43,808 nt of DNA. It comes from Candidatus Susulua stagnicola. GTDB lineage: Bacteria > Omnitrophota > Gorgyraeia > Duberdicusellales > 4484-171. The translations under genes and the position numbers were made by a program. The DNA is taken from contig JAVCBZ010000051.1 in the NCBI GenBank assembly GCA_030765735.1, positions 1 through 43,808 on the forward strand, in the 5' to 3' direction. This document shows positions 1 to 43,808 of this stretch, one piece after another (within the stretch, counting starts at the first letter, position 1; every line of letters starts with the position of its first letter). The notes under the pieces were generated by a model. It made no database searches and had not been told where the DNA came from. It was given only the letters and a program-made list of their open reading frames with translations.

Positions 1-1
1 A

Positions 2-463
2 GCTGGAGGCATATTTGATGGAGGAGATGTTGCTAGATTTTTTAAATTAGGCGCCCAAGGAGTACAAATAGCAACTCGGTTCGTTACTACCAAAGAGTGT
101 TCTGTGGCAGATGAATTTAAGGAATTATACTTAAGAGCTAACGAAGAAGATGTAGTTATTATAGATAGTCCGGTTGGTTTACCGGGAAGAGCGATAAAAA
201 CTGCTTTTATTGAAAAAATAATGCGTGGAGAAAAGGATCCTATCAAATGTTTGTACAAATGTCTTATAACTTGTGATTCTGCAACAGCTCCTTACTGCAT
301 AGCTAAAGCTTTGTGCAATGCCTCAGTCGGTGATTTGGATAATGCGATTGTCTTTGCTGGGAGCAATGTGTCGCGGATTAAGAAAATTGTTTCAGTGAAA
401 GAACTGATGGATGATATTGTTAGCCGTGCAATCGAAGAACTAGATAAGACAGCAGTGGAATAA
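2..463 (+). CDS. 3' part of an NMO/FabK-like FMN oxidoreductase (nitronate monooxygenase / enoyl-ACP reductase II family); the 5' end lies outside the window
   Basis: The frame is open from the window edge, so the GTG at 104 in the ORF track is internal. AGGIFDGGDVARFFKLGAQGVQIATRFVTTKEC...DSPVGLPGRAIKT resembles the C-terminal barrel segment of this family. Confidence 0.7.
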   Translation, partial: AGGIFDGGDVARFFKLGAQGVQIATRFVTTKECSVADEFKELYLRANEEDVVIIDSPVGLPGRAIKTAFIEKIMRGEKDPIKCLYKCLITCDSATAPYCIAKALCNASVGDLDNAIVFAGSNVSRIKKIVSVKELMDDIVSRAIEELDKTAVE

Positions 464-512
464 TCATTGGTAGATAGTGAGCCAAATTTCAAAACAGTTT
501 CCGTTAGTATGA

Positions 513-608
513 TTAGATAATTACGTTATGATGCCTAATCATATAGATGGAATAATAATTATTAAAAATCGGGATAACGATATAAAAAACGTATGTGTAC
601 AGGTGTGA
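513..608 (+). pseudogene. ~30-codon relic of an IS200-like / REP-associated tyrosine transposase (Y1 HUH family)
   Basis: Open frame LDNYVMMPNHIDGIIIIKNRDNDIKNVCVQV*. The block YVxMPNH(I/V)H(G/L)II is the HUH-motif region of IS200/RAYT transposases. Here the second His is replaced (HID), a stop lies at 510-512, and nothing remains of the rest of the protein. Confidence 0.45.
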
Positions 609-669
609 TTTATTTTGTCTATGAATATTGTAAATGTTGGTTGTTAATTATTTTGGTTAATAGATGATG

Positions 670-695
670 AAAATCTATATTAAGACATTCGGCTG
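670..695 (+). repeat. Left copy of a perfect 26-bp direct repeat (AAAATCTATATTAAGACATTCGGCTG), a pseudo-5'-end of miaB
   Basis: Identical to 1875-1900. It is preceded by ATGATG, so it reads MMKIYIKTFG* and then stops. Confidence 0.9.
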
Positions 696-775
696 ACCGT
701 ATGCGCAAATTCCGTACGATGATTTTGAAAATAATAAAAATTATGTACAATGATGAAAATTGAAGGAAAAAGATA

Positions 776-1753
776 ATGAATGAAAAAATAAAACCAGCTG
801 CTAGTGGTAAAGTTGTTTTATACAAAACAGGTTTGCAAGTACAACTGAAGGAAGAAACTGTATGGCTTTCACAATCACAAATGTGCGATCTTTTTGATAA
901 AAATAAAAGAACAATATCCGAGCATATACGCAACATATTTAAAGAGAATGAATTGTCAGAATCTTCAGTTGTCCGGAAATTCCGGACAACTGCGAAGGAT
1001 GGCAAAGTATATAATGTTTCTTTCTATAACCTTGATGCAATTATTTCTATTGGCTACAGAGTAAAGTCACAAAAAGGCACACAATTTCGTATCTGGGCTA
1101 CAAAAGTATTGAAACAGCATCTTATTGAAGGTTACACAATCAATGAAAAACGTTTTAAAAAACAAGAGCAAAAATATCTCGAACTTAAAAATGTCGTTAA
1201 CTTGATTGGCAATGTTGTGCAGATAGAAAGCTTGCCTCTAGAAGCAAAAGGATTGGCGCAAGTAATTTCAGAATATACGAGGGCTCTTGATATTTTAGAT
1301 GATTTTGATCATAAAAAATTATCTGTACCCAAAGGTACAAAAAAGGCTAAATTTGAATTAACCTATGAAGAAGCTCGAAAAATAATTGAAGCAATGAAAA
1401 AGAAGTTTAAAGACTCTGATCTTGTAGGACAAGAAAAGGATAAAAGTTTTCAGAGCTCAATTGGCGCGATCTATCAAACATTTGGAAAAAAGGATGTCTA
1501 TTCAACGATTGAAGAAAAAGCAGCGCATTTATTATATTTCGTTACAAAGAATCACAGTTTTATCGATGGCAATAAGCGCATTGCAGCAGCTTTGTTCGTC
1601 TGCTTTTTACAAAAAAATGGTATTATGAATCGAAAAAACGGCGAGAAACGGATTGATAATAATGCGCTTGTAGCTTTAACCCTCATGATCGCCTCTAGCA
1701 ATCCGAAAGAAAAGAATATTATGGTGAAGGTAATCATGAATTTGATATGTTAA
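776..1753 (+). CDS. RhuM-like N-terminal domain fused to a Doc-type Fic/DOC domain (toxin-like)
   Basis: The N-terminus (VVRKFRTTAKDGKVYNVSFYNLDAIISIGYRVKSQKGTQFRIWATKVL) is the RhuM-family signature. The C-terminus (EEKAAHLLYFVTKNHSFIDGNKRIAAALFVCFLQKNG) carries the Doc-type motif HxFx[DN][AG]NKR. Confidence 0.85.
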   Translation: MNEKIKPAASGKVVLYKTGLQVQLKEETVWLSQSQMCDLFDKNKRTISEHIRNIFKENELSESSVVRKFRTTAKDGKVYNVSFYNLDAIISIGYRVKSQKGTQFRIWATKVLKQHLIEGYTINEKRFKKQEQKYLELKNVVNLIGNVVQIESLPLEAKGLAQVISEYTRALDILDDFDHKKLSVPKGTKKAKFELTYEEARKIIEAMKKKFKDSDLVGQEKDKSFQSSIGAIYQTFGKKDVYSTIEEKAAHLLYFVTKNHSFIDGNKRIAAALFVCFLQKNGIMNRKNGEKRIDNNALVALTLMIASSNPKEKNIMVKVIMNLIC

Positions 1754-1767
1754 TAAAAGGGGTAATA

Positions 1768-1790
1768 AAAGGGGTCAACTCCCTTTTCTT
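1768..1790 (+). terminator. Hairpin AAAGGGGTCAACTCCCTTT plus T-tract; copy 1 of a 19-nt repeated hairpin element
   Basis: AAAGGG/CCCTTT stem followed by TTTTCTT, 15 nt after the Fic stop. The same 19-mer occurs at 24557-24575 (+) and 24787-24805 (-). Confidence 0.65.
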
Positions 1791-1851
1791 CAACAATTGC
1801 GCTTATCCGAGCTAACCAAACTCAAAAATAGCTTATCAATTCAGTACATTC

Positions 1852-1860
1852 TGGTATAAT
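1852..1860 (+). promoter_or_regulatory. Extended -10 element TGGTATAAT directly upstream of miaB
   Basis: TGnTATAAT ends 8 nt before the miaB ATG, and no Shine-Dalgarno sequence lies between them. That implies a leaderless or near-leaderless miaB transcript. Confidence 0.4.
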
Positions 1861-1868
1861 GCCTGTCT

Positions 1869-2999
1869 ATGCCTAAAATCTATATTAAGACATTCGGCTG
1901 TCAGATGAATAAGCGAGATTCAGAAGCTCTCCTGGGGCTATTTGTTGATAAAGGGTATACAATAGCTACTGATGCTAAGGAAGCTGACGTAGTCTTGGTT
2001 AATACTTGTTCTGTGCGTGCTCATGCTGAAGATCGAGCAAGGTCTTATTTAGGAAGCTTTAAGAAAAAGGGGACAGTCCCCATTCGGGGACAGTCCCCGA
2101 TTATTGGCCTTATTGGGTGTATGGCAAAAAATAAGGGAGAAGAGTTATACGAAAGAATGCCTCATATTGATTTAATTTGTGCTCCAGCTAACCTTTCTAA
2201 AATACCTGAGTATGTAGAAAGGATAAAGGAAGAAGGAGCAAGGATAAAGGATCTTGAGGATAAGGAAAGAGAAGAAGACTTTTACAAAGCCGCATTTCGA
2301 CAAGATTCTAGCCATGCTCAGGTAGTAATTTCAACTGGTTGTTCTAATTTTTGTTCTTATTGCGTTGTTCCTTTTGTTCGTGGTAGATTACGATTGCGCA
2401 AGCCTAAAGATATAATTAATGAGGTAAAACGAAACATTTCTTTAGGGATAAAGAATATTACTCTTTTAGGCCAAAATGTAAATGATTATAAATTTAGCTT
2501 AGAAAAAAATCAAGTGAGCTTTGTCGATTTGTTAAGAATGGTTGAAGAGACCAAAGGTCTAGAAAATTTGGATTTTATTACTGCTGGACCAAGAAATACT
2601 TCAAAAGAATTGTTTACATTTATAGCATCTTCTTCTAAAATAAAAAAGCATCTTCACTTGCCTTTTCAGTCTGGTTCTAATCGGATTTTAAAGTTAATGA
2701 AGAGAGGGTATACTAGGGAGAAGTATTTAAAACTTATAGATAGTTATAAAAAAATTGTTGGTAGTACTGTAAGCACAGATGTAATCGTTGGCTTTCCAAC
2801 TGAGAGCGATGATGATTTTAATCAAACTAAGGATATTTTAGAGAGGGTTAGATTTAGTCATGCTTTTATCTTTAAATATTCTCCACGAAGTGCAGCTAAG
2901 AGCTTTAATTTAGTTGATGATGTGCCAAAAGAAATAAAGATAAAACATCATAAGATATTATTGGATTTACAGAAGAAAATATCACTCGGAGCGTGTTAA
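1869..2999 (+). CDS. miaB: tRNA (i6A37) methylthiotransferase MiaB, apparently without the C-terminal TRAM domain
   Basis: MPKIYIKTFGCQMNKRDSE (UPF0004 domain) and the radical-SAM motif GCSNFCSYCVVP. At 376 aa it ends about where TRAM normally begins. Confidence 0.85.
   Translation: MPKIYIKTFGCQMNKRDSEALLGLFVDKGYTIATDAKEADVVLVNTCSVRAHAEDRARSYLGSFKKKGTVPIRGQSPIIGLIGCMAKNKGEELYERMPHIDLICAPANLSKIPEYVERIKEEGARIKDLEDKEREEDFYKAAFRQDSSHAQVVISTGCSNFCSYCVVPFVRGRLRLRKPKDIINEVKRNISLGIKNITLLGQNVNDYKFSLEKNQVSFVDLLRMVEETKGLENLDFITAGPRNTSKELFTFIASSSKIKKHLHLPFQSGSNRILKLMKRGYTREKYLKLIDSYKKIVGSTVSTDVIVGFPTESDDDFNQTKDILERVRFSHAFIFKYSPRSAAKSFNLVDDVPKEIKIKHHKILLDLQKKISLGAC
1875..1900 (+). repeat. Right copy of the 26-bp direct repeat (codons 3-11 of miaB)
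   Basis: Identical to 670-695. Confidence 0.9.
2069..2102 (+). repeat. Tandem 17-nt units, each containing the palindrome GGGGACAGTCCCC, inside miaB
   Basis: GGGGACAGTCCCCATTC (2069-2085) and GGGGACAGTCCCCGATT (2086-2102). They encode GTVPIRGQSPI. Confidence 0.85.
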
Positions 3000-3745
3000 T
3001 GAGTAGACGGGTAAATGGGTTGATCAGATTTTACATTTTTATATTTTTATTCTTTTTCTCATCAACGGCTTTTGCTTTGTCTATAACTGATGCCCATAAA
3101 GATTATCTTTATGGTAATTACGATGATGCAATAGCTAAAGCTTTAAAATTACCTGATAGTGATGAAGCCATTTACTTCTTAGGTTTATCTTATACGAAGA
3201 TTGCTAATTATTCTAAGGCTAGACCATTTTTTCGTAAGCTTATTAGACATTATCCAAAGTCTAAATTTTATGATTTAAGCATGGTTAAGTTGGCTGATAC
3301 TTATTTTTTTGAAAAAGATTATTCTCAGGCTAAAGCTCTTTATCTTGAAATGGAAGAAAGGGATCCTAATCGCAACACTATGCCTTTAGTTTTTTTAAGG
3401 CTTGCGCAAATGGCTAGTCGTCAAGGAGCTTGGAGTGAGAAAGAAAAATATCTACGCAAAATAAAAAATAAGTACCCTAAGTCTAGTGAGATGAAATTTG
3501 TTCAAGTGTTGGAAGATTTAGGAGATTTTTTTACCATACAAGTAGGGGCTTTTAGTGTTAAAGATAATGCTCTTTTGTTAATTGAAGAATTAAAAGATGA
3601 GTATTCTCCATATATTATTAAAGAAAAAAAAGGTAGTTATCTTCTTTATAAGGTACGTGTTGGTAAATTTAGGAAACGTTATGATGTTGAAAAAGCTTTT
3701 TCGAATTTACTTGATAAAGGGTATCCAGCCAAAATCTATCCTTAA
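2999..3745 (+). CDS. Secreted or membrane-anchored TPR-repeat protein with a C-terminal SPOR (peptidoglycan-binding) domain
   Basis: Hydrophobic N-terminus and TPR-like helices. The C-terminus FTIQVGAFSVKDNALLLIEELK...YKVRVGKFRKRYDVEKAFSNL fits the SPOR pattern. The ATG at 2999 overlaps the miaB stop (TAATG). Confidence 0.7.
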   Translation: MSRRVNGLIRFYIFIFLFFFSSTAFALSITDAHKDYLYGNYDDAIAKALKLPDSDEAIYFLGLSYTKIANYSKARPFFRKLIRHYPKSKFYDLSMVKLADTYFFEKDYSQAKALYLEMEERDPNRNTMPLVFLRLAQMASRQGAWSEKEKYLRKIKNKYPKSSEMKFVQVLEDLGDFFTIQVGAFSVKDNALLLIEELKDEYSPYIIKEKKGSYLLYKVRVGKFRKRYDVEKAFSNLLDKGYPAKIYP

Positions 3746-3750
3746 AGTGT

Positions 3751-4665
3751 ATGCCTAAAATTATTTTTATTGTTGGTCCCACTGCAACAGGAAAAACGGA
3801 AGTTAGTTTTTTATTAGCTAAAAAGCTTGGTGCTGAGATTGTTTCAGCTGATGCTATGGTTGTATACAAAGAGCCAAGTATTATAACTTCAAAACCCCAA
3901 GCTAAGATGCTAGAAGATGTAAAGCATCATTTTGTTGGTATGGTTTCGACTCAAGAAAGTTATAGTGTTTTTGATTATTCTTCTTTAGCTTCTAAAGTAA
4001 TAGAAGATTTAGCTAAAAAAAATATTTCAGTTATTGTATCCGGAGGTAGTGGTCTTTATTTAAAGGCAATTTTAGACGGTATATTTGAAGGTCCAGGTAA
4101 GGATGAAAATTTAAGAAAAGAATTAACTGAAATAGCCAAAACTAAAGGTAACCAATATTTATATCATAAATTGCAGAAGATTGACACAGAGAGTGCAAAA
4201 AAGATTTCTCTTAATGATCTAAGAAGAATAATTAGGGCCTTAGAGGTTCATTCATTATGCGGCCAAAAAATGTCTGAGAAGAAAAAAGAAGCCACTGGGC
4301 TTTGGGGTAAGTTGTCAATTGAGATTTTTGGCTTGCGGTTTAAACGCGATAATCTTTATCAACGGATAAACATCAGAGCTGATCAGATGTTTGAGCAAGG
4401 GGCTGTAGCTGAAGTAAAAGAGCTAATAAATACCAAGTTAAGTCTTACTGCTAAGAAAATACTTGGTATAATTGAGATAGAAGGCTTTTTGAAAGGAGAA
4501 TTAAGTCAGGAAGAATCTAAAGAGATGATGAAAAAGAATACTCGTAATTTTGCTAAGCGACAAGTTACTTGGTTTAAGAAAGATAAGCGTATCCAGTGGA
4601 TAGATGCAGATGAATTGAGTAGCGAGCAAATAGCAGATGAGATATTAAGGAGAAGTAATGACTAA
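3751..4665 (+). CDS. miaA: tRNA dimethylallyltransferase
   Basis: IFIVGPTATGKT P-loop, then SADAMVVYKE...ITSKP, with family-typical length. Confidence 0.9.
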   Translation: MPKIIFIVGPTATGKTEVSFLLAKKLGAEIVSADAMVVYKEPSIITSKPQAKMLEDVKHHFVGMVSTQESYSVFDYSSLASKVIEDLAKKNISVIVSGGSGLYLKAILDGIFEGPGKDENLRKELTEIAKTKGNQYLYHKLQKIDTESAKKISLNDLRRIIRALEVHSLCGQKMSEKKKEATGLWGKLSIEIFGLRFKRDNLYQRINIRADQMFEQGAVAEVKELINTKLSLTAKKILGIIEIEGFLKGELSQEESKEMMKKNTRNFAKRQVTWFKKDKRIQWIDADELSSEQIADEILRRSND

Positions 4666-5938
4666 AAACATGCATCAAACTGAAAAGCTAGAAAAAGCTT
4701 TATTGGTAGTCAGTAAGGCTGGTGATGAGGTGTGGACTCAGGAAGCTTTAGGGCAAGAACTTAAAAGTTTAGTAAGTTCAGCTGGAGTTGAAGTTTTGGA
4801 AGTGATTAGTTTTAATCTTGGTAAAATAAATCCGGCATTTTATATTGGTAAAGGTAAAGTTGAAGAGATTGCTGATAAGGTTAAAGAAATAGAGGCTAGT
4901 GTAGTTATTTTTAATAGTGATCTTCATTTTGCCCAGCAGCGTAATATAGAGGATGCTTTAGGTGTTAAGACAATTGATCGTACTCAGCTTATATTAGATA
5001 TATTCGCTGGGCATGCTCAAACCCAGGAAGGTATTTTGCAGGTTGAGCTGGCTCAATTAGAATATCTCCTGCCTCGACTTAGAGGCCAAGGCATAGCTTT
5101 ATCACGCTTAGGTGGGGGAATTGGTACTCGTGGTCCAGGTGAGAAGAAGCTAGAAGTTGATAAAAGAAGAATAACTGATCATATAGGATATTTAAAAAAA
5201 GATTTAAAATTAATAATTACTCATCGGGCAACGCAGCGTAAAAAAAGAAAAAAACAAGGAGTAAACACTTGTTCTTTGGTTGGTTATACTAATGCTGGTA
5301 AAACAACTCTTTTTAATACTTTGTCGGGAGATGATCAAAGAACTTCCTCAATCCTTTTTACTACTCTTGATACTGTAACTCGTATACTTGCTTTAAGCGG
5401 AAATTCAAAAATAGTTTTATCTGATACAGTAGGTTTTATTTATAAATTGCCTTTAAAATTGATTGATGCTTTTAAAGCTACTTTAGAAGAATTAAATTAT
5501 GCAGATGTCATTTTACACGTTATTGATTCTGGCAATAGTGATATAGAAAAAATAAAAAACTCAGTAGAAGATACTTTAAATAGTCTTAAGCTAAATGAAA
5601 AACCTACTATTGTGATTTTTAATAAGATTGATACAATACCTTATTATAGATTAGAGCAGTTAAAAGAAAAGTATCCAGAGAGCATTTTTGTTTCAGCGCT
5701 TAAATCTGAAGGTTTAGAAAGCTTAAAAGAAGAAATACATCGTTTAGTTTTTAAAGATATGGTTGAGGCGGCAGTAGACGTGCCGTTTGTACGTATGGAT
5801 ATTTCGTCTTTCCTTCACGATAAGTGTGAAGTTTTAGATATTGAATATTTGCAAGATAAAGTTATTTTTAAAATAAGGGCTAATGTAGATAGATTAGCTT
5901 ATATAAAGAAACAAGGGTTGGATGTTAGAGAGACATAA
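4658..5938 (+). CDS. hflX: GTPase HflX
   Basis: HflX N-domain (DRTQLILDIFAGHAQTQEGILQVELAQLEYLLPRL), G1 motif GYTNAGKTTLFN, DTVGF and NKID. AAGGAG RBS; overlaps the miaA end by 8 nt. Confidence 0.9.
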   Translation: MTKNMHQTEKLEKALLVVSKAGDEVWTQEALGQELKSLVSSAGVEVLEVISFNLGKINPAFYIGKGKVEEIADKVKEIEASVVIFNSDLHFAQQRNIEDALGVKTIDRTQLILDIFAGHAQTQEGILQVELAQLEYLLPRLRGQGIALSRLGGGIGTRGPGEKKLEVDKRRITDHIGYLKKDLKLIITHRATQRKKRKKQGVNTCSLVGYTNAGKTTLFNTLSGDDQRTSSILFTTLDTVTRILALSGNSKIVLSDTVGFIYKLPLKLIDAFKATLEELNYADVILHVIDSGNSDIEKIKNSVEDTLNSLKLNEKPTIVIFNKIDTIPYYRLEQLKEKYPESIFVSALKSEGLESLKEEIHRLVFKDMVEAAVDVPFVRMDISSFLHDKCEVLDIEYLQDKVIFKIRANVDRLAYIKKQGLDVRET

Positions 5939-5948
5939 TTAATTTGAC

Positions 5949-5975
5949 CTTAGGTTTTATAAAAACCTAAGTTTT
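5949..5975 (+). terminator. Rho-independent terminator after hflX
   Basis: CTTAGGTTTT-ATA-AAAACCTAAG (10-bp stem) followed by TTTT. Confidence 0.7.
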
Positions 5976-5989
5976 ACAAAGGGGGTAAA

Positions 5990-6340
5990 ATGAGAGTAGA
6001 TACATCGTTTAAGTATTTTAAAAAAAGTGATTTTATAAATAATGTTATCGAGAACAATCTTAAGAAAATAAAACGACGAATTCAAATATTTAGTCAAGAT
6101 GATCCAATCCATATATCGATTCATATTGAAAAAAATCCTCACAAAGATCAGTTTTTTTGCCGTTCACATCTTTACTTACCGACCTCAAAGGTGTTAGTGG
6201 CTGATGAGAAAGCTAAAGAAGCATCGCTATCAATAAACAAGGCTTTTTCAGCTCTTTCACGACAGTTGAGCAAGGAAAAGCATAAGAAACATAACCATCA
6301 CAGAAGGCCAAAGCAGAAGTTAGAGCCGGATTTTGAATAA
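5990..6340 (+). CDS. Ribosome hibernation factor, HPF/YfiA (RaiA) family, short form
   Basis: Its length and pattern (...IHISIHIEKNPHKDQFFCRSHLYLPTSKVLVADEKAKEASLSINKAFSALSRQLSKEKHK) parallel E. coli YfiA/HPF. Preceded by a GGGGG RBS. Confidence 0.65.
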   Translation: MRVDTSFKYFKKSDFINNVIENNLKKIKRRIQIFSQDDPIHISIHIEKNPHKDQFFCRSHLYLPTSKVLVADEKAKEASLSINKAFSALSRQLSKEKHKKHNHHRRPKQKLEPDFE

Positions 6341-6354
6341 AAAAATAATTTTGC

Positions 6355-6383
6355 TTGACGAGATGGTAGTGGCATGTTACCAT
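6355..6383 (+). promoter_or_regulatory. Putative sigma-70 type promoter of the hrcA operon (TTGACG-17-TACCAT)
   Basis: The -35 TTGACG is at 6355-6360 and a weak -10 at 6378-6383, immediately abutting CIRCE. Confidence 0.45.
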
Positions 6384-6385
6384 AG

Positions 6386-6412
6386 TTAGCACTCTAGGTC
6401 AAAGAGTGCTAA
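6386..6412. promoter_or_regulatory. CIRCE operator (HrcA binding site)
   Basis: Perfect consensus TTAGCACTC-N9-GAGTGCTAA, located 16 nt upstream of hrcA. Confidence 0.95.
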
Positions 6413-6427
6413 TAAGAAGGATTGACG

Positions 6428-7168
6428 ATGACTAGATCAGTAGATATTAAAAATAGGGAAAGAGAGATTTTAGGTTTGATTATTGATAGTTATATTGAAG
6501 AATCGAAGCCAATAAGCTCTGCCTATATTTGTCAAAAATATCATTTAGCTTGTTCAACAGCCACAATAAGAAATATTATGGTTTTGCTTGAGAAGCAAGG
6601 TTTTCTTTCTCATTTATATACTTCTTCAGGAAGAGTTCCTACTCAAGAAGGTTTTAGGTGTTATGTTGAAAACTGTGATAGACAAAATGATTCTCAAGAA
6701 TATTCAATAAGTTTAGATTCTTATGCTTCGTCTCAACCAAGTATAGAAGATGTTATCAGTCATACCTTAGATGCTTTAGTGCAACTTAGTGGCTATACTT
6801 CCTTGATGGCTGTTTCTGGTAGAGACGAGAAGATTTTTTTTCGAGGTATGAGATTCATGCTAGAGCAGCCAGAATTTGAAGATGTTAGAAGACTTAAAGA
6901 TATTTTTTATACTTTGGAAGTAAAAATGGGAGCATTGCAGAATTTGTTTTTTGATTCTATTGATGATGGAATTAGAATATTAATTGGTGATGATATTGGC
7001 TTTGAAGAAATTGCTGATTGTTCGTTAGTTATATCTGGACTTAGAGATAAGGACCTCTCATTTGCTTTTGCACTTCTTGGTCCAATGAGAATGAATTATA
7101 ACAAAGCGACATCATCTTTGCAGTCAGTAAGAAATAGGCTTAAAGAAACAGTTGAAGAGTTTATATAG
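6428..7168 (+). CDS. hrcA: Heat-inducible transcription repressor HrcA (short, ~246 aa)
   Basis: N-terminal wHTH (REREILGLIIDSYIEESKPISSAYICQKY...TIRNIMVLLEKQGFL...SSGRVPT). Sits in an hrcA-grpE-dnaK-dnaJ context with CIRCE. The ATG at 6428 has a better RBS than the TTG at 6422. Confidence 0.85.
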   Translation: MTRSVDIKNREREILGLIIDSYIEESKPISSAYICQKYHLACSTATIRNIMVLLEKQGFLSHLYTSSGRVPTQEGFRCYVENCDRQNDSQEYSISLDSYASSQPSIEDVISHTLDALVQLSGYTSLMAVSGRDEKIFFRGMRFMLEQPEFEDVRRLKDIFYTLEVKMGALQNLFFDSIDDGIRILIGDDIGFEEIADCSLVISGLRDKDLSFAFALLGPMRMNYNKATSSLQSVRNRLKETVEEFI

Positions 7169-7174
7169 GAAAAT

Positions 7175-7780
7175 ATGAAGAATAAAGATAAAAAGAATAA
7201 GGATGCCAAGGATAAAGACCTAAAGGATAAAGACCTAAAGGAAAAAGACTTAAAGGAAAAGGATATTAATAATAAAGACATCAAGATAGAAGATAAGATT
7301 AAACCGGTTGAAGAAAAGCAAAGTTATCAAGAGCTTTGGGACAAGTATGTTAGGCTTGGAGCTGAGTTTGACAATTATAAGAAAAGATCATTCAAAGAGA
7401 AGATTGATTTTATGAAATTTGCCAATGAAGGGCTTATTGTTGAACTTTTAAGTATTTTGGATAATTTTGAAAGAGGCATAAAATCAGTTGAAACCAAAAA
7501 AGATTATGATCTTTTGCATCAAGGCGTGGATATGATTTCTAAACAGTTACATAGCTTGCTTGAGACTAAGGGTTTAAGCAGAATAAAAGCGGTTGGACAG
7601 AAGTTTGACCCTCATCAGCATGAGGCTGTTGAAGTAGTAGATGGAGATGATGAAGGTACTGTTATTGAAGAATTACAATCAGGTTATTTGCTCAGTGGAC
7701 GAATTATTAGACCGGCAAAGGTAAAGGTTGCAAAAGTTAAACAGACAAATGAGGAAGATAATGAGAATAAGGATGAATGA
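7175..7780 (+). CDS. grpE: Nucleotide exchange factor GrpE with a Lys/Asp-rich repeat N-terminus
   Basis: YVRLGAEFDNYKKR...ILDNFERG...FDPHQHEAV...GYLLSGRIIRPAKVKV. Confidence 0.9.
   Translation: MKNKDKKNKDAKDKDLKDKDLKEKDLKEKDINNKDIKIEDKIKPVEEKQSYQELWDKYVRLGAEFDNYKKRSFKEKIDFMKFANEGLIVELLSILDNFERGIKSVETKKDYDLLHQGVDMISKQLHSLLETKGLSRIKAVGQKFDPHQHEAVEVVDGDDEGTVIEELQSGYLLSGRIIRPAKVKVAKVKQTNEEDNENKDE
7208..7267 (+). repeat. Four tandem 15-nt units (AAGGATAAAGACCTA x2, then two degenerate copies) in the grpE 5' end
   Basis: Read directly from the sequence. They encode KDKDL-KDKDL-KEKDL-KEKDI. Confidence 0.85.
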
Positions 7781-7846
7781 GTAGATGAGTGAAAACTCAT
7801 ATACTCATCCGCTGATTAACTCATACAAATTAAAAAAAGGAGAAAC

Positions 7847-9772
7847 ATGGCAAAAGTAATAGGAATCGATTTAGGAACATCAAATTCATCAGCAGCCGTA
7901 ATGGAAGGCGGTAGGCCGAGCATTATCCCTTCAGCTGAAGGTGCTGGGGTTGCAAGCGGTAAAGCTTTTCCTTCAGTAGTTTCTTTCACAAAGGATGGTC
8001 AACGATTAGTTGGCGAACCAGCAAAAAGACAAGCAGCAGTTAACCCTGAAGGTACTGTTCTAGCTGCTAAAAGAAAGATTGGAACAGATTTTAAATTTAA
8101 TGTTTATGGAAATGAATATACGCCTCAGCAAATTTCAGCATTTATTTTACAAAAGATAAAAGCTGATGCTGAAAGCTATCTTGGTGATACAGTTAAGGAT
8201 GCAGTTATTACTGTGCCAGCTTATTTTAATGACAATCAAAGACAAGCAACCAAGGATGCTGGCGCAATTGCTGGTTTGAATGTACTTAGAATTATCAATG
8301 AGCCCACAGCAGCTTGTCTAGCTTATGGATTAAACAAAGTAGGTAAAGAGTTAAAAATCATGGTATTTGACTTTGGTGGTGGAACGCTAGATGTTACTGT
8401 AATGGAAATGTGGTCAGAAGGGGGCTTTAAAGTTTTGGCAACTCATGGAGATACTCATCTTGGTGGAACTGATATGGATAATACTTTGATTGATTACATA
8501 GCAGAAGATTTTAAAAACCAATCGGGGATAGATTTAAGAAAGGATAAGATGGCAATGCAAAGATTGCGTGAAGCTGCTGAGAAAGCAAAAATAGAACTTT
8601 CTAGCACTCTTGCTACAGACATCAACTTACCTTTTATAACTGCTGATTCTAATGGGCCTAAGCATCTTACTATGACAATAAACAGGGCTAAAGTAGAAGA
8701 ATTAGTAATGGCAATAGTTAGTAAGTGCAAAACACCATTGGAAAGTGCTATGAAAGATGCTAAACTTTCCGCTGCTGATATTGATAAGGTTATTATGGTA
8801 GGTGGACCTACTCGAATGCCAATTGTCCAGAAGTTTGTTGAAGATTATGTTGGCAAGAAAATTGAGCGGGGTATAGATCCAATGGAGTGTGTTTCAATGG
8901 GGGCAGCAGTTCAGGCATCAATAATTACTGGAGACACTAAAGATGTTCTTCTATTGGATGTTACTCCACTTTCCTTAGGTATAGAGACATTAGGGGGAGT
9001 ATTTACTAAGCTTATCGATAGAAATACTACTATTCCTACTAAGAAAAGCCAGATTTTTTCAACTGCAGAAGATAATCAGCCAGCAGTAACAATTAGAGCA
9101 TTGCAGGGAGAAAGACAGATGGCAACGGATAATACTGAACTAGGTAGGTTTGATTTAGTTGGTATACCAGCTGCTACTCGTGGTGTTCCTCAGATTGAAG
9201 TTACCTTTGATATAGATACTAATGGTATAGTCCATGTACATGCTAAGGATAAGGGAACCGGGAAAGAGCAGTCCATAAAAATAACTGCACCTGATAAACT
9301 GTCTGATGATGACATTGAGAAAATGGTTAAGGAAGCTGAAAAGTTTGCTGAAGATGACAAAACTAAAAAAGAAAGCGTTGAGTTAAGGAATAAGGCTGAT
9401 ACAGCAGTTTATTCTACTGAGAAATCGTTAAAAGATTTTGGAGATAAAGTATCAGATGATGATAAGAAAAAGATCCAGGAAAAATTGGATATTCTAAAAG
9501 AAATACTTAAAAAGTCTGATGTTGGTAAAGAAGAAATTCAAAAAGCCTTAGATGAGCTTACTCAAGCATCACATAAATTAGCTGAGCAAATCTATAAGGC
9601 AAGCGCTGAAGCTAATAAAGATCAAACAGCAGGCGCTGAAGCTAATAAAGATCAAGCAGCAGGTGCTGGGCAACAAGGTCCAGAGGCTGAAGCAACACAA
9701 CCAGGAAATCAAGAAAATAAACCTGGGCCAGATGATGTTGTTGATGCTGAGTACAAAGAAGAGGGTAAGTAG
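7847..9772 (+). CDS. dnaK: Molecular chaperone DnaK (Hsp70)
   Basis: [19 protein letters not shown] and the full Hsp70 architecture. GGAG RBS. Confidence 0.98.
9603..9662 (+). repeat. 30-nt tandem duplication in the DnaK C-terminal tail
   Basis: GCGCTGAAGCTAATAAAGATCAA(A/G)CAGCAG occurs twice with one mismatch, encoding [20 protein letters not shown]. Confidence 0.9.
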
Positions 9773-9788
9773 TTAAGTCATAAATCAT

Positions 9789-9830
9789 AACCTATAATTC
9801 ATAGATATACTTTATGGATTATAGGTTTTA
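9789..9830 (+). terminator. AT-rich hairpin after dnaK (possible attenuating terminator before dnaJ)
   Basis: AACCTATAAT...ATTATAGGTT (10-bp arms) followed by TTT. Confidence 0.5.
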
Positions 9831-9856
9831 AATTAGGAATTGGTGAAGCTTTAGTA

Positions 9857-10948
9857 ATGAGTGCCACAAAAGATTATTATGATATTTTGGGATTGGTTAA
9901 AGGTGCTGGTGATGAAGAAATTAAAAAATCCTATCGGCAATTAGCCATGAAACATCACCCTGATCGGGTTGAATCTAGCAAGAAGAAAGAAGCTGAGGAG
10001 AAATTTAAAAAAATTTCTGAAGCTTATGCTGTTTTAAGTGACCCTCAGAAAAAACAACTTTATGATCAATATGGTCATGCTGGAATTGATTCCCGCTATA
10101 CTACTGAAGATATTTTTCGAGGTACAGACTTTTCAAGCTTTTTTGGTGGTGGTGGAGGAGGAATAAGCGATATCATTGACCAGCTTTTCGGTGGTTCTGG
10201 GTTTAGTAGTTCGGGAAGAGGCAGTCGGAGAAGAGCTGGCGAAGATATGCAACTTCAAGTAAATATAACTCTAGAAGATGTAAGTATTGGGGTAGAAAAA
10301 AATATTACTTTTAATCGTTATGACCAATGTGGAGCTTGTAAGGGTAGTGGTGCTGAGCCTGGATCATCAAAAGAAACTTGTACAACCTGTAGAGGTTCTG
10401 GACAAGTTCGTGCTGGTTTAGGAGGGTTTATAAATTTTGCTCAAGCTTGCCCAAGTTGTGGCGGAGAAGGAAAAGTTATTAAAAATCCTTGTCGGGCTTG
10501 TTCTGGCCAAGGAATAAAAGCTGGTAGTAAAAAACTTCAAGTTAGTATTCCTAAAGGGGTAGATACTGGGTCAATCTTAAGATTAAAAAGTGAGGGAAAT
10601 TTTGGTGATGGCGGCAGAGGTGACGTATATGTTTATATAAATGTTCGTCCTCATGCTACATTTGCAAGAGATAGAGATAATATTCATTGTAAGGTTAAGA
10701 TAGGAGCGCTACAAGCCGTTTTAGGTACTGAGATAGATGTTCCGACTTTGTATGGAAAAGTTGAAATGAAAATTCCAGCAGGTACTCAACCTAGTACAGT
10801 GTTTAGATTAAAAAATAAAGGAGTTACTAATTTACGTAGTAGGCGTATTGGTGATGAGCTAGTAGTAGTTGAAATAAACATACCGACAAAATTATCTTAT
10901 CAAGAGAAGAAATTATTTAAGGAATTAGCAAAGTTGCGAAATCGATAG
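9857..10948 (+). CDS. dnaJ: Co-chaperone DnaJ
   Basis: J-domain (DYYDILGL...HPD), a G/F-rich region and four CxxCxGxG zinc motifs. Confidence 0.95.
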   Translation: MSATKDYYDILGLVKGAGDEEIKKSYRQLAMKHHPDRVESSKKKEAEEKFKKISEAYAVLSDPQKKQLYDQYGHAGIDSRYTTEDIFRGTDFSSFFGGGGGGISDIIDQLFGGSGFSSSGRGSRRRAGEDMQLQVNITLEDVSIGVEKNITFNRYDQCGACKGSGAEPGSSKETCTTCRGSGQVRAGLGGFINFAQACPSCGGEGKVIKNPCRACSGQGIKAGSKKLQVSIPKGVDTGSILRLKSEGNFGDGGRGDVYVYINVRPHATFARDRDNIHCKVKIGALQAVLGTEIDVPTLYGKVEMKIPAGTQPSTVFRLKNKGVTNLRSRRIGDELVVVEINIPTKLSYQEKKLFKELAKLRNR

Positions 10949-10977
10949 TAAAGAAGTATAATCTATAGGAGAGTAGA

Positions 10978-11280
10978 ATGCCAACGTATGAATATCAATG
11001 TTTAAACTGTAATATTAATTTTGAAGCTTTTCAAAAAATGAGTGATGAAGCTCTTAAAGAATGTCCTCAATGCCATGGCAAGGTAAAGAGATTGATTAGT
11101 TCTGGCGCAGGAATAATTTTCAAGGGCAAAGGGTTTTATGCTACCGATTACAAAAAGTCTAGTGCATCTGATGCAAAGACAGAAGTAAATCCCGTTAAAG
11201 AAAGTCCTCCCTCTAACGGGATAAATGCCCCTTGTTCAGGGTGCGATCAATCTGCATGTAAAGAAAAAAACAAGGAGTAG
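10978..11280 (+). CDS. FmdB-family zinc-ribbon protein (CxxC_CxxC_SSSS)
   Basis: MPTYEYQCLNCNINFEAFQKMSD...CPQCHGKVKRLISS is the family signature. Confidence 0.8.
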   Translation: MPTYEYQCLNCNINFEAFQKMSDEALKECPQCHGKVKRLISSGAGIIFKGKGFYATDYKKSSASDAKTEVNPVKESPPSNGINAPCSGCDQSACKEKNKE

Positions 11281-11282
11281 TT

Positions 11283-12482
11283 ATGAAGTCTTTTGTGGTT
11301 AAGCCTTTTTGTGCAACTTATTATAACCCTTCAACTACTAAAAATTATTCGAATGTTATTTGTCCTCCCTATGATGTTATTAATTCAAAACAATTAAGTC
11401 TTTTAAGAAAGAAATCTCCTTATAATTTTTCTCATATCCTTCTTGCTGATAAGAATAATTACCAAGAAAAAGGTTCTTTGTTAAAGAAATGGGTTAAGCA
11501 GGGAGTATTGGTTGATGATGAGGACGAAAGTTATTATCTTTATGAGCAAAAATTTAGCGTTGAAGGTAAAACTTTTATGCGTTTTGGTCTCCTGTCTCTG
11601 TTGCAAATGGATGGAAAAGGTATTTTTCCTCATGAGCATACTTTGAGCGCGCCTAAAGTAGATAGAAAAAAAATCATAAAAGCAACTAAGGCTAATTTGA
11701 GTCCGATATTTATTATTGCCAGTAAGCGTTTAGAAGAGTTTGCAAAGGTTTACAAAATTTATTCTAAGAAGAAACCTTTGTTTGAATTTAAGGATAGCGA
11801 TAATAATCCAAATCGGGTGTGGAAAATATCTGACAAGAAACATATAACTGAACTTGGTAAAGCAATAAATAAATGTCAGCTAACTATAGCTGATGGCCAT
11901 CATCGCTTTGAGATAAGCTATGATTATTTTAAAAAGAATAAGAATAAATTTAAAGATCTTAATTGCGTTTTAGCCTATGTTACAGATTGCCAAAATGGCT
12001 TAAATATCATGCCTACTCATAGAGTAGTTACAATGGAGACTAAAGACAAAGAGTTTTTTGAAAAATTAGATCAATATTTTAAGATTGAGAAGGTTGCTCA
12101 AAGTGGTCTTGCCAAGAAATTAAAAAGCTATTCTGGATTTAATTTAGGAATTTGTAAGAAAGGTGAGTGTTATTTTTTAAGTTTAAAGAATAAGTCGACT
12201 TTAAATAAAATACCTAATAAATTATATCGAGAGCTTGATACTTATCTCTTGCATCAATTAGTTTTACCTTTATTTAAAACTAAAGGTGCAATCGAGTATA
12301 CTCATAGTCTTGGTGAAGCAAAAAAAATGGCTGCTAAGGGTAAAGTTGCGTTTATACTAAGAGCTGTGCCTTTAGAAGCTGTATTTAAAATAGCAAGTCA
12401 GGGTTTTAGGTTGCCCCAGAAGTCAACATATTTTTATCCAAAGGTTGCTTCAGGGGTTATAATAAGGAGGTTTAAACCTTGA
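11283..12482 (+). CDS. DUF1015 family protein
   Basis: PPYDVI near the N-terminus, ADGHHR in the centre, and ~400 aa. Confidence 0.7.
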   Translation: MKSFVVKPFCATYYNPSTTKNYSNVICPPYDVINSKQLSLLRKKSPYNFSHILLADKNNYQEKGSLLKKWVKQGVLVDDEDESYYLYEQKFSVEGKTFMRFGLLSLLQMDGKGIFPHEHTLSAPKVDRKKIIKATKANLSPIFIIASKRLEEFAKVYKIYSKKKPLFEFKDSDNNPNRVWKISDKKHITELGKAINKCQLTIADGHHRFEISYDYFKKNKNKFKDLNCVLAYVTDCQNGLNIMPTHRVVTMETKDKEFFEKLDQYFKIEKVAQSGLAKKLKSYSGFNLGICKKGECYFLSLKNKSTLNKIPNKLYRELDTYLLHQLVLPLFKTKGAIEYTHSLGEAKKMAAKGKVAFILRAVPLEAVFKIASQGFRLPQKSTYFYPKVASGVIIRRFKP

Positions 12483-13318
12483 GGATATTCAAGAAACCTT
12501 TTGGTGATAATCCTAATAAGAAAAGAAAAAGTATTCCTGAAGGGCTATGGAGTAAATGCTCTAAGTGCTCTCATTTAATTTTTAGTAAAAGTTTAAGAGA
12601 AAATTTAAAAGTTTGTCCTAAATGTGATTATCATTTTCCTATTACTTGTTGGCACAGGATAGATTTACTTGTTGATCCTAATAGCTTTATCGAATTAGCT
12701 GGAAATTTAGATTCTGTTGATTCTTTAAAATTTTCTGGACCGAAGACTTATCAACAAAAATTAGAAGAAGCAAAAGAACAAACTGGATTAAAATCCGCTG
12801 CAATTGTTGGCGAAGCTAAGCTTGATAATAAAGAAATATCTTTAGCTGTTACGGATTCTCGTTTTATTATGGGTTCAATGGGGTCAGTGGTTGGAGAAAA
12901 GATCACTATTATCATTGAGAACGCTTTAGCTAAAAAGACGCCATTGATAATTATCTCTGGATCAGGTGGCGGTGCTAGAATGTATGAAGGTATGTTAAGT
13001 CTTATGCAAATGGCAAAAACTAGTGGAGCGTTGTCTTGTCTTAAGAAGGGGAATGTGCCATTTATTTCTGTCTTAACCCATCCAACCATGGCTGGGATAA
13101 TGGCTTCATTTGCTGGGTTAGGAGATATTACTATTGCCGAACCTGGTGCCTTGATTGGTTTTACTGGTCCAAGAGTGATAAAACAAACGATAAAACAGGA
13201 TTTACCTAAAGGATTTCAAACTTCGGAATTCAATTTAGAACATGGGCTTATAGATTTAGTCGTACATAGGAAAGAATTAAGAGCCACTATTTCAAAGTTA
13301 ATATATTATTTGACTTAA
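12479..13318 (+). CDS. accD: Acetyl-CoA carboxylase carboxyltransferase beta subunit
   Basis: N-terminal Zn ribbon CSKCSHLI...CPKCDYH, then GSMGSVVGEK and SGGARM. TTG start 8 nt after AAGGAGG. Confidence 0.9.
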   Translation: MRIFKKPFGDNPNKKRKSIPEGLWSKCSKCSHLIFSKSLRENLKVCPKCDYHFPITCWHRIDLLVDPNSFIELAGNLDSVDSLKFSGPKTYQQKLEEAKEQTGLKSAAIVGEAKLDNKEISLAVTDSRFIMGSMGSVVGEKITIIIENALAKKTPLIIISGSGGGARMYEGMLSLMQMAKTSGALSCLKKGNVPFISVLTHPTMAGIMASFAGLGDITIAEPGALIGFTGPRVIKQTIKQDLPKGFQTSEFNLEHGLIDLVVHRKELRATISKLIYYLT

Positions 13319-13346
13319 ACTTAGTTTAAAATTATAATTTTAGCTT

Positions 13347-14450
13347 ATGGCAGAAGTAAAATTAAAAAACATAAATAAAGTCTATAAGGGTGATATCTTA
13401 GCCGTTCGAGATATAAATCTTGATATTAAAGATCGAGAATTTGTAGTTTTTGTTGGTCCTTCTGGTTGCGGAAAATCTACTACCTTAAGAATGATAGCTG
13501 GCCTAGAAACTGCTTCTAAGGGAGAGGTTTATATCGGGGATAGATTAGTTAACGATATACCACCTAAAGATCGTAATATTGCTATGGTTTTTCAAGATTA
13601 CGCTCTATATCCGCATATGGATGTTTACGATAACATGTCTTTTGCTTTAAAATTACGTAATTATCCAAAAAAAGATATTGATAAACGGGTAAAAGATGCT
13701 GCTGAAATTTTAGGTATTAGCCACTTAATCAATAGGAGACCGAGAGACATCTCTGGTGGTGAGCGTCAAAGGGTTGCTGTGGGTAGAGCTATTGTAAGGA
13801 AGCCTTGTGTTTTTCTTTTTGATGAACCTTTAAGCAATTTGGATGCTAAGATGCGAGTGCAAATGCGTACTGAAATTCATAAGTTACATTTAAAAATTCA
13901 GACTACAATGATTTATGTTACTCACGATCAGACTGAAGCCATGACTTTAGGGAATCGCATTGCTGTTATGAGAGATGGTAAGATTTTACAATTCGATAAC
14001 CCCTTGAATGTTTATAATAATCCGGTAAGTAAATTTGTTGGCGGGTTTATTGGCTCGCCTCCAATGAATTTTATAAACGGAAATATTATTAAAAAAGATG
14101 GTAGTTTGTATTTCAACGAAGGTAGCTTTAAAGTAAAAGTATTAGAACAGATGTATCCAGAATTAGAAAAGTATATTGGTAAAAAAATTATTTTTGGCAT
14201 TCGTCCAGAAAATATATATGATAAACTTTTTGCTTCATATTCAACAGCTGATAATACTTTAATGGCTTTTTGTGATGTTATAGAAACAATGGGTTCAAAA
14301 AACCATCTTTATCTTTCTGTCGGGAGTCATACTATTATTGCAGTGGTTAATGCTTCAAATAAGCCTACTATTGGTAGTACTGTAGAGGTAGTTTTTGACA
14401 TGAAAAAGGTTCATTTTTTTAACCCTTCAACAGAATATACTATTGTATAA
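13347..14450 (+). CDS. Carbohydrate-type ABC importer ATPase (MalK/UgpC/MsmK-like), orphan
   Basis: Walker A GPSGCGKST, signature SGGERQR, Walker B FLFDEPLS, and a C-terminal TOBE-like domain. No permease or binding-protein gene is adjacent. Confidence 0.85.
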   Translation: MAEVKLKNINKVYKGDILAVRDINLDIKDREFVVFVGPSGCGKSTTLRMIAGLETASKGEVYIGDRLVNDIPPKDRNIAMVFQDYALYPHMDVYDNMSFALKLRNYPKKDIDKRVKDAAEILGISHLINRRPRDISGGERQRVAVGRAIVRKPCVFLFDEPLSNLDAKMRVQMRTEIHKLHLKIQTTMIYVTHDQTEAMTLGNRIAVMRDGKILQFDNPLNVYNNPVSKFVGGFIGSPPMNFINGNIIKKDGSLYFNEGSFKVKVLEQMYPELEKYIGKKIIFGIRPENIYDKLFASYSTADNTLMAFCDVIETMGSKNHLYLSVGSHTIIAVVNASNKPTIGSTVEVVFDMKKVHFFNPSTEYTIV

Positions 14451-15699
14451 TCCTTTTACTTCTATAATTTTATTTTCTATTATTGCCATTATTTTTAGTT
14501 TTCTCCTTTTGGGTAAAATTAACCTCACAATATTTTTCTTATCAATCCTAGTTGTTGGAATATCATTTTTTATTTTTTATAAATTAAAGTTAGGTTTATT
14601 AGCTCGAAGCAAGAGTGAACTTGAAGCTGAAGAGGAGAAGATTAACCTTTTATCTGAAAACATTTCTGCTAAGAGAGAGGCTATGAAATTTCTTCCTCAA
14701 ATTCGTCGAAAAGCTATTTTTCTTTTTAATATTTCTCAAGGATTAATCGAATTAACTAATCGTGATCAAATTCATGATTTTATTATTAATGCATTAGGTG
14801 AGCTTTTTCCTCAAGCCGATAGTATATTGTATTTTAGTTTTGATAAGGAGAAAGACTCCTTAACTTTGCTACGTTCCCTAAAGCGCAAATATTCATTAAT
14901 TAAAGAAAAGAAGGGGGGGACTATAGATAAATGGGTATTGCGTCAAAATCGTTCTTTATTAATTGAAGACTTAACTAAAGATTTTCGTTTTGATGTGAAT
15001 AGCCTTGCAGCCTACAATGATCGCGGTGCGCAATCTTTTATTATTAGTCCGCTTTCTATAGGACGTCGTATTTTAGGTGTTGTTAGAGTTGAGAGTGGTA
15101 TACCATCAAATTTCACCCTTGATGATTTACGTTTTTTACGTAATATTTGTGATTTAGGGACTGTAGCTCTAGAAAGAGCTAATCTTTTTGCCAAAGCACA
15201 AGATTTAGCAATAAAGGATTCATTAACGACTCTATATTTAAGAGAATATTTCTTTAAGCGAATGGAAGAAGAACTTAATCAAGCTCGGGCTAAAGGAAGT
15301 AAGGTAGGAGTTATTATGCTCGATATTGATGACTTTAAAAAGATTAATGACAACTATGGGCACATTGTTGGAGATTTTGTATTGAAGAGACTGGCTAGAA
15401 TCTTAATCAATGTTGTTGGAGGAGGAGGTAATATTGTTTGTCGTTTTGGTGGTGAAGAATTTATTATTTCGATTCCTGAATGTAAGGAAAAAGAACTATT
15501 AGCTATTGGAGATGAAATTCGTAAAAAAATCGAAGGAGCTGGTTTGACTTTTCGACGGAAAAAAATAAATTTTACAGTTTCTCTAGGAGCTATACTTGCT
15601 CCCGATGAAGATGAAGATACTAAAAAGTTAATTCGTAGAGTAGACAAATTACTATATAAAGCAAAAAAAGAAGGAAAAAATAAATTATGTTTTTCTTAA
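14443..15699 (+). CDS. Membrane-anchored GAF-GGDEF diguanylate cyclase
   Basis: Two N-terminal TM helices, a coiled coil and a GAF-like middle, with an active-site RFGGEEF. No RxxD I-site upstream (GGGN instead). The start (TTG 14443) is uncertain. Confidence 0.8.
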   Translation: MYNPFTSIILFSIIAIIFSFLLLGKINLTIFFLSILVVGISFFIFYKLKLGLLARSKSELEAEEEKINLLSENISAKREAMKFLPQIRRKAIFLFNISQGLIELTNRDQIHDFIINALGELFPQADSILYFSFDKEKDSLTLLRSLKRKYSLIKEKKGGTIDKWVLRQNRSLLIEDLTKDFRFDVNSLAAYNDRGAQSFIISPLSIGRRILGVVRVESGIPSNFTLDDLRFLRNICDLGTVALERANLFAKAQDLAIKDSLTTLYLREYFFKRMEEELNQARAKGSKVGVIMLDIDDFKKINDNYGHIVGDFVLKRLARILINVVGGGGNIVCRFGGEEFIISIPECKEKELLAIGDEIRKKIEGAGLTFRRKKINFTVSLGAILAPDEDEDTKKLIRRVDKLLYKAKKEGKNKLCFS

Positions 15700-16658
15700 T
15701 AGTAATTGTTTTGCTATTTTTAATGTTTTTATCAGAGGAGCATAAGTCTTTTAAAAGGCTTAAGGAAAAGTGTGAAAATGATATGGAAACGGTGTCTCAA
15801 AGTTATCTTGATTTAAAAAAAGAGCAAAAGAAATTAAAGAATCAGTTTAGTCGTTTAGAGGACAGCTTGCCTGAACGTTTCTTATTTTATGACTTAACAA
15901 GGAAAATCGCTCCAGTTTTAGACAAGGAAGAATTGTTTAGTTCTTTTGCTGAAGAGATAAAACGTCTTGGTAGGGTGGATATAGTCAGGTTTACTAGGTC
16001 AGGTAATAATGATAAAGGAGTTTTGAAATTTGAATTAGATGATTTTGGCGAGGATATTTTAGAGGTGGGCACAAAATCGAAGAATGCAATTGAATATATG
16101 TCGTATTTCGTAAAACTTTTAAGATTATGTTTAGAAAGAATAAAGCTTTATAATGAGCTACAAGAATTGTCTATTCTTGATTCTTTGACAAAAGTATATA
16201 ATCGCCGATACTTTATGGGACGATATAGAGCTGAATTTCAACGAGCTGAAAAGTTTAAGTTAAATTTAGCATTTTTAATGTTTGATATTGATTATTTTAA
16301 AAAAGTTAATGATACTTATGGTCATTTAGTTGGTGATGCAGTTTTAAGGGAGGTGGCAAGAGTTATACAAGACAATTTACGCGAAATTGATTTTCTTGCT
16401 AGATTTGGGGGGGAAGAATTTGCAGTAATTTTACCAGAAACAGATAAGGCTAGCGCAATAATGGCTGCTGAGCGTATAAGCGCAAAGGTTTCTCGGGAGA
16501 GAATAATGGTTTTTGATGAAATCTTAGGTGTGAATGTGAGTGTAGGCGTAGCGACCTTTCCACAAAATTCTGTGCAGCCAGATGTTCTTAGTGAAATAGC
16601 TGATAAAGCCCTATACAAAGCTAAGCTTTCGGGAAGAAATAGAGTTTGTTGGTTTTAA
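15687..16658 (+). CDS. Membrane-anchored GGDEF diguanylate cyclase with an RxxD I-site
   Basis: One TM helix, a coiled coil, then REIDFLARFGGEEF (RxxD five residues before GGEEF). Overlaps the upstream cyclase gene by 13 nt. Confidence 0.8.
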   Translation: MFFLIVIVLLFLMFLSEEHKSFKRLKEKCENDMETVSQSYLDLKKEQKKLKNQFSRLEDSLPERFLFYDLTRKIAPVLDKEELFSSFAEEIKRLGRVDIVRFTRSGNNDKGVLKFELDDFGEDILEVGTKSKNAIEYMSYFVKLLRLCLERIKLYNELQELSILDSLTKVYNRRYFMGRYRAEFQRAEKFKLNLAFLMFDIDYFKKVNDTYGHLVGDAVLREVARVIQDNLREIDFLARFGGEEFAVILPETDKASAIMAAERISAKVSRERIMVFDEILGVNVSVGVATFPQNSVQPDVLSEIADKALYKAKLSGRNRVCWF

Positions 16659-16719
16659 TAATTAATTTTAGTTGAAATTTATAGTATTATGTGGATAATA
16701 GGTTATCAGGAAGACAAGT

Positions 16720-18159
16720 ATGGAAAATAGTTTAGAAAAATATTTAATTGAGGCTGCCAATAGTGAGAAACAAGGGCTTTCTACTGATAATCCTTATTCT
16801 GGTATTGGCTTTGATGATGGAAAAGGTCGTTTAGGTTGGATTAGAACGATTCCTTTTTCAAAAATTAAAGAGTCTTTAGAGAATATAGCGTCTTTATTTT
16901 TAGATAAGAAGAATTTTATATTTGTTGGCATGGGTGGATCGATAAATGGTATTAAACCTCTGATCGCTCTATTCAAAGATAAACCTTTTTATACTATTGA
17001 CAATTTAGACCCTAAAGCCATCACTGAAGTATTAGCTAAAATTGATAAGCTTGAAGAAACAATGGTTATTTCTATTTCTAAATCAGGGACGACTAAAGAA
17101 ACTCAGCTTCTTTCATTGGCTTTAAGAGAAATATTCATTAATCGTTTAGGCAAAGATTCTTGGGTTAACAATTTTTTATGGATTAGTGATCGTGATTCTT
17201 TTGAAAAGCTTGATTCTTTAGGCTGGAAAGAGGCAAAAAAAGCATTGATACAATTCGATCAAGCTAACGATATTGGTGGCAGATTTGCTGCACCACACAC
17301 ACTTATCTTTTTTCTCCCAATGTTTTTATTACTTAATAAAGATTTTTCCGAATTAAAAGATTGTTATGATTCTTTTGTGAATTTAAAGCCAAAAATTCAA
17401 GAAAAAGCTTATTTAGCCTCTTGTGAATGCAAAGGACGGGAAGATGCATATTTTTCGCCACTTATTGTTGGTGGTCTGGATCAGTCATTTTCATCTTGGG
17501 TGGTTCAGCTTTTTCAAGAGTCCTTAGGCTCAAAGTTAAAAGATTTACCGGTAAAAACCTTGATAAATGTTGTTGAGGATAAAATTTTCTTTAGTCTTAA
17601 AATAGGCTTAGATATAGATAATCCGTTAGTATCATTGATTAGCCAGATGTATTTTTTCCAGGTTTTTATTGCTTATTATTCTGCGCAAAAAGAAATTAAT
17701 TTTGTTAGTCAAGGTTTTGTTGAGAAATATAAACAGCAAATGCGTATGCTAGAAGATAGTGGACAAAAGACCACTAATGGAAAAGAAGTTAATCTTGAGC
17801 ATGCAATTAATCAAGTAAAGGAGATTATCAAGCCTGAGCATTGTTTTGTTGAAGTTGTTCTTTATTTTTATCCTACTTCAGAGATAATAGAGTCAATACA
17901 AAGAGTAGTAAGCCAGAGTTTGCCAGGGAGGCGAGTACTAGTTTTTGTAGGGAGCGATTGGAATCATCAATCTTATCAGGCTGCCTTTGGGAGCAAAGAT
18001 ACTTTTTATCTTTTACTTACAGCATCGTCATATGATTCTGTGTTAAAGGAAGTATCTAAAAATACTTTAGAAAAAAATGTCGAAACACTTAAAGTAATTG
18101 CTGAGGCAACCTATCTTACCATTAAGGATAAAGCTCTTCTTTTTTCTTTTCAGACTTAA
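16720..18159 (+). CDS. pgi: Glucose-6-phosphate isomerase-like SIS-domain protein (divergent)
   Basis: FVGMGGSINGIKPL and ISKSGTTKET motifs at PGI-typical spacing. The C-terminal half is divergent. Confidence 0.65.
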   Translation: MENSLEKYLIEAANSEKQGLSTDNPYSGIGFDDGKGRLGWIRTIPFSKIKESLENIASLFLDKKNFIFVGMGGSINGIKPLIALFKDKPFYTIDNLDPKAITEVLAKIDKLEETMVISISKSGTTKETQLLSLALREIFINRLGKDSWVNNFLWISDRDSFEKLDSLGWKEAKKALIQFDQANDIGGRFAAPHTLIFFLPMFLLLNKDFSELKDCYDSFVNLKPKIQEKAYLASCECKGREDAYFSPLIVGGLDQSFSSWVVQLFQESLGSKLKDLPVKTLINVVEDKIFFSLKIGLDIDNPLVSLISQMYFFQVFIAYYSAQKEINFVSQGFVEKYKQQMRMLEDSGQKTTNGKEVNLEHAINQVKEIIKPEHCFVEVVLYFYPTSEIIESIQRVVSQSLPGRRVLVFVGSDWNHQSYQAAFGSKDTFYLLLTASSYDSVLKEVSKNTLEKNVETLKVIAEATYLTIKDKALLFSFQT

Positions 18160-18183
18160 GTTTTTTACTTTTTAGTGATGCTT

Positions 18184-18237
18184 GACCCGTTAGAAGTTTT
18201 GTTTTTTTTCATTTGAGTTTGATACTTCTAACGGGTC
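18184..18237. repeat. 14-bp inverted repeat GACCCGTTAGAAGT / ACTTCTAACGGGTC with a 26-nt T-rich loop
   Basis: Read directly. It shares the core CCCGTTAGA...TCTAACGGG with the rsmA terminator at 40424-40455. It may terminate pgi. Confidence 0.6.
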
Positions 18238-18266
18238 TTGAAAAAACAAATATTTTGTGGTAATAT
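18238..18266 (+). promoter_or_regulatory. Putative promoter of pta-ackA (TTGAAA-17-TAATAT)
   Basis: Hexamers at 18238-18243 and 18261-18266, with a TG two bases upstream of the -10. Confidence 0.5.
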
Positions 18267-18323
18267 TCATTTTTGCATAGAGTATTGTAAAGATGAATTT
18301 ATGAGTAAAAAGGAGAAAGTATT

Positions 18324-19289
18324 ATGGATAGTATTGTTAATAAAATAAGAGAAATAGCTAAAAGTAACTCTAAAGTAATTGTTTTTCCTGAAGCTGATGA
18401 TGAAAGAGTCCTTGAAGCTGTAGAACGAATAAAAGAAGAAGGAATTGCCAAGCCTTTATTGCTTACTCAAGATAATCTTGATCCGGAAAAGCAAGAGGAA
18501 TTTGCCAATCTTTTTTTTGAGCGCAAACAAGTCAAAGGAGTTACTTTTGAAGAAGCTCGAGAATTAATGGAAAATCCGCTTTATTATGCGGCAATGATGG
18601 CTCGTTATGGTTATGCTGATGGTTTTGTTGCTGGAGCAAAATACACTACTTCTTCAGTGGTGCGAGCAGCGCTTAATTGCTTGCAGCTAGATAAAGAAGT
18701 AAGGATTGTTTCAAGTTGTTTTATCATGGCAGTTCCTGATTGTGTTTATGGAGAAAAAGGGGTTTTCGTTTATGCTGATTGTGGAGTAATACCTTATCCA
18801 ACAAGTGAACAGCTTGCAAATATTGCAATTTCTAGTGCACGTTTTGCTAGAGATGTTTTGGAGATTACGCCTCGGGTTGCTCTTCTGAGTTTTTCTACTA
18901 AAGGGAGTGCTGAAGGAAGATGGGTTGATAAGATAAAAGAAGCTGTTGAAATTGCTAATGCAAAGAATAATGATTTTTTAATTGATGGAGAATTACAAGG
19001 GGATAGCGCTTTGGTGCCGGAAATTGCTTCTAGGAAATTAGGCGAAAGTAAAGTTGCAGGTCAGGCAAATGTTCTGATTTTTCCAAATTTAGATGCCGGT
19101 AATATTTGCTATAAATTAACTCAACGTCTTGCTAAAGCTAGGGCTATTGGCCCGATAATTATAGGTACAAAACAGCCATGTAGTGATTTATCTCGAGGTT
19201 GCGATGTGGAAGATATCATAGATTGTACAGCGGTATGTGTAATTAGAGCCCAGAAGCGGGAAAAAGCTGAGGCCAACAACAGCCTATGA
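18324..19289 (+). CDS. pta: Phosphate acetyltransferase (PTA_PTB domain only)
   Basis: VFPEADDERVLEA... and SDLSRGCDVEDI; ~320 aa. ATGA overlap with ackA. Confidence 0.9.
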   Translation: MDSIVNKIREIAKSNSKVIVFPEADDERVLEAVERIKEEGIAKPLLLTQDNLDPEKQEEFANLFFERKQVKGVTFEEARELMENPLYYAAMMARYGYADGFVAGAKYTTSSVVRAALNCLQLDKEVRIVSSCFIMAVPDCVYGEKGVFVYADCGVIPYPTSEQLANIAISSARFARDVLEITPRVALLSFSTKGSAEGRWVDKIKEAVEIANAKNNDFLIDGELQGDSALVPEIASRKLGESKVAGQANVLIFPNLDAGNICYKLTQRLAKARAIGPIIIGTKQPCSDLSRGCDVEDIIDCTAVCVIRAQKREKAEANNSL

Positions 19290-20374
19290 AAATTTTGATT
19301 GTCAATTGTGGCAGTTCCTCGATAAAGTATAAACTTTATGATTTTCCTTCAAATTCTCTTCTTGTTAAAGGTGTTATTGAGAGAATTGGCGAAACAAAAT
19401 CTCAAGTTCAAAATCATCACCAAGGAATAAAAGTTCTAGTAGAGGATATCCTCAATAAAGGGGTGGTCACTAATTTAAATGAAATCTCTGCTATTGGTCA
19501 CAGGGTTGTCCATGGAGGGGAAACTTTTACTCAACCGCATTTAATTGATGCCAAAGTAATAAAAAAGATAGAAGAATGTGCACAATTGGCTCCTTTACAC
19601 AATCCAGTAAATTTGGCTGGAATTATCGGTTGTCGAAAACTTTTTCCTCGTATACCACAAGTAGCTGTGTTTGACACTGCTTTTCATCAGACTATTCCTG
19701 AATATGCCTTTATGTATCCTTTACCAATTGAATATTATAAAAAATATAAAATACGAAAGTATGGTTTTCATGGCACTTCTCATCAATTTATTGCCACAGA
19801 AGCTGCTAAGATTTTGAAAAAGCCTTTAAACAAATTACGTTTAATCACCTGTCACTTGGGGAATGGATGTAGTGTCGCTGCTATTGATAAAGGCAAATCT
19901 ATAGATACTTCAATGGGATTCACTCCTCTTGAAGGTTTAATGATGGGCACACGTTCTGGTGATGTTGATATTGCGGCAATTTTTTATCTTATGAAAAAAG
20001 AAAATTTTTCAGTTTCTGAGATGGATAATATCTTAAATAAAAAAAGTGGAATTTTAGGAATTTTTGGTTCAAGTAATGATTTTCGTGCTTTGAAAAAAGC
20101 TGCAAAAGCCGGAAATTCTAGAGCTAAGCTAGCTTATGAGATGTTTATCTATAGGCTTAAGAAGTATATAGGTGCTTATTACTTTATTTTAGGGCGACCC
20201 GATGCAATATGCATTACTGGTGGCATTGGTGAACATTCAAATCAAATTGATAGTATTACAAAAAAGGATATTTTAAAAATTGGTGATAAAAAAACTAAAG
20301 TTTTAGTTATCCCAACTGATGAAGAATTGATGATTGCTAATTTAACTTACGAATTATTAAAAAAAAAGGGGTGA
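19286..20374 (+). CDS. ackA: Acetate kinase (compact, 362 aa)
   Basis: ILIVNCGSSSIKYKLY, GHRVVHGG, LAPLHNP, FDTAFH, YGFHGTSH, GTRSGD and IPTDEELMIA are all present. It is about 40 aa shorter than the paralog at 27181. Confidence 0.9.
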   Translation: MKILIVNCGSSSIKYKLYDFPSNSLLVKGVIERIGETKSQVQNHHQGIKVLVEDILNKGVVTNLNEISAIGHRVVHGGETFTQPHLIDAKVIKKIEECAQLAPLHNPVNLAGIIGCRKLFPRIPQVAVFDTAFHQTIPEYAFMYPLPIEYYKKYKIRKYGFHGTSHQFIATEAAKILKKPLNKLRLITCHLGNGCSVAAIDKGKSIDTSMGFTPLEGLMMGTRSGDVDIAAIFYLMKKENFSVSEMDNILNKKSGILGIFGSSNDFRALKKAAKAGNSRAKLAYEMFIYRLKKYIGAYYFILGRPDAICITGGIGEHSNQIDSITKKDILKIGDKKTKVLVIPTDEELMIANLTYELLKKKG

Positions 20375-20487
20375 ATTTTAGTAAAAATTAAACAGATAAG
20401 GTACTTCGGGAACTTTCGTTCTCTCAGTATCAATTCGATCTAGCATTTTTTCAAAGAAAAAGTGCTGATCTCATTGAGGAGAAAACA

Positions 20488-20850
20488 ATGATGAGAACAA
20501 TGCTTAAATCAAAAATTTCTTATGCGGTCGTAAATGATGCTCAACTTTATTATAAGGGTAGTATTACTATTGATGAGAGTATAATGGAAGTTGCTGACTT
20601 AAAACAAGGCGAGAAAGTAGACGTTCTAAACCTTAACAATGGTGTACGATTACAGACCTATGTTATTAAGGGCATCAAGAATAGTGGTGTAATTTGTCTC
20701 AATGGTCCAGCTGCTCGATTAGGATTCAAGGGGGATAAGATTGTAATTATTTCTTATGGATTGTATCAAGAAGAAGAACTGGATAAGTTAAAAGGAAAAT
20801 ACGTAGAAGTAGATGAACAAAACAAAATTAAAAATACATACTTGGCCTGA
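20488..20850 (+). CDS. panD: Aspartate 1-decarboxylase proenzyme
   Basis: MLKSKI..A.V....L.YKGSITID with the Gly-Ser self-cleavage site; ~120 aa. Confidence 0.9.
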
Positions 20851-21328
20851 AGATATTTTGCGCAATAGATGCAAAAAAATAGATAAAGTGGATGAAAAGA
20901 TTAAATATCTGCTTGATGAAATGCTTTGCTTAATGAGGATTAGCGGAGGTGCTGGTTTAGCTGGAAATCAAGCTGGTTTGGATTTAAGTTTGATTGTTAT
21001 CGAAATTGAAAATCGTGTTTTTAAATTGATTAATCCTGAAATTATAAAAAGAGAAGGTTCAGTAAGTTTTGCTGAAGGATGTTTGAGCTTTCCAGGTTTA
21101 GAACTTGAGCCAAAAAGAAATAAAAAGGTTTGGGTCTCAGCTCTTGATCAAGAGGGCAAACCGGTAAAGATAGAGGCTGAAGGTTTTTTAGCGGTTGCTT
21201 TTCAACATGAAATTGATCATATTAAAGGAATAACTTTTATCAATAGAGTTTCTTTTTGGAGCAGAGTAAAAGCTTATCCTAAATTACGAAAAATTATTCA
21301 AAAAACAAAAGATGAGCTGCGAAAATAA
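20813..21328 (+). CDS. def: Peptide deformylase
   Basis: [14 protein letters not shown] and HEIDH motifs. The only in-frame ATG gives a 38-nt overlap with panD. Confidence 0.9.
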
Positions 21329-21383
21329 AAAGAAGAATACAAAAAAAGTTTGTAATATTTTGTAAAATTGGAGTAAATAAGAT

Positions 21384-22313
21384 ATGAAAAAAGAAATTGA
21401 ATTAGCTATAATTGGTGGTGGTATTGCTGGAGTAGCGGCAGCAGTTTATGCAAAGCGTGCTGGGCTAGAATTTAATATTTTTGAAGCTGGTGGCATTGGT
21501 GGACAATTATTACTAATGGAAGGTATTGATAATTATGTAGGATTAAAAATGGGTATTAAAGGTAGAGAATTAGCTGATAATTTAATTAAAACTTTAGAGG
21601 ATTTAGAAATAAGTATTACTAATGAAGAAATCTTAAAAGTTGAGTTAGAAGATAAAAAGGTTATTTTAGATACAGAAAAATGTCTTTATTCTGCTAAAGG
21701 AATTATTATTGCTACTGGAGCAAAATTTGCAAAATTAGGATTTAAGGGAGAAGGTGAATTTTTAGGTAAAGGAGTATCTTATTGTGCTGTCTGTGATGGT
21801 TTTTTCTTTAAAGGTAAGGATGTAACAGTTGTTGGTGGAGGTAATACTGCTGTAGAAGAAGCTTTGTATCTTGCTGAAATTGCTAATAAAGTTACTATGG
21901 TTCATCGTCGTAATGAATTGAGAGCTATGGAATATTTAAAAAAGCAACTTTTAGCTAAAGACAACATAGAAGTCATTTTTGATAGTGTCGTTAAAGAAGC
22001 CAGGGGTGATAATTTGCTTAAAGAGTTAATCATTGAAGATGTTAATAATGGAAAAAGTAAAACTCTAACTACAGCCGGATTGTTTGTGGCCATTGGTATT
22101 AAACCCAATACCGAATTATTCAAAGATATTGTTTTAGATAAAAAAGGATTTGTTCTCACCAACGAAGAGATGCAGAGTTCAACTAATTTTATTTGGGCTT
22201 GTGGTGATTGTCGAGCTAGGCCTTTAAAACAATTAATAACTGCGGCCTCTGATGGTGCAATCGCTGCACTTAGTGCTTATAAGTACTTTAAAGGACATTA
22301 TGTAAGCGTTTAG
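21384..22313 (+). CDS. trxB: Thioredoxin-disulfide reductase
   Basis: GGGIAG FAD motif, redox CAVCDG, and a GGGNTAVEEA NADPH motif. Confidence 0.9.
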   Translation: MKKEIELAIIGGGIAGVAAAVYAKRAGLEFNIFEAGGIGGQLLLMEGIDNYVGLKMGIKGRELADNLIKTLEDLEISITNEEILKVELEDKKVILDTEKCLYSAKGIIIATGAKFAKLGFKGEGEFLGKGVSYCAVCDGFFFKGKDVTVVGGGNTAVEEALYLAEIANKVTMVHRRNELRAMEYLKKQLLAKDNIEVIFDSVVKEARGDNLLKELIIEDVNNGKSKTLTTAGLFVAIGIKPNTELFKDIVLDKKGFVLTNEEMQSSTNFIWACGDCRARPLKQLITAASDGAIAALSAYKYFKGHYVSV

Positions 22314-22320
22314 GAATAGA

Positions 22321-23298
22321 GTGAAAGCAAAAATATTTTTTTTATTTAGGCTTCTAGCAACAGCAGCAATTTTGTTTGCACTTTTTAAATTTATTCCCTA
22401 TGAAAGAATAGTTTTAGTTTATAAGGATTCTAAGAAGGGTTACCTTGTTTTGGGTTTTCTAATTCTTTTTCTTTGTCAAACAATTGGTATATTTAGATGG
22501 AAATTTCTATTATCTTCTTTAGGGGTTAATATTTCCATCTCTGAAGCATTCTATACATATTTTTGTGGTCTTTTTTTGAATCTTTTTTTTCCATCTTTTG
22601 TTGCTGGAGATGTCTTCAGAAGTTATTGCATATCTTATCGATATGGTGATACTGGAAAAGTTGCATCGTCAGTACTTATGGATAGGTTCAGTGGAGGGAT
22701 AGCACTAACCTTAATTGCTCTTATTGCTTTTATTTTTGGGAAAAATATTGTACCTAGTGCCGGAGTTGGTGTTGCTTTATTTATTCTTTGTGCGATTGCT
22801 AGTTTTTCATCTCTTGTAATATTTAGTAAATCATTTTTTCGATCTTTAGTTAAAATATTTAAAAAGAAACCACGTTTTGAAGAAAAACTAATATCTTTTC
22901 ATGGTAAGTTATACTTTTTTAAAAAAAATCCTAAAGTTTTTGTTAAAAGCTTCCTTTTTTCCTTACCGATTCAACTTTTGGGAGCAGTAGCTTTTTTTGT
23001 TATATCTAGAGCTTTTGGCTTAAGTTTGAATCTTATCTATTTCTTTATTGTAATTCCGATTATTACAGCGATTGTTCTTGTTCCAATTACAATTGCTGGT
23101 GCTGGTATGAGAGAGGCTTCAGTTGTTTATTTCTTTTCATTAGTTGGAATTGAGGAGAGTGTTAGCATGGGCATGTCTTTGGTTAATTTAATTTTTTTAA
23201 TATCTATGGGAATTATTGGGGGAATTTTTTATGTTAGTATACATCATCGATGGCTTCAATCTCGTTTACCAGATAAAGGGTCTCAAAGCCTTAATTAA
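22321..23298 (+). CDS. Flippase-like / lysyl-PG-synthase-TM (UPF0104) family integral membrane protein
   Basis: About 8 TM segments, RWKFLL near TM2, ~325 aa. GTG start. Confidence 0.55.
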   Translation: MKAKIFFLFRLLATAAILFALFKFIPYERIVLVYKDSKKGYLVLGFLILFLCQTIGIFRWKFLLSSLGVNISISEAFYTYFCGLFLNLFFPSFVAGDVFRSYCISYRYGDTGKVASSVLMDRFSGGIALTLIALIAFIFGKNIVPSAGVGVALFILCAIASFSSLVIFSKSFFRSLVKIFKKKPRFEEKLISFHGKLYFFKKNPKVFVKSFLFSLPIQLLGAVAFFVISRAFGLSLNLIYFFIVIPIITAIVLVPITIAGAGMREASVVYFFSLVGIEESVSMGMSLVNLIFLISMGIIGGIFYVSIHHRWLQSRLPDKGSQSLN

Positions 23299-23692
23299 TC
23301 CGCACATAGGCCTTATTGACTATATTAGAAATAATAAGTTAAGTGGAAGTCACAACAATCAAGTTGTAATTGTTTTTGATGGAGCCCCAAATTTAGAAGC
23401 AATAGAGCGTAGAGGCAAATTTGAGTTGTTGTTTAGTAATCAGGGCTCAGCCGATGATTTAATTGTAAACCGAATAAGAAAAATAAAGAATAAAAAACAA
23501 GTTGTAATGGTAAGCAATGATTGTCAATTGCGCGATTTAGTACGTAATCTTGGGGCAGCAGTTTGTTGGGTAAAGGACTTTATCTTTTCAAAAAAGAGGA
23601 CAATAGAAAAAGAAGAGAATCAGAAAGACATTAGTCCAGAGCTTAAAGATGAAATTACTCAAGAAATGCGTAAAATATGGTTAAAGGAATAA
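23231..23692 (+). CDS. NYN-domain (YacP/Rae1-like) putative ribonuclease
   Basis: YIIDGFNL...VVIVFDG...SADDLIV...VVMVSNDCQLRDLVRNLGA. The ATG at 23231 after GGGGGA is preferred to the TTG at 23216. Overlaps the upstream gene by 68 nt. Confidence 0.6.
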   Translation: MLVYIIDGFNLVYQIKGLKALINPHIGLIDYIRNNKLSGSHNNQVVIVFDGAPNLEAIERRGKFELLFSNQGSADDLIVNRIRKIKNKKQVVMVSNDCQLRDLVRNLGAAVCWVKDFIFSKKRTIEKEENQKDISPELKDEITQEMRKIWLKE

Positions 23693-23696
23693 AAGT

Positions 23697-24452
23697 ATGG
23701 GATTTATAAAATTTTTAGGTACTGCTGGAGGCCGTTTTGTGGTGATGAAACAGCTAAGAGCATCAGGAGGAATTTGGTTACAATATAAAGATACCAATGT
23801 CTTCATTGATCCTGGTCCGGGTGCGCTTGTTAAGTGCTGTAGTTCTAGGCCGAAACTTAATCCAGGAAGCTTAGATGCTATCATCTTAACTCATAAGCAT
23901 TTAGATCATAGTAATGATTTAAACGTAATGATTGAGGCGATGACAGAAGGAGGGTTTAAGAAAAGAGGTTTGGTATTTACACCAACAGATGCCTTAGGTG
24001 AGGGCGGAGTAGTACATTCTTATCTTATGGAACATCCTAAGGAAATTAAGCTTTTAAAGAAGGGAAAATTTGAAGTAAGGGATATAAATTTCGAAGTTCC
24101 GATTAAAAATATTCATTCAGTCGAAACCTATGGGTTAAAATTTTATTTAGGAGATGAGATAGTCTCCTTTGTTTCTGATACTAAGTATTTTGATGGTTTA
24201 ATTGATGCTTATAAAGATTCTACTATTCTTATACTTAATGTAGTTTTTTATAAGAGGCGTGATGAGTTTGAACATTTATGTTTAGAAGATGCGATAGAAA
24301 TTATTCGAGATATTAATCCTAAAAAAGCAATTTTAACTCATTTTGGTATGAGTATGCTAAAGGAGAAGCCACATCTTCTAGAAGAAAAAATAAATACTCA
24401 GCTTAAGCAAAATGTAAAATTTGCTAATGATGGCTTTAGTCTTGAGTTTTAG
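23697..24452 (+). CDS. MBL-fold metallo-hydrolase
   Basis: THKHLDHSND (HxHxDH motif); ~250 aa. Confidence 0.75.
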   Translation: MGFIKFLGTAGGRFVVMKQLRASGGIWLQYKDTNVFIDPGPGALVKCCSSRPKLNPGSLDAIILTHKHLDHSNDLNVMIEAMTEGGFKKRGLVFTPTDALGEGGVVHSYLMEHPKEIKLLKKGKFEVRDINFEVPIKNIHSVETYGLKFYLGDEIVSFVSDTKYFDGLIDAYKDSTILILNVVFYKRRDEFEHLCLEDAIEIIRDINPKKAILTHFGMSMLKEKPHLLEEKINTQLKQNVKFANDGFSLEF

Positions 24453-24556
24453 TTGTGCAGATTGTAATCACAAGTGCAAAAGTCAAAGCGCAAAAATAAT
24501 ACCCTCAAAGCTAGAAATTAACAGAGAATCGAAAATCAAAATCTAAAAATAGCAAT

Positions 24557-24579
24557 AAAGGGGTCAACTCCCTTTTTTT
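24557..24579 (+). terminator. Hairpin AAAGGGGTCAACTCCCTTT plus T7 (copy 2 of the repeated hairpin element)
   Basis: Identical 19-mer to 1768-1786. Followed by TTTTTTT, downstream of the MBL hydrolase gene. Confidence 0.7.
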
Positions 24580-24594
24580 CTCCGCAATCTAATG

Positions 24595-24660
24595 GCGGTT
24601 TAGGATTCGCCTAAACCGCTCTTCCCGGTTAGGCCTCGGTGTAGGCGAATCCTAAACCGG
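24595..24660. repeat. GC-rich nested palindrome doublet (REPIN-like)
   Basis: Hairpin A is GCGGTTTAGG-ATTCG-CCTAAACCGC (24595-24619). A second, inverted partial copy, TAGGCGAATCCTAAACCGG, sits at 24642-24660. Segment 24597-24611 is the exact reverse complement of 24644-24658 (15 bp), so alternative folds are possible. Confidence 0.8.
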
Positions 24661-24786
24661 GTTGTCAGGCTAAGAACTGGCAGAGGGTTAGCGGTAGGTA
24701 GAGATAAATTCATAAAACAATTAGTAAATAAGCTAAAAAGGCTTTTTAAAATGCTTAAACAAGAGTGGTCGAGGAAGGGGGCTTAA

Positions 24787-24805
24787 AAAGGGAGTTGACC
24801 CCTTT
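24787..24805 (-). repeat. Copy 3 of the 19-nt hairpin element, inverted orientation
   Basis: AAAGGGAGTTGACCCCTTT is the exact reverse complement of the 19-mer at 24557-24575. Confidence 0.9.
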
Positions 24806-24851
24806 CCTTTATTTTAAAAACCCTCTGAAAAATTAGTTTTAACAGAGGCCT

Positions 24852-24898
24852 AAAAGGGACATTTCTAAATGTGCAAAAAAGGGACATTTTTAAATGTG
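24852..24898. promoter_or_regulatory. Two tandem 22-nt units, each with a 14-bp palindrome (operator-like)
   Basis: AAAAGGGACATTTCTAAATGTG (24852-24873) and AAAAGGGACATTTTTAAATGTG (24877-24898). The period is 25 nt. ACATTT-NN-AAATGT is palindromic, and the array ends at a TTGACA (24900-24905). Confidence 0.55.
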
Positions 24899-24981
24899 GT
24901 TGACAGAATAGATATTTTGAGTTGAATATTTTCGCAATATGAGTTACAATTCACCCTTGAGGTTTAGTTGTAAAAATTAAA

Positions 24982-25009
24982 TTGACATCTTCGGGTTTAT
25001 AGATACAAT
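24982..25009 (+). promoter_or_regulatory. Near-consensus sigma-70 promoter of tRNA-Glu (TTGACA-16-TACAAT)
   Basis: The -35 is at 24982-24987 and the -10 at 25004-25009. The tRNA starts at 25020. Confidence 0.65.
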
Positions 25010-25019
25010 TATAAAACAT

Positions 25020-25097
25020 GGCCCCATCGTCTAGCACGGTCTAGGACATATGGTTCTCAGCCATAAGACACCGGTTCAAATCCGGTTGGGGCTACCA
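25020..25097 (+). tRNA. tRNA-Glu (anticodon CUC), with encoded CCA
   Basis: Hand-folded cloverleaf. The acceptor stem is GGCCCCA/TGGGGCT (G1-U72) and the D-arm is GTCTAG..AGGAC. The anticodon stem TATGG/CCATA carries the loop TTCTCAG. A 4-nt variable loop is followed by the T-arm ACCGG-TTCAAAT-CCGGT, discriminator A and CCA. It closely parallels E. coli tRNA-Glu. Confidence 0.9.
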
Positions 25098-25294
25098 ATA
25101 ATTTAAAGAGAGGATAGATACAGTTCTGATTGGTTTAGTTGGCTATAGCCTTATCGTTGTTGTTATGTTTTAAAGATCCTGGTATTACTTTCCAATAATG
25201 CTATTAATCTTACAGTTTTTCCTTTGGTACGTAGATTTCTATGGAAACTCTTGTTAAGCCTTGATTAATATTTTATTAATTTATTAATTAATAC

Positions 25295-25323
25295 TTGACA
25301 TGACAGATTCTATGATGTATACT
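25295..25323 (+). promoter_or_regulatory. Promoter of the XRE-cupin module (TTGACA-17-TATACT)
   Basis: Hexamers at 25295-25300 and 25318-25323. Preceded by an ATTAAT-rich stretch (25264-25293) and followed by a GGAGG RBS. Confidence 0.6.
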
Positions 25324-25343
25324 TTCTTTGGAGGTTAGAAAAG

Positions 25344-25895
25344 ATGAAAATAGTTGGTGTGAATATAAAACGATTAAGGGATGAACAAGTCCTAACACTT
25401 AGAACCTTAGCTAAAAAAGTGGGTATTAGCGCAAGCTTCTTGTCACAAGTTGAGAGCGGTAAAGCTTCCCCATCTTTATCGACATTAAAAAGCATTTCTG
25501 ATGCCCTCGCTACGACTGTTGGTGATCTTATAGGGGAAGGCCAGAAAATTGATAATAATCCTGTAGTAAAATTAAGTGAAAGAAAACATGTGAAGGGAAT
25601 AGGCAAGGGGATCAACATGTATTTATTGACATCACGAGATCCGAATAAACAGATGGAACCTTTACTCTTTAAATTGAAAAAGGGTGTTACATCGGGGGTG
25701 GCGTCTTATAAGCATTTTGGACAAGAGTTTGTGATGGTTTTAAGAGGATCTATGGAGATTACTCTTAATAGTGTAGTTTACATATTAAAGAAGGGCGACA
25801 GTATATACTTTAATTCAAGTGTACCGCATGCTTTTAGAAATATAGGTAAAGAAGAGGCAGAAGCTATCTGGGTTATAACACCGCCGACCTTTTAG
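25344..25895 (+). CDS. XRE-family HTH plus cupin-domain transcriptional regulator
   Basis: The N-terminus IKRLRDEQVLTLRTLAKKVGISASFLSQVESGKASPSLSTL is an XRE HTH. The C-terminal cupin is FVMVLRGSMEI...GDSIYFNSSVPHAFRN. The architecture resembles PuuR/SutR-type regulators. Confidence 0.85.
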   Translation: MKIVGVNIKRLRDEQVLTLRTLAKKVGISASFLSQVESGKASPSLSTLKSISDALATTVGDLIGEGQKIDNNPVVKLSERKHVKGIGKGINMYLLTSRDPNKQMEPLLFKLKKGVTSGVASYKHFGQEFVMVLRGSMEITLNSVVYILKKGDSIYFNSSVPHAFRNIGKEEAEAIWVITPPTF

Positions 25896-25970
25896 AAGAC
25901 AAAATTTTTTTGAAAAAAGTGTTAACTATTAGTTAATAATGTTAATGAATATAAAACAAAATGGAGGTGT

Positions 25971-27191
25971 ATGATGAAAAAATTAATCAAAGCAAAAGCT
26001 AAAGGTCTTAGAAAGTCGCTAGAAAAATTTGCTATAAAGATAGAAAGTTTTAAGCTTAGTTCCTCAAACATGGGTGAGTTTACGGATTTGATTTTAACCG
26101 AAATGAGAGATTTGGGGTTTGACAAAGTTACTAAAGATAAGGCTGGTAACCTAATCGGAGTGATAAAAGGATATGGGAGTAAGGATGCCATCGTTATATT
26201 GTCTCACATTGATATCAAGACACCTGAGCAACAAAAGGCAGAAGATGTTAGTAATAGTGGAATGACAAAATTTAGGTCTGGTATTATTTCAAGTATTTAC
26301 GCAGGTGCTTTAATGAAAAGGACTATGTTGCCGATGACAGGTGATTTAATAATTAGCTGTGTGCCTAGGCTTGGATGTTGTGATTTTGGTACCAAATATC
26401 TTTTTAATGATGTTTTGAAAAATAGAGTCAAAAAGATTAAAGGTGTAATACTTTGTGAACCTACTGATTTTAATATTAATCTAGGGCATAAAGGTATGAT
26501 GGAATATGAAATAGTGGTTAAAGGTAAGCTGAATAGGAATTTTCTAGAGAATCGCGGGATGAACATGCTTGGTACGATGTTTCCTTTAATAAGTGAATTA
26601 GAGAAGGTGTCAAAAGAATTACCAAATGATTTTAATTTAGGACGTTCTAGTTTGAGAATCAAAGATGTGAGTTATAGTGGATGCCAACCTCAAGATGAGA
26701 TAAACGAATTTAGGATAGTTGTTGATAGGGCGTTTATACCTGAAGAAACTAAAGGTTATATTTTAAATAGAGCCAAGGCAATAGCAAAGACTGTATATAA
26801 ACAAGAACAAGGTATTACTGTGAATACTCTTTTAGCTAAAGAGCGAATCAAAACTTATACAGGGCTTGATTTGGTGCTTGAAAAAGAGTTTAAGCCTTGG
26901 TCTATGGAAAGTCATCAGCCTTTTGCTTTAGAATCGCTTGAGAGTTTGAACGAAAATGGATTCAAATCGAATTTTGGCTATTGGAAAAAAGTGGTAACTG
27001 AAGGTTCTTACACATATGCGCAATTGAAAATACCTACAATAGGATTTGGCGCAGGAGTTGAAGATAACATAGATTCAAGCATCGACTCTTTAAACTTAGA
27101 TAAGATTGAGAAGGCTTCTTATGGTCAAGCATTGATTGTTCAGAGGAACATAGGTATGCCTACTTTTGGCTGGAGCTCTGATGAAATCTAA
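25971..27191 (+). CDS. M20-family (YgeY/ArgE/DapE-like) peptidase homolog with an apparently eroded metal site
   Basis: M20 landmarks are present: GNLIGVIKG...IVILSHIDI, CEPTDFNINLGHKGMMEYEIVVKG, and IPTIGFGAG near the C-terminus. By-eye alignment lacks the bridging Asp, the DEE/EE motif (RLGCCDFG instead) and the C-terminal His. Confidence 0.65.
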   Translation: MMKKLIKAKAKGLRKSLEKFAIKIESFKLSSSNMGEFTDLILTEMRDLGFDKVTKDKAGNLIGVIKGYGSKDAIVILSHIDIKTPEQQKAEDVSNSGMTKFRSGIISSIYAGALMKRTMLPMTGDLIISCVPRLGCCDFGTKYLFNDVLKNRVKKIKGVILCEPTDFNINLGHKGMMEYEIVVKGKLNRNFLENRGMNMLGTMFPLISELEKVSKELPNDFNLGRSSLRIKDVSYSGCQPQDEINEFRIVVDRAFIPEETKGYILNRAKAIAKTVYKQEQGITVNTLLAKERIKTYTGLDLVLEKEFKPWSMESHQPFALESLESLNENGFKSNFGYWKKVVTEGSYTYAQLKIPTIGFGAGVEDNIDSSIDSLNLDKIEKASYGQALIVQRNIGMPTFGWSSDEI

Positions 27192-28416
27192 GGAAAAAAA
27201 GTCCAATATACTTGTGATTAATTGTGGAAGTTCATCCTTAAAGTATAAAATAATAAGGATGCCGGATGAAGATGAAATAGTCCGGGGAGAGGCTGAAAGG
27301 GTGGGAATCAAAACACAAGGTGTTTCTATCATTACACATACAGTCCTTGGTAAAAAGAGGACGATTAAGGTTTTGCTTCCTAATCATTCGATAGCGCTTA
27401 AGAAGGTGCTTGAGTTAATAGCGAATGACGAAAAAGAAAATAAAGATATAAGATTTGATACTTTTGCTCATCGGTATGTTCATCCAGGCAAGTTTTTTAC
27501 GAAAACTACTAAAATTAATAAAATGGTTTTAACAAAATTGAAGGAGACTTTGCCGCTTGCTCCTATCCATAATCCGATATCTTATAAATTATTAGAATTT
27601 TGCCATCGAGAAAAATCTTCTATAGACCAATTTGTTGTATTTGATACGGCATTCCATAAAACTATTTTGCCTGAATATTCGACCTATGTGTTGCCTCTTA
27701 AAGTTATTAAGAAATATGGAATACGGAAGATAGGTTTTCATGGTATATCACATCAGTATGCAATGGAAGAGGCTTGTAAGTTTTTTAATAGAGATAAAAT
27801 CACACAAAAGATAATAAGTTGTCATTTGGGCACTGGCGGTTCAAGTGTTTGTGCAATCAGGAGTGGGAGATCTATAAATAATTCAATGGGTTTTACGCCG
27901 CTTGAAGGATTGATGATGAATACTCGCTCAGGTGACATAGATCCTGGAGCTATATTTTACATAATGTTTAGAGAGTGTTTTTCTCCAGAAGAAGCTGAAA
28001 ATATTTTAAATAATAAAAGTGGTATTCTTGGAGTATTTAATTCTTCATCTGACTTAAGAGATGTCATTAAAGACATAGACAATAACAAACAAGCGAAAAT
28101 GACATTTGATATGTATGTACGTAGAGTTAGGGCGTACATAAGTTTTTATTCCTTGATACTGAAAAAATCAGATATTTTAATATTTACAGATTCGCTTGGA
28201 GTAGGGTCATCTGTATTAAGAGAAAGCATTTGTGAAAATATGGAATTTTTAGGGCCGAACTTAGACAAGGAAAAAAATACTAAATACAGTGAGGGTATAA
28301 GTGAGATTTCTTTATCTGGATCTGAAACGAAAATTCTTGTGATTCCCACAGATGAAGAGATTATGATTGCTAGAGAAGCTTATCAAAGGTTGGTAAAAGA
28401 TGATCTTAGTCATTGA
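27181..28416 (+). CDS. Acetate/propionate kinase family paralog (full length)
   Basis: ILVINCGSSSLKYKII, AHRYVHPG, LAPIHNP, FDTAFH, IGFHGISHQ, NTRSGDIDPG, IPTDEEIMIA. The ATG at 27181 overlaps the M20 gene end by 11 nt. Confidence 0.85.
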   Translation: MKSKEKKSNILVINCGSSSLKYKIIRMPDEDEIVRGEAERVGIKTQGVSIITHTVLGKKRTIKVLLPNHSIALKKVLELIANDEKENKDIRFDTFAHRYVHPGKFFTKTTKINKMVLTKLKETLPLAPIHNPISYKLLEFCHREKSSIDQFVVFDTAFHKTILPEYSTYVLPLKVIKKYGIRKIGFHGISHQYAMEEACKFFNRDKITQKIISCHLGTGGSSVCAIRSGRSINNSMGFTPLEGLMMNTRSGDIDPGAIFYIMFRECFSPEEAENILNNKSGILGVFNSSSDLRDVIKDIDNNKQAKMTFDMYVRRVRAYISFYSLILKKSDILIFTDSLGVGSSVLRESICENMEFLGPNLDKEKNTKYSEGISEISLSGSETKILVIPTDEEIMIAREAYQRLVKDDLSH

Positions 28417-29503
28417 TTATAATTTAAAAGATATAAAAGTGTCAACTTTTGAAGAGAAATTTGATGGGCAGATTTTATCTAGTGATATTAAAGCTATTGA
28501 TGAAATAAAAGATGATGATCTATTTAAGAAAATTATTCAAAATATTAATGGTAAGAAGAAAATCAAGGCTATTTCATTTAGAATCTTATTTGGAGGAGAT
28601 TATTTTGATAAGCCAACGCTTGTTGATGAAAAGTTTTTTTTACACTTTGAGAAATTAACAGATTTTTTTCCTTTTTATGTGCCATTAACATCAAGGATGC
28701 TAAAAAGATTCCAAAAAATATTCAAAGACATTCCCTTGATAGCTTTTTTCGAAACATCATTTTTTTTGAAATTGCCGGATAAAGAAAAATATTACACTTT
28801 ACCGTTTGAGTATTACCAGAACAATAGAATAAAGAGATGGGGGTTTCATGGGATATTTCATCAAGCAAATACTAGGATTTTTTCTAAAGGTGATAGAAAT
28901 CTATCTATAGTATTTGATAAACAAACTACAGTATGTGCAACTCGTAACAATAAACCTCTTTCTGTAAGTTTAGGATATACGCCTTTGGGCGGTATTATGT
29001 CTAGAACGAGTTGCGGAGATTTGGATCCTGGGATAGTGCTCTATCTTATGAATGTACATAAGCTCTCGATTTATGAGATCGATGAAATGTTGAAGAACAA
29101 AAGTGGATTTGTAGGGCTCTCGGGATATGATATCTCAATAAGTGAAATGTTAAAGCTATACGGCAAAGATGCTAAAGTTGATATGGCATTTGACATTTAT
29201 CAGTCTCAGATAATGAAGTATGTAGGTGAAGGGATAGCAGCATTGGGAGGTTTAGATAATATTATTTTTGCTGGGAGCAATGTGGGAATATTTACTCCAA
29301 TAATTCATCAAATCGTGAGAAAGATATTATTTTTAGGAATAAACACCATAAGTTTGCCATGGTCTGAAGATAAAACTATAATCGATATTACATCTGCTGA
29401 GTCTAGGATAAAGGTATATATTAGCAGAATGGATATTGCTAAAGTTATCTTTCACGAGAGTGATATCTTTTGTAAAAATTCTAGTAATTTAAGAATAATT
29501 TAA
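28400..29503 (+). CDS. Degenerate acetate-kinase-fold protein (probable pseudo-kinase or divergent ASKHA member)
   Basis: It retains WGFHGIFHQ, LGYTPLGGIMSRTSCGDLDPG and KNKSGFVGLSG. The N-terminal phosphate motif is lost (VIDYNLKDIKV instead of VxNxGSSSxK). LAPxHNP has become FPFYVPL, and PTDEE has become SRMDIA. Overlaps the upstream gene by 17 nt. Confidence 0.7.
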   Translation: MILVIDYNLKDIKVSTFEEKFDGQILSSDIKAIDEIKDDDLFKKIIQNINGKKKIKAISFRILFGGDYFDKPTLVDEKFFLHFEKLTDFFPFYVPLTSRMLKRFQKIFKDIPLIAFFETSFFLKLPDKEKYYTLPFEYYQNNRIKRWGFHGIFHQANTRIFSKGDRNLSIVFDKQTTVCATRNNKPLSVSLGYTPLGGIMSRTSCGDLDPGIVLYLMNVHKLSIYEIDEMLKNKSGFVGLSGYDISISEMLKLYGKDAKVDMAFDIYQSQIMKYVGEGIAALGGLDNIIFAGSNVGIFTPIIHQIVRKILFLGINTISLPWSEDKTIIDITSAESRIKVYISRMDIAKVIFHESDIFCKNSSNLRII

Positions 29504-29617
29504 AGGATCTAAAAGTTAGAAAAAAGCAGTGTTTAGATCAGGACAGGTAGATGTCCCTATTATAAATTTAAGATTAATCATTTAATCATATCGATAATTT
29601 GTTTTTCTGGGATTTTT

Positions 29618-29626
29618 TGATATAAT
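29618..29626 (+). promoter_or_regulatory. Extended -10 element TGATATAAT upstream of the VIT-like gene
   Basis: The same 13-mer TTTTTGATATAAT recurs at 40457-40469. It would give a leader of about 75 nt before the GTG at 29706. Confidence 0.4.
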
Positions 29627-29705
29627 CATGCATTGAGAGAAGTTGTGGTTTATAAGGTTTTAGTGGACATAATGTTTTTGACAGAAATAATCAGGGTGGC
29701 TTAGA

Positions 29706-30182
29706 GTGAGACATTCATTAAAAGTTGGATTTAGTTTTGGTATTACCTCAGGAATAATAACAACTTTAGGATTAATGGTAGGGTTAAATTCCAGCACTAA
29801 TTCAAAGATTGCAGTTATTGGTGGTATATTAATAATTGCTATAGCTGATGCTTTTTCTGATGCCTTAGGAATACATATTTCTGAAGAGTTTGAAAATCAT
29901 CACACAACAAAACAGGTTTGGACTTCAACTATAGCAACTTTTTTTGCAAAATTTATTTTTTCATTAACTTTTATTATTCCAATTTTAATTTTTGAACTTT
30001 CAACTGCTATTATTGCTAGTATAATCTGGGGATTTTCAGTATTGGCCATACTAAGTTATCAAATGGCAAAAGAACAAAATGCTAGTCCATGGAAGGTAAT
30101 TGGTGAGCATCTTGCAATTGCAACAGTGGTTGTGTTTGCAACTCATCATCTTGGGAATTGGATTTTAGCAAATTTTAATTAA
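29706..30182 (+). CDS. Small integral membrane protein, VIT1/CCC1-like (DUF125-type) membrane domain
   Basis: Its 5 TM segments follow the pattern GFSFGITSGIITTLGLMVGL...IAIADAFSDALGIHISEE, which resembles the VIT-family membrane domain. GTG start. Confidence 0.45.
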   Translation: MRHSLKVGFSFGITSGIITTLGLMVGLNSSTNSKIAVIGGILIIAIADAFSDALGIHISEEFENHHTTKQVWTSTIATFFAKFIFSLTFIIPILIFELSTAIIASIIWGFSVLAILSYQMAKEQNASPWKVIGEHLAIATVVVFATHHLGNWILANFN

Positions 30183-30304
30183 TTTCTGCTTTTATTTCTG
30201 CCAAATTTCTTTATTTTTTATAGAGTTATGGTATAATTTATTTCGTTAAAAGCTTATTATTTGGTTAAGAATATAATTATTAATGATAAAGTGCAAAATT
30301 GCTG

Positions 30305-31060
30305 ATGTTAGCTAAACGAATAATACCATGCTTAGATATTAATAAGGGAAGAGTAGTCAAGGGGGTTAATTTCATTAACCTTCAAGATGCGGGTGATCCA
30401 ATTAAAAATGCTAAATTTTATGAGGATCAAGGCGCAGATGAGTTGGTTTTTTTAGATATTACTGCTAGTGTAGAAAAACGAGCTACGACTATTGAGTTAG
30501 TTAAAAAGATTTCTCAGGTTGTTTTTATGCCTTTTACTGTTGGAGGTGGAATAAAATCAGTTTTGGATATACGTAGACTTCTTTTGGCTGGAGCAGAAAA
30601 AGTTTCACTAAACACTGCTGCTGTTAAAAATCCTCAATTAATTAAGGAAGCTTCGGATATTTTTGGTAGTCAGTGTATAGTTGTTGCCATTGATGCAAAA
30701 TCAAAGGGAAAGGGTTGGGAAGTATATATCAATGGTGGTAGAACAGCAACAGGCATAGATGTTTTAAAATGGGCTCAAAAAGTCCAAAAATTAGGTGCTG
30801 GTGAGATTCTTCTTACTAGCATGGATTATGATGGCACTAAAGATGGTTTTGATATAAAATTAGTGCGGGCAATATCTGATCTGGTTGAGATACCAGTGAT
30901 TGCTTCTGGAGGAGCAGGTAAACTTAAAGATTTTTTTGATGTTTTTAAGGAAACCAAAGCTACTGCAGGGTTGGCAGCTTCGATATTTCATTATCGTCAG
31001 ATTAGCATTAAAAATATAAAAGGATATCTTAGAAAAAAAGGAATAAAGGTGAGGATATGA
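30305..31060 (+). CDS. hisF: Imidazole glycerol phosphate synthase cyclase subunit
   Basis: [23 protein letters not shown]...[10 protein letters not shown]...GGGI...SGGAG, matching HisF over its full length. Confidence 0.95.
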
Positions 31061-31148
31061 AGGATAAAGGAACAAGGATGAAGGATAAAGGAGCAAGGAT
31101 AAAGGATAAAGAGAAAAAGATAAAGATAAAGATAAAGATAAAGATAAA
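31057..31148 (+). repeat. Purine-rich in-frame repeat array: 21-nt unit x2 (plus a degenerate third), then (GATAAA)x5
   Basis: ATGAAGGATAAAGGAACAAGG (31057-31077) and ATGAAGGATAAAGGAGCAAGG (31078-31098), then GATAAA x5 at 31119-31148. Confidence 0.9.
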
Positions 31149-31476
31149 GGGAAAAGCAGTGATAATTCCGAAGTTAAAATTTGGGCAAGATGGACTTATT
31201 CCAGCAATTGTTCAAGATGATAAAACTGGAGATGTTTTAATGATTGCCTATATGAATAAGGAATCGCTAGAAATTACTTTGCGTGAGATGAGAACTTGTT
31301 TTTGGTCTCGTTCTCGAAAGACTCTTTGGCGTAAGGGTGAAACCAGTGGTCATGTTCAAAAGATAAAGAAAATATATTATGATTGCGATAAGGATGCTTT
31401 GTTAGTAAGGGTAGATCAAAAAGGCGTTGCTTGTCATACTGGTGAGTGGAGCTGTTTTTTCCGAAGACTGATTTAA
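31057..31476 (+). CDS. hisI: Phosphoribosyl-AMP cyclohydrolase (HisI only). The true start may be the GTG at 31159, downstream of the repeat array
   Basis: [10 protein letters not shown]...[12 protein letters not shown]...FWSRSR..LW.KGETSGH...DCD.DALL..V...G.ACHTGE.SCF. The Lys-rich 34-aa N-terminal extension has no counterpart in typical HisI. Confidence 0.85.
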
Positions 31477-31481
31477 GAGAT

Positions 31482-33002
31482 ATGACAAAAAAAGAGATTC
31501 CGTTTAATGAAATAAATCCTACTTTGGGACAATTTCGGAAATTATCAAAAAAGAATAATTTAATTGTTCTTTCGTGTAAGTTTTTTTCAGATTCTGTTAC
31601 TCCGCTTTCTGTCTACCATAACCTTGAGAAAACTATAAAAGGTGAAAGCTTTCTTTTGGAATCAGTAGAAGGACAAGAGAAAGTATGCCGTTTTTCATTT
31701 CTAGGGTTTAAGCCAATGGCAGTGTTTAAGAGTAAGGGTAAGAGGATTTACATAAAGGATAAAAAGGCACGTTCTTTTGTAACTACGAAAGATCCTTGTC
31801 TAGAGTTAAAGAATCTAATGAGCTCTTATAAGGTTGCACCTAAAGAAAATTTACGTTTTTTTGGAGGGTTTGTAGGTTATCTTGGTTATGATGCGGTTAG
31901 ATTTTATGAACCAATAGGCAAAGATTTGCCTGATTCTTTAGGAACTTATGATTCTTATTTCATCTTACCTAAATTTCTGGTAATTTTTGATCATTTGATT
32001 AAACAAATTGAAGTTCTTTCTTTTGTTAATTTAGATAATAACAATAAAGAGAACGTTGATAAGGTTTATCTTAGAGAACGAAAGTCTTTAGTTAATATTT
32101 GCAAGAAAATTATTTCTTTGCATCGTTTGCCAGATTTATTATTTAAGTCGTCTAAGCTTAAAATGGAGTCTAATTTTAAGAAAAAAGATTTTCTTTCGGC
32201 TATCAAAAAGGCTAAGAAATATATCAAAGAAGGGGAAATAATCCAAACTGTTATCTCTCAAAGATTTTTTACTAATTTTAAAGATGATCCTTTTACAGTG
32301 TATAGGTATTTACGAATACTTAACCCTTCACCTTACATGTATTATTTAAATTTTGGAAAAACAAAAATTGCTGGTTCTTCTCCAGAAATGCTTTTAAGAT
32401 GTGAGCATGATGAATTAATTACTCGGCCTATTGCTGGTACTCGAAAAAGAGGAAAAGATGAAGCTGAGGATAAGAGGTTAAAAAAATCATTGTTGAATGA
32501 TCCTAAAGAAAAAGCTGAGCATATTATGCTGGTTGATTTAGCTCGTAATGATTTAGGTCGAATTGCTGAGAAAACAACTGTTAATGTTTCTACCTTTATG
32601 GATGTTGAGTTGTTTTCCCATGTAATGCATATTGTTAGTGAAGTTCGAGCTAAGTTGAGTAGTAAGGAAAATATTTTTTCTGCTTTAATAAGTTGTTTTC
32701 CGGCTGGAACAGTTAGTGGGGCTCCTAAAGTGCGAGCAATGCAGATAGTCAATGAATTAGAGCATGAGAAAAGAGGTATTTACGCTGGTTCAGTAGGATA
32801 TTTTTCCTTCACAAGAAGTCTAGATACGTGTATAATAATAAGAACTATAGTATTTAAGGACAATAAGGCTTATATTCAAGCTGGAGCAGGAATTGTTGCT
32901 GATTCTGTTCCTAACAGTGAATTTAAGGAAACTATTAGTAAGGCAAAGGCTCAAATGCTAGCTCTTGAATTTGCAGTTGCTTCTTCTAGTAAAAAATGTT
33001 AA
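31482..33002 (+). CDS. trpE: Anthranilate synthase component I family (TrpE/PabB-type chorismate-binding enzyme)
   Basis: SVTPLSVY near the N-terminus, and a C-terminal chorismate-binding block (SPE.LL...RPIAGTR.RG...EKAEH.MLVDL.RND...HV.H.VS...FPAGT.SGAPK.RAM.I..E.E...RG.Y.G..GY). The ATG at 31482, after the hisI stop, is preferred. Confidence 0.8.
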   Translation: MTKKEIPFNEINPTLGQFRKLSKKNNLIVLSCKFFSDSVTPLSVYHNLEKTIKGESFLLESVEGQEKVCRFSFLGFKPMAVFKSKGKRIYIKDKKARSFVTTKDPCLELKNLMSSYKVAPKENLRFFGGFVGYLGYDAVRFYEPIGKDLPDSLGTYDSYFILPKFLVIFDHLIKQIEVLSFVNLDNNNKENVDKVYLRERKSLVNICKKIISLHRLPDLLFKSSKLKMESNFKKKDFLSAIKKAKKYIKEGEIIQTVISQRFFTNFKDDPFTVYRYLRILNPSPYMYYLNFGKTKIAGSSPEMLLRCEHDELITRPIAGTRKRGKDEAEDKRLKKSLLNDPKEKAEHIMLVDLARNDLGRIAEKTTVNVSTFMDVELFSHVMHIVSEVRAKLSSKENIFSALISCFPAGTVSGAPKVRAMQIVNELEHEKRGIYAGSVGYFSFTRSLDTCIIIRTIVFKDNKAYIQAGAGIVADSVPNSEFKETISKAKAQMLALEFAVASSSKKC

Positions 33003-33175
33003 GAAAAATACTTGTTTTATTAATTATTTTTCAGACTTGTCTTTTTTCAGCATATGCAAGGGAGGATGGTTGTTGGAACATATGAAATAGGGACTTTTAT
33101 TATCCCAACATATAAACCGATGATAAAACCGGAATATATTTTTGATAATAGTGAAGATGATTAGGAGGAAAAAAC

Positions 33176-33436
33176 ATGCTTAAAATTCGACTACGTAGGC
33201 CAGGAAAGTCTGTTAAAAGAAGGTATCATTACAAAATTGTAGTAACTGAAGCAAAGAATGCACGGGAATCAAAATTTGTTGAGCAGATTGGACACTATGA
33301 TCCTTCGCAAAAGCTTTTGAAATTTGTGATTTCAAAATATGAATCTTGGATAAAAAAAGGTGCAAAGCCAACTGAAACAGTGGCTACTTTATTTAAACGA
33401 TATAGACGTGAAAAAAACAAAGAGCAGAAAGCGTAA
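33176..33436 (+). CDS. rpsP: 30S ribosomal protein S16
   Basis: MLKIRLRRPGKSVKRRYHYKIVVTEAKNARESKFVEQIGHYDP; AGGAGG RBS. Confidence 0.95.
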   Translation: MLKIRLRRPGKSVKRRYHYKIVVTEAKNARESKFVEQIGHYDPSQKLLKFVISKYESWIKKGAKPTETVATLFKRYRREKNKEQKA

Positions 33437-33508
33437 GGTAAGTAAATAATTTTTTAACCTTTGTTTTCCGATTTTTAACTTAAATTTTAATAAACTAAGG
33501 AGGTCTAG

Positions 33509-33787
33509 ATGCAAGGAGCACCGAATGCTGGAATTTTAAATTTTATACCTTTGGTTTTCATTTTTATTGTTTTTTATTTTCTGATTATAAGGCCACAACA
33601 GAAAAAGCAAAAAGAACATAAAGAAATGATTAGCAGTTTGAAAAAAAATGATGAAATAGTTACCGCGGGGGGAATTTTTGGAACCATTGTTAATCTAAAA
33701 GAAAATACATTTGTTATAAGAGTTGACGAAAATTCAAAAATTGAAGTTGAAAAAAAGTCAATTGCTTACATAAGAAAGGCTAGATAA
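33509..33787 (+). CDS. yajC: Preprotein translocase subunit YajC
   Basis: A single TM helix followed by IRPQQKKQKEH..M...L.KNDEIVT.GGI.G.I. Confidence 0.85.
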   Translation: MQGAPNAGILNFIPLVFIFIVFYFLIIRPQQKKQKEHKEMISSLKKNDEIVTAGGIFGTIVNLKENTFVIRVDENSKIEVEKKSIAYIRKAR

Positions 33788-35946
33788 TGATTAAACGAGC
33801 AGATTTAAAAATAAGAATAGCGGTTATTTTAGGGTTAGTTATTTTTAGTGCTATTTATGTTTTTCCTTTAGAAAAGAATATAAATTTAGGTCTTGATCTA
33901 AAGGGAGGTATGTATGTATTACTACGTGCAGATACCTCAGCTATTTCAGCTAAAAAAATTCCTGATGCAATTGGTGCAGCAGTAGAAAAGATACGCACTA
34001 GAATTGATGCTTATGGAGTCAAAGAAACTTCTATTCAAGTGCAAGGTGATAATTCTATTTTGGTTCAAGTCCCTGGTGTTATTGATCGAGGAATAATTGA
34101 TCGGCTAAAAGAAGTTGGAAAGCTAGAATTTAAAATAGTTGAAAAGGATAGCGAAAAAATATCGCAGGCTAAAGCAGGGAATGTGCCTGAAGGATATGAA
34201 CTTAAAAAGTACGCTGATACTCAACTTTTGCTTTTTAAAGATCCAGTTATGATGGGTTCGGGTCTTTCCGAGAGTTATTTAGGGTTTAATTCTTATGGCG
34301 GTTCTGAACCGATTTTGAATTTTACTTCTGAAGGTTCAAAAGAATTTGCTAAGATTACTGCCGATAATACTGGAGAAGCTTTAGCAATTGTTCTAGATGG
34401 TGTAATTAAAAGTGCTCCGAGAATTGATGAACCAATATTAAATGGTGAGGCTAGAATTAGAGGAGACTTTTCTGTAGATGATGCCAGATTAATCGTAACA
34501 GTATTAAATTCTGGTGCTCTACCAATTCCATTGGTGGTTGAAGAGGAAAGAAGTGTTGGTCCGTTGTTAGGTTCTGATTCTATCAATCGAGGAGTAAACT
34601 CTATACTTCTTGGGGCCGCTTTGGTGGTAGTTTTTGTTTTAATATATTATTTTCTTGGTGGCGTGGTTACAGTTATATGTCTTATTCTAGATCTTTTGTT
34701 TATTTTGGCTGGTTTGCTGCTTTTTAAAGGCACTTTAACTCTTCCTGGAATTGCTGGTATGATTTTGACTCTTGGTATGGCAGTCGATGCTAATGTTTTG
34801 ATATTTGAAAGAATAAGAGAAGAATTGAAATTAGATAAACCTTTAAGCATTGCTATTAAAAATGGTTTTAATCGAGCTAAGCGGACGATTATAGACGCTA
34901 ATGTTACTACCCTTATAGCTGCTTTATTCCTTTTTATTTATGGTACTGGCCCGATAAAAGGGTTTGCGACAACCCTTTCTTTAGGAATCATAGCTAGCAT
35001 ATTTACTTCAGTATTTGTTGGACGGACAATTTTTTCTCTTCTTTTGGATTTACGATTAAAAAGTTTACGAATGCTTTCTTTAATTTCAGCTCCTAAAATT
35101 AATTTTGTAAGACTTAGAGGAATCTGCATTGCTATTTCTTTAATCCTTGTTGTTGGGAGTTTGTTTACTTTTTATTCTAAAGGTGAGAGTGCTTTTGGTA
35201 TAGATTTTAAAGGTGGACAAATACTTGAGTATCAAATTAACCCTCCGACTGATATCCAAGAAATAAGAAATGTTTTAAAGAAAGAAGGCTTTAATGAGAT
35301 AGCTATTCAGGAGTTTAAGGATATATCTGGAGGAGTAAGCATTAAAAGTACTGCTGATATTGCTTCAGGAATTGATCAAGCTTTAAGAAATAATTTTGAA
35401 GAGGTTAAAGAGCTAAAGGCAACCACAGTTGGACCGGCTGTCGGTAAAATTTTAAAACAAAAAGCTTATTTAGCGATAGCTCTCTCACTTTTAGGTATAC
35501 TTGTTTATGTAGGCTTTAGGTTTAAGCATTTTGATTTTGCTTTTGCTGCTGTAATAGCTCTTTTTCATGATGTTATTATTAGTCTAGGTGTGCTTTGTTT
35601 TGCTGGGTATGAAATTAATCTTTTGACTGTAACTGCACTCTTAACTATTGCTGGTTATTCAATAAATGATACTATAGTTATTTATGATCGTATACGTGAG
35701 ATTTCTCCGCGCTCAAGAAAGTCATCTTTAAGTGAAATTATCAATATGGCTATAAATACTACCCTTTCAAGGACAGTTATTACCTCACTTACAACTCTTA
35801 TGGTGATTGTTTCAATTTTTTTACTAGGTGGAGAAATCTTAAAAGGTTTTTCTTTCGCTCTTTTAGTAGGTGTTATTTGTGGTACTTACTCATCAATATA
35901 TATAGCTGCTCCTTTAGTTCTTCTTTTTAGAAAATTTCGTGTTTAA
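33787..35946 (+). CDS. secDF: Fused protein-export membrane protein SecDF
   Basis: SecD periplasmic head (LGLDLKGG...) plus two 6-TM RND-like halves (GMAVDANVLIFERIREE... and INDTIVIYDRIRE). 719 aa. Confidence 0.9.
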   Translation: MIKRADLKIRIAVILGLVIFSAIYVFPLEKNINLGLDLKGGMYVLLRADTSAISAKKIPDAIGAAVEKIRTRIDAYGVKETSIQVQGDNSILVQVPGVIDRGIIDRLKEVGKLEFKIVEKDSEKISQAKAGNVPEGYELKKYADTQLLLFKDPVMMGSGLSESYLGFNSYGGSEPILNFTSEGSKEFAKITADNTGEALAIVLDGVIKSAPRIDEPILNGEARIRGDFSVDDARLIVTVLNSGALPIPLVVEEERSVGPLLGSDSINRGVNSILLGAALVVVFVLIYYFLGGVVTVICLILDLLFILAGLLLFKGTLTLPGIAGMILTLGMAVDANVLIFERIREELKLDKPLSIAIKNGFNRAKRTIIDANVTTLIAALFLFIYGTGPIKGFATTLSLGIIASIFTSVFVGRTIFSLLLDLRLKSLRMLSLISAPKINFVRLRGICIAISLILVVGSLFTFYSKGESAFGIDFKGGQILEYQINPPTDIQEIRNVLKKEGFNEIAIQEFKDISGGVSIKSTADIASGIDQALRNNFEEVKELKATTVGPAVGKILKQKAYLAIALSLLGILVYVGFRFKHFDFAFAAVIALFHDVIISLGVLCFAGYEINLLTVTALLTIAGYSINDTIVIYDRIREISPRSRKSSLSEIINMAINTTLSRTVITSLTTLMVIVSIFLLGGEILKGFSFALLVGVICGTYSSIYIAAPLVLLFRKFRV

Positions 35947-37834
35947 TACATTAAAAATCTACAGACATAAAGAGTTGTCTCTTAAACAAGTTATTAGTGA
36001 ACTTGTTTCCTTGGGCTATTGTCGTGTTGATGCGGTTTTAGAAGAGGGAGATTTTACCCTTCGCGGGGATACCTTAGAGCTTTATCCGGTAAATTTTAAT
36101 TTTCCTTTGAGAATTGAATGGGAATTTGAAACTATAGAAAAAATTTATAGTTTTGATAAGTCACTTAATAGAAAAATAATTGATTATGAGTTTCTAATAA
36201 TTATTCCTCACTTAAAAAAATCTAAACGATATACCTCAGAAGACTTTCCTCTTGAAGTAACTTTACAAATAAAAAAAGGCGATTATGTTGTTCATAATCG
36301 TTATGGAATTGGTAAATTTTGTGGAGTAAAATTGCTGACGGTTAGAGATAAAAAGGATTATTATTTTGAGATAGAATATGAGAACAAGGATAAGCTTTAT
36401 GTTCCAAAAGAAGATGCTCATCTTGTTCAGAAATATAGTGGATTTTCCTTGAAGAGACCGCGTTTGTCACGCTTAGGTTCAAAAGAATGGACTCGAATAA
36501 AAGAAAAAGTCCAAAAAGGCATAAAGTCTTTTGCCTTAGAAATATTAAAAATTGAGGCTCAGAGGAAGATAATTGGTGGTTTTAAGTATATAGCTGATGG
36601 TACTTGGCAGAAGAAATTTGAGCAGAGTTTTCCTTATAAGGAAACCGAAGGTCAGGTGCAGTCAATTTTTGAGGTTAAGAATGATATGCAAGAGGCTGGG
36701 TGTATGGATAGGATTATCTGTGGAGATGTTGGTTATGGTAAAACCGAAGTTGCTATGCGGGCTGCCTTTAAATGTGTTGAAAGTGGCAAGCAAGTAGCAT
36801 TTTTAGTTCCAACCACAATACTTGCTTATCAGCATTACAATACTTTGGTTAAAAGGTTAAAAGATTTTCCTTTTTGTGTGGAGATGCTTTCGCGCTTTAG
36901 GACTAAGAATGAGCAAAATGAAATTTTAAAAAAAATAAGCCAAGGAAAGATTGATATTATAGTCGGTACTCATCGTCTTCTTTCTGATGACGTTTGCTTT
37001 AAGGATTTAGGTCTTTTAATCATTGATGAAGAGCATAAGTTTGGAGTTACTCATAAGGAAAAAATAAAGAAACTTAAAGTCAACATTGATATCCTTGTAT
37101 TGACTGCAACGCCTATTCCTCGTACTCTTTATATGGGGCTAGTTGGATTAAAAAAAATCTCAATGATACGAACGCCGCCTAAAGAAAGATTAGCGGTTAA
37201 AACTAAGGTCATTGAATATAATGTTAAGAATTTAGGCGAAATAATAGTTAAGGAGTCAAAACGTGGCGGACAGGTTTTTTTTATTCATAATCGTATTGAA
37301 AGTATTGAAGGAATTAAGCGTGTACTAGTAAAGGTTTTGCCTAAAGAGATAAGAATAGGGTTAGTTCATGGAAGACTTCCAACTCATGCTATGGAAAAAG
37401 TTATCATGGATTTTATTAATCAAAAAATCGATTGTTTATTTTCAACGGCTATTGTTGAGTCAGGCATAGATGTCCCTACTGCAAACACAATAATTATTAA
37501 TGATGCCCATAAATTTGGTCTAGCAGATTTACATCAATTAAGAGGTAGAGTTGGAAGGTTTGATTTGCAAGCATTTGCATACTTAGTAACGCCACGAGCA
37601 GGTGAAATTCCTCAAGATGCTGCTCAGCGACTCAAACATCTTTGTGATTTTTCTCATCTTGGCGCTGGTTTTGAAGTTGCGATGACTGATTTAGAATTAC
37701 GGGGTGCGGGGAATATCTTAGGCAAAGAGCAACATGGCTTTGTTTGGATGGTAGGTTTTGATTTATATTGCCGTTTGCTTAAAAAAGAGATAGAATATTT
37801 AAAACTTGCGTTCAAAATTGATACTGGTTCTTAA
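35939..37834 (+). CDS. mfd: Transcription-repair coupling factor Mfd, compact form (631 aa)
   Basis: It has the UvrB-homology remnant (LGYCRVDAVLEEGDFTLRGDTLELYP) and the CarD/RID block GDYVVHNRYGIGKF. The SF2 helicase motifs are present (GDVGYGKTEVA, IIDEEH, TATPIPRT), as is the TRG motif LHQLRGRVGR. GTG start. Confidence 0.85.
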   Translation: MFNTLKIYRHKELSLKQVISELVSLGYCRVDAVLEEGDFTLRGDTLELYPVNFNFPLRIEWEFETIEKIYSFDKSLNRKIIDYEFLIIIPHLKKSKRYTSEDFPLEVTLQIKKGDYVVHNRYGIGKFCGVKLLTVRDKKDYYFEIEYENKDKLYVPKEDAHLVQKYSGFSLKRPRLSRLGSKEWTRIKEKVQKGIKSFALEILKIEAQRKIIGGFKYIADGTWQKKFEQSFPYKETEGQVQSIFEVKNDMQEAGCMDRIICGDVGYGKTEVAMRAAFKCVESGKQVAFLVPTTILAYQHYNTLVKRLKDFPFCVEMLSRFRTKNEQNEILKKISQGKIDIIVGTHRLLSDDVCFKDLGLLIIDEEHKFGVTHKEKIKKLKVNIDILVLTATPIPRTLYMGLVGLKKISMIRTPPKERLAVKTKVIEYNVKNLGEIIVKESKRGGQVFFIHNRIESIEGIKRVLVKVLPKEIRIGLVHGRLPTHAMEKVIMDFINQKIDCLFSTAIVESGIDVPTANTIIINDAHKFGLADLHQLRGRVGRFDLQAFAYLVTPRAGEIPQDAAQRLKHLCDFSHLGAGFEVAMTDLELRGAGNILGKEQHGFVWMVGFDLYCRLLKKEIEYLKLAFKIDTGS

Positions 37835-37854
37835 AATATTTATAGGGAGAGCAT

Positions 37855-38748
37855 ATGAAATTGAATACAGCACTATTAATTGCATTATTATTTTTTTCTT
37901 TTAACGTTTATAGTCAAGAGGTGAGCAAAATAATTGTTAAGGTGAATAATCAAGTTATTACTTCTCGAGATTTAGATGAGTATTGTAAGGTTCTTGCTTA
38001 TAGGTTTTCCAATGGCAATGAAGATATTTCAGCTGATGATCAGGAGTTTAGAGGAAAAGCTTTAGAAAGATTAATCGAAGACACTCTTGTTTTAGGCAAA
38101 GCTAAGCAAGAAGGAATAGAAATTCCTTTTTTCCGAGTTGATAATAAAATAGAGCAGTTAGTTTCTTCTCATCCCAGCCGTAAGGATTTTGAAGAGTCAT
38201 TGATTGAAAAAGGGCTTACGATTGCTCTTTTGAGGAAAAAGATTAAAGACCAATATTTACTGAGAGACATTGTTGATAAACATATAAAATCCCAAGTAGT
38301 TGTTTCTCCAAAAGAAATAAGCGATTATTATTTCAAAAATCCCGAAGAGTTTTATTCAGCAGTTAGATATAGTTTTTATATTGCACAATCAAGTGATGAA
38401 AGTATTTTAAAAAAAATATCTAGTATTATTAAAAATGAAGGAATTTCTGAAGCTTTAATTGAAAACAGTGATATTTTAAAAAAAATGGAATCAGATTTAA
38501 AGGAATTAAAATTAGAAATAGCTAAAATCTTTGAGAATTTAGAAATTAATCAGTGCAAGATTGTAAGAGTTGATAGCGTTTATTATTTAATTTTCTTAGA
38601 AGAGAAAATTTTTCCTACCCAGCTTTCTCTGGAAGAAGTAAAAGAGGCTATTTATGCTTATCTTTGGGATGTTAGATTTAAAGAGAAATTTATTGAATGG
38701 TTAGACGAGCTAAAAGAGGATGCCTTAATAAAAAAGTATGATCAGTAG
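37855..38748 (+). CDS. SurA-N-like periplasmic chaperone without a recognisable parvulin domain
   Basis: Signal peptide, then IIVKVNNQVITSRDLDEY..., typical of the SurA/PpiD N-domain. It sits upstream of pdxA-rsmA, as surA does in E. coli. Confidence 0.5.
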   Translation: MKLNTALLIALLFFSFNVYSQEVSKIIVKVNNQVITSRDLDEYCKVLAYRFSNGNEDISADDQEFRGKALERLIEDTLVLGKAKQEGIEIPFFRVDNKIEQLVSSHPSRKDFEESLIEKGLTIALLRKKIKDQYLLRDIVDKHIKSQVVVSPKEISDYYFKNPEEFYSAVRYSFYIAQSSDESILKKISSIIKNEGISEALIENSDILKKMESDLKELKLEIAKIFENLEINQCKIVRVDSVYYLIFLEEKIFPTQLSLEEVKEAIYAYLWDVRFKEKFIEWLDELKEDALIKKYDQ

Positions 38749-39667
38749 AAAAAGAATCGTGATTAGTTCTGGAGATCCGGGTGGCTGTGGGCCTTATATA
38801 ACTTTAAAAGCAATTGATAGCCTTAAACAGAGAGAGTTTGATTTTTTTGTGGTTGGTGATCAGAAAATATTTAAAAAAATATCAATTTATAAAAAAGTAA
38901 GTCGTAAAATCAATTTTATTGATTTAAATACTTCTGGTATTGAAGGGTTAGAAAAAGGAAAACCTTCTCGATTAAGTGGTAAAGCTAGCTTAAGTTATCT
39001 TAATAAAGCCTTAGAATTAATGAAAAAGAAGAAAATAAAACGTTTGGTTACGGCTCCTTTGTCTAAAGAAGCAGTAAAATCTGTTTTAAAGGAATTTAGT
39101 GGTCATACTGAGTATTTAGCCAATTATTTTAATATTAATAATTTTGCTATGATGATGGCTTCGTCGTCTTTAAAAGTGGTTATGGCAACGAGGCATATCA
39201 ATTTAAAAGAAGTATCTTCTTCTTTATTTAAAGAAGATATCTATAAGTTACTTTGCTTAACTTATGAGTCTTTAAATAAACAATTTAAGGTGAAAAAGCC
39301 CCGAATTGCTTTTTGCGCCGTAAACCCCCATGCTGGCTTAAAAACTTTTATTGGCAAAGAGGAAAAAATAATTATTCAAGCAAAGGAAAAATTTAAGAAA
39401 GAAACTTACGGCCCATATCCTGCAGATACTATATTTACTAAAGATAATTTAAAGAAATACGATTGTGTTATTTGTGTTTATCATGATCAGGCAATGATTC
39501 CTTTTAAATTACTTTCGTTTAATACCGGAGTAAATGTGACATTAGGATTACCGATTGTAAGGACTTCACCCTCTCATGGTGTTGCCTATGATTTAACGAT
39601 AAGTGGTAAAATACCTTTTCATTCTTCGATGCTTGAAGCAATTAAGCTGGCAGCAAAATTATTTTGA
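38738..39667 (+). CDS. pdxA: 4-hydroxythreonine-4-phosphate dehydrogenase
   Basis: SSGDPGGCGP, GHTEYLA, YHDQAMIPFK, RTSPSHGVAYDL. Confidence 0.9.
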   Translation: MISRKRIVISSGDPGGCGPYITLKAIDSLKQREFDFFVVGDQKIFKKISIYKKVSRKINFIDLNTSGIEGLEKGKPSRLSGKASLSYLNKALELMKKKKIKRLVTAPLSKEAVKSVLKEFSGHTEYLANYFNINNFAMMMASSSLKVVMATRHINLKEVSSSLFKEDIYKLLCLTYESLNKQFKVKKPRIAFCAVNPHAGLKTFIGKEEKIIIQAKEKFKKETYGPYPADTIFTKDNLKKYDCVICVYHDQAMIPFKLLSFNTGVNVTLGLPIVRTSPSHGVAYDLTISGKIPFHSSMLEAIKLAAKLF

Positions 39668-40449
39668 TGAAACAACTACATTCATTTGGTCAAATATTTC
39701 TTACAAATAGTGAGTTTATACAAAAAATTAGTAATAGTTTAGACATTAAGAATAGGCAAGTCTTAGAAATTGGTCCGGGCAAGGGAGCGATGAGTGAGGT
39801 TTTAGTTGAAGAGGCAAAGAAGCTTTATTGTGTTGAAGTTGACCAGAGATTTTGTGGTTTTTTAAAAAAGAAATTTTCTAAAAAAAGTAATATTGAAATT
39901 ATTCATCAGGATATTTTAAGGTTTAAGCTTTCTAAATTGGGAGGAAAAATAATTGTTTTTGGTAATGTACCGTATCAGATAAGTAGTGAGTTAATAAAGT
40001 ATATTATTGGTTATAGAAATTACATTGATATTGCTTATTTTACTTTTCAAAAGGAATTTGTTGAAAAAATAACTGCTAAGCCATCTTCTAGCAATTATAA
40101 TTTCTTGAGTTGTTATATCCAATATTATGCTAGGACAGAGAAACTTTTTGATATTAAAGCTTCAGCTTTTGATCCAGTGCCTAAAGTTGATTCTGCATTT
40201 TCTAAAATTGTCTTTTACAAAGAACTGCCACACAAAGCTATGAATGAGGATTTTCTTTTTAAAATTATTCGCAAGGCCTTTTCTTCGAGTCGAAAAAAAA
40301 TAACTAATGCTTTAAATTTATCCGAGAATGATCAGAATTTTTTTAAATCTGTTGGTTTAAATTTAAATTTACGTCCTGAAAACTTTTCATTGAAAGATTA
40401 TGTGTTTATTGCTAATCAACTTTACCCCGTTAGAGAAAAATTTCTCTAA
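39667..40449 (+). CDS. rsmA: 16S rRNA (adenine1518/1519-N6) dimethyltransferase
   Basis: GQIFL, the SAM motif VLEIGPGKGAMS, and GNVPYQISS. The ATG at 39667 overlaps the pdxA stop. Confidence 0.9.
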   Translation: MKQLHSFGQIFLTNSEFIQKISNSLDIKNRQVLEIGPGKGAMSEVLVEEAKKLYCVEVDQRFCGFLKKKFSKKSNIEIIHQDILRFKLSKLGGKIIVFGNVPYQISSELIKYIIGYRNYIDIAYFTFQKEFVEKITAKPSSSNYNFLSCYIQYYARTEKLFDIKASAFDPVPKVDSAFSKIVFYKELPHKAMNEDFLFKIIRKAFSSSRKKITNALNLSENDQNFFKSVGLNLNLRPENFSLKDYVFIANQLYPVREKFL

Positions 40450-40461
40450 CGGGGTCTTTTT
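40424..40461 (+). terminator. Strong rho-independent terminator enclosing the rsmA stop codon
   Basis: ACCCCGTTAGAGA-AAAATT-TCTCTAACGGGGT (13-bp stem) followed by CTTTTT. Confidence 0.8.
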
Positions 40462-40469
40462 GATATAAT
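40461..40469 (+). promoter_or_regulatory. Extended -10 element TGATATAAT immediately after the terminator
   Basis: Same motif as 29618-29626. The ATG of the short ORF lies 13 nt downstream with no SD sequence. Confidence 0.45.
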
Positions 40470-40481
40470 TAAAAAAAAGTT

Positions 40482-40568
40482 ATGAAAAATATTATCTTAG
40501 CTCATCATTGTCCTCAATGGAAAACCCATATTGGTTTTTTGCTTGCTGCAGTTGGTTCAGCTAAATGA
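40482..40568 (+). pseudogene. 28-codon N-terminal relic of a neurotransmitter:sodium symporter (NSS/SNF) family transporter, now a leader ORF
   Basis: MKNIILAHHCPQWKTHIGFLLAAVGSAK*. The block QW..+IGFxLAAxGSA matches the conserved start of TM1 in NSS proteins (normally continuing VGLGN). Its stop TGA overlaps the next ATG (ATGA). Confidence 0.5.
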
Positions 40569-41461
40569 AAAAAAGAGTTTTTCTTATTCATTTAACTATT
40601 ATTGTTTTAGCTATTGGTTTATTTAGCTATATTTTTTTAGGGCTAGATCAACTTTATAAAAGAAATATTTTTCTCGGCAACGCAAATGATCTTTCCAAGA
40701 AGGAATTTAAGAGTGCAAAAGTTGAGTATGGTTTTGTTATAAAAAAGATAGGTTTTTTAGGTTCAGAGCTATTACATAATTCAGAAGAGCAATTTGCGGC
40801 AGCTAGTTTAATTAAATTACCAATATTGGCTGCAGTCTTTTATGCAATTGAAGAGGAAAAGGTTGCCTTAGATGATTTAATTACCATACAAAGAAAAGAT
40901 ATAACTGGTGGTAGTGGAAAGATTAAAGCTCTTTCCTTGCCAAGAAAATTTACTTTTGCTCAGCTTTTGGAGTTAATGATTGCTTCAAGTGATAATACTG
41001 CCACTAATAAAGTGATTGAAATCTTGAATTTTAAGTATATTAATGATATTTTTAAAAGAATAGGCTTAAAAGGTACAACTTTAACTAGGAAAATGATGGA
41101 TTTTTCACAACGTAGTAAAGGAATTGAAAACTATACTAGCTCCTCAGACATAGCTTATATTCTAGAGAAAATTTACAAAAAACAGCTAATTAACAGAGAA
41201 TTGTCTAATCTAGCTTTATCTTTTTTAAAAAAACAGAAGGTAAATGATCGCTTACCACGCTATTTACCAGAAGGGATTGTTATCGCCCACAAGACTGGTT
41301 TGGAACGAGGAGTAGTCCATGATGCTGGAATTGTTTTTACCCCAAAAGGTGATTATATAATTTGTGTTTTAGTCAAGGGTTGTAGGAGTTATTCCAAGGC
41401 AAAGAAATTTATTGCTCAATTTTCATTATTGACATATAATCTAATGAATGATAAACGATAA
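40565..41461 (+). CDS. Membrane-anchored class A beta-lactamase-like serine hydrolase
   Basis: N-terminal TM helix, then SxxK (AASLIKL), SDN (ASSDNTATN) and KTG (AHKTGLERG) at class-A spacing. Confidence 0.75.
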   Translation: MKKRVFLIHLTIIVLAIGLFSYIFLGLDQLYKRNIFLGNANDLSKKEFKSAKVEYGFVIKKIGFLGSELLHNSEEQFAAASLIKLPILAAVFYAIEEEKVALDDLITIQRKDITGGSGKIKALSLPRKFTFAQLLELMIASSDNTATNKVIEILNFKYINDIFKRIGLKGTTLTRKMMDFSQRSKGIENYTSSSDIAYILEKIYKKQLINRELSNLALSFLKKQKVNDRLPRYLPEGIVIAHKTGLERGVVHDAGIVFTPKGDYIICVLVKGCRSYSKAKKFIAQFSLLTYNLMNDKR

Positions 41462-41538
41462 CTAATAATTTATAATTAAAAAATAAAAATTCTTTTAACC
41501 TTGATTATCAATTATCATTTATAAATTATAGAACGAAT

Positions 41539-41841
41539 ATGTTTATTATTAGTAATTTTTTATTTGCTTTAGCCAGAGTCCTAGATTTTATTCTTAATGC
41601 TTTTACTTGGCTTATTATAATTAGAGCCTTGATAAGCTGGGTAAACCCAGATCCCTATAATACAATTGTTCAGTTACTTCATAAATTGACAGAACCAATT
41701 TTTTATCCGATAAGAAAATTGTTGCCTTTTAGCTTTAAGGCGGGAATAGATTTATCGCCGATTATTGCAATTTTAATAATAGTCTTTTGTAGAAGTTTTC
41801 TAGTCCAAACATTATTTGATTTAGCTCTTAAAATGAGGTGA
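41539..41841 (+). CDS. yggT: YggT family membrane protein
   Basis: IIIRALISWVNPDPYN...LTEPIFYPIRKLLP...GIDLSPI is the YggT signature; 100 aa. Confidence 0.8.
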   Translation: MFIISNFLFALARVLDFILNAFTWLIIIRALISWVNPDPYNTIVQLLHKLTEPIFYPIRKLLPFSFKAGIDLSPIIAILIIVFCRSFLVQTLFDLALKMR

Positions 41842-41863
41842 TTAGAGGAGGCAGTAACAAAAA

Positions 41864-42535
41864 ATGGGATTAATATCAGCTGGTATACCGGTAGTTATAG
41901 TTGTAGTTATTTTTTTCTTTATAGTTAGAGTGGCTACAGTAATTTTAAAACTTACTGGCATGGACGAGGGGACTGCTCGCTTCCAAGCAATTTCTGCTTT
42001 TACTGGTACAGGGTTTACAACTGCTGCTGCCGAAACAATTCTTGACGATAAACTTCGAAGCAAAACTGTTAGTGTGCTCATGGTTTTGGGTAAAGTCGGA
42101 ATTGTTTCAGTAATTGCTAGTTTGTTTCTTTCATTTGGTAAAGATGATTTAGCAGCCGATTTATCAAAAGCGGTAATTATTCTTGCTTTTATCACAATTC
42201 TTTATAAAATAACTACTTTGAAAGGATTTTCTCGAGCTTTAAATAAGTTTATTGAAAAAAGAATCATAACTAGAGGGTTCATAAAACAGAAAACCTTAGA
42301 GGAACTTTTTACTCTCCCTAAGGGGTATGGCTTAGCGCAACTTGCAATAACTGGTAAAAGTAAGGAAGATGGACTTACTTTAGCTGAAGCGGGATTTATT
42401 AAAAGAGATATTTTAGTTTTATCTATTGAACGGAAGGAGCAGCTAATCTCTTTTCCTCATGCTGGAGATACAATTAGTAAGGGTGACAAACTTCTTTGTT
42501 ACGGGTTAATAAATAATATAAAAGAATACGCTTAG
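41864..42535 (+). CDS. Membrane protein with a single TrkH/KtrB-like M1-P-M2 module fused to a TrkA-C (RCK_C) domain
   Basis: TM1, then a pore-helix-like RFQAISAFTGTGFTT, then TM2. The C-terminal RCK_C pattern is LAQLAITGKSKEDGLTLAEAGFIKRDILVLSIERKEQLISFPHAGDTISKGDKLLCYG. Confidence 0.6.
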   Translation: MGLISAGIPVVIVVVIFFFIVRVATVILKLTGMDEGTARFQAISAFTGTGFTTAAAETILDDKLRSKTVSVLMVLGKVGIVSVIASLFLSFGKDDLAADLSKAVIILAFITILYKITTLKGFSRALNKFIEKRIITRGFIKQKTLEELFTLPKGYGLAQLAITGKSKEDGLTLAEAGFIKRDILVLSIERKEQLISFPHAGDTISKGDKLLCYGLINNIKEYA

Positions 42536-42601
42536 ACTGAAGAAGATTTATGTGAATTCAGGTAATAAGGGTATACAACAAAAAGGAGACAGGGAATAGT
42601 T

Positions 42602-43057
42602 ATGGTAGTATCAGATTATTTAAAAGAAAAGTTTTGTTTGGTTGATTTACAGGCAACGGATAAAGATGGTTCAATTAAAGAAATTGCTGAAGTTTTAGTT
42701 ACTGCTGGGAAGATAATAGATGAAAAATCTTTCATTGAAGATGTTCTTGAAAGAGAAGAGCTTGGTTCAACCGGTATTGGCAATAATGTTGGTATACCTC
42801 ATGCAAGAACTAAAGCAGTTAAGGGCTTTGTTATTGGTTTTGGTCGTTCAAAAGCTGGTATTGAGTTCAAGGCTTTAGATGGAGAAAAAGTTAATCTTGT
42901 TTTTTTGATGGGGGCAGATCCTAGTGAGTTAAATTTATATTTAAGAATTTTAGCTGAGCTATCAAAGCTACTTATGAATATCTCTTTTAGGGAAGCTTTG
43001 ATGGCTGCTAATAGTGCTGCCGAAGTGATTGCAGCAGTAAAAAAGTTTGAACGATAG
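42602..43057 (+). CDS. ptsN: PTS EIIA type-2 domain protein (PtsN / EIIA-Ntr-like)
   Basis: REELGSTGIGNNVGIPHARTK (phosphorylatable His); ~150 aa. No EIIB or EIIC gene is nearby. Confidence 0.8.
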   Translation: MVVSDYLKEKFCLVDLQATDKDGSIKEIAEVLVTAGKIIDEKSFIEDVLEREELGSTGIGNNVGIPHARTKAVKGFVIGFGRSKAGIEFKALDGEKVNLVFLMGADPSELNLYLRILAELSKLLMNISFREALMAANSAAEVIAAVKKFER

Positions 43058-43075
43058 TAAAAAAGTAGGTACGAA

Positions 43076-43540
43076 ATGAAAGTAATTGAAGCTGCAAAAA
43101 CAGATATCATTAAAGTTAAGCGTTCTTTAACTCTAAGAAGCTTGTTGGATATGTTTAAGGACTTTCACACTACCCCTTTAATTCCTGTAGTTGACGCTTG
43201 GGACCATTTGACTGGTGTTGTCTATCCTGAGAGTTTGCTAGATCTATTAAGACCTGTTCAGGCAAAGTTATTCCGGAATGTTCCTTTTATGGAGATGGAC
43301 GAAGATGCCTTTGACTTAGAGTCAATTCCTTCTATGGGAGAGTTGATTATTGTTGACGACATTGTGGATATAAATTTCATCTCAATTAAAGCTGAAGATT
43401 CTTTGGAAGAAGCTTATAAGATTATGCACTTTAATAAAAAAGAGTGTTTGCCTGTTGTTGATGACCAAGGAAAAATTATTGGGATATTGGGGATCTTTGA
43501 CATCATTTGGAGGATGTTTAAAGAGAAAGAAGTCGTATAA
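43076..43540 (+). CDS. CBS-pair domain protein
   Basis: Two CBS-like repeats (PLIPVVDAWDHLTGVV... and CLPVVDDQGKIIGILGIFDI). Confidence 0.7.
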   Translation: MKVIEAAKTDIIKVKRSLTLRSLLDMFKDFHTTPLIPVVDAWDHLTGVVYPESLLDLLRPVQAKLFRNVPFMEMDEDAFDLESIPSMGELIIVDDIVDINFISIKAEDSLEEAYKIMHFNKKECLPVVDDQGKIIGILGIFDIIWRMFKEKEVV

Positions 43541-43551
43541 AAACATATCTA

Positions 43552-43808
43552 ATGATTAACAATCCAATCTTAAGCTTAGCAATTATATTTATTTTAAGTT
43601 TTTTTGCTTCACGATTAACTAAAAAACTTAGAATACCGACTGTAACTACTTATGTAGTTTTGGGAATAATAATTTCACCTGGTTTATTAAATTTAATTTC
43701 CAAAGAGTTTTTAGCAACTTCTGATTTTTTTTCTCAAATTGTTCTTGGTATGATTGCTTTTAGTTTAGGAGAGAACTTTTCTCTAAGTATCTTACGAAGA
43801 GTGGGGAG
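43552..43808 (+). CDS. Cation:proton antiporter (CPA2/Kef-NapA type), N-terminal 85 codons; continues beyond the window
   Basis: LSLAIIFILSFFASRLTKKLRIPTVTTYVVLGIIISPGLLNLI...QIVLGMIAFSLGENF is typical of the TM1-TM3 region of Na_H_Exchanger family proteins. Confidence 0.7.
   Translation, partial: MINNPILSLAIIFILSFFASRLTKKLRIPTVTTYVVLGIIISPGLLNLISKEFLATSDFFSQIVLGMIAFSLGENFSLSILRRVG

Follow-up and report, generated by a model that had tools for sequence, protein, structure and literature searches.

The closest described analogue of the system proposed here would be the SCC-type composite islands. SCC cassettes are bounded by direct repeats of the end of their target gene. In SCC and SCCmec of staphylococci, Ccr-type large serine recombinases (LSRs) insert cassettes at one site, the end of the RNA-modification gene rlmH/orfX, and tandem arrays arise in which recombinase-less, anti-phage-rich cassettes are mobilized by resident recombinases (PMC11470126). 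We analyzed a 43.8-kb stretch of DNA (the window) that carries a small gene cassette at the start of miaB. The miaB system to which we assign it shares with SCC an LSR, an RNA-modification gene as target, direct repeats, and tandem recombinase-less defence cassettes. It differs in that its site lies at the 5' end of the target gene, whereas the SCC site lies at the 3' end of rlmH. With a site at the start of the miaB ORF, each cassette must bring a start codon and a promoter, and because the LSR gene crosses its own site, the C terminus of the LSR varies with occupancy. The miaB system also differs from SCC in having a single LSR, with the TP901-1 integrase and SPbeta YokA as its best solved relatives, and in its Omnitrophota hosts.

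Other elements share single features with it. SXT enters the 5' end of prfC and rebuilds the gene. Likewise, dusA-specific islands overwrite the 5' end of a tRNA-modification gene with sequence of their own, and their far junction retains a remnant of that 5' end (PMC4482086). Both kinds of island use tyrosine integrases and are large and self-contained, whereas the miaB units are recombinase-less, span 1–2.5 kb, and would depend on a serine recombinase. The miaB arrays resemble integrons in having one terminal recombinase gene beside a series of small, recombinase-less cassettes, most with a single function, as well as a fixed site and defence or toxin cargo. However, the tyrosine recombinase IntI, the folded single-stranded attC sites, and the common Pc promoter of integrons are all absent from the miaB system: the array-adjacent recombinase is of the serine type, the boundaries are miaB-start/head sites rather than attC sites, and the insertion point, unlike that of integrons, lies inside two overlapping genes. 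The tycheposons of Prochlorococcus similarly integrate in succession at the same site, displacing older elements and leaving scattered integrase and target fragments, and a minority carry LSRs; unlike the miaB cassettes, they target tRNA genes and as a rule bring an integrase and replication genes of their own. Finally, in the integration-dependent immunity of mycobacteriophage BPs, the phage has its attachment site in a coding region, and recombination alters the C terminus of the encoded protein (PMC4557955). There the protein changed is the phage repressor and the enzyme is a tyrosine integrase, whereas in the miaB system the LSR would exchange its own tail, for which a regulatory role is conjecture. 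The open-access papers searched contain no account of a miaB/LSR cassette system.

Results

Anatomy of the locus

The 26-mer AAAATCTATATTAAGACATTCGGCTG occurs in the window as two exact copies, at 670–695 and 1875–1900, both on the + strand; with up to 3 mismatches allowed on either strand there was no third copy (0 expected, from 100 shuffles). The miaB ATG is at 1869, and the right copy covers codons 3–10 and the first two bases of codon 11 (MP-KIYIKTFGC). The left copy is preceded by ATGATG (664–669) and reads MMKIYIKTFG before a TGA (694–696). Between the copies lie 1,179 bp (696–1874) with a single ORF at 776–1753. The features of the region are as follows.

512–608, + strand: possible RAYT/IS200 (HUH) relic, ..YVMMPNHIDGIIII.., with stops inside, from a motif in the translation
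664–695, + strand: left site, miaB-start arm (displaced start), ATGATG plus 26-mer; presumed crossover TG at 694–695
696–763, + strand: cassette-head arm (P', family 1), ACCGTATGCGCAAATTCCGTACGATGATTTTGAA..., a motif that heads other cassettes too
776–1753, + strand: cargo, RhuM-Fic/Doc fusion of 325 aa (Pfam, PADLOC, Doc-type motif)
1751–1791, + strand: 12-nt tandem TAATAAAAGGGG, two copies, across the RhuM-Doc stop codon, then hairpin AAAGGGGTCAACTCCCTTTT
1833–1860, + strand: promoter-like TTATCA-16-(TG)GTATAAT, 8 nt before the miaB ATG
1869–1900, + strand: right site, miaB-start arm in use, ATGCCT plus 26-mer; presumed crossover TG at 1899–1900
1869–2999, + strand: miaB, 376 aa, with UPF0004 and radical SAM domains and no TRAM domain

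On comparison with related loci, the left copy is more than a leftover, since the conserved cassette-head arm follows it, whereas directly 3' of the right-site TG stands the miaB body arm TCAGATGAAT.... Positions 695–763 form an open tail in the recombinase reading frame, DRMRKFRTMILKIIKIMYNDEN followed by a stop. Displaced miaB starts equivalent to the left site occur in L004, L171, L181, L183, L186, and L088 (L numbers denote related loci). We do not claim the left copy as the stump of an LSR gene, because the fit is confined to the 8 codons overlapping the 26-mer and these lie behind two stops.

The ORF list and a repeat search gave no recombinase, transposase, or terminal inverted repeat between the 26-mers, the whole window gave zero tblastn matches to the relevant LSR, and an Rfam scan of the window returned tRNA-Glu alone. 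A preliminary description of this DNA had reported the repeat pair, its miaB codon positions, the ten-codon left stub, a single RhuM-Doc gene in the 1,179 bp, and the lack of a recombinase or inverted repeats inside, and on each of these points our analyses agree with it. The RhuM-Doc cassette is well defined, with both junctions intact and no recombinase nearby.

The RAYT/IS200 relic that had also been proposed fared less well. It consists of an MPNHID motif at 512–608 that is visible by eye only; the stretch matched nothing in Pfam at E≤1, Y1_Tnp (PF01797) included, and gave no BLASTP alignment with the intact Y1_Tnp gene of L004. It is probably unrelated to the cassette, and we dropped it as a candidate mobilizer.

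Cargo

The translated cargo matches Virulence_RhuM (E=1.6e-24) and Fic (E=1.1e-10) in Pfam and carries the Doc-type motif HSFIDGNKR, which fits the class pattern HxFx(D/N)(A/G)NKR. It also has a full-length match to PDC-S23 of PADLOC (E=1.6e-132, residues 17–324), and the ORF list holds no Phd-like antitoxin ORF upstream of it. By these matches RhuM-Doc is a candidate single-gene anti-phage system. Across sites the defence-like cargo comprises PDC-S23, PDC-M05A/B, SoFic, AbiTii, and AbiE, and related cassettes carry Fic, MNT-HEPN, and genes without known function.

A recurrent breakpoint in related loci

MiaB scans of genomes and metagenomes were dominated by the generic KTFGCQMN pattern and yielded only distant relatives and L091; thus, close relatives were reached through protein clusters. 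An exact-protein look-up of the window's MiaB gave no match. In a table of 21 junctions, drawn from several lineages with differing cargoes, a common left arm ends in the breakpoint ..TT(C/T)GGN-TG, and what comes next is the miaB body in some and a cassette head in others. The switch away from the miaB-start arm falls on this same point in more than 10 junctions from at least six lineages of Omnitrophota, and the point recurs in L004, L005, L088, L171, L179, L181, L182, L183, and L186. This alignment puts the breakpoint in miaB codons 10–11, either at the TG that ends the repeat or immediately to its left.

In L171–L175, which are of the same species as the window, MiaB is 99% identical to that of the window and the DNA is 99.5% identical over 7.1 kb from miaB onward. 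Upstream of miaB they carry AbiEi/AbiEii and MNT-HEPN rather than RhuM-Doc, and their miaB start differs (MSLEMNGRLKIYIRTFGC). L171 and the window become near-identical within the final 8 nt of the repeat (TTCGGCTG); the preceding 18 nt hold 6 differences, and nothing further upstream can be aligned. The left copy and its downstream arm in the window are homologous to a site in L171, GTCTACATTAAGACATTCGGCTG joined to GCCGTATGTCCAAG... A 49-codon ORF over this left site of L171 was discarded as a gene, being more plausibly a displaced miaB start that runs into the cassette head. The comparison with relatives suggested in the preliminary description thus yielded an alternative cassette, in L171, and no empty site of the same species; neither such a site nor a circular junction was seen among the assembled sequences.

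The head motif of the window precedes three cargoes: RhuM-Doc, MNT-HEPN (L171, L005), and a 333-aa gene (L005). The MNT-HEPN cassettes of L171 and L005 share 93.7% identity between the TG and a point shortly beyond the HEPN stop, and identity is not maintained in the miaB-start arm that follows. L088 has the same RhuM-Doc gene, hairpin, and promoter as the window, and then ..GGCTG joined to CAAGATGGAAGCG.., a cassette head attached at the same TG. This right-hand head resembles site 2 of L181, so that L088 has received a further insertion at its right-hand site. L183, an independent MAG, carries a RhuM-Doc gene 81% identical to that of the window, together with GNAT, between miaB and a displaced miaB start with its head (..TTTGGGTG joined to ACCGTTGG..). 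In L004 a native-looking promoter is followed by MSKKVFIRTFG, TG and then ACCGTTGGTTAC, two genes, and miaB. The gap between cargo and miaB is 115 nt in the window versus 4 nt in L171.

Left and right copies are identical at 26 of 26 positions in the window, whereas elsewhere they agree at 17–21 (20 in L183). Full identity is unexplained by crossover at the TG and suggests gene conversion. Dyad symmetry around the TG reaches 6–9 of 12 complementary positions in several head-type sites, against ~3 expected; the window's own site has 6 of 12, a marginal value matched by ~6% of shuffles, and symmetry is absent from the CAAGATGG class of heads and from miaB-type sites.

The large serine recombinase and its two kinds of C terminus

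In relatives, a 540–580 aa LSR gene reads tail-first into the miaB site, either adjoining miaB directly or with one to three recombinase-less cassettes between. The LSR of L179 is 555 aa long, combines Resolvase, Recombinase, and Zn_ribbon_recom domains with the catalytic motif YIRVST, and ends inside miaB; L176 and L177 share this arrangement. L181 reads LSR, Fic plus a 146-aa gene, DUF4172-Fic, miaB, with three sites in direct order, and L182 reads LSR, 354-aa plus 117-aa genes, miaB. In both, the single LSR stands at the array end far from miaB, and the intervening cassettes hold neither a recombinase nor a remnant of one. An LSR is adjacent to the element in L179, L181, L182, and L188, not in the window; L005 and L171 retain relics, that of L171 being a CQKNQ stump visible by hand translation. 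The best solved relatives of the LSR are the TP901-1 integrase and SPbeta YokA.

Two classes of C terminus were found. In 69 of the 120 best homologue clusters the protein ends in (V/A/G)(R/K) and a stop, and 67 of these 69 end in VR, AR, VK, or AK, exactly as predicted from the frame-shifted TG(T/C)-CA(G/A)-ATG-A of the miaB GCQMN motif. Longer tails, in a few conserved families, account for 31 of the 120. Every head encodes an extension of 17–28 aa in the recombinase frame. The head of the window encodes one of the conserved long families, and the tails of its head type (family 1) are homologous to the C termini of the full-length recombinases P0153, P0184, P0221, and P0235.

In viral contigs, the site pattern gave 24 matches, all GC-rich, due to chance, and lacking an LSR or MiaB, and the LSR protein query gave three distant or partial matches only. 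On these scans the cassette system is not evidently phage-borne.

The leader of miaB

miaB is the first gene of an operon that continues with TPR-SPOR, miaA, and hflX. The TAATAAAAGGGG tandem upstream is present as one copy in most population contigs, giving a 26-mer spacing of 1193 rather than 1205. The hairpin at 1768–1791, previously taken for a terminator, loses much of its standing: shuffled sequences fold as stably as its short stem (z=-0.66), a terminator scan did not call it, and its sequence is also a dispersed repeat. The promoter placed 8 nt from the miaB ATG held up better. TGGTATAAT ends 8 nt 5' of the ATG and contains the best promoter-like match of the region (TTATCA-16-TATAAT with an upstream TG, 10/12 positions), and the element also stands upstream of miaB in L088, L091, and L178. 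Hairpin and promoter are homologous to the miaB leader of L178, a relative without a cassette. Judged by this homology, the right-hand part of the RhuM-Doc "cassette" may be native.

Discussion

We propose, with a probability of roughly 0.7, that the 26-mers are the junctions of a site-specific recombination site and that the window holds one unit of an LSR-driven cassette system. Comparison supports this in the anatomy of the locus, the recurrent breakpoint, the alternative cargo of a near-identical strain, the adjacency of an LSR, and the two C-terminus classes. The two 26-mers would be the left arms of two copies of one site, (miaB-start arm)-TG-(right arm), in which the right arm is the miaB body at 1875–1900 and the cassette head (696–763) at 670–695. 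The cassette would run from head through RhuM-Doc, hairpin, and promoter to a replacement miaB start, and would sit in miaB codons 10–11. We infer that the enzyme is an LSR of a family common in Omnitrophota, that it catalyzes the exchange, and that the TG is the exact crossover dinucleotide. Normally its gene would lie tail-to-head with miaB, its last codons overlapping the first codons of miaB, and recombinase-less cassettes would enter between the two. Insertion would have two effects: miaB would gain a new start and promoter, and the LSR ending ..SA-VR would exchange that ending for a head-encoded tail of 17–28 aa, whatever function such a tail may have.

Because the left arms of all sites are alike, head-type and miaB sites should act like attP and attB. 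If they do, and if the system is mobile today, the LSR could excise a cassette, or the miaB-proximal block of cassettes, as a circle and re-insert it. Excision would leave ATGATG-26mer-TCAGATG, an intact miaB ORF. The predicted circle junction is CCTGTCTATGCCT-26mer-ACCGTATG (CCTGTCTATGCCT + 26-mer + ACCGTATGCGC), and the predicted empty-site junction is TTAATAGATGATG-26mer-TCAGATGAAT (TTAATAGATGATG + 26-mer + TCAGATGAATAAG). Since the window holds no LSR, the RhuM-Doc cassette would either be mobilized in trans, by an LSR encoded in another part of the genome, or be stranded. The preliminary description had reached this same pair of options, to which the LSR of relatives that reads into the site now adds support. 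Its idea of an insertion at the start of miaB survives as a site-specific event, given the recurrent breakpoint, L171, L088, and the adjacent LSR, and fails as a transposase target duplication; the regenerated miaB 5' end is borne out by the relatives, with the proviso that promoter and hairpin may be native.

Some observations sit awkwardly with the LSR model. The divergence of L171 and L005 in the miaB-start arm is unexpected under simple precise excision and integration, and the model gives no account of how a cassette would gain a native-like hairpin and promoter or of the inverted partner sites of L179 and L188.

An alternative is that islands are swapped by homologous recombination through the flanking core genes alone, so that the left 26-mer and head are fossils and nothing site-specific happens now. 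Fourteen population contigs with the RhuM-Doc cassette match the window at ~99% identity over positions 1–2048, across both repeats, falling to ~93% only past an internal repeat insert in miaB. Identity of this kind across both repeats fits a region that is inherited vertically or exchanged as a whole by homologous recombination, rather than cassette hopping. The 99% identity with L081–L087, which runs well past both repeats, fits such exchange as well, as do a window without a recombinase, an LSR reduced to a relic in L171 and L005, and a native-looking promoter beside miaB. However, homologous exchange leaves unexplained why the same TG breakpoint inside an ORF recurs across many lineages, why every head is open in the recombinase frame, and why L088 carries a fresh right-hand insertion. 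We consider it unlikely as the whole explanation; as the present state of the window's cassette, it is compatible with the LSR model.

The locus could instead be what is left of a prophage or ICE-like element with its own LSR, the arrays being tandem accretions of decayed elements. The compact modules of L179 and L188, in which cargo, a MerR/Xis-like HTH gene, and the LSR lie together, speak for this reading, and tycheposons offer a well-known precedent for decaying elements that accrete in tandem. Yet in L181 and L182 one LSR lies distal to miaB with remnant-free cassettes between, the window, L171, and L183 have no space for an LSR remnant between cargo and miaB, and the LSR-less MNT-HEPN unit is 93.7% identical between distant genomes, all of which makes a decayed element improbable. 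A transposon with target-site duplication, or a local tandem duplication in which one copy of the miaB start later decayed, would account for perfect direct repeats around a single gene, but the cassette lacks both terminal inverted repeats and a transposase, target-site duplications of transposons are typically far shorter than 26 bp, the left copy continues into a conserved foreign arm rather than decayed miaB, and the same junction occurs with unrelated cargo, so that the conserved head arm and the junction table effectively refute it.

Returning to the LSR model, we tentatively extend it to suggest that the window is a unit of an undescribed integron-like LSR platform of Omnitrophota and neighbouring phyla, in which cassettes rewrite both the miaB start and the LSR tail. 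The state of the array, loaded or empty, would then be readable from the tail of the enzyme, which might also influence how fast or in which direction recombination proceeds; this larger picture is somewhat less probable than not.

If the model is correct, Omnitrophota would use the start of miaB as a small depot of exchangeable defence and toxin genes that is operated by a serine recombinase, where integrons rely on tyrosine recombinases, and, going by source labels, so would some Elusimicrobia, Nitrospirota, and Aureabacteria. The system would offer a natural example of functional equivalence between attL and attR on one side and attP and attB on the other, and of a recombinase that has its C terminus rewritten by its own reaction; both properties would bear on the control of direction in large serine integrases. 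The combination of a miaB-start arm, the TG, and a head encoding xR(W/M)... would also be a simple sequence marker by which uncultured phyla could be searched for new defence cargo.

A perfect repeat at the miaB start brackets a RhuM-Doc gene

The 26-mer AAAATCTATATTAAGACATTCGGCTG occurs in exactly two copies in the window (670–695 and 1875–1900), with no near-copies on either strand and none expected by chance, which bears out the 26-bp direct repeat claimed in the preliminary description. As also claimed there, the right copy forms the 5′ end of miaB (codons 3–11; ATG at 1869), and the left copy follows ATGATG and enters TGA (MMKIYIKTFG, then stop). The 1,179-bp spacer holds, as described, a single gene (776–1753) with RhuM and Fic domains, a Doc-type motif (HSFIDGNKR), and a full-length match to the PADLOC candidate defence family PDC-S23 (E = 1.6e-132). 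We regard the 26-mer/cassette observation as real. On the 5′ side an NMO/FabK-like gene is represented by its 3′ end; miaB, with a putative promoter (TGGTATAAT) 8 nt ahead of the ATG, is followed by TPR/SPOR, miaA, and hflX. The closest species-level MiaB is 61% identical to that of the window, whose organism is an Omnitrophota-like bacterium. Features of the window used below are as follows.

1751–1774, 12-nt tandem TAATAAAAGGGG in two copies, over the RhuM-Doc stop codon; a single copy in most population contigs
1768–1791, 24557–24580, and 24785–24805 (inverted), hairpin AAAGGGGTCAACTCCCTTTT, a dispersed repeat; also at about 9850 in the relative L178
2040–2100, hypervariable short-repeat insert that separates the UPF0004 and radical-SAM parts of miaB, with GGGGACAGTCCCC at 2069–2081 and 2086–2098; across it, sister strains fall from 99% to 93% identity

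Several observations accompany these features. MiaB proteins of this clade have 354–410 aa and only UPF0004 and Radical_SAM domains, without TRAM, and the window miaB stop (gene 1869–2999) overlaps the TPR/SPOR gene start. Two inverted hairpin copies enclose 250 nt just 5′ of tRNA-Glu(CTC) (25020–25097); inside this segment is a further hairpin with 23-nt arms (24596–24659). The RAYT/IS200 relic previously placed upstream of the left repeat (putative, 512–608) could not be confirmed; a distant relative (L004) has an intact Y1_Tnp/RAYT gene (2188–2676, minus strand) 1.2 kb upstream of its left site.

The left copy belongs to a conserved site

Five contigs (L171–L175) encode a MiaB 99% identical to that of the window and match it at 99.5% identity across 7.1 kb starting at miaB, while their DNA 5′ of miaB is wholly unlike the window's: it holds a porin-like gene, IS fragments, AbiEi/AbiEii, and an MNT-HEPN pair whose HEPN stop lies 4 nt ahead of miaB. 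There miaB opens with MSLEMNGRLKIYIRTFGC, and identity of L171 to the window starts at ..TTCGGCTG, the end of the repeat. Elsewhere, window 24816–24892 and the variable region of L171 (2434–2510) share a 78-nt element (..AAAAGGGACATTTCTAAATGTGCAAAAAAGGGACATTTTTAAATGTGG..) at 92% identity.

Just ahead of its MNT-HEPN pair, L171 carries a homologue of the window's left copy and following sequence (junction GTCTACATTAAGACATTCGGCTG/GCCGTATGTCCAAGTACGTAGGGATGATTTTG, against ..GGCTG/ACCGTATGCGCAAATTCCGTACGATGATTTTG in the window). The same motif, which we call the head, is found ahead of the MNT-HEPN pair of L005, a distant genome, the two pairs being 93.7% identical over 1.5 kb although the MiaB proteins are only 44% identical; in L005 it also precedes a third, unrelated gene. 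A displaced miaB start followed by a head recurs in L004, L181, L183, L186, and L088. When 21 junctions were aligned on TG, all 21 had the left arm ..AT.TA.AT....AC.TT(C/T)GGN, followed 3′ of TG by either the miaB body (TCAGATGAAT or a synonymous form of it) or a cassette head. The left 26-mer is thus, as judged from this alignment, half of a conserved site. An in-frame ATG is kept in six of seven internal left arms (our count), as expected had each once been a miaB start.

L088 shares RhuM-Doc, hairpin, and promoter with the window, and its right-hand site runs on as ..GGCTG/CAAGATGGAAGCGTCTTTACAAACC.., a head much like the one that opens cassette 2 of L181. In a sister strain, therefore, the site that now serves miaB in the window took another insertion. 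L183, an unrelated MAG, has an 81% identical RhuM-Doc paired with a GNAT gene, located between a displaced miaB start with head and miaB proper, and its two 26-mer equivalents agree at 20 of 26 positions. Array cargo is defence-like (SoFic, PDC-M05, AbiTii, AbiE). The earlier interpretation, an insertion into the start of miaB that regenerated its 5′ end, is supported.

Recombinase C-termini mirror the two kinds of junction

Directly 5′ of miaB, L179 encodes a 555-aa large serine recombinase (LSR) whose domains are Resolvase, Recombinase, and Zn_ribbon_recom and whose catalytic motif is YIRVST; its gene ends within miaB (..SVPSAVR, TGA inside CAGATGA). L176 and L177 have the same arrangement. 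Among solved proteins, the recombinase is closest to two large serine integrases, TP901-1 and the YokA of SPbeta. We sorted the best 120 homologue clusters by C-terminus; they are 60–92% identical, and their source labels include Elusimicrobia, Nitrospirota, and Aureabacteria besides Omnitrophota. The short ending (V/A/G)(R/K) was found in 69, of which 67 are VR, AR, VK, or AK, exactly the four endings predicted from the miaB GCQMN motif TG(T/C) CA(G/A) ATG A when its frame is shifted by one base. Longer tails, belonging to a few conserved families, occur in 31, and 20 are truncated or frameshifted. Both long-tailed members that we looked up (L181, L182) head an array; these two arrays are listed here together with the recombinase modules of L179 and L188.

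L181, UvrD / LSR / site / Fic+146aa / site / DUF4172-Fic / site / miaB
L182, AbiEi-AbiEii / LSR / site / 354aa+117aa / miaB
L179, HTH-AbiTii-LSR module; inverted repeats 6688–6865 and 9819–9996 (178 bp, perfect)
L188, RES-MerR-DUF4238-LSR module; inverted repeats 5351–5707 and 9477–9834 (358 bp, 91%)

The long tails are, on comparison of reading frames, encoded by cassette heads. All heads examined but one are open for 17–28 codons in the recombinase frame, each starting xR(W/M); the exception, a degenerate L005 head, was read out of register. The window head reads DRMRKFRTMILKIIKIMYNDEN to a stop, for comparison with tails DRMCKYRWMILKILEAITDCE and DRWCKYRVMILMILEKLTDCK of the homologues P0153 and P0221. 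Within the L179 and L188 inverted repeats lie the 3′ end of the recombinase gene, the arm with the miaB start, and a head whose DPWF(L/V)LYK.. tail is shared by 11 of the 31 long-tailed homologues; these modules are possibly invertible. Adjoining the L188 module is a diversity-generating retroelement (1–2034; reverse transcriptase, bAvd, Lcl_C target gene).

In population contigs the unit travels with its flanks

A protein identical to the window's RhuM-Doc is encoded on 14 short contigs from metagenomes, and 10 of these were read for the 26-mers. Both copies were present in eight, and in six of these their spacing is 1193 nt, compared to 1205 in the window, because one copy of the 12-nt tandem is absent. 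All five of these contigs that reach beyond position 2048, in miaB, are ~99% identical to the window until there and then diverge; in the four alignable past the short-repeat insert (L081–L084), identity beyond it is 87–94%. Since the ~99% identity spans the flanks as well, the RhuM-Doc unit moves together with them. No sign of cassette hopping was seen in these contigs, and the data fit homologous exchange or vertical descent. At the position of the insert, L081–L084 carry GCTCATG three times plus about 100 nt, and L001 carries ATTACAG/ATTACAA heptamers, which also flank a four-helix-bundle (23S rRNA IVP) gene 5′ of its miaB.

Proposed mechanism and its difficulties

We infer that the LSR recombines a head-type (attP-like) site, in several cases partly dyad-symmetric around TG, with the miaB (attB-like) site. 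Every left arm resembles a miaB start, so that one head-type and one miaB-type site would again result, and integration and excision would be one and the same reaction. Only the block adjoining miaB could exit or enter, and every cassette would have to carry a start codon and promoter for miaB. Excision from the window would give ATGATG-26mer-TCAGATG.., an intact ORF. No LSR was found anywhere in the 43.8-kb window, in agreement with the preliminary description, which had noted no integrase in the cassette; the unit must then either rely on an enzyme acting in trans or be stranded.

Some observations are difficult for this model. Neither an empty site of the same species nor a circular form turned up in the assembled sequences, and the population contigs agree with exchange or descent of the whole region. 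L171 and L005 have MNT-HEPN units without a common right arm, and L179 and L188 have their partner site in inverted orientation. The miaB leader of L178, a relative with one site and no cassette, is homologous to the hairpin and promoter that follow RhuM-Doc, so the right arm of the cassette may be native. Finally, the copies agree at 26 of 26 positions in the window but at 17–21 of 26 in L004, L171, L183, and L088 (counted by eye), which would point to gene conversion between the sites and not to the recombination reaction. The right-hand 26-mers of the window (1875–1900) and L088 (1504–1529) show five clustered differences (TATATTAAG and TACATCCGT) although promoter and flanks are shared, as though conversion had replaced a short stretch and so made the two window copies identical.

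Relation to known systems

As a working analogue, the SCC/SCCmec composite island comes closest: there, large serine recombinases move tandem, partly recombinase-less, defence-rich cassettes at the rlmH end (PMC11470126). Islands that rebuild the dusA 5′ end are closest for the regenerated gene start (PMC4482086), tycheposons are closest for accretion at a single site, and integrons resemble the miaB arrays in architecture only. We found no earlier account of an LSR-miaB system in the open-access literature.

Follow-up and report, generated by a model that had tools for sequence, protein, structure and literature searches.

What does a cassette of four genes, encoding a regulator, an M20-like protein and two proteins of the acetate kinase family, do in a genome that already has a separate pta-ackA pair? 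The initial annotation of the 43.8-kb window (the whole stretch of DNA that was analysed) had placed four open reading frames of defined length here, with overlaps of 11 and 17 nt and a promoter, and all of them were recovered on the + strand: REG (25344-25895, 183 aa), M20-like (25971-27191, 406 aa), ACK (27181-28416, 411 aa) and PSK (28400-29503, 367 aa). M20-like and ACK overlap by 11 nt (27181-27191) and ACK and PSK by 17 nt (28400-28416), and the same overlaps were found in 27/39 and 23/39 loci, respectively. The order REG, M20-like, ACK, PSK was maintained in ~40 species-level genomes from Omnitrophota, Elusimicrobiota, Fibrobacterota, Raymondbacteria, Firestonebacteria, Margulisbacteria and Bacteroidales, which is the co-occurrence that a gene-neighbourhood check had been proposed to look for, and the same four genes had different flanks in at least seven phylum-level lineages. 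When only related loci with enough upstream DNA were counted, the order recurred at all of them except for one truncated relic, which is far beyond chance. The cassette is thus a tight functional unit that is co-inherited as a fixed block and strictly syntenic across phyla, as had been suggested from the single locus. The hosts belong to many uncultured anaerobic bacterial phyla, and the function of the cassette is undescribed; we found no described pathway for an M20 protein with a kinase pair in the literature, in agreement with the initial annotation. The gene neighbourhoods of the cassette loci also agreed with it in showing no linked phosphotransacylase, transporter or CoA enzyme. No PPi-using enzyme was consistently linked across the loci, and an H+-PPase adjoined the cassette in one locus only.

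The M20-like protein (405 aa in the database, where the gene is called from 25974) had no match to PF01546, but a predicted model (AF2; pLDDT 85, pTM 0.86) gave DapE, PahZ2, 5-nitroanthranilate aminohydrolase, CPG2 and LysK as best Foldseek matches. The best curated-family match was E. coli YgeY, an enzyme of the reductive uric-acid pathway from the ygeW-ygeX-ygeY-hyuA-yqeA cluster. The match extends over the full length, with the same two-domain fold and a common C-terminal Trp/acidic tail, but the identity is 25% (E 3e-26) and the score against the NCBIfam YgeY model, 151.7 bits, is below the cutoff of 321. In YgeY numbering, the bridging Asp was present in 2/41 sequences, the metal Glu and the C-terminal His in 0/41, and the general-base Glu was replaced by Arg in 41/41, while the lid Arg (R253 in the window protein) was retained in 41/41. 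Fold and family comparison thus point to a pseudo-metallohydrolase that is YgeY-related and has lost its di-metal centre, both of which had been proposed. The mean column identity of the family was 62%, and a C-terminal FGWSSDEI, with low pLDDT in the monomer model, was invariant, so the protein is strongly constrained and not decaying. The analogy previously drawn with the E. coli ygeW-ygeY-yqeA cluster holds for the ancestry of the M20 protein and no further; there is no carbamoyltransferase or carbamate kinase, and no ygeW, ygeX, hyuA or selenium/molybdenum hydroxylase genes are nearby.

PSK scored 168 bits against PF00871 and 163.5 bits against TIGR00016, under the cutoff of 293.4 for the latter. 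Its AF2 model (pLDDT 84, pTM 0.84) matched acetate kinases best in Foldseek, with TM 0.71-0.78. The protein has lost N7 and the GSSS motif, H123 (to Y), D148 (to E in 47/49), H208 (V), G210 (D), N211 (K), G212 (Q), R241 (S), the ADENOSINE motif and E384 (L), and it retains R91 (41/49), F179, H180 and P232. With these losses PSK is unable to bind or transfer phosphate, and we consider it a conserved pseudokinase paralog with 377 database homologs. Both PSK and M20-like are full length, with 36-83% identity across phyla and family-specific invariant residues, so the labels "eroded" and "degenerate" in the initial annotation do not hold if they are taken to mean decay. An active enzyme with a dead paralog under selection is also found in the "prozyme" systems, the trypanosomatid AdoMetDC and deoxyhypusine synthase, and dead paralogs that activate a catalytic partner have precedents (PMC5201418, PMC3663545). 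ACK and PSK differ from these in protein family and domain of life, and their heteromer is presumed.

ACK scored 365 bits against PF00871 and 373.6 bits against TIGR00016 (cutoff 293.4). In M. thermophila numbering, the catalytic residues N7, S10-12, K14, R91, H123, D148, H180, H208, R241, R285 and E384 did not vary among the complete sequences of the family (45-47 of the 47 rows, with gaps due to one truncated and one ambiguous row), and the small, hydrophobic acyl pocket formed by V93, I/L122, F179 and P232 was kept, so that the acetate/acetyl-phosphate active site is complete. To our knowledge, the only pyrophosphate-dependent acetate kinase is that of Entamoeba. The phosphoryl-donor site of ACK is remodelled exactly like that of this Pi/PPi-dependent enzyme from Entamoeba histolytica (EhACK, PDB 4H0O, EC 2.7.2.12), which belongs to the AckA family and has the full acetate/acetyl-phosphate catalytic set, as ACK does. 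An extended PHOSPHATE2 loop, HLG[TS]GG[SA]S, was found in 47/47 ACK and 0/22 canonical AckA sequences, and together with Asp330 and a non-Gly residue at 331 it marked 47/47 ACK, 59/59 ACK of the sister system described below and 0/22 canonical AckA. In the window protein the loop, one residue longer, reads HLGTGGSS, identical to EhACK, and 'CHLGTGGSS' of 4H0O was matched without gaps. EhACK and ACK also share the Asp just before the otherwise invariant Gly331 position, the non-Gly at 331, an aromatic residue at 92 and Ser/Asn at 239. The extended loop and Asp330/non-Gly331 are features unique to Entamoeba-type putative PPi-ACKs (PMC5517563, section 12). Consistent with this, ACK, sister ACK and EhACK were monophyletic in 98/100 bootstraps, although these were NJ trees only, in which long-branch attraction is possible. 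ACK and PSK were each monophyletic in 100/100 NJ bootstraps, with 39% and 26% identity to canonical AckA, so the phylogeny supports the earlier view that neither is an ordinary AckA. An acyl-phosphate step coupled to ATP had also been suggested; the ATP coupling is doubtful as the donor site carries the hallmarks of the PPi/Pi-dependent EhACK (PMC5517563).

There are also differences. The overall identity between EhACK and ACK is ~37%, and at positions 331-332 EhACK has Gln-Met (Gln323-Met324, proposed to occlude the adenosine pocket) where ACK has Ser/Thr-Leu/Ile in an ADENOSINE motif of the form D[ST][LI]G.., and binding of ATP or a different NTP may thus still be possible. Just 11/47 ACK sequences have Glu at position N335, the residue that others have proposed as the key one. 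[quoted passage not shown] EhACK has no known pseudokinase or M20 partner and was crystallised as two identical chains, and the source of its acetyl phosphate is still under debate (PMC9983610).

A sister system, not described before and absent from the initial annotation, was found as an M20-ACK-PSK triad in Verrucomicrobiota, Lentisphaerota, Auribacterota and other MAGs. It shares with the cassette the order of the three genes, the EhACK-like kinase signature, the FGW[ST]SDEI tail on M20 and the pseudokinase state, which makes this state ancient, older than the split of the two systems. In contrast to the cassette protein, the sister M20 keeps all metal ligands and matches PF01546 with 83 bits. 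In place of an XRE-cupin protein, the regulator is a sigma-54 enhancer-binding protein that is divergently transcribed and has either V4R/XylR_N or PAS as its sensor, -24/-12 promoter elements are present, and the genes are mostly non-overlapping.

REG, in most cases the cassette gene with the highest conservation (51-84% identity across phyla), combines an XRE-type HTH (HTH_3, 48.5 bits) with a cupin domain (Cupin_2, 63.9 bits) in which H124, E128 and H162 are conserved. It shares this architecture with the PuuR-type repressors, its best curated match, but 78 bits against a PuuR cutoff of 211 shows that it is not a PuuR equivalog. A sigma-70-type promoter for REG (25295-25323, + strand; TTGACA-17-TATACT, 11/12 in a consensus scan) has its -35, spacing and -10 kept in nearly all orthologous loci, and with the conserved overlaps it bears out the earlier proposal of an own promoter and translational coupling. 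Upstream lies a distal operator box (25253-25268, + strand; GTTAAGCCTTGATTAA) of the form GTTAA-N6-RTTAA, which has just two matches in the window, one per cassette promoter (at 25253 and 25921), and the same position is occupied in ~35 orthologous loci from several phyla. A proximal box (25281-25300, + strand; TTATTAATTAATACTTGACA, in orthologs TTGTTAAnTAATACTTGACA) overlaps the -35 element within a near-invariant GTTAA-TAATA-CTTGACA of the aligned REG upstream regions and is a candidate autorepression site for REG. The second promoter/operator region, between REG and M20-like (25919-25957, + strand), has GTTAA(C/T) boxes at 25921, 25932 and 25941 and a TATAAA -10-like element at 25950; its architecture, T-run ... 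TGTTAAC-TAATA-GTTAAT-nn-TGTTAAC-TAATATAAAAC ... GGAGG, is kept in ~35 loci. GTTAAC-type boxes are thus conserved at both cassette promoters across phyla. The logic, a ligand-released repressor with repeated boxes at its own and its target promoter, is probably shared with PuuR-type systems, whereas the cassette has an operator of its own, GTTAAC-type boxes with 11-bp phasing.

Our best guess, which we hold tentatively, is that the cassette is a self-contained operon under repressor control and that its product is an Entamoeba-type phosphotransferase for acetate/acetyl phosphate, a heteromer in which two of the partners are non-catalytic. Of the three proteins in this machine, only ACK would have an intact catalytic centre; an ACK-PSK heterodimer would replace the usual AckA homodimer, with PSK as a partner of the prozyme type. 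The M20-like protein may bind a small ligand that is a carboxylate or resembles an amino acid, or it may dock via its invariant FGWSSDEI tail; its part would be accessory or gating, without hydrolysis, and this is the weakest step. The sister M20, probably a true hydrolase, suggests substrate processing over a purely accessory role. In interconverting acetate with acetyl phosphate, the complex would rely on a donor/acceptor that is not the canonical ATP/ADP, and Pi/PPi is the most likely choice (acetyl-P + Pi <-> acetate + PPi). Binding of a small-molecule inducer to the cupin domain of REG would lift its repression of both promoters. The ancestral form may have been a real M20 amidohydrolase coupled to the same kinase pair, which survives as the sigma-54 sister system.

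An unlikely alternative is the catabolic pathway of the initial annotation, in which M20 cleaves an N-acyl or N-carbamoyl small molecule and the short-chain acid or acyl phosphate that is released passes to an ATP-linked AckA-type kinase, for substrate-level phosphorylation or activation of the acid, with PSK as a structural partner. Catabolic operons typically have a ligand-sensing regulator, the acyl pocket of ACK suits acetate or propionate, and the metal ligands of the sister M20 make an ancestral coupling of hydrolysis to the kinase pair plausible. However, the hydrolytic centre is absent from the window-type protein in 41/41, the donor site of ACK is non-canonical, and neither a transporter nor a downstream enzyme is linked to the cassette. 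ATP gain by phosphorolysis of an ordinary amide is also thermodynamically unfavourable. In favour of a catabolic role, the relative YgeY is a real ureidohydrolase with albizziin as substrate (PMC12507026).

It is improbable, more so than catabolism, that the cassette carries out a biosynthetic, CoA-independent acylation, in which ACK makes the acyl phosphate, PSK holds or channels it, and M20-like N-acylates an amine in the former peptidase pocket, with Arg in place of the general base. Thermodynamics favours the formation of an amide from an acyl phosphate, the Arg at the former general-base site and the lid Arg are invariant, and PSK, which has no phosphate or nucleotide motifs, retains R91 and H180 together with the hydrophobic pocket. 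Against this, an M20 fold as an acyl-phosphate transferase is without precedent, the hydrolase centre of the sister M20 is normal, the cassette has no linked genes related to a product, and the pta of the genome (18324-19289; TIGR00651, 338 bits) already serves acetyl-CoA making.

We give very little credence to carriage of the cassette on a tRNA-linked mobile island, or to a role in anti-phage defence under an XRE-type control protein. The patchy cross-phylum distribution with unrelated flanks, the PADLOC control-protein and HTH models matched by the HTH part of REG, and a tRNA-Glu(CTC) (25020-25097) ~200 bp upstream of the cassette would fit such a reading. However, PADLOC gave no matches for M20-like, ACK or PSK, cupin-type regulators are typical of metabolite sensing, and the locus has no integrase-like neighbour gene and no repeat of the tRNA 3' end. 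No other cassette copy adjoins a tRNA or shares a common flank, there are no plasmid copies, and GC content and skew are flat. The tRNA adjacency raised in the initial annotation is incidental, with no sign of a genomic island.

Least credible is an ordinary duplicated housekeeping set, in which ACK would be redundant as an acetate kinase and the other two, PSK and M20-like, would be functionless decaying duplicates: ACK passes the generic ackA model and is publicly annotated as 'acetate/propionate family kinase', and decay occurs occasionally (a 5'-truncated PSK relic in locus L041, a frameshifted ACK in L031), but the conservation of PSK and M20-like, their confident AF2 folds, a pseudokinase state older than the sister-system split and the fixed gene order and overlaps effectively refute it. 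The canonical pta-ackA pair at 18324-20374 was as previously described, with a housekeeping AckA (19286-20374) that is compact, 362 aa against the 411 aa of ACK; only an internal segment after the ADENOSINE motif is missing, and the canonical motifs are all present.

The four genes of the cassette were REG (25344-25895, +), encoding a 183-aa regulator with HTH_3 and Cupin_2 domains; the M20-like gene (25971-27191, +), encoding a 406-aa protein with a weak M20_dimer match and YgeY as its best curated model; ACK (27181-28416, +), encoding a 411-aa acetate kinase matched by TIGR00016 and PF00871; and PSK (28400-29503, +), encoding a 367-aa AckA-related protein below the TIGR00016 cutoff. A tRNA-Glu(CTC) gene was located at 25020-25097 and the REG promoter, TTGACA-17-TATACT, which matched 11 of 12 consensus positions, at 25295-25323. 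The M20-like and ACK genes overlapped by 11 nt and ACK and PSK by 17 nt, with a Shine-Dalgarno-like element within each upstream gene, and the same overlaps were seen in 27/39 and 23/39 loci, respectively. The open reading frames, tRNA, promoter and overlaps all lay where the initial annotation had placed them, and its domain assignments agreed with the Pfam and NCBIfam results for all four proteins. Nucleotides 27168-27191 are dual-coding, as the ribosome-binding site (GGAG) and the start ATG of ACK fall inside the codons for W-S-S-D-E-I in the invariant M20 tail (TGG AGC TCT GAT GAA ATC).

The window also carries the separate pta (18324-19289) and compact 362-aa ackA (19286-20374) that had been reported, and both genes are real. 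The catalytic and ATP motifs of the housekeeping AckA were all intact (HLGNGCS, GGIGEH and IPTDEE), and the protein was shortened by the loss of about 35-40 internal residues, downstream of the ADENOSINE motif and ahead of the C-terminal IPTDEE segment/strand. Similarly short AckAs adjoin pta in three other Omnitrophota loci (L057, L061 and L063).

ACK passed the TIGR00016 model with 373.6 bits against a cutoff of 293.4 and matched PF00871 with 365 bits. The kinase alignment comprised 47 cassette ACK, 49 PSK and 22 canonical AckA sequences, the last being 20 from the scan together with the housekeeping AckA of the window and the M. thermophila AckA. The M. thermophila sequence placed 16 literature-numbered residues correctly and agreed with the 1G99 alignment. 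In M. thermophila numbering, N7, S10-12, K14, R91, H123, D148, H180, H208, R241, R285 and E384/E385 were invariant in ACK (45-47 of the 47 rows, the gaps coming from one truncated and one ambiguous row), and the acyl pocket formed by V93, Ile/Leu122, F179 and P232 was kept. Family-specific changes were V92Y, G95P, N211T/S, G239N, Asp at residue 330, G331S/T and changes at 334 and 335. The PHOSPHATE2 loop was one residue longer, HLG[TS]GG[SA]S, in all 47 cassette ACK sequences compared to none of the 22 canonical ones. ACK lacked both the standard-length HxGNGxS and the (A/G)G(I/V)GEN with invariant Gly331 that mark canonical AckA. Asp330 was found in 47/47 ACK sequences and in 60/60 kinases of a sister system, a sigma-54-regulated triad from other MAGs, whereas canonical AckA had only Gly or Ala at this position. 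At the position of canonical N335, ACK had Gly in 31/47, Glu in 11/47 and other residues in 5/47 sequences, and the sister kinases had mainly Thr, Lys or Glu.

A comparison with EhACK, the Pi/PPi-dependent acetate kinase of Entamoeba histolytica (PDB ID: 4H0O), showed an identical PHOSPHATE2 motif (CHLGTGGSS) that aligned with no gap. Further shared features were FTD in the ADENOSINE motif, an aromatic side chain at 92 and a residue other than Gly at 239. In contrast, residues 331-332 were Ser/Thr-Leu/Ile in ACK and not the bulky Gln-Met that occludes the adenosine pocket in EhACK. Glu at 335 occurred in a minority of the ACK sequences. An extended PHOSPHATE2 loop containing a second Gly and an Asp beside the Gly331 position have been described as a pair of features that, besides the Entamoeba Pi/PPi-dependent kinases, only a handful of bacterial candidates have; four of these candidates, from Anaerolineae, also depart from Gln-Met at 331-332 by having Asp, and occlusion of the adenosine pocket does not alone set the choice of donor (PMC5517563). 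A phylogeny, as had been proposed for the two kinases, placed ACK outside ordinary AckA. ACK, the sister kinases and EhACK (residues 13-398, rebuilt from the 4H0O alignment) formed a clade apart from the 22 canonical sequences in 98/100 bootstraps, and since only neighbor joining was used, the grouping of EhACK might reflect long-branch attraction. Read at the level of sequence, the cassette has a single intact acetate/acetyl-phosphate active site, that of ACK, with an Entamoeba-type donor site.

PSK was monophyletic in 100/100 neighbor-joining bootstraps and was about 25-26% identical both to ACK and to canonical AckA. It scored 163.5 bits with TIGR00016, below the cutoff of 293.4, and its AF2 model had the AckA fold (pLDDT 84; Foldseek TM 0.71-0.78). 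PHOSPHATE1, PHOSPHATE2 (HLGNGxS replaced by V-F/L-D-K-Q-T-T), the ADENOSINE motif, H123, R241 and E384 were lost and D148 was replaced by Glu in 47/49 sequences, while R91 (41/49), F179, H180 and P232 were kept. An alignment to 2IIR suggested that R241 was retained, but the family alignment had Ser at this position with a shifted, non-conserved Arg nearby. The earlier description of a degenerate kinase paralog was correct in that the catalytic and ATP motifs are gone, but not in the sense of decay: the protein belongs to a conserved family with a confident AckA fold. Rather than decaying, PSK is a conserved pseudokinase. ACK and PSK are adjacent active and inactive paralogs that are both under purifying selection, as in prozyme pairs.

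The AF2 model of the M20-like protein showed a two-domain M20 fold (pLDDT 85, pTM 0.86). The sequence gave no match to PF01546 at E <= 0.01, and 151.7 bits with the YgeY model NF009555 compared to a cutoff of 321. Searches against PDB sequences gave nothing with the single sequence and only a weak DapE match with the profile, so a fold search was needed, and Foldseek aligned the model with DapE, CPG2, LysK and others at E values of 1e-22 to 1e-17 and 13-16% identity. E. coli YgeY aligned from end to end with 25% identity (E 3e-26). This enzyme is the ureidohydrolase that acts on albizziin in the reductive uric-acid pathway, and Co2+ was used in its assays (PMC12507026). Across 41 cassette sequences, in YgeY numbering, the bridging Asp114 was present in 2/41, the general base Glu148 was replaced by Arg in 41/41, and neither Glu149 nor His374, both metal ligands, was found in any sequence (0/41); Glu174 of the EPT motif was the only invariant metal-site residue, and His81 was present in 35/41. 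The initial annotation had called this protein eroded, which holds for the metal site but not for the gene, as the mean column identity across the family was 62%. Its analogy with the YgeY cluster likewise applied to the protein, which is YgeY-related, but not to the neighborhood: no ygeW, ygeX, hyuA, carbamate kinase or xdh-type genes were found in the window flanks or in about 50 related loci. We conclude from the alignments that the M20-like protein is conserved, metal-free by its predicted ligands and apparently derived from YgeY.

The C-terminal FGWSSDEI of the M20-like protein was invariant and had low confidence in the AF2 model. A cassette-specific carrier or substrate tail was considered for it and rejected, since the motif also occurs in the sister M20 and, more weakly, in E. 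coli YgeY (PLSWLATE). Because it is common to these proteins and its codons hold the ribosome-binding site and start of ACK, it was retained only as a possible docking motif.

REG was usually the best conserved of the cassette proteins (51-84% identity), and H124, E128 and H162 were conserved in its cupin domain. It had the HTH_3 and Cupin_2 architecture of PuuR but scored only 78.3 bits with the PuuR equivalog NF007408, whose cutoff is 211. Aligning the DNA upstream of REG from many phyla gave the pattern TGTTAAG-N5-RTTAA ... TTGTTAAnTAATACTTGACA-N17-TATACT ... GGAGG, and the aligned spacers between REG and the M20-like gene (65-80 bp) contained a T-run, then TGTTAAC-TAATA-GTTAAT-nn-TGTTAAC-TAATATAAAAC, and then GGAGG. 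The candidate operator boxes had an 11-bp phasing and overlapped the -35 regions at both promoters. GTTAA-N6-RTTAA matched only twice in the 43.8-kb window, at 25253 and 25921, which are the two candidate operator regions. REG would thus repress both its own promoter and an internal one for M20-ACK-PSK until released by a ligand.

Related loci were collected from the contigs encoding homologs and from a scan with one genome per GTDB species, and the four proteins were mapped by tblastn. PSK had 377 homologs, mainly from Omnitrophota MAGs, which places the window in an Omnitrophota genome. By record titles, cassettes were found in Omnitrophota (including some MAGs labelled Planctomycetia), Elusimicrobiota/Endomicrobiales, Fibrobacterota, Raymondbacteria, Firestonebacteria, Marinamargulisbacteria and Bacteroidales, and the Bacteroidales carriers included Geofilum sp. 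OHC36d9, whose record bears no MAG label. The order REG-M20-ACK-PSK was present in all loci with sufficient upstream DNA except L041, so the gene-neighborhood check confirmed that the four families co-occur in a fixed order across several phyla. No fifth conserved gene emerged from all-against-all clustering of the flanking ORFs for either the cassette or the sister system, no flanking genes were common with the closest relative (75-84% identity), and no Rosetta-stone fusions were found among the 150 best representatives. The cassette is a fixed, separately regulated and autonomous unit.

Some individual loci differed. L041 carried a 5'-truncated PSK remnant (5944-6711; residues 128-355, 59% identity) with no REG, M20 or ACK upstream, which indicates loss of the cassette in one lineage, and in L031 the ACK gene was broken across two frames. 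In locus L002 only, from an Omnitrophota-type genome, a membrane H+-pyrophosphatase gene (2682-4796) lay directly upstream of the cassette, an adjacency that is suggestive alongside the PPi-type kinase signature. The gene downstream of the cassette in the window (29706-30182) has promoter-like sites of its own and encodes a short membrane protein of the VIT1 family (iron/manganese transporter-like); this gene did not adjoin the cassette in other loci.

An exhaustive search with a profile of the M20-like family found the M20 proteins of the sister system, in which a divergent gene for a sigma-54 enhancer-binding protein (V4R/XylR_N or PAS sensor) is followed by genes for M20, a kinase of the ACK type and a pseudokinase of the PSK type. 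A metagenome scan gave 80 sister loci that keep this order and have no further conserved gene. The system was seen at L089 (6213-11501) and L090-L170, 80 or more metagenomic loci in all, and by their NCBI names the members were Auribacterota, Verrucomicrobiota, Lentisphaerota/Victivallaceae and 'Chlamydiota' MAGs. The -24/-12 promoter-like elements were found upstream of M20 in 48/71 loci compared to 5% of control windows. These M20 proteins matched PF01546 with 83 bits, had the tail FGW[ST]SDEI in common with the M20-like protein and formed a tier in which every metal ligand is kept (81/81 at all positions except Glu148, 80/81, and Glu149, 71/81). The loss of the metal site is therefore specific to the XRE-cupin lineage. 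The sister kinase had the extended PHOSPHATE2 loop in 59/59 and Asp330/Thr331 in 60/60 sequences, and its partner pseudokinase showed the same dead state as PSK, so both the triad and the pseudokinase are ancient.

We infer a model in which an ACK-PSK heterodimer would replace the AckA homodimer; dead paralogs that act as activators have precedents (PMC5201418, PMC3663545). The M20-like protein would be a non-hydrolytic subunit for ligand binding or docking, the complex would interconvert acetate and acetyl phosphate using, as the donor-site residues suggest, Pi/PPi or another non-canonical donor, and binding of an inducer by REG would free both promoters. Taken jointly, these four elements form a tentative model that we nevertheless regard as a serious possibility. 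Its main rival is the ATP-linked catabolic pathway proposed in the initial annotation, which suits the sister system more than the version in the window and is unlikely here. A biosynthetic route in which the acyl phosphate is turned into an amide is rather improbable. We give a similarly low chance to the triad being an energy-conserving module, in which the M20-fold subunit supplies acyl phosphate and the Entamoeba-type kinase, enabled by PSK, makes PPi, that is, substrate-level PPi synthesis. The M20-like protein of the window, metal-free and with Arg for the general base, would then be phosphorolytic and not hydrolytic. If this were true, the triad would give the Entamoeba PPi-acetate kinase its bacterial setting and perhaps its origin, and the kind of partner sought for that enzyme would be identified.

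Readings of the cassette as decaying genes, a tRNA-linked island or a defence system are effectively excluded. No tRNA or common flank lay beside other copies of the cassette and the window had no second copy of the tRNA 3' end, so the adjacency to tRNA-Glu, from which an island had been suspected, is incidental. The proposed compositional comparison with the flanks gave a flat profile (GC 0.29-0.35 throughout the window), and the neighbors were genes for an MBL-fold hydrolase, a NYN protein, the VIT1 protein and HisF, with none of the integrase, tRNA 3' repeat, composition shift or recurrent tRNA adjacency that mark tRNA-linked islands. The PADLOC defence models matched only the HTH of REG, through generic control-protein models, and gave no match for the M20-like protein, ACK or PSK. 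Rfam detected only the tRNA in the tRNA-proximal intergenic region.

None of the component families is new, and the kinase class had been pointed out in 2017 on the basis of sequence only. Literature searches found no description of the triad, of acetate-kinase pseudokinases or of an Omnitrophota acetate kinase, which bears out the earlier statement that no pathway is described for this gene combination. The curated libraries and searchable literature did not describe the obligatory triad, its pseudokinase, the split between metal-intact and metal-less M20, the two regulatory versions or the operator, and none of the curated families in NCBIfam, Pfam and PADLOC names the cassette or the sister version. 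About 500 database proteins are misleadingly annotated as 'acetate kinase', 'hypothetical protein' or 'M20 metallo-hydrolase'. The Entamoeba enzyme is the sole characterized Pi/PPi-dependent acetate kinase, and its donor determinants and the partner that supplies acetyl phosphate are still debated (PMC5517563, PMC9983610). Kinases with both EhACK hallmarks are widespread in uncultured anaerobic bacteria, always encoded with a dead paralog and a YgeY-like M20, and the cassette makes questions about donor determinants, partner enzyme and bacterial distribution of the PPi-type kinases testable (PMC5517563, PMC9983610). The metal-intact and metal-less M20 versions with their different regulators provide a natural experiment on the role and donor specificity of this kinase class, and the cassette is a clean bacterial case of one enzyme retained with two pseudoenzymes.

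Several other features of the window were recorded. The 19-mer hairpin AAAGGGGTCAACTCCCTTT occurred three times with 0 expected (1768-1786, 24557-24575 and 24787-24805), and two inverted copies, with perfect 21-nt arms when extended, bracket a relatively GC-rich 207-nt segment (24557-24805) that contains a 23-nt inverted repeat at 24596-24659. This element gave no match in Rfam and may represent a repeated terminator, a structured RNA or a MITE-like element. A 22-nt direct repeat, AAAAGGGACATTT[C/T]TAAATGTG, is present in two tandem copies at 24852-24898, just upstream of the tRNA-Glu promoter (TTGACA-16-TACAAT, 24982-25009). The HisI (PRA-CH) ORF at 31057-31476 has an unusual Lys-rich repetitive N-terminal extension, with the catalytic domain starting at about residue 62, and this extension could reflect either a wrongly called start or a leader of low complexity. 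Nearly all ORFs of at least 100 aa in the window are on the plus strand, and all 1-kb bins have a positive GC skew, so that the cumulative skew rises monotonically; this points to a strong strand bias within a single replichore.
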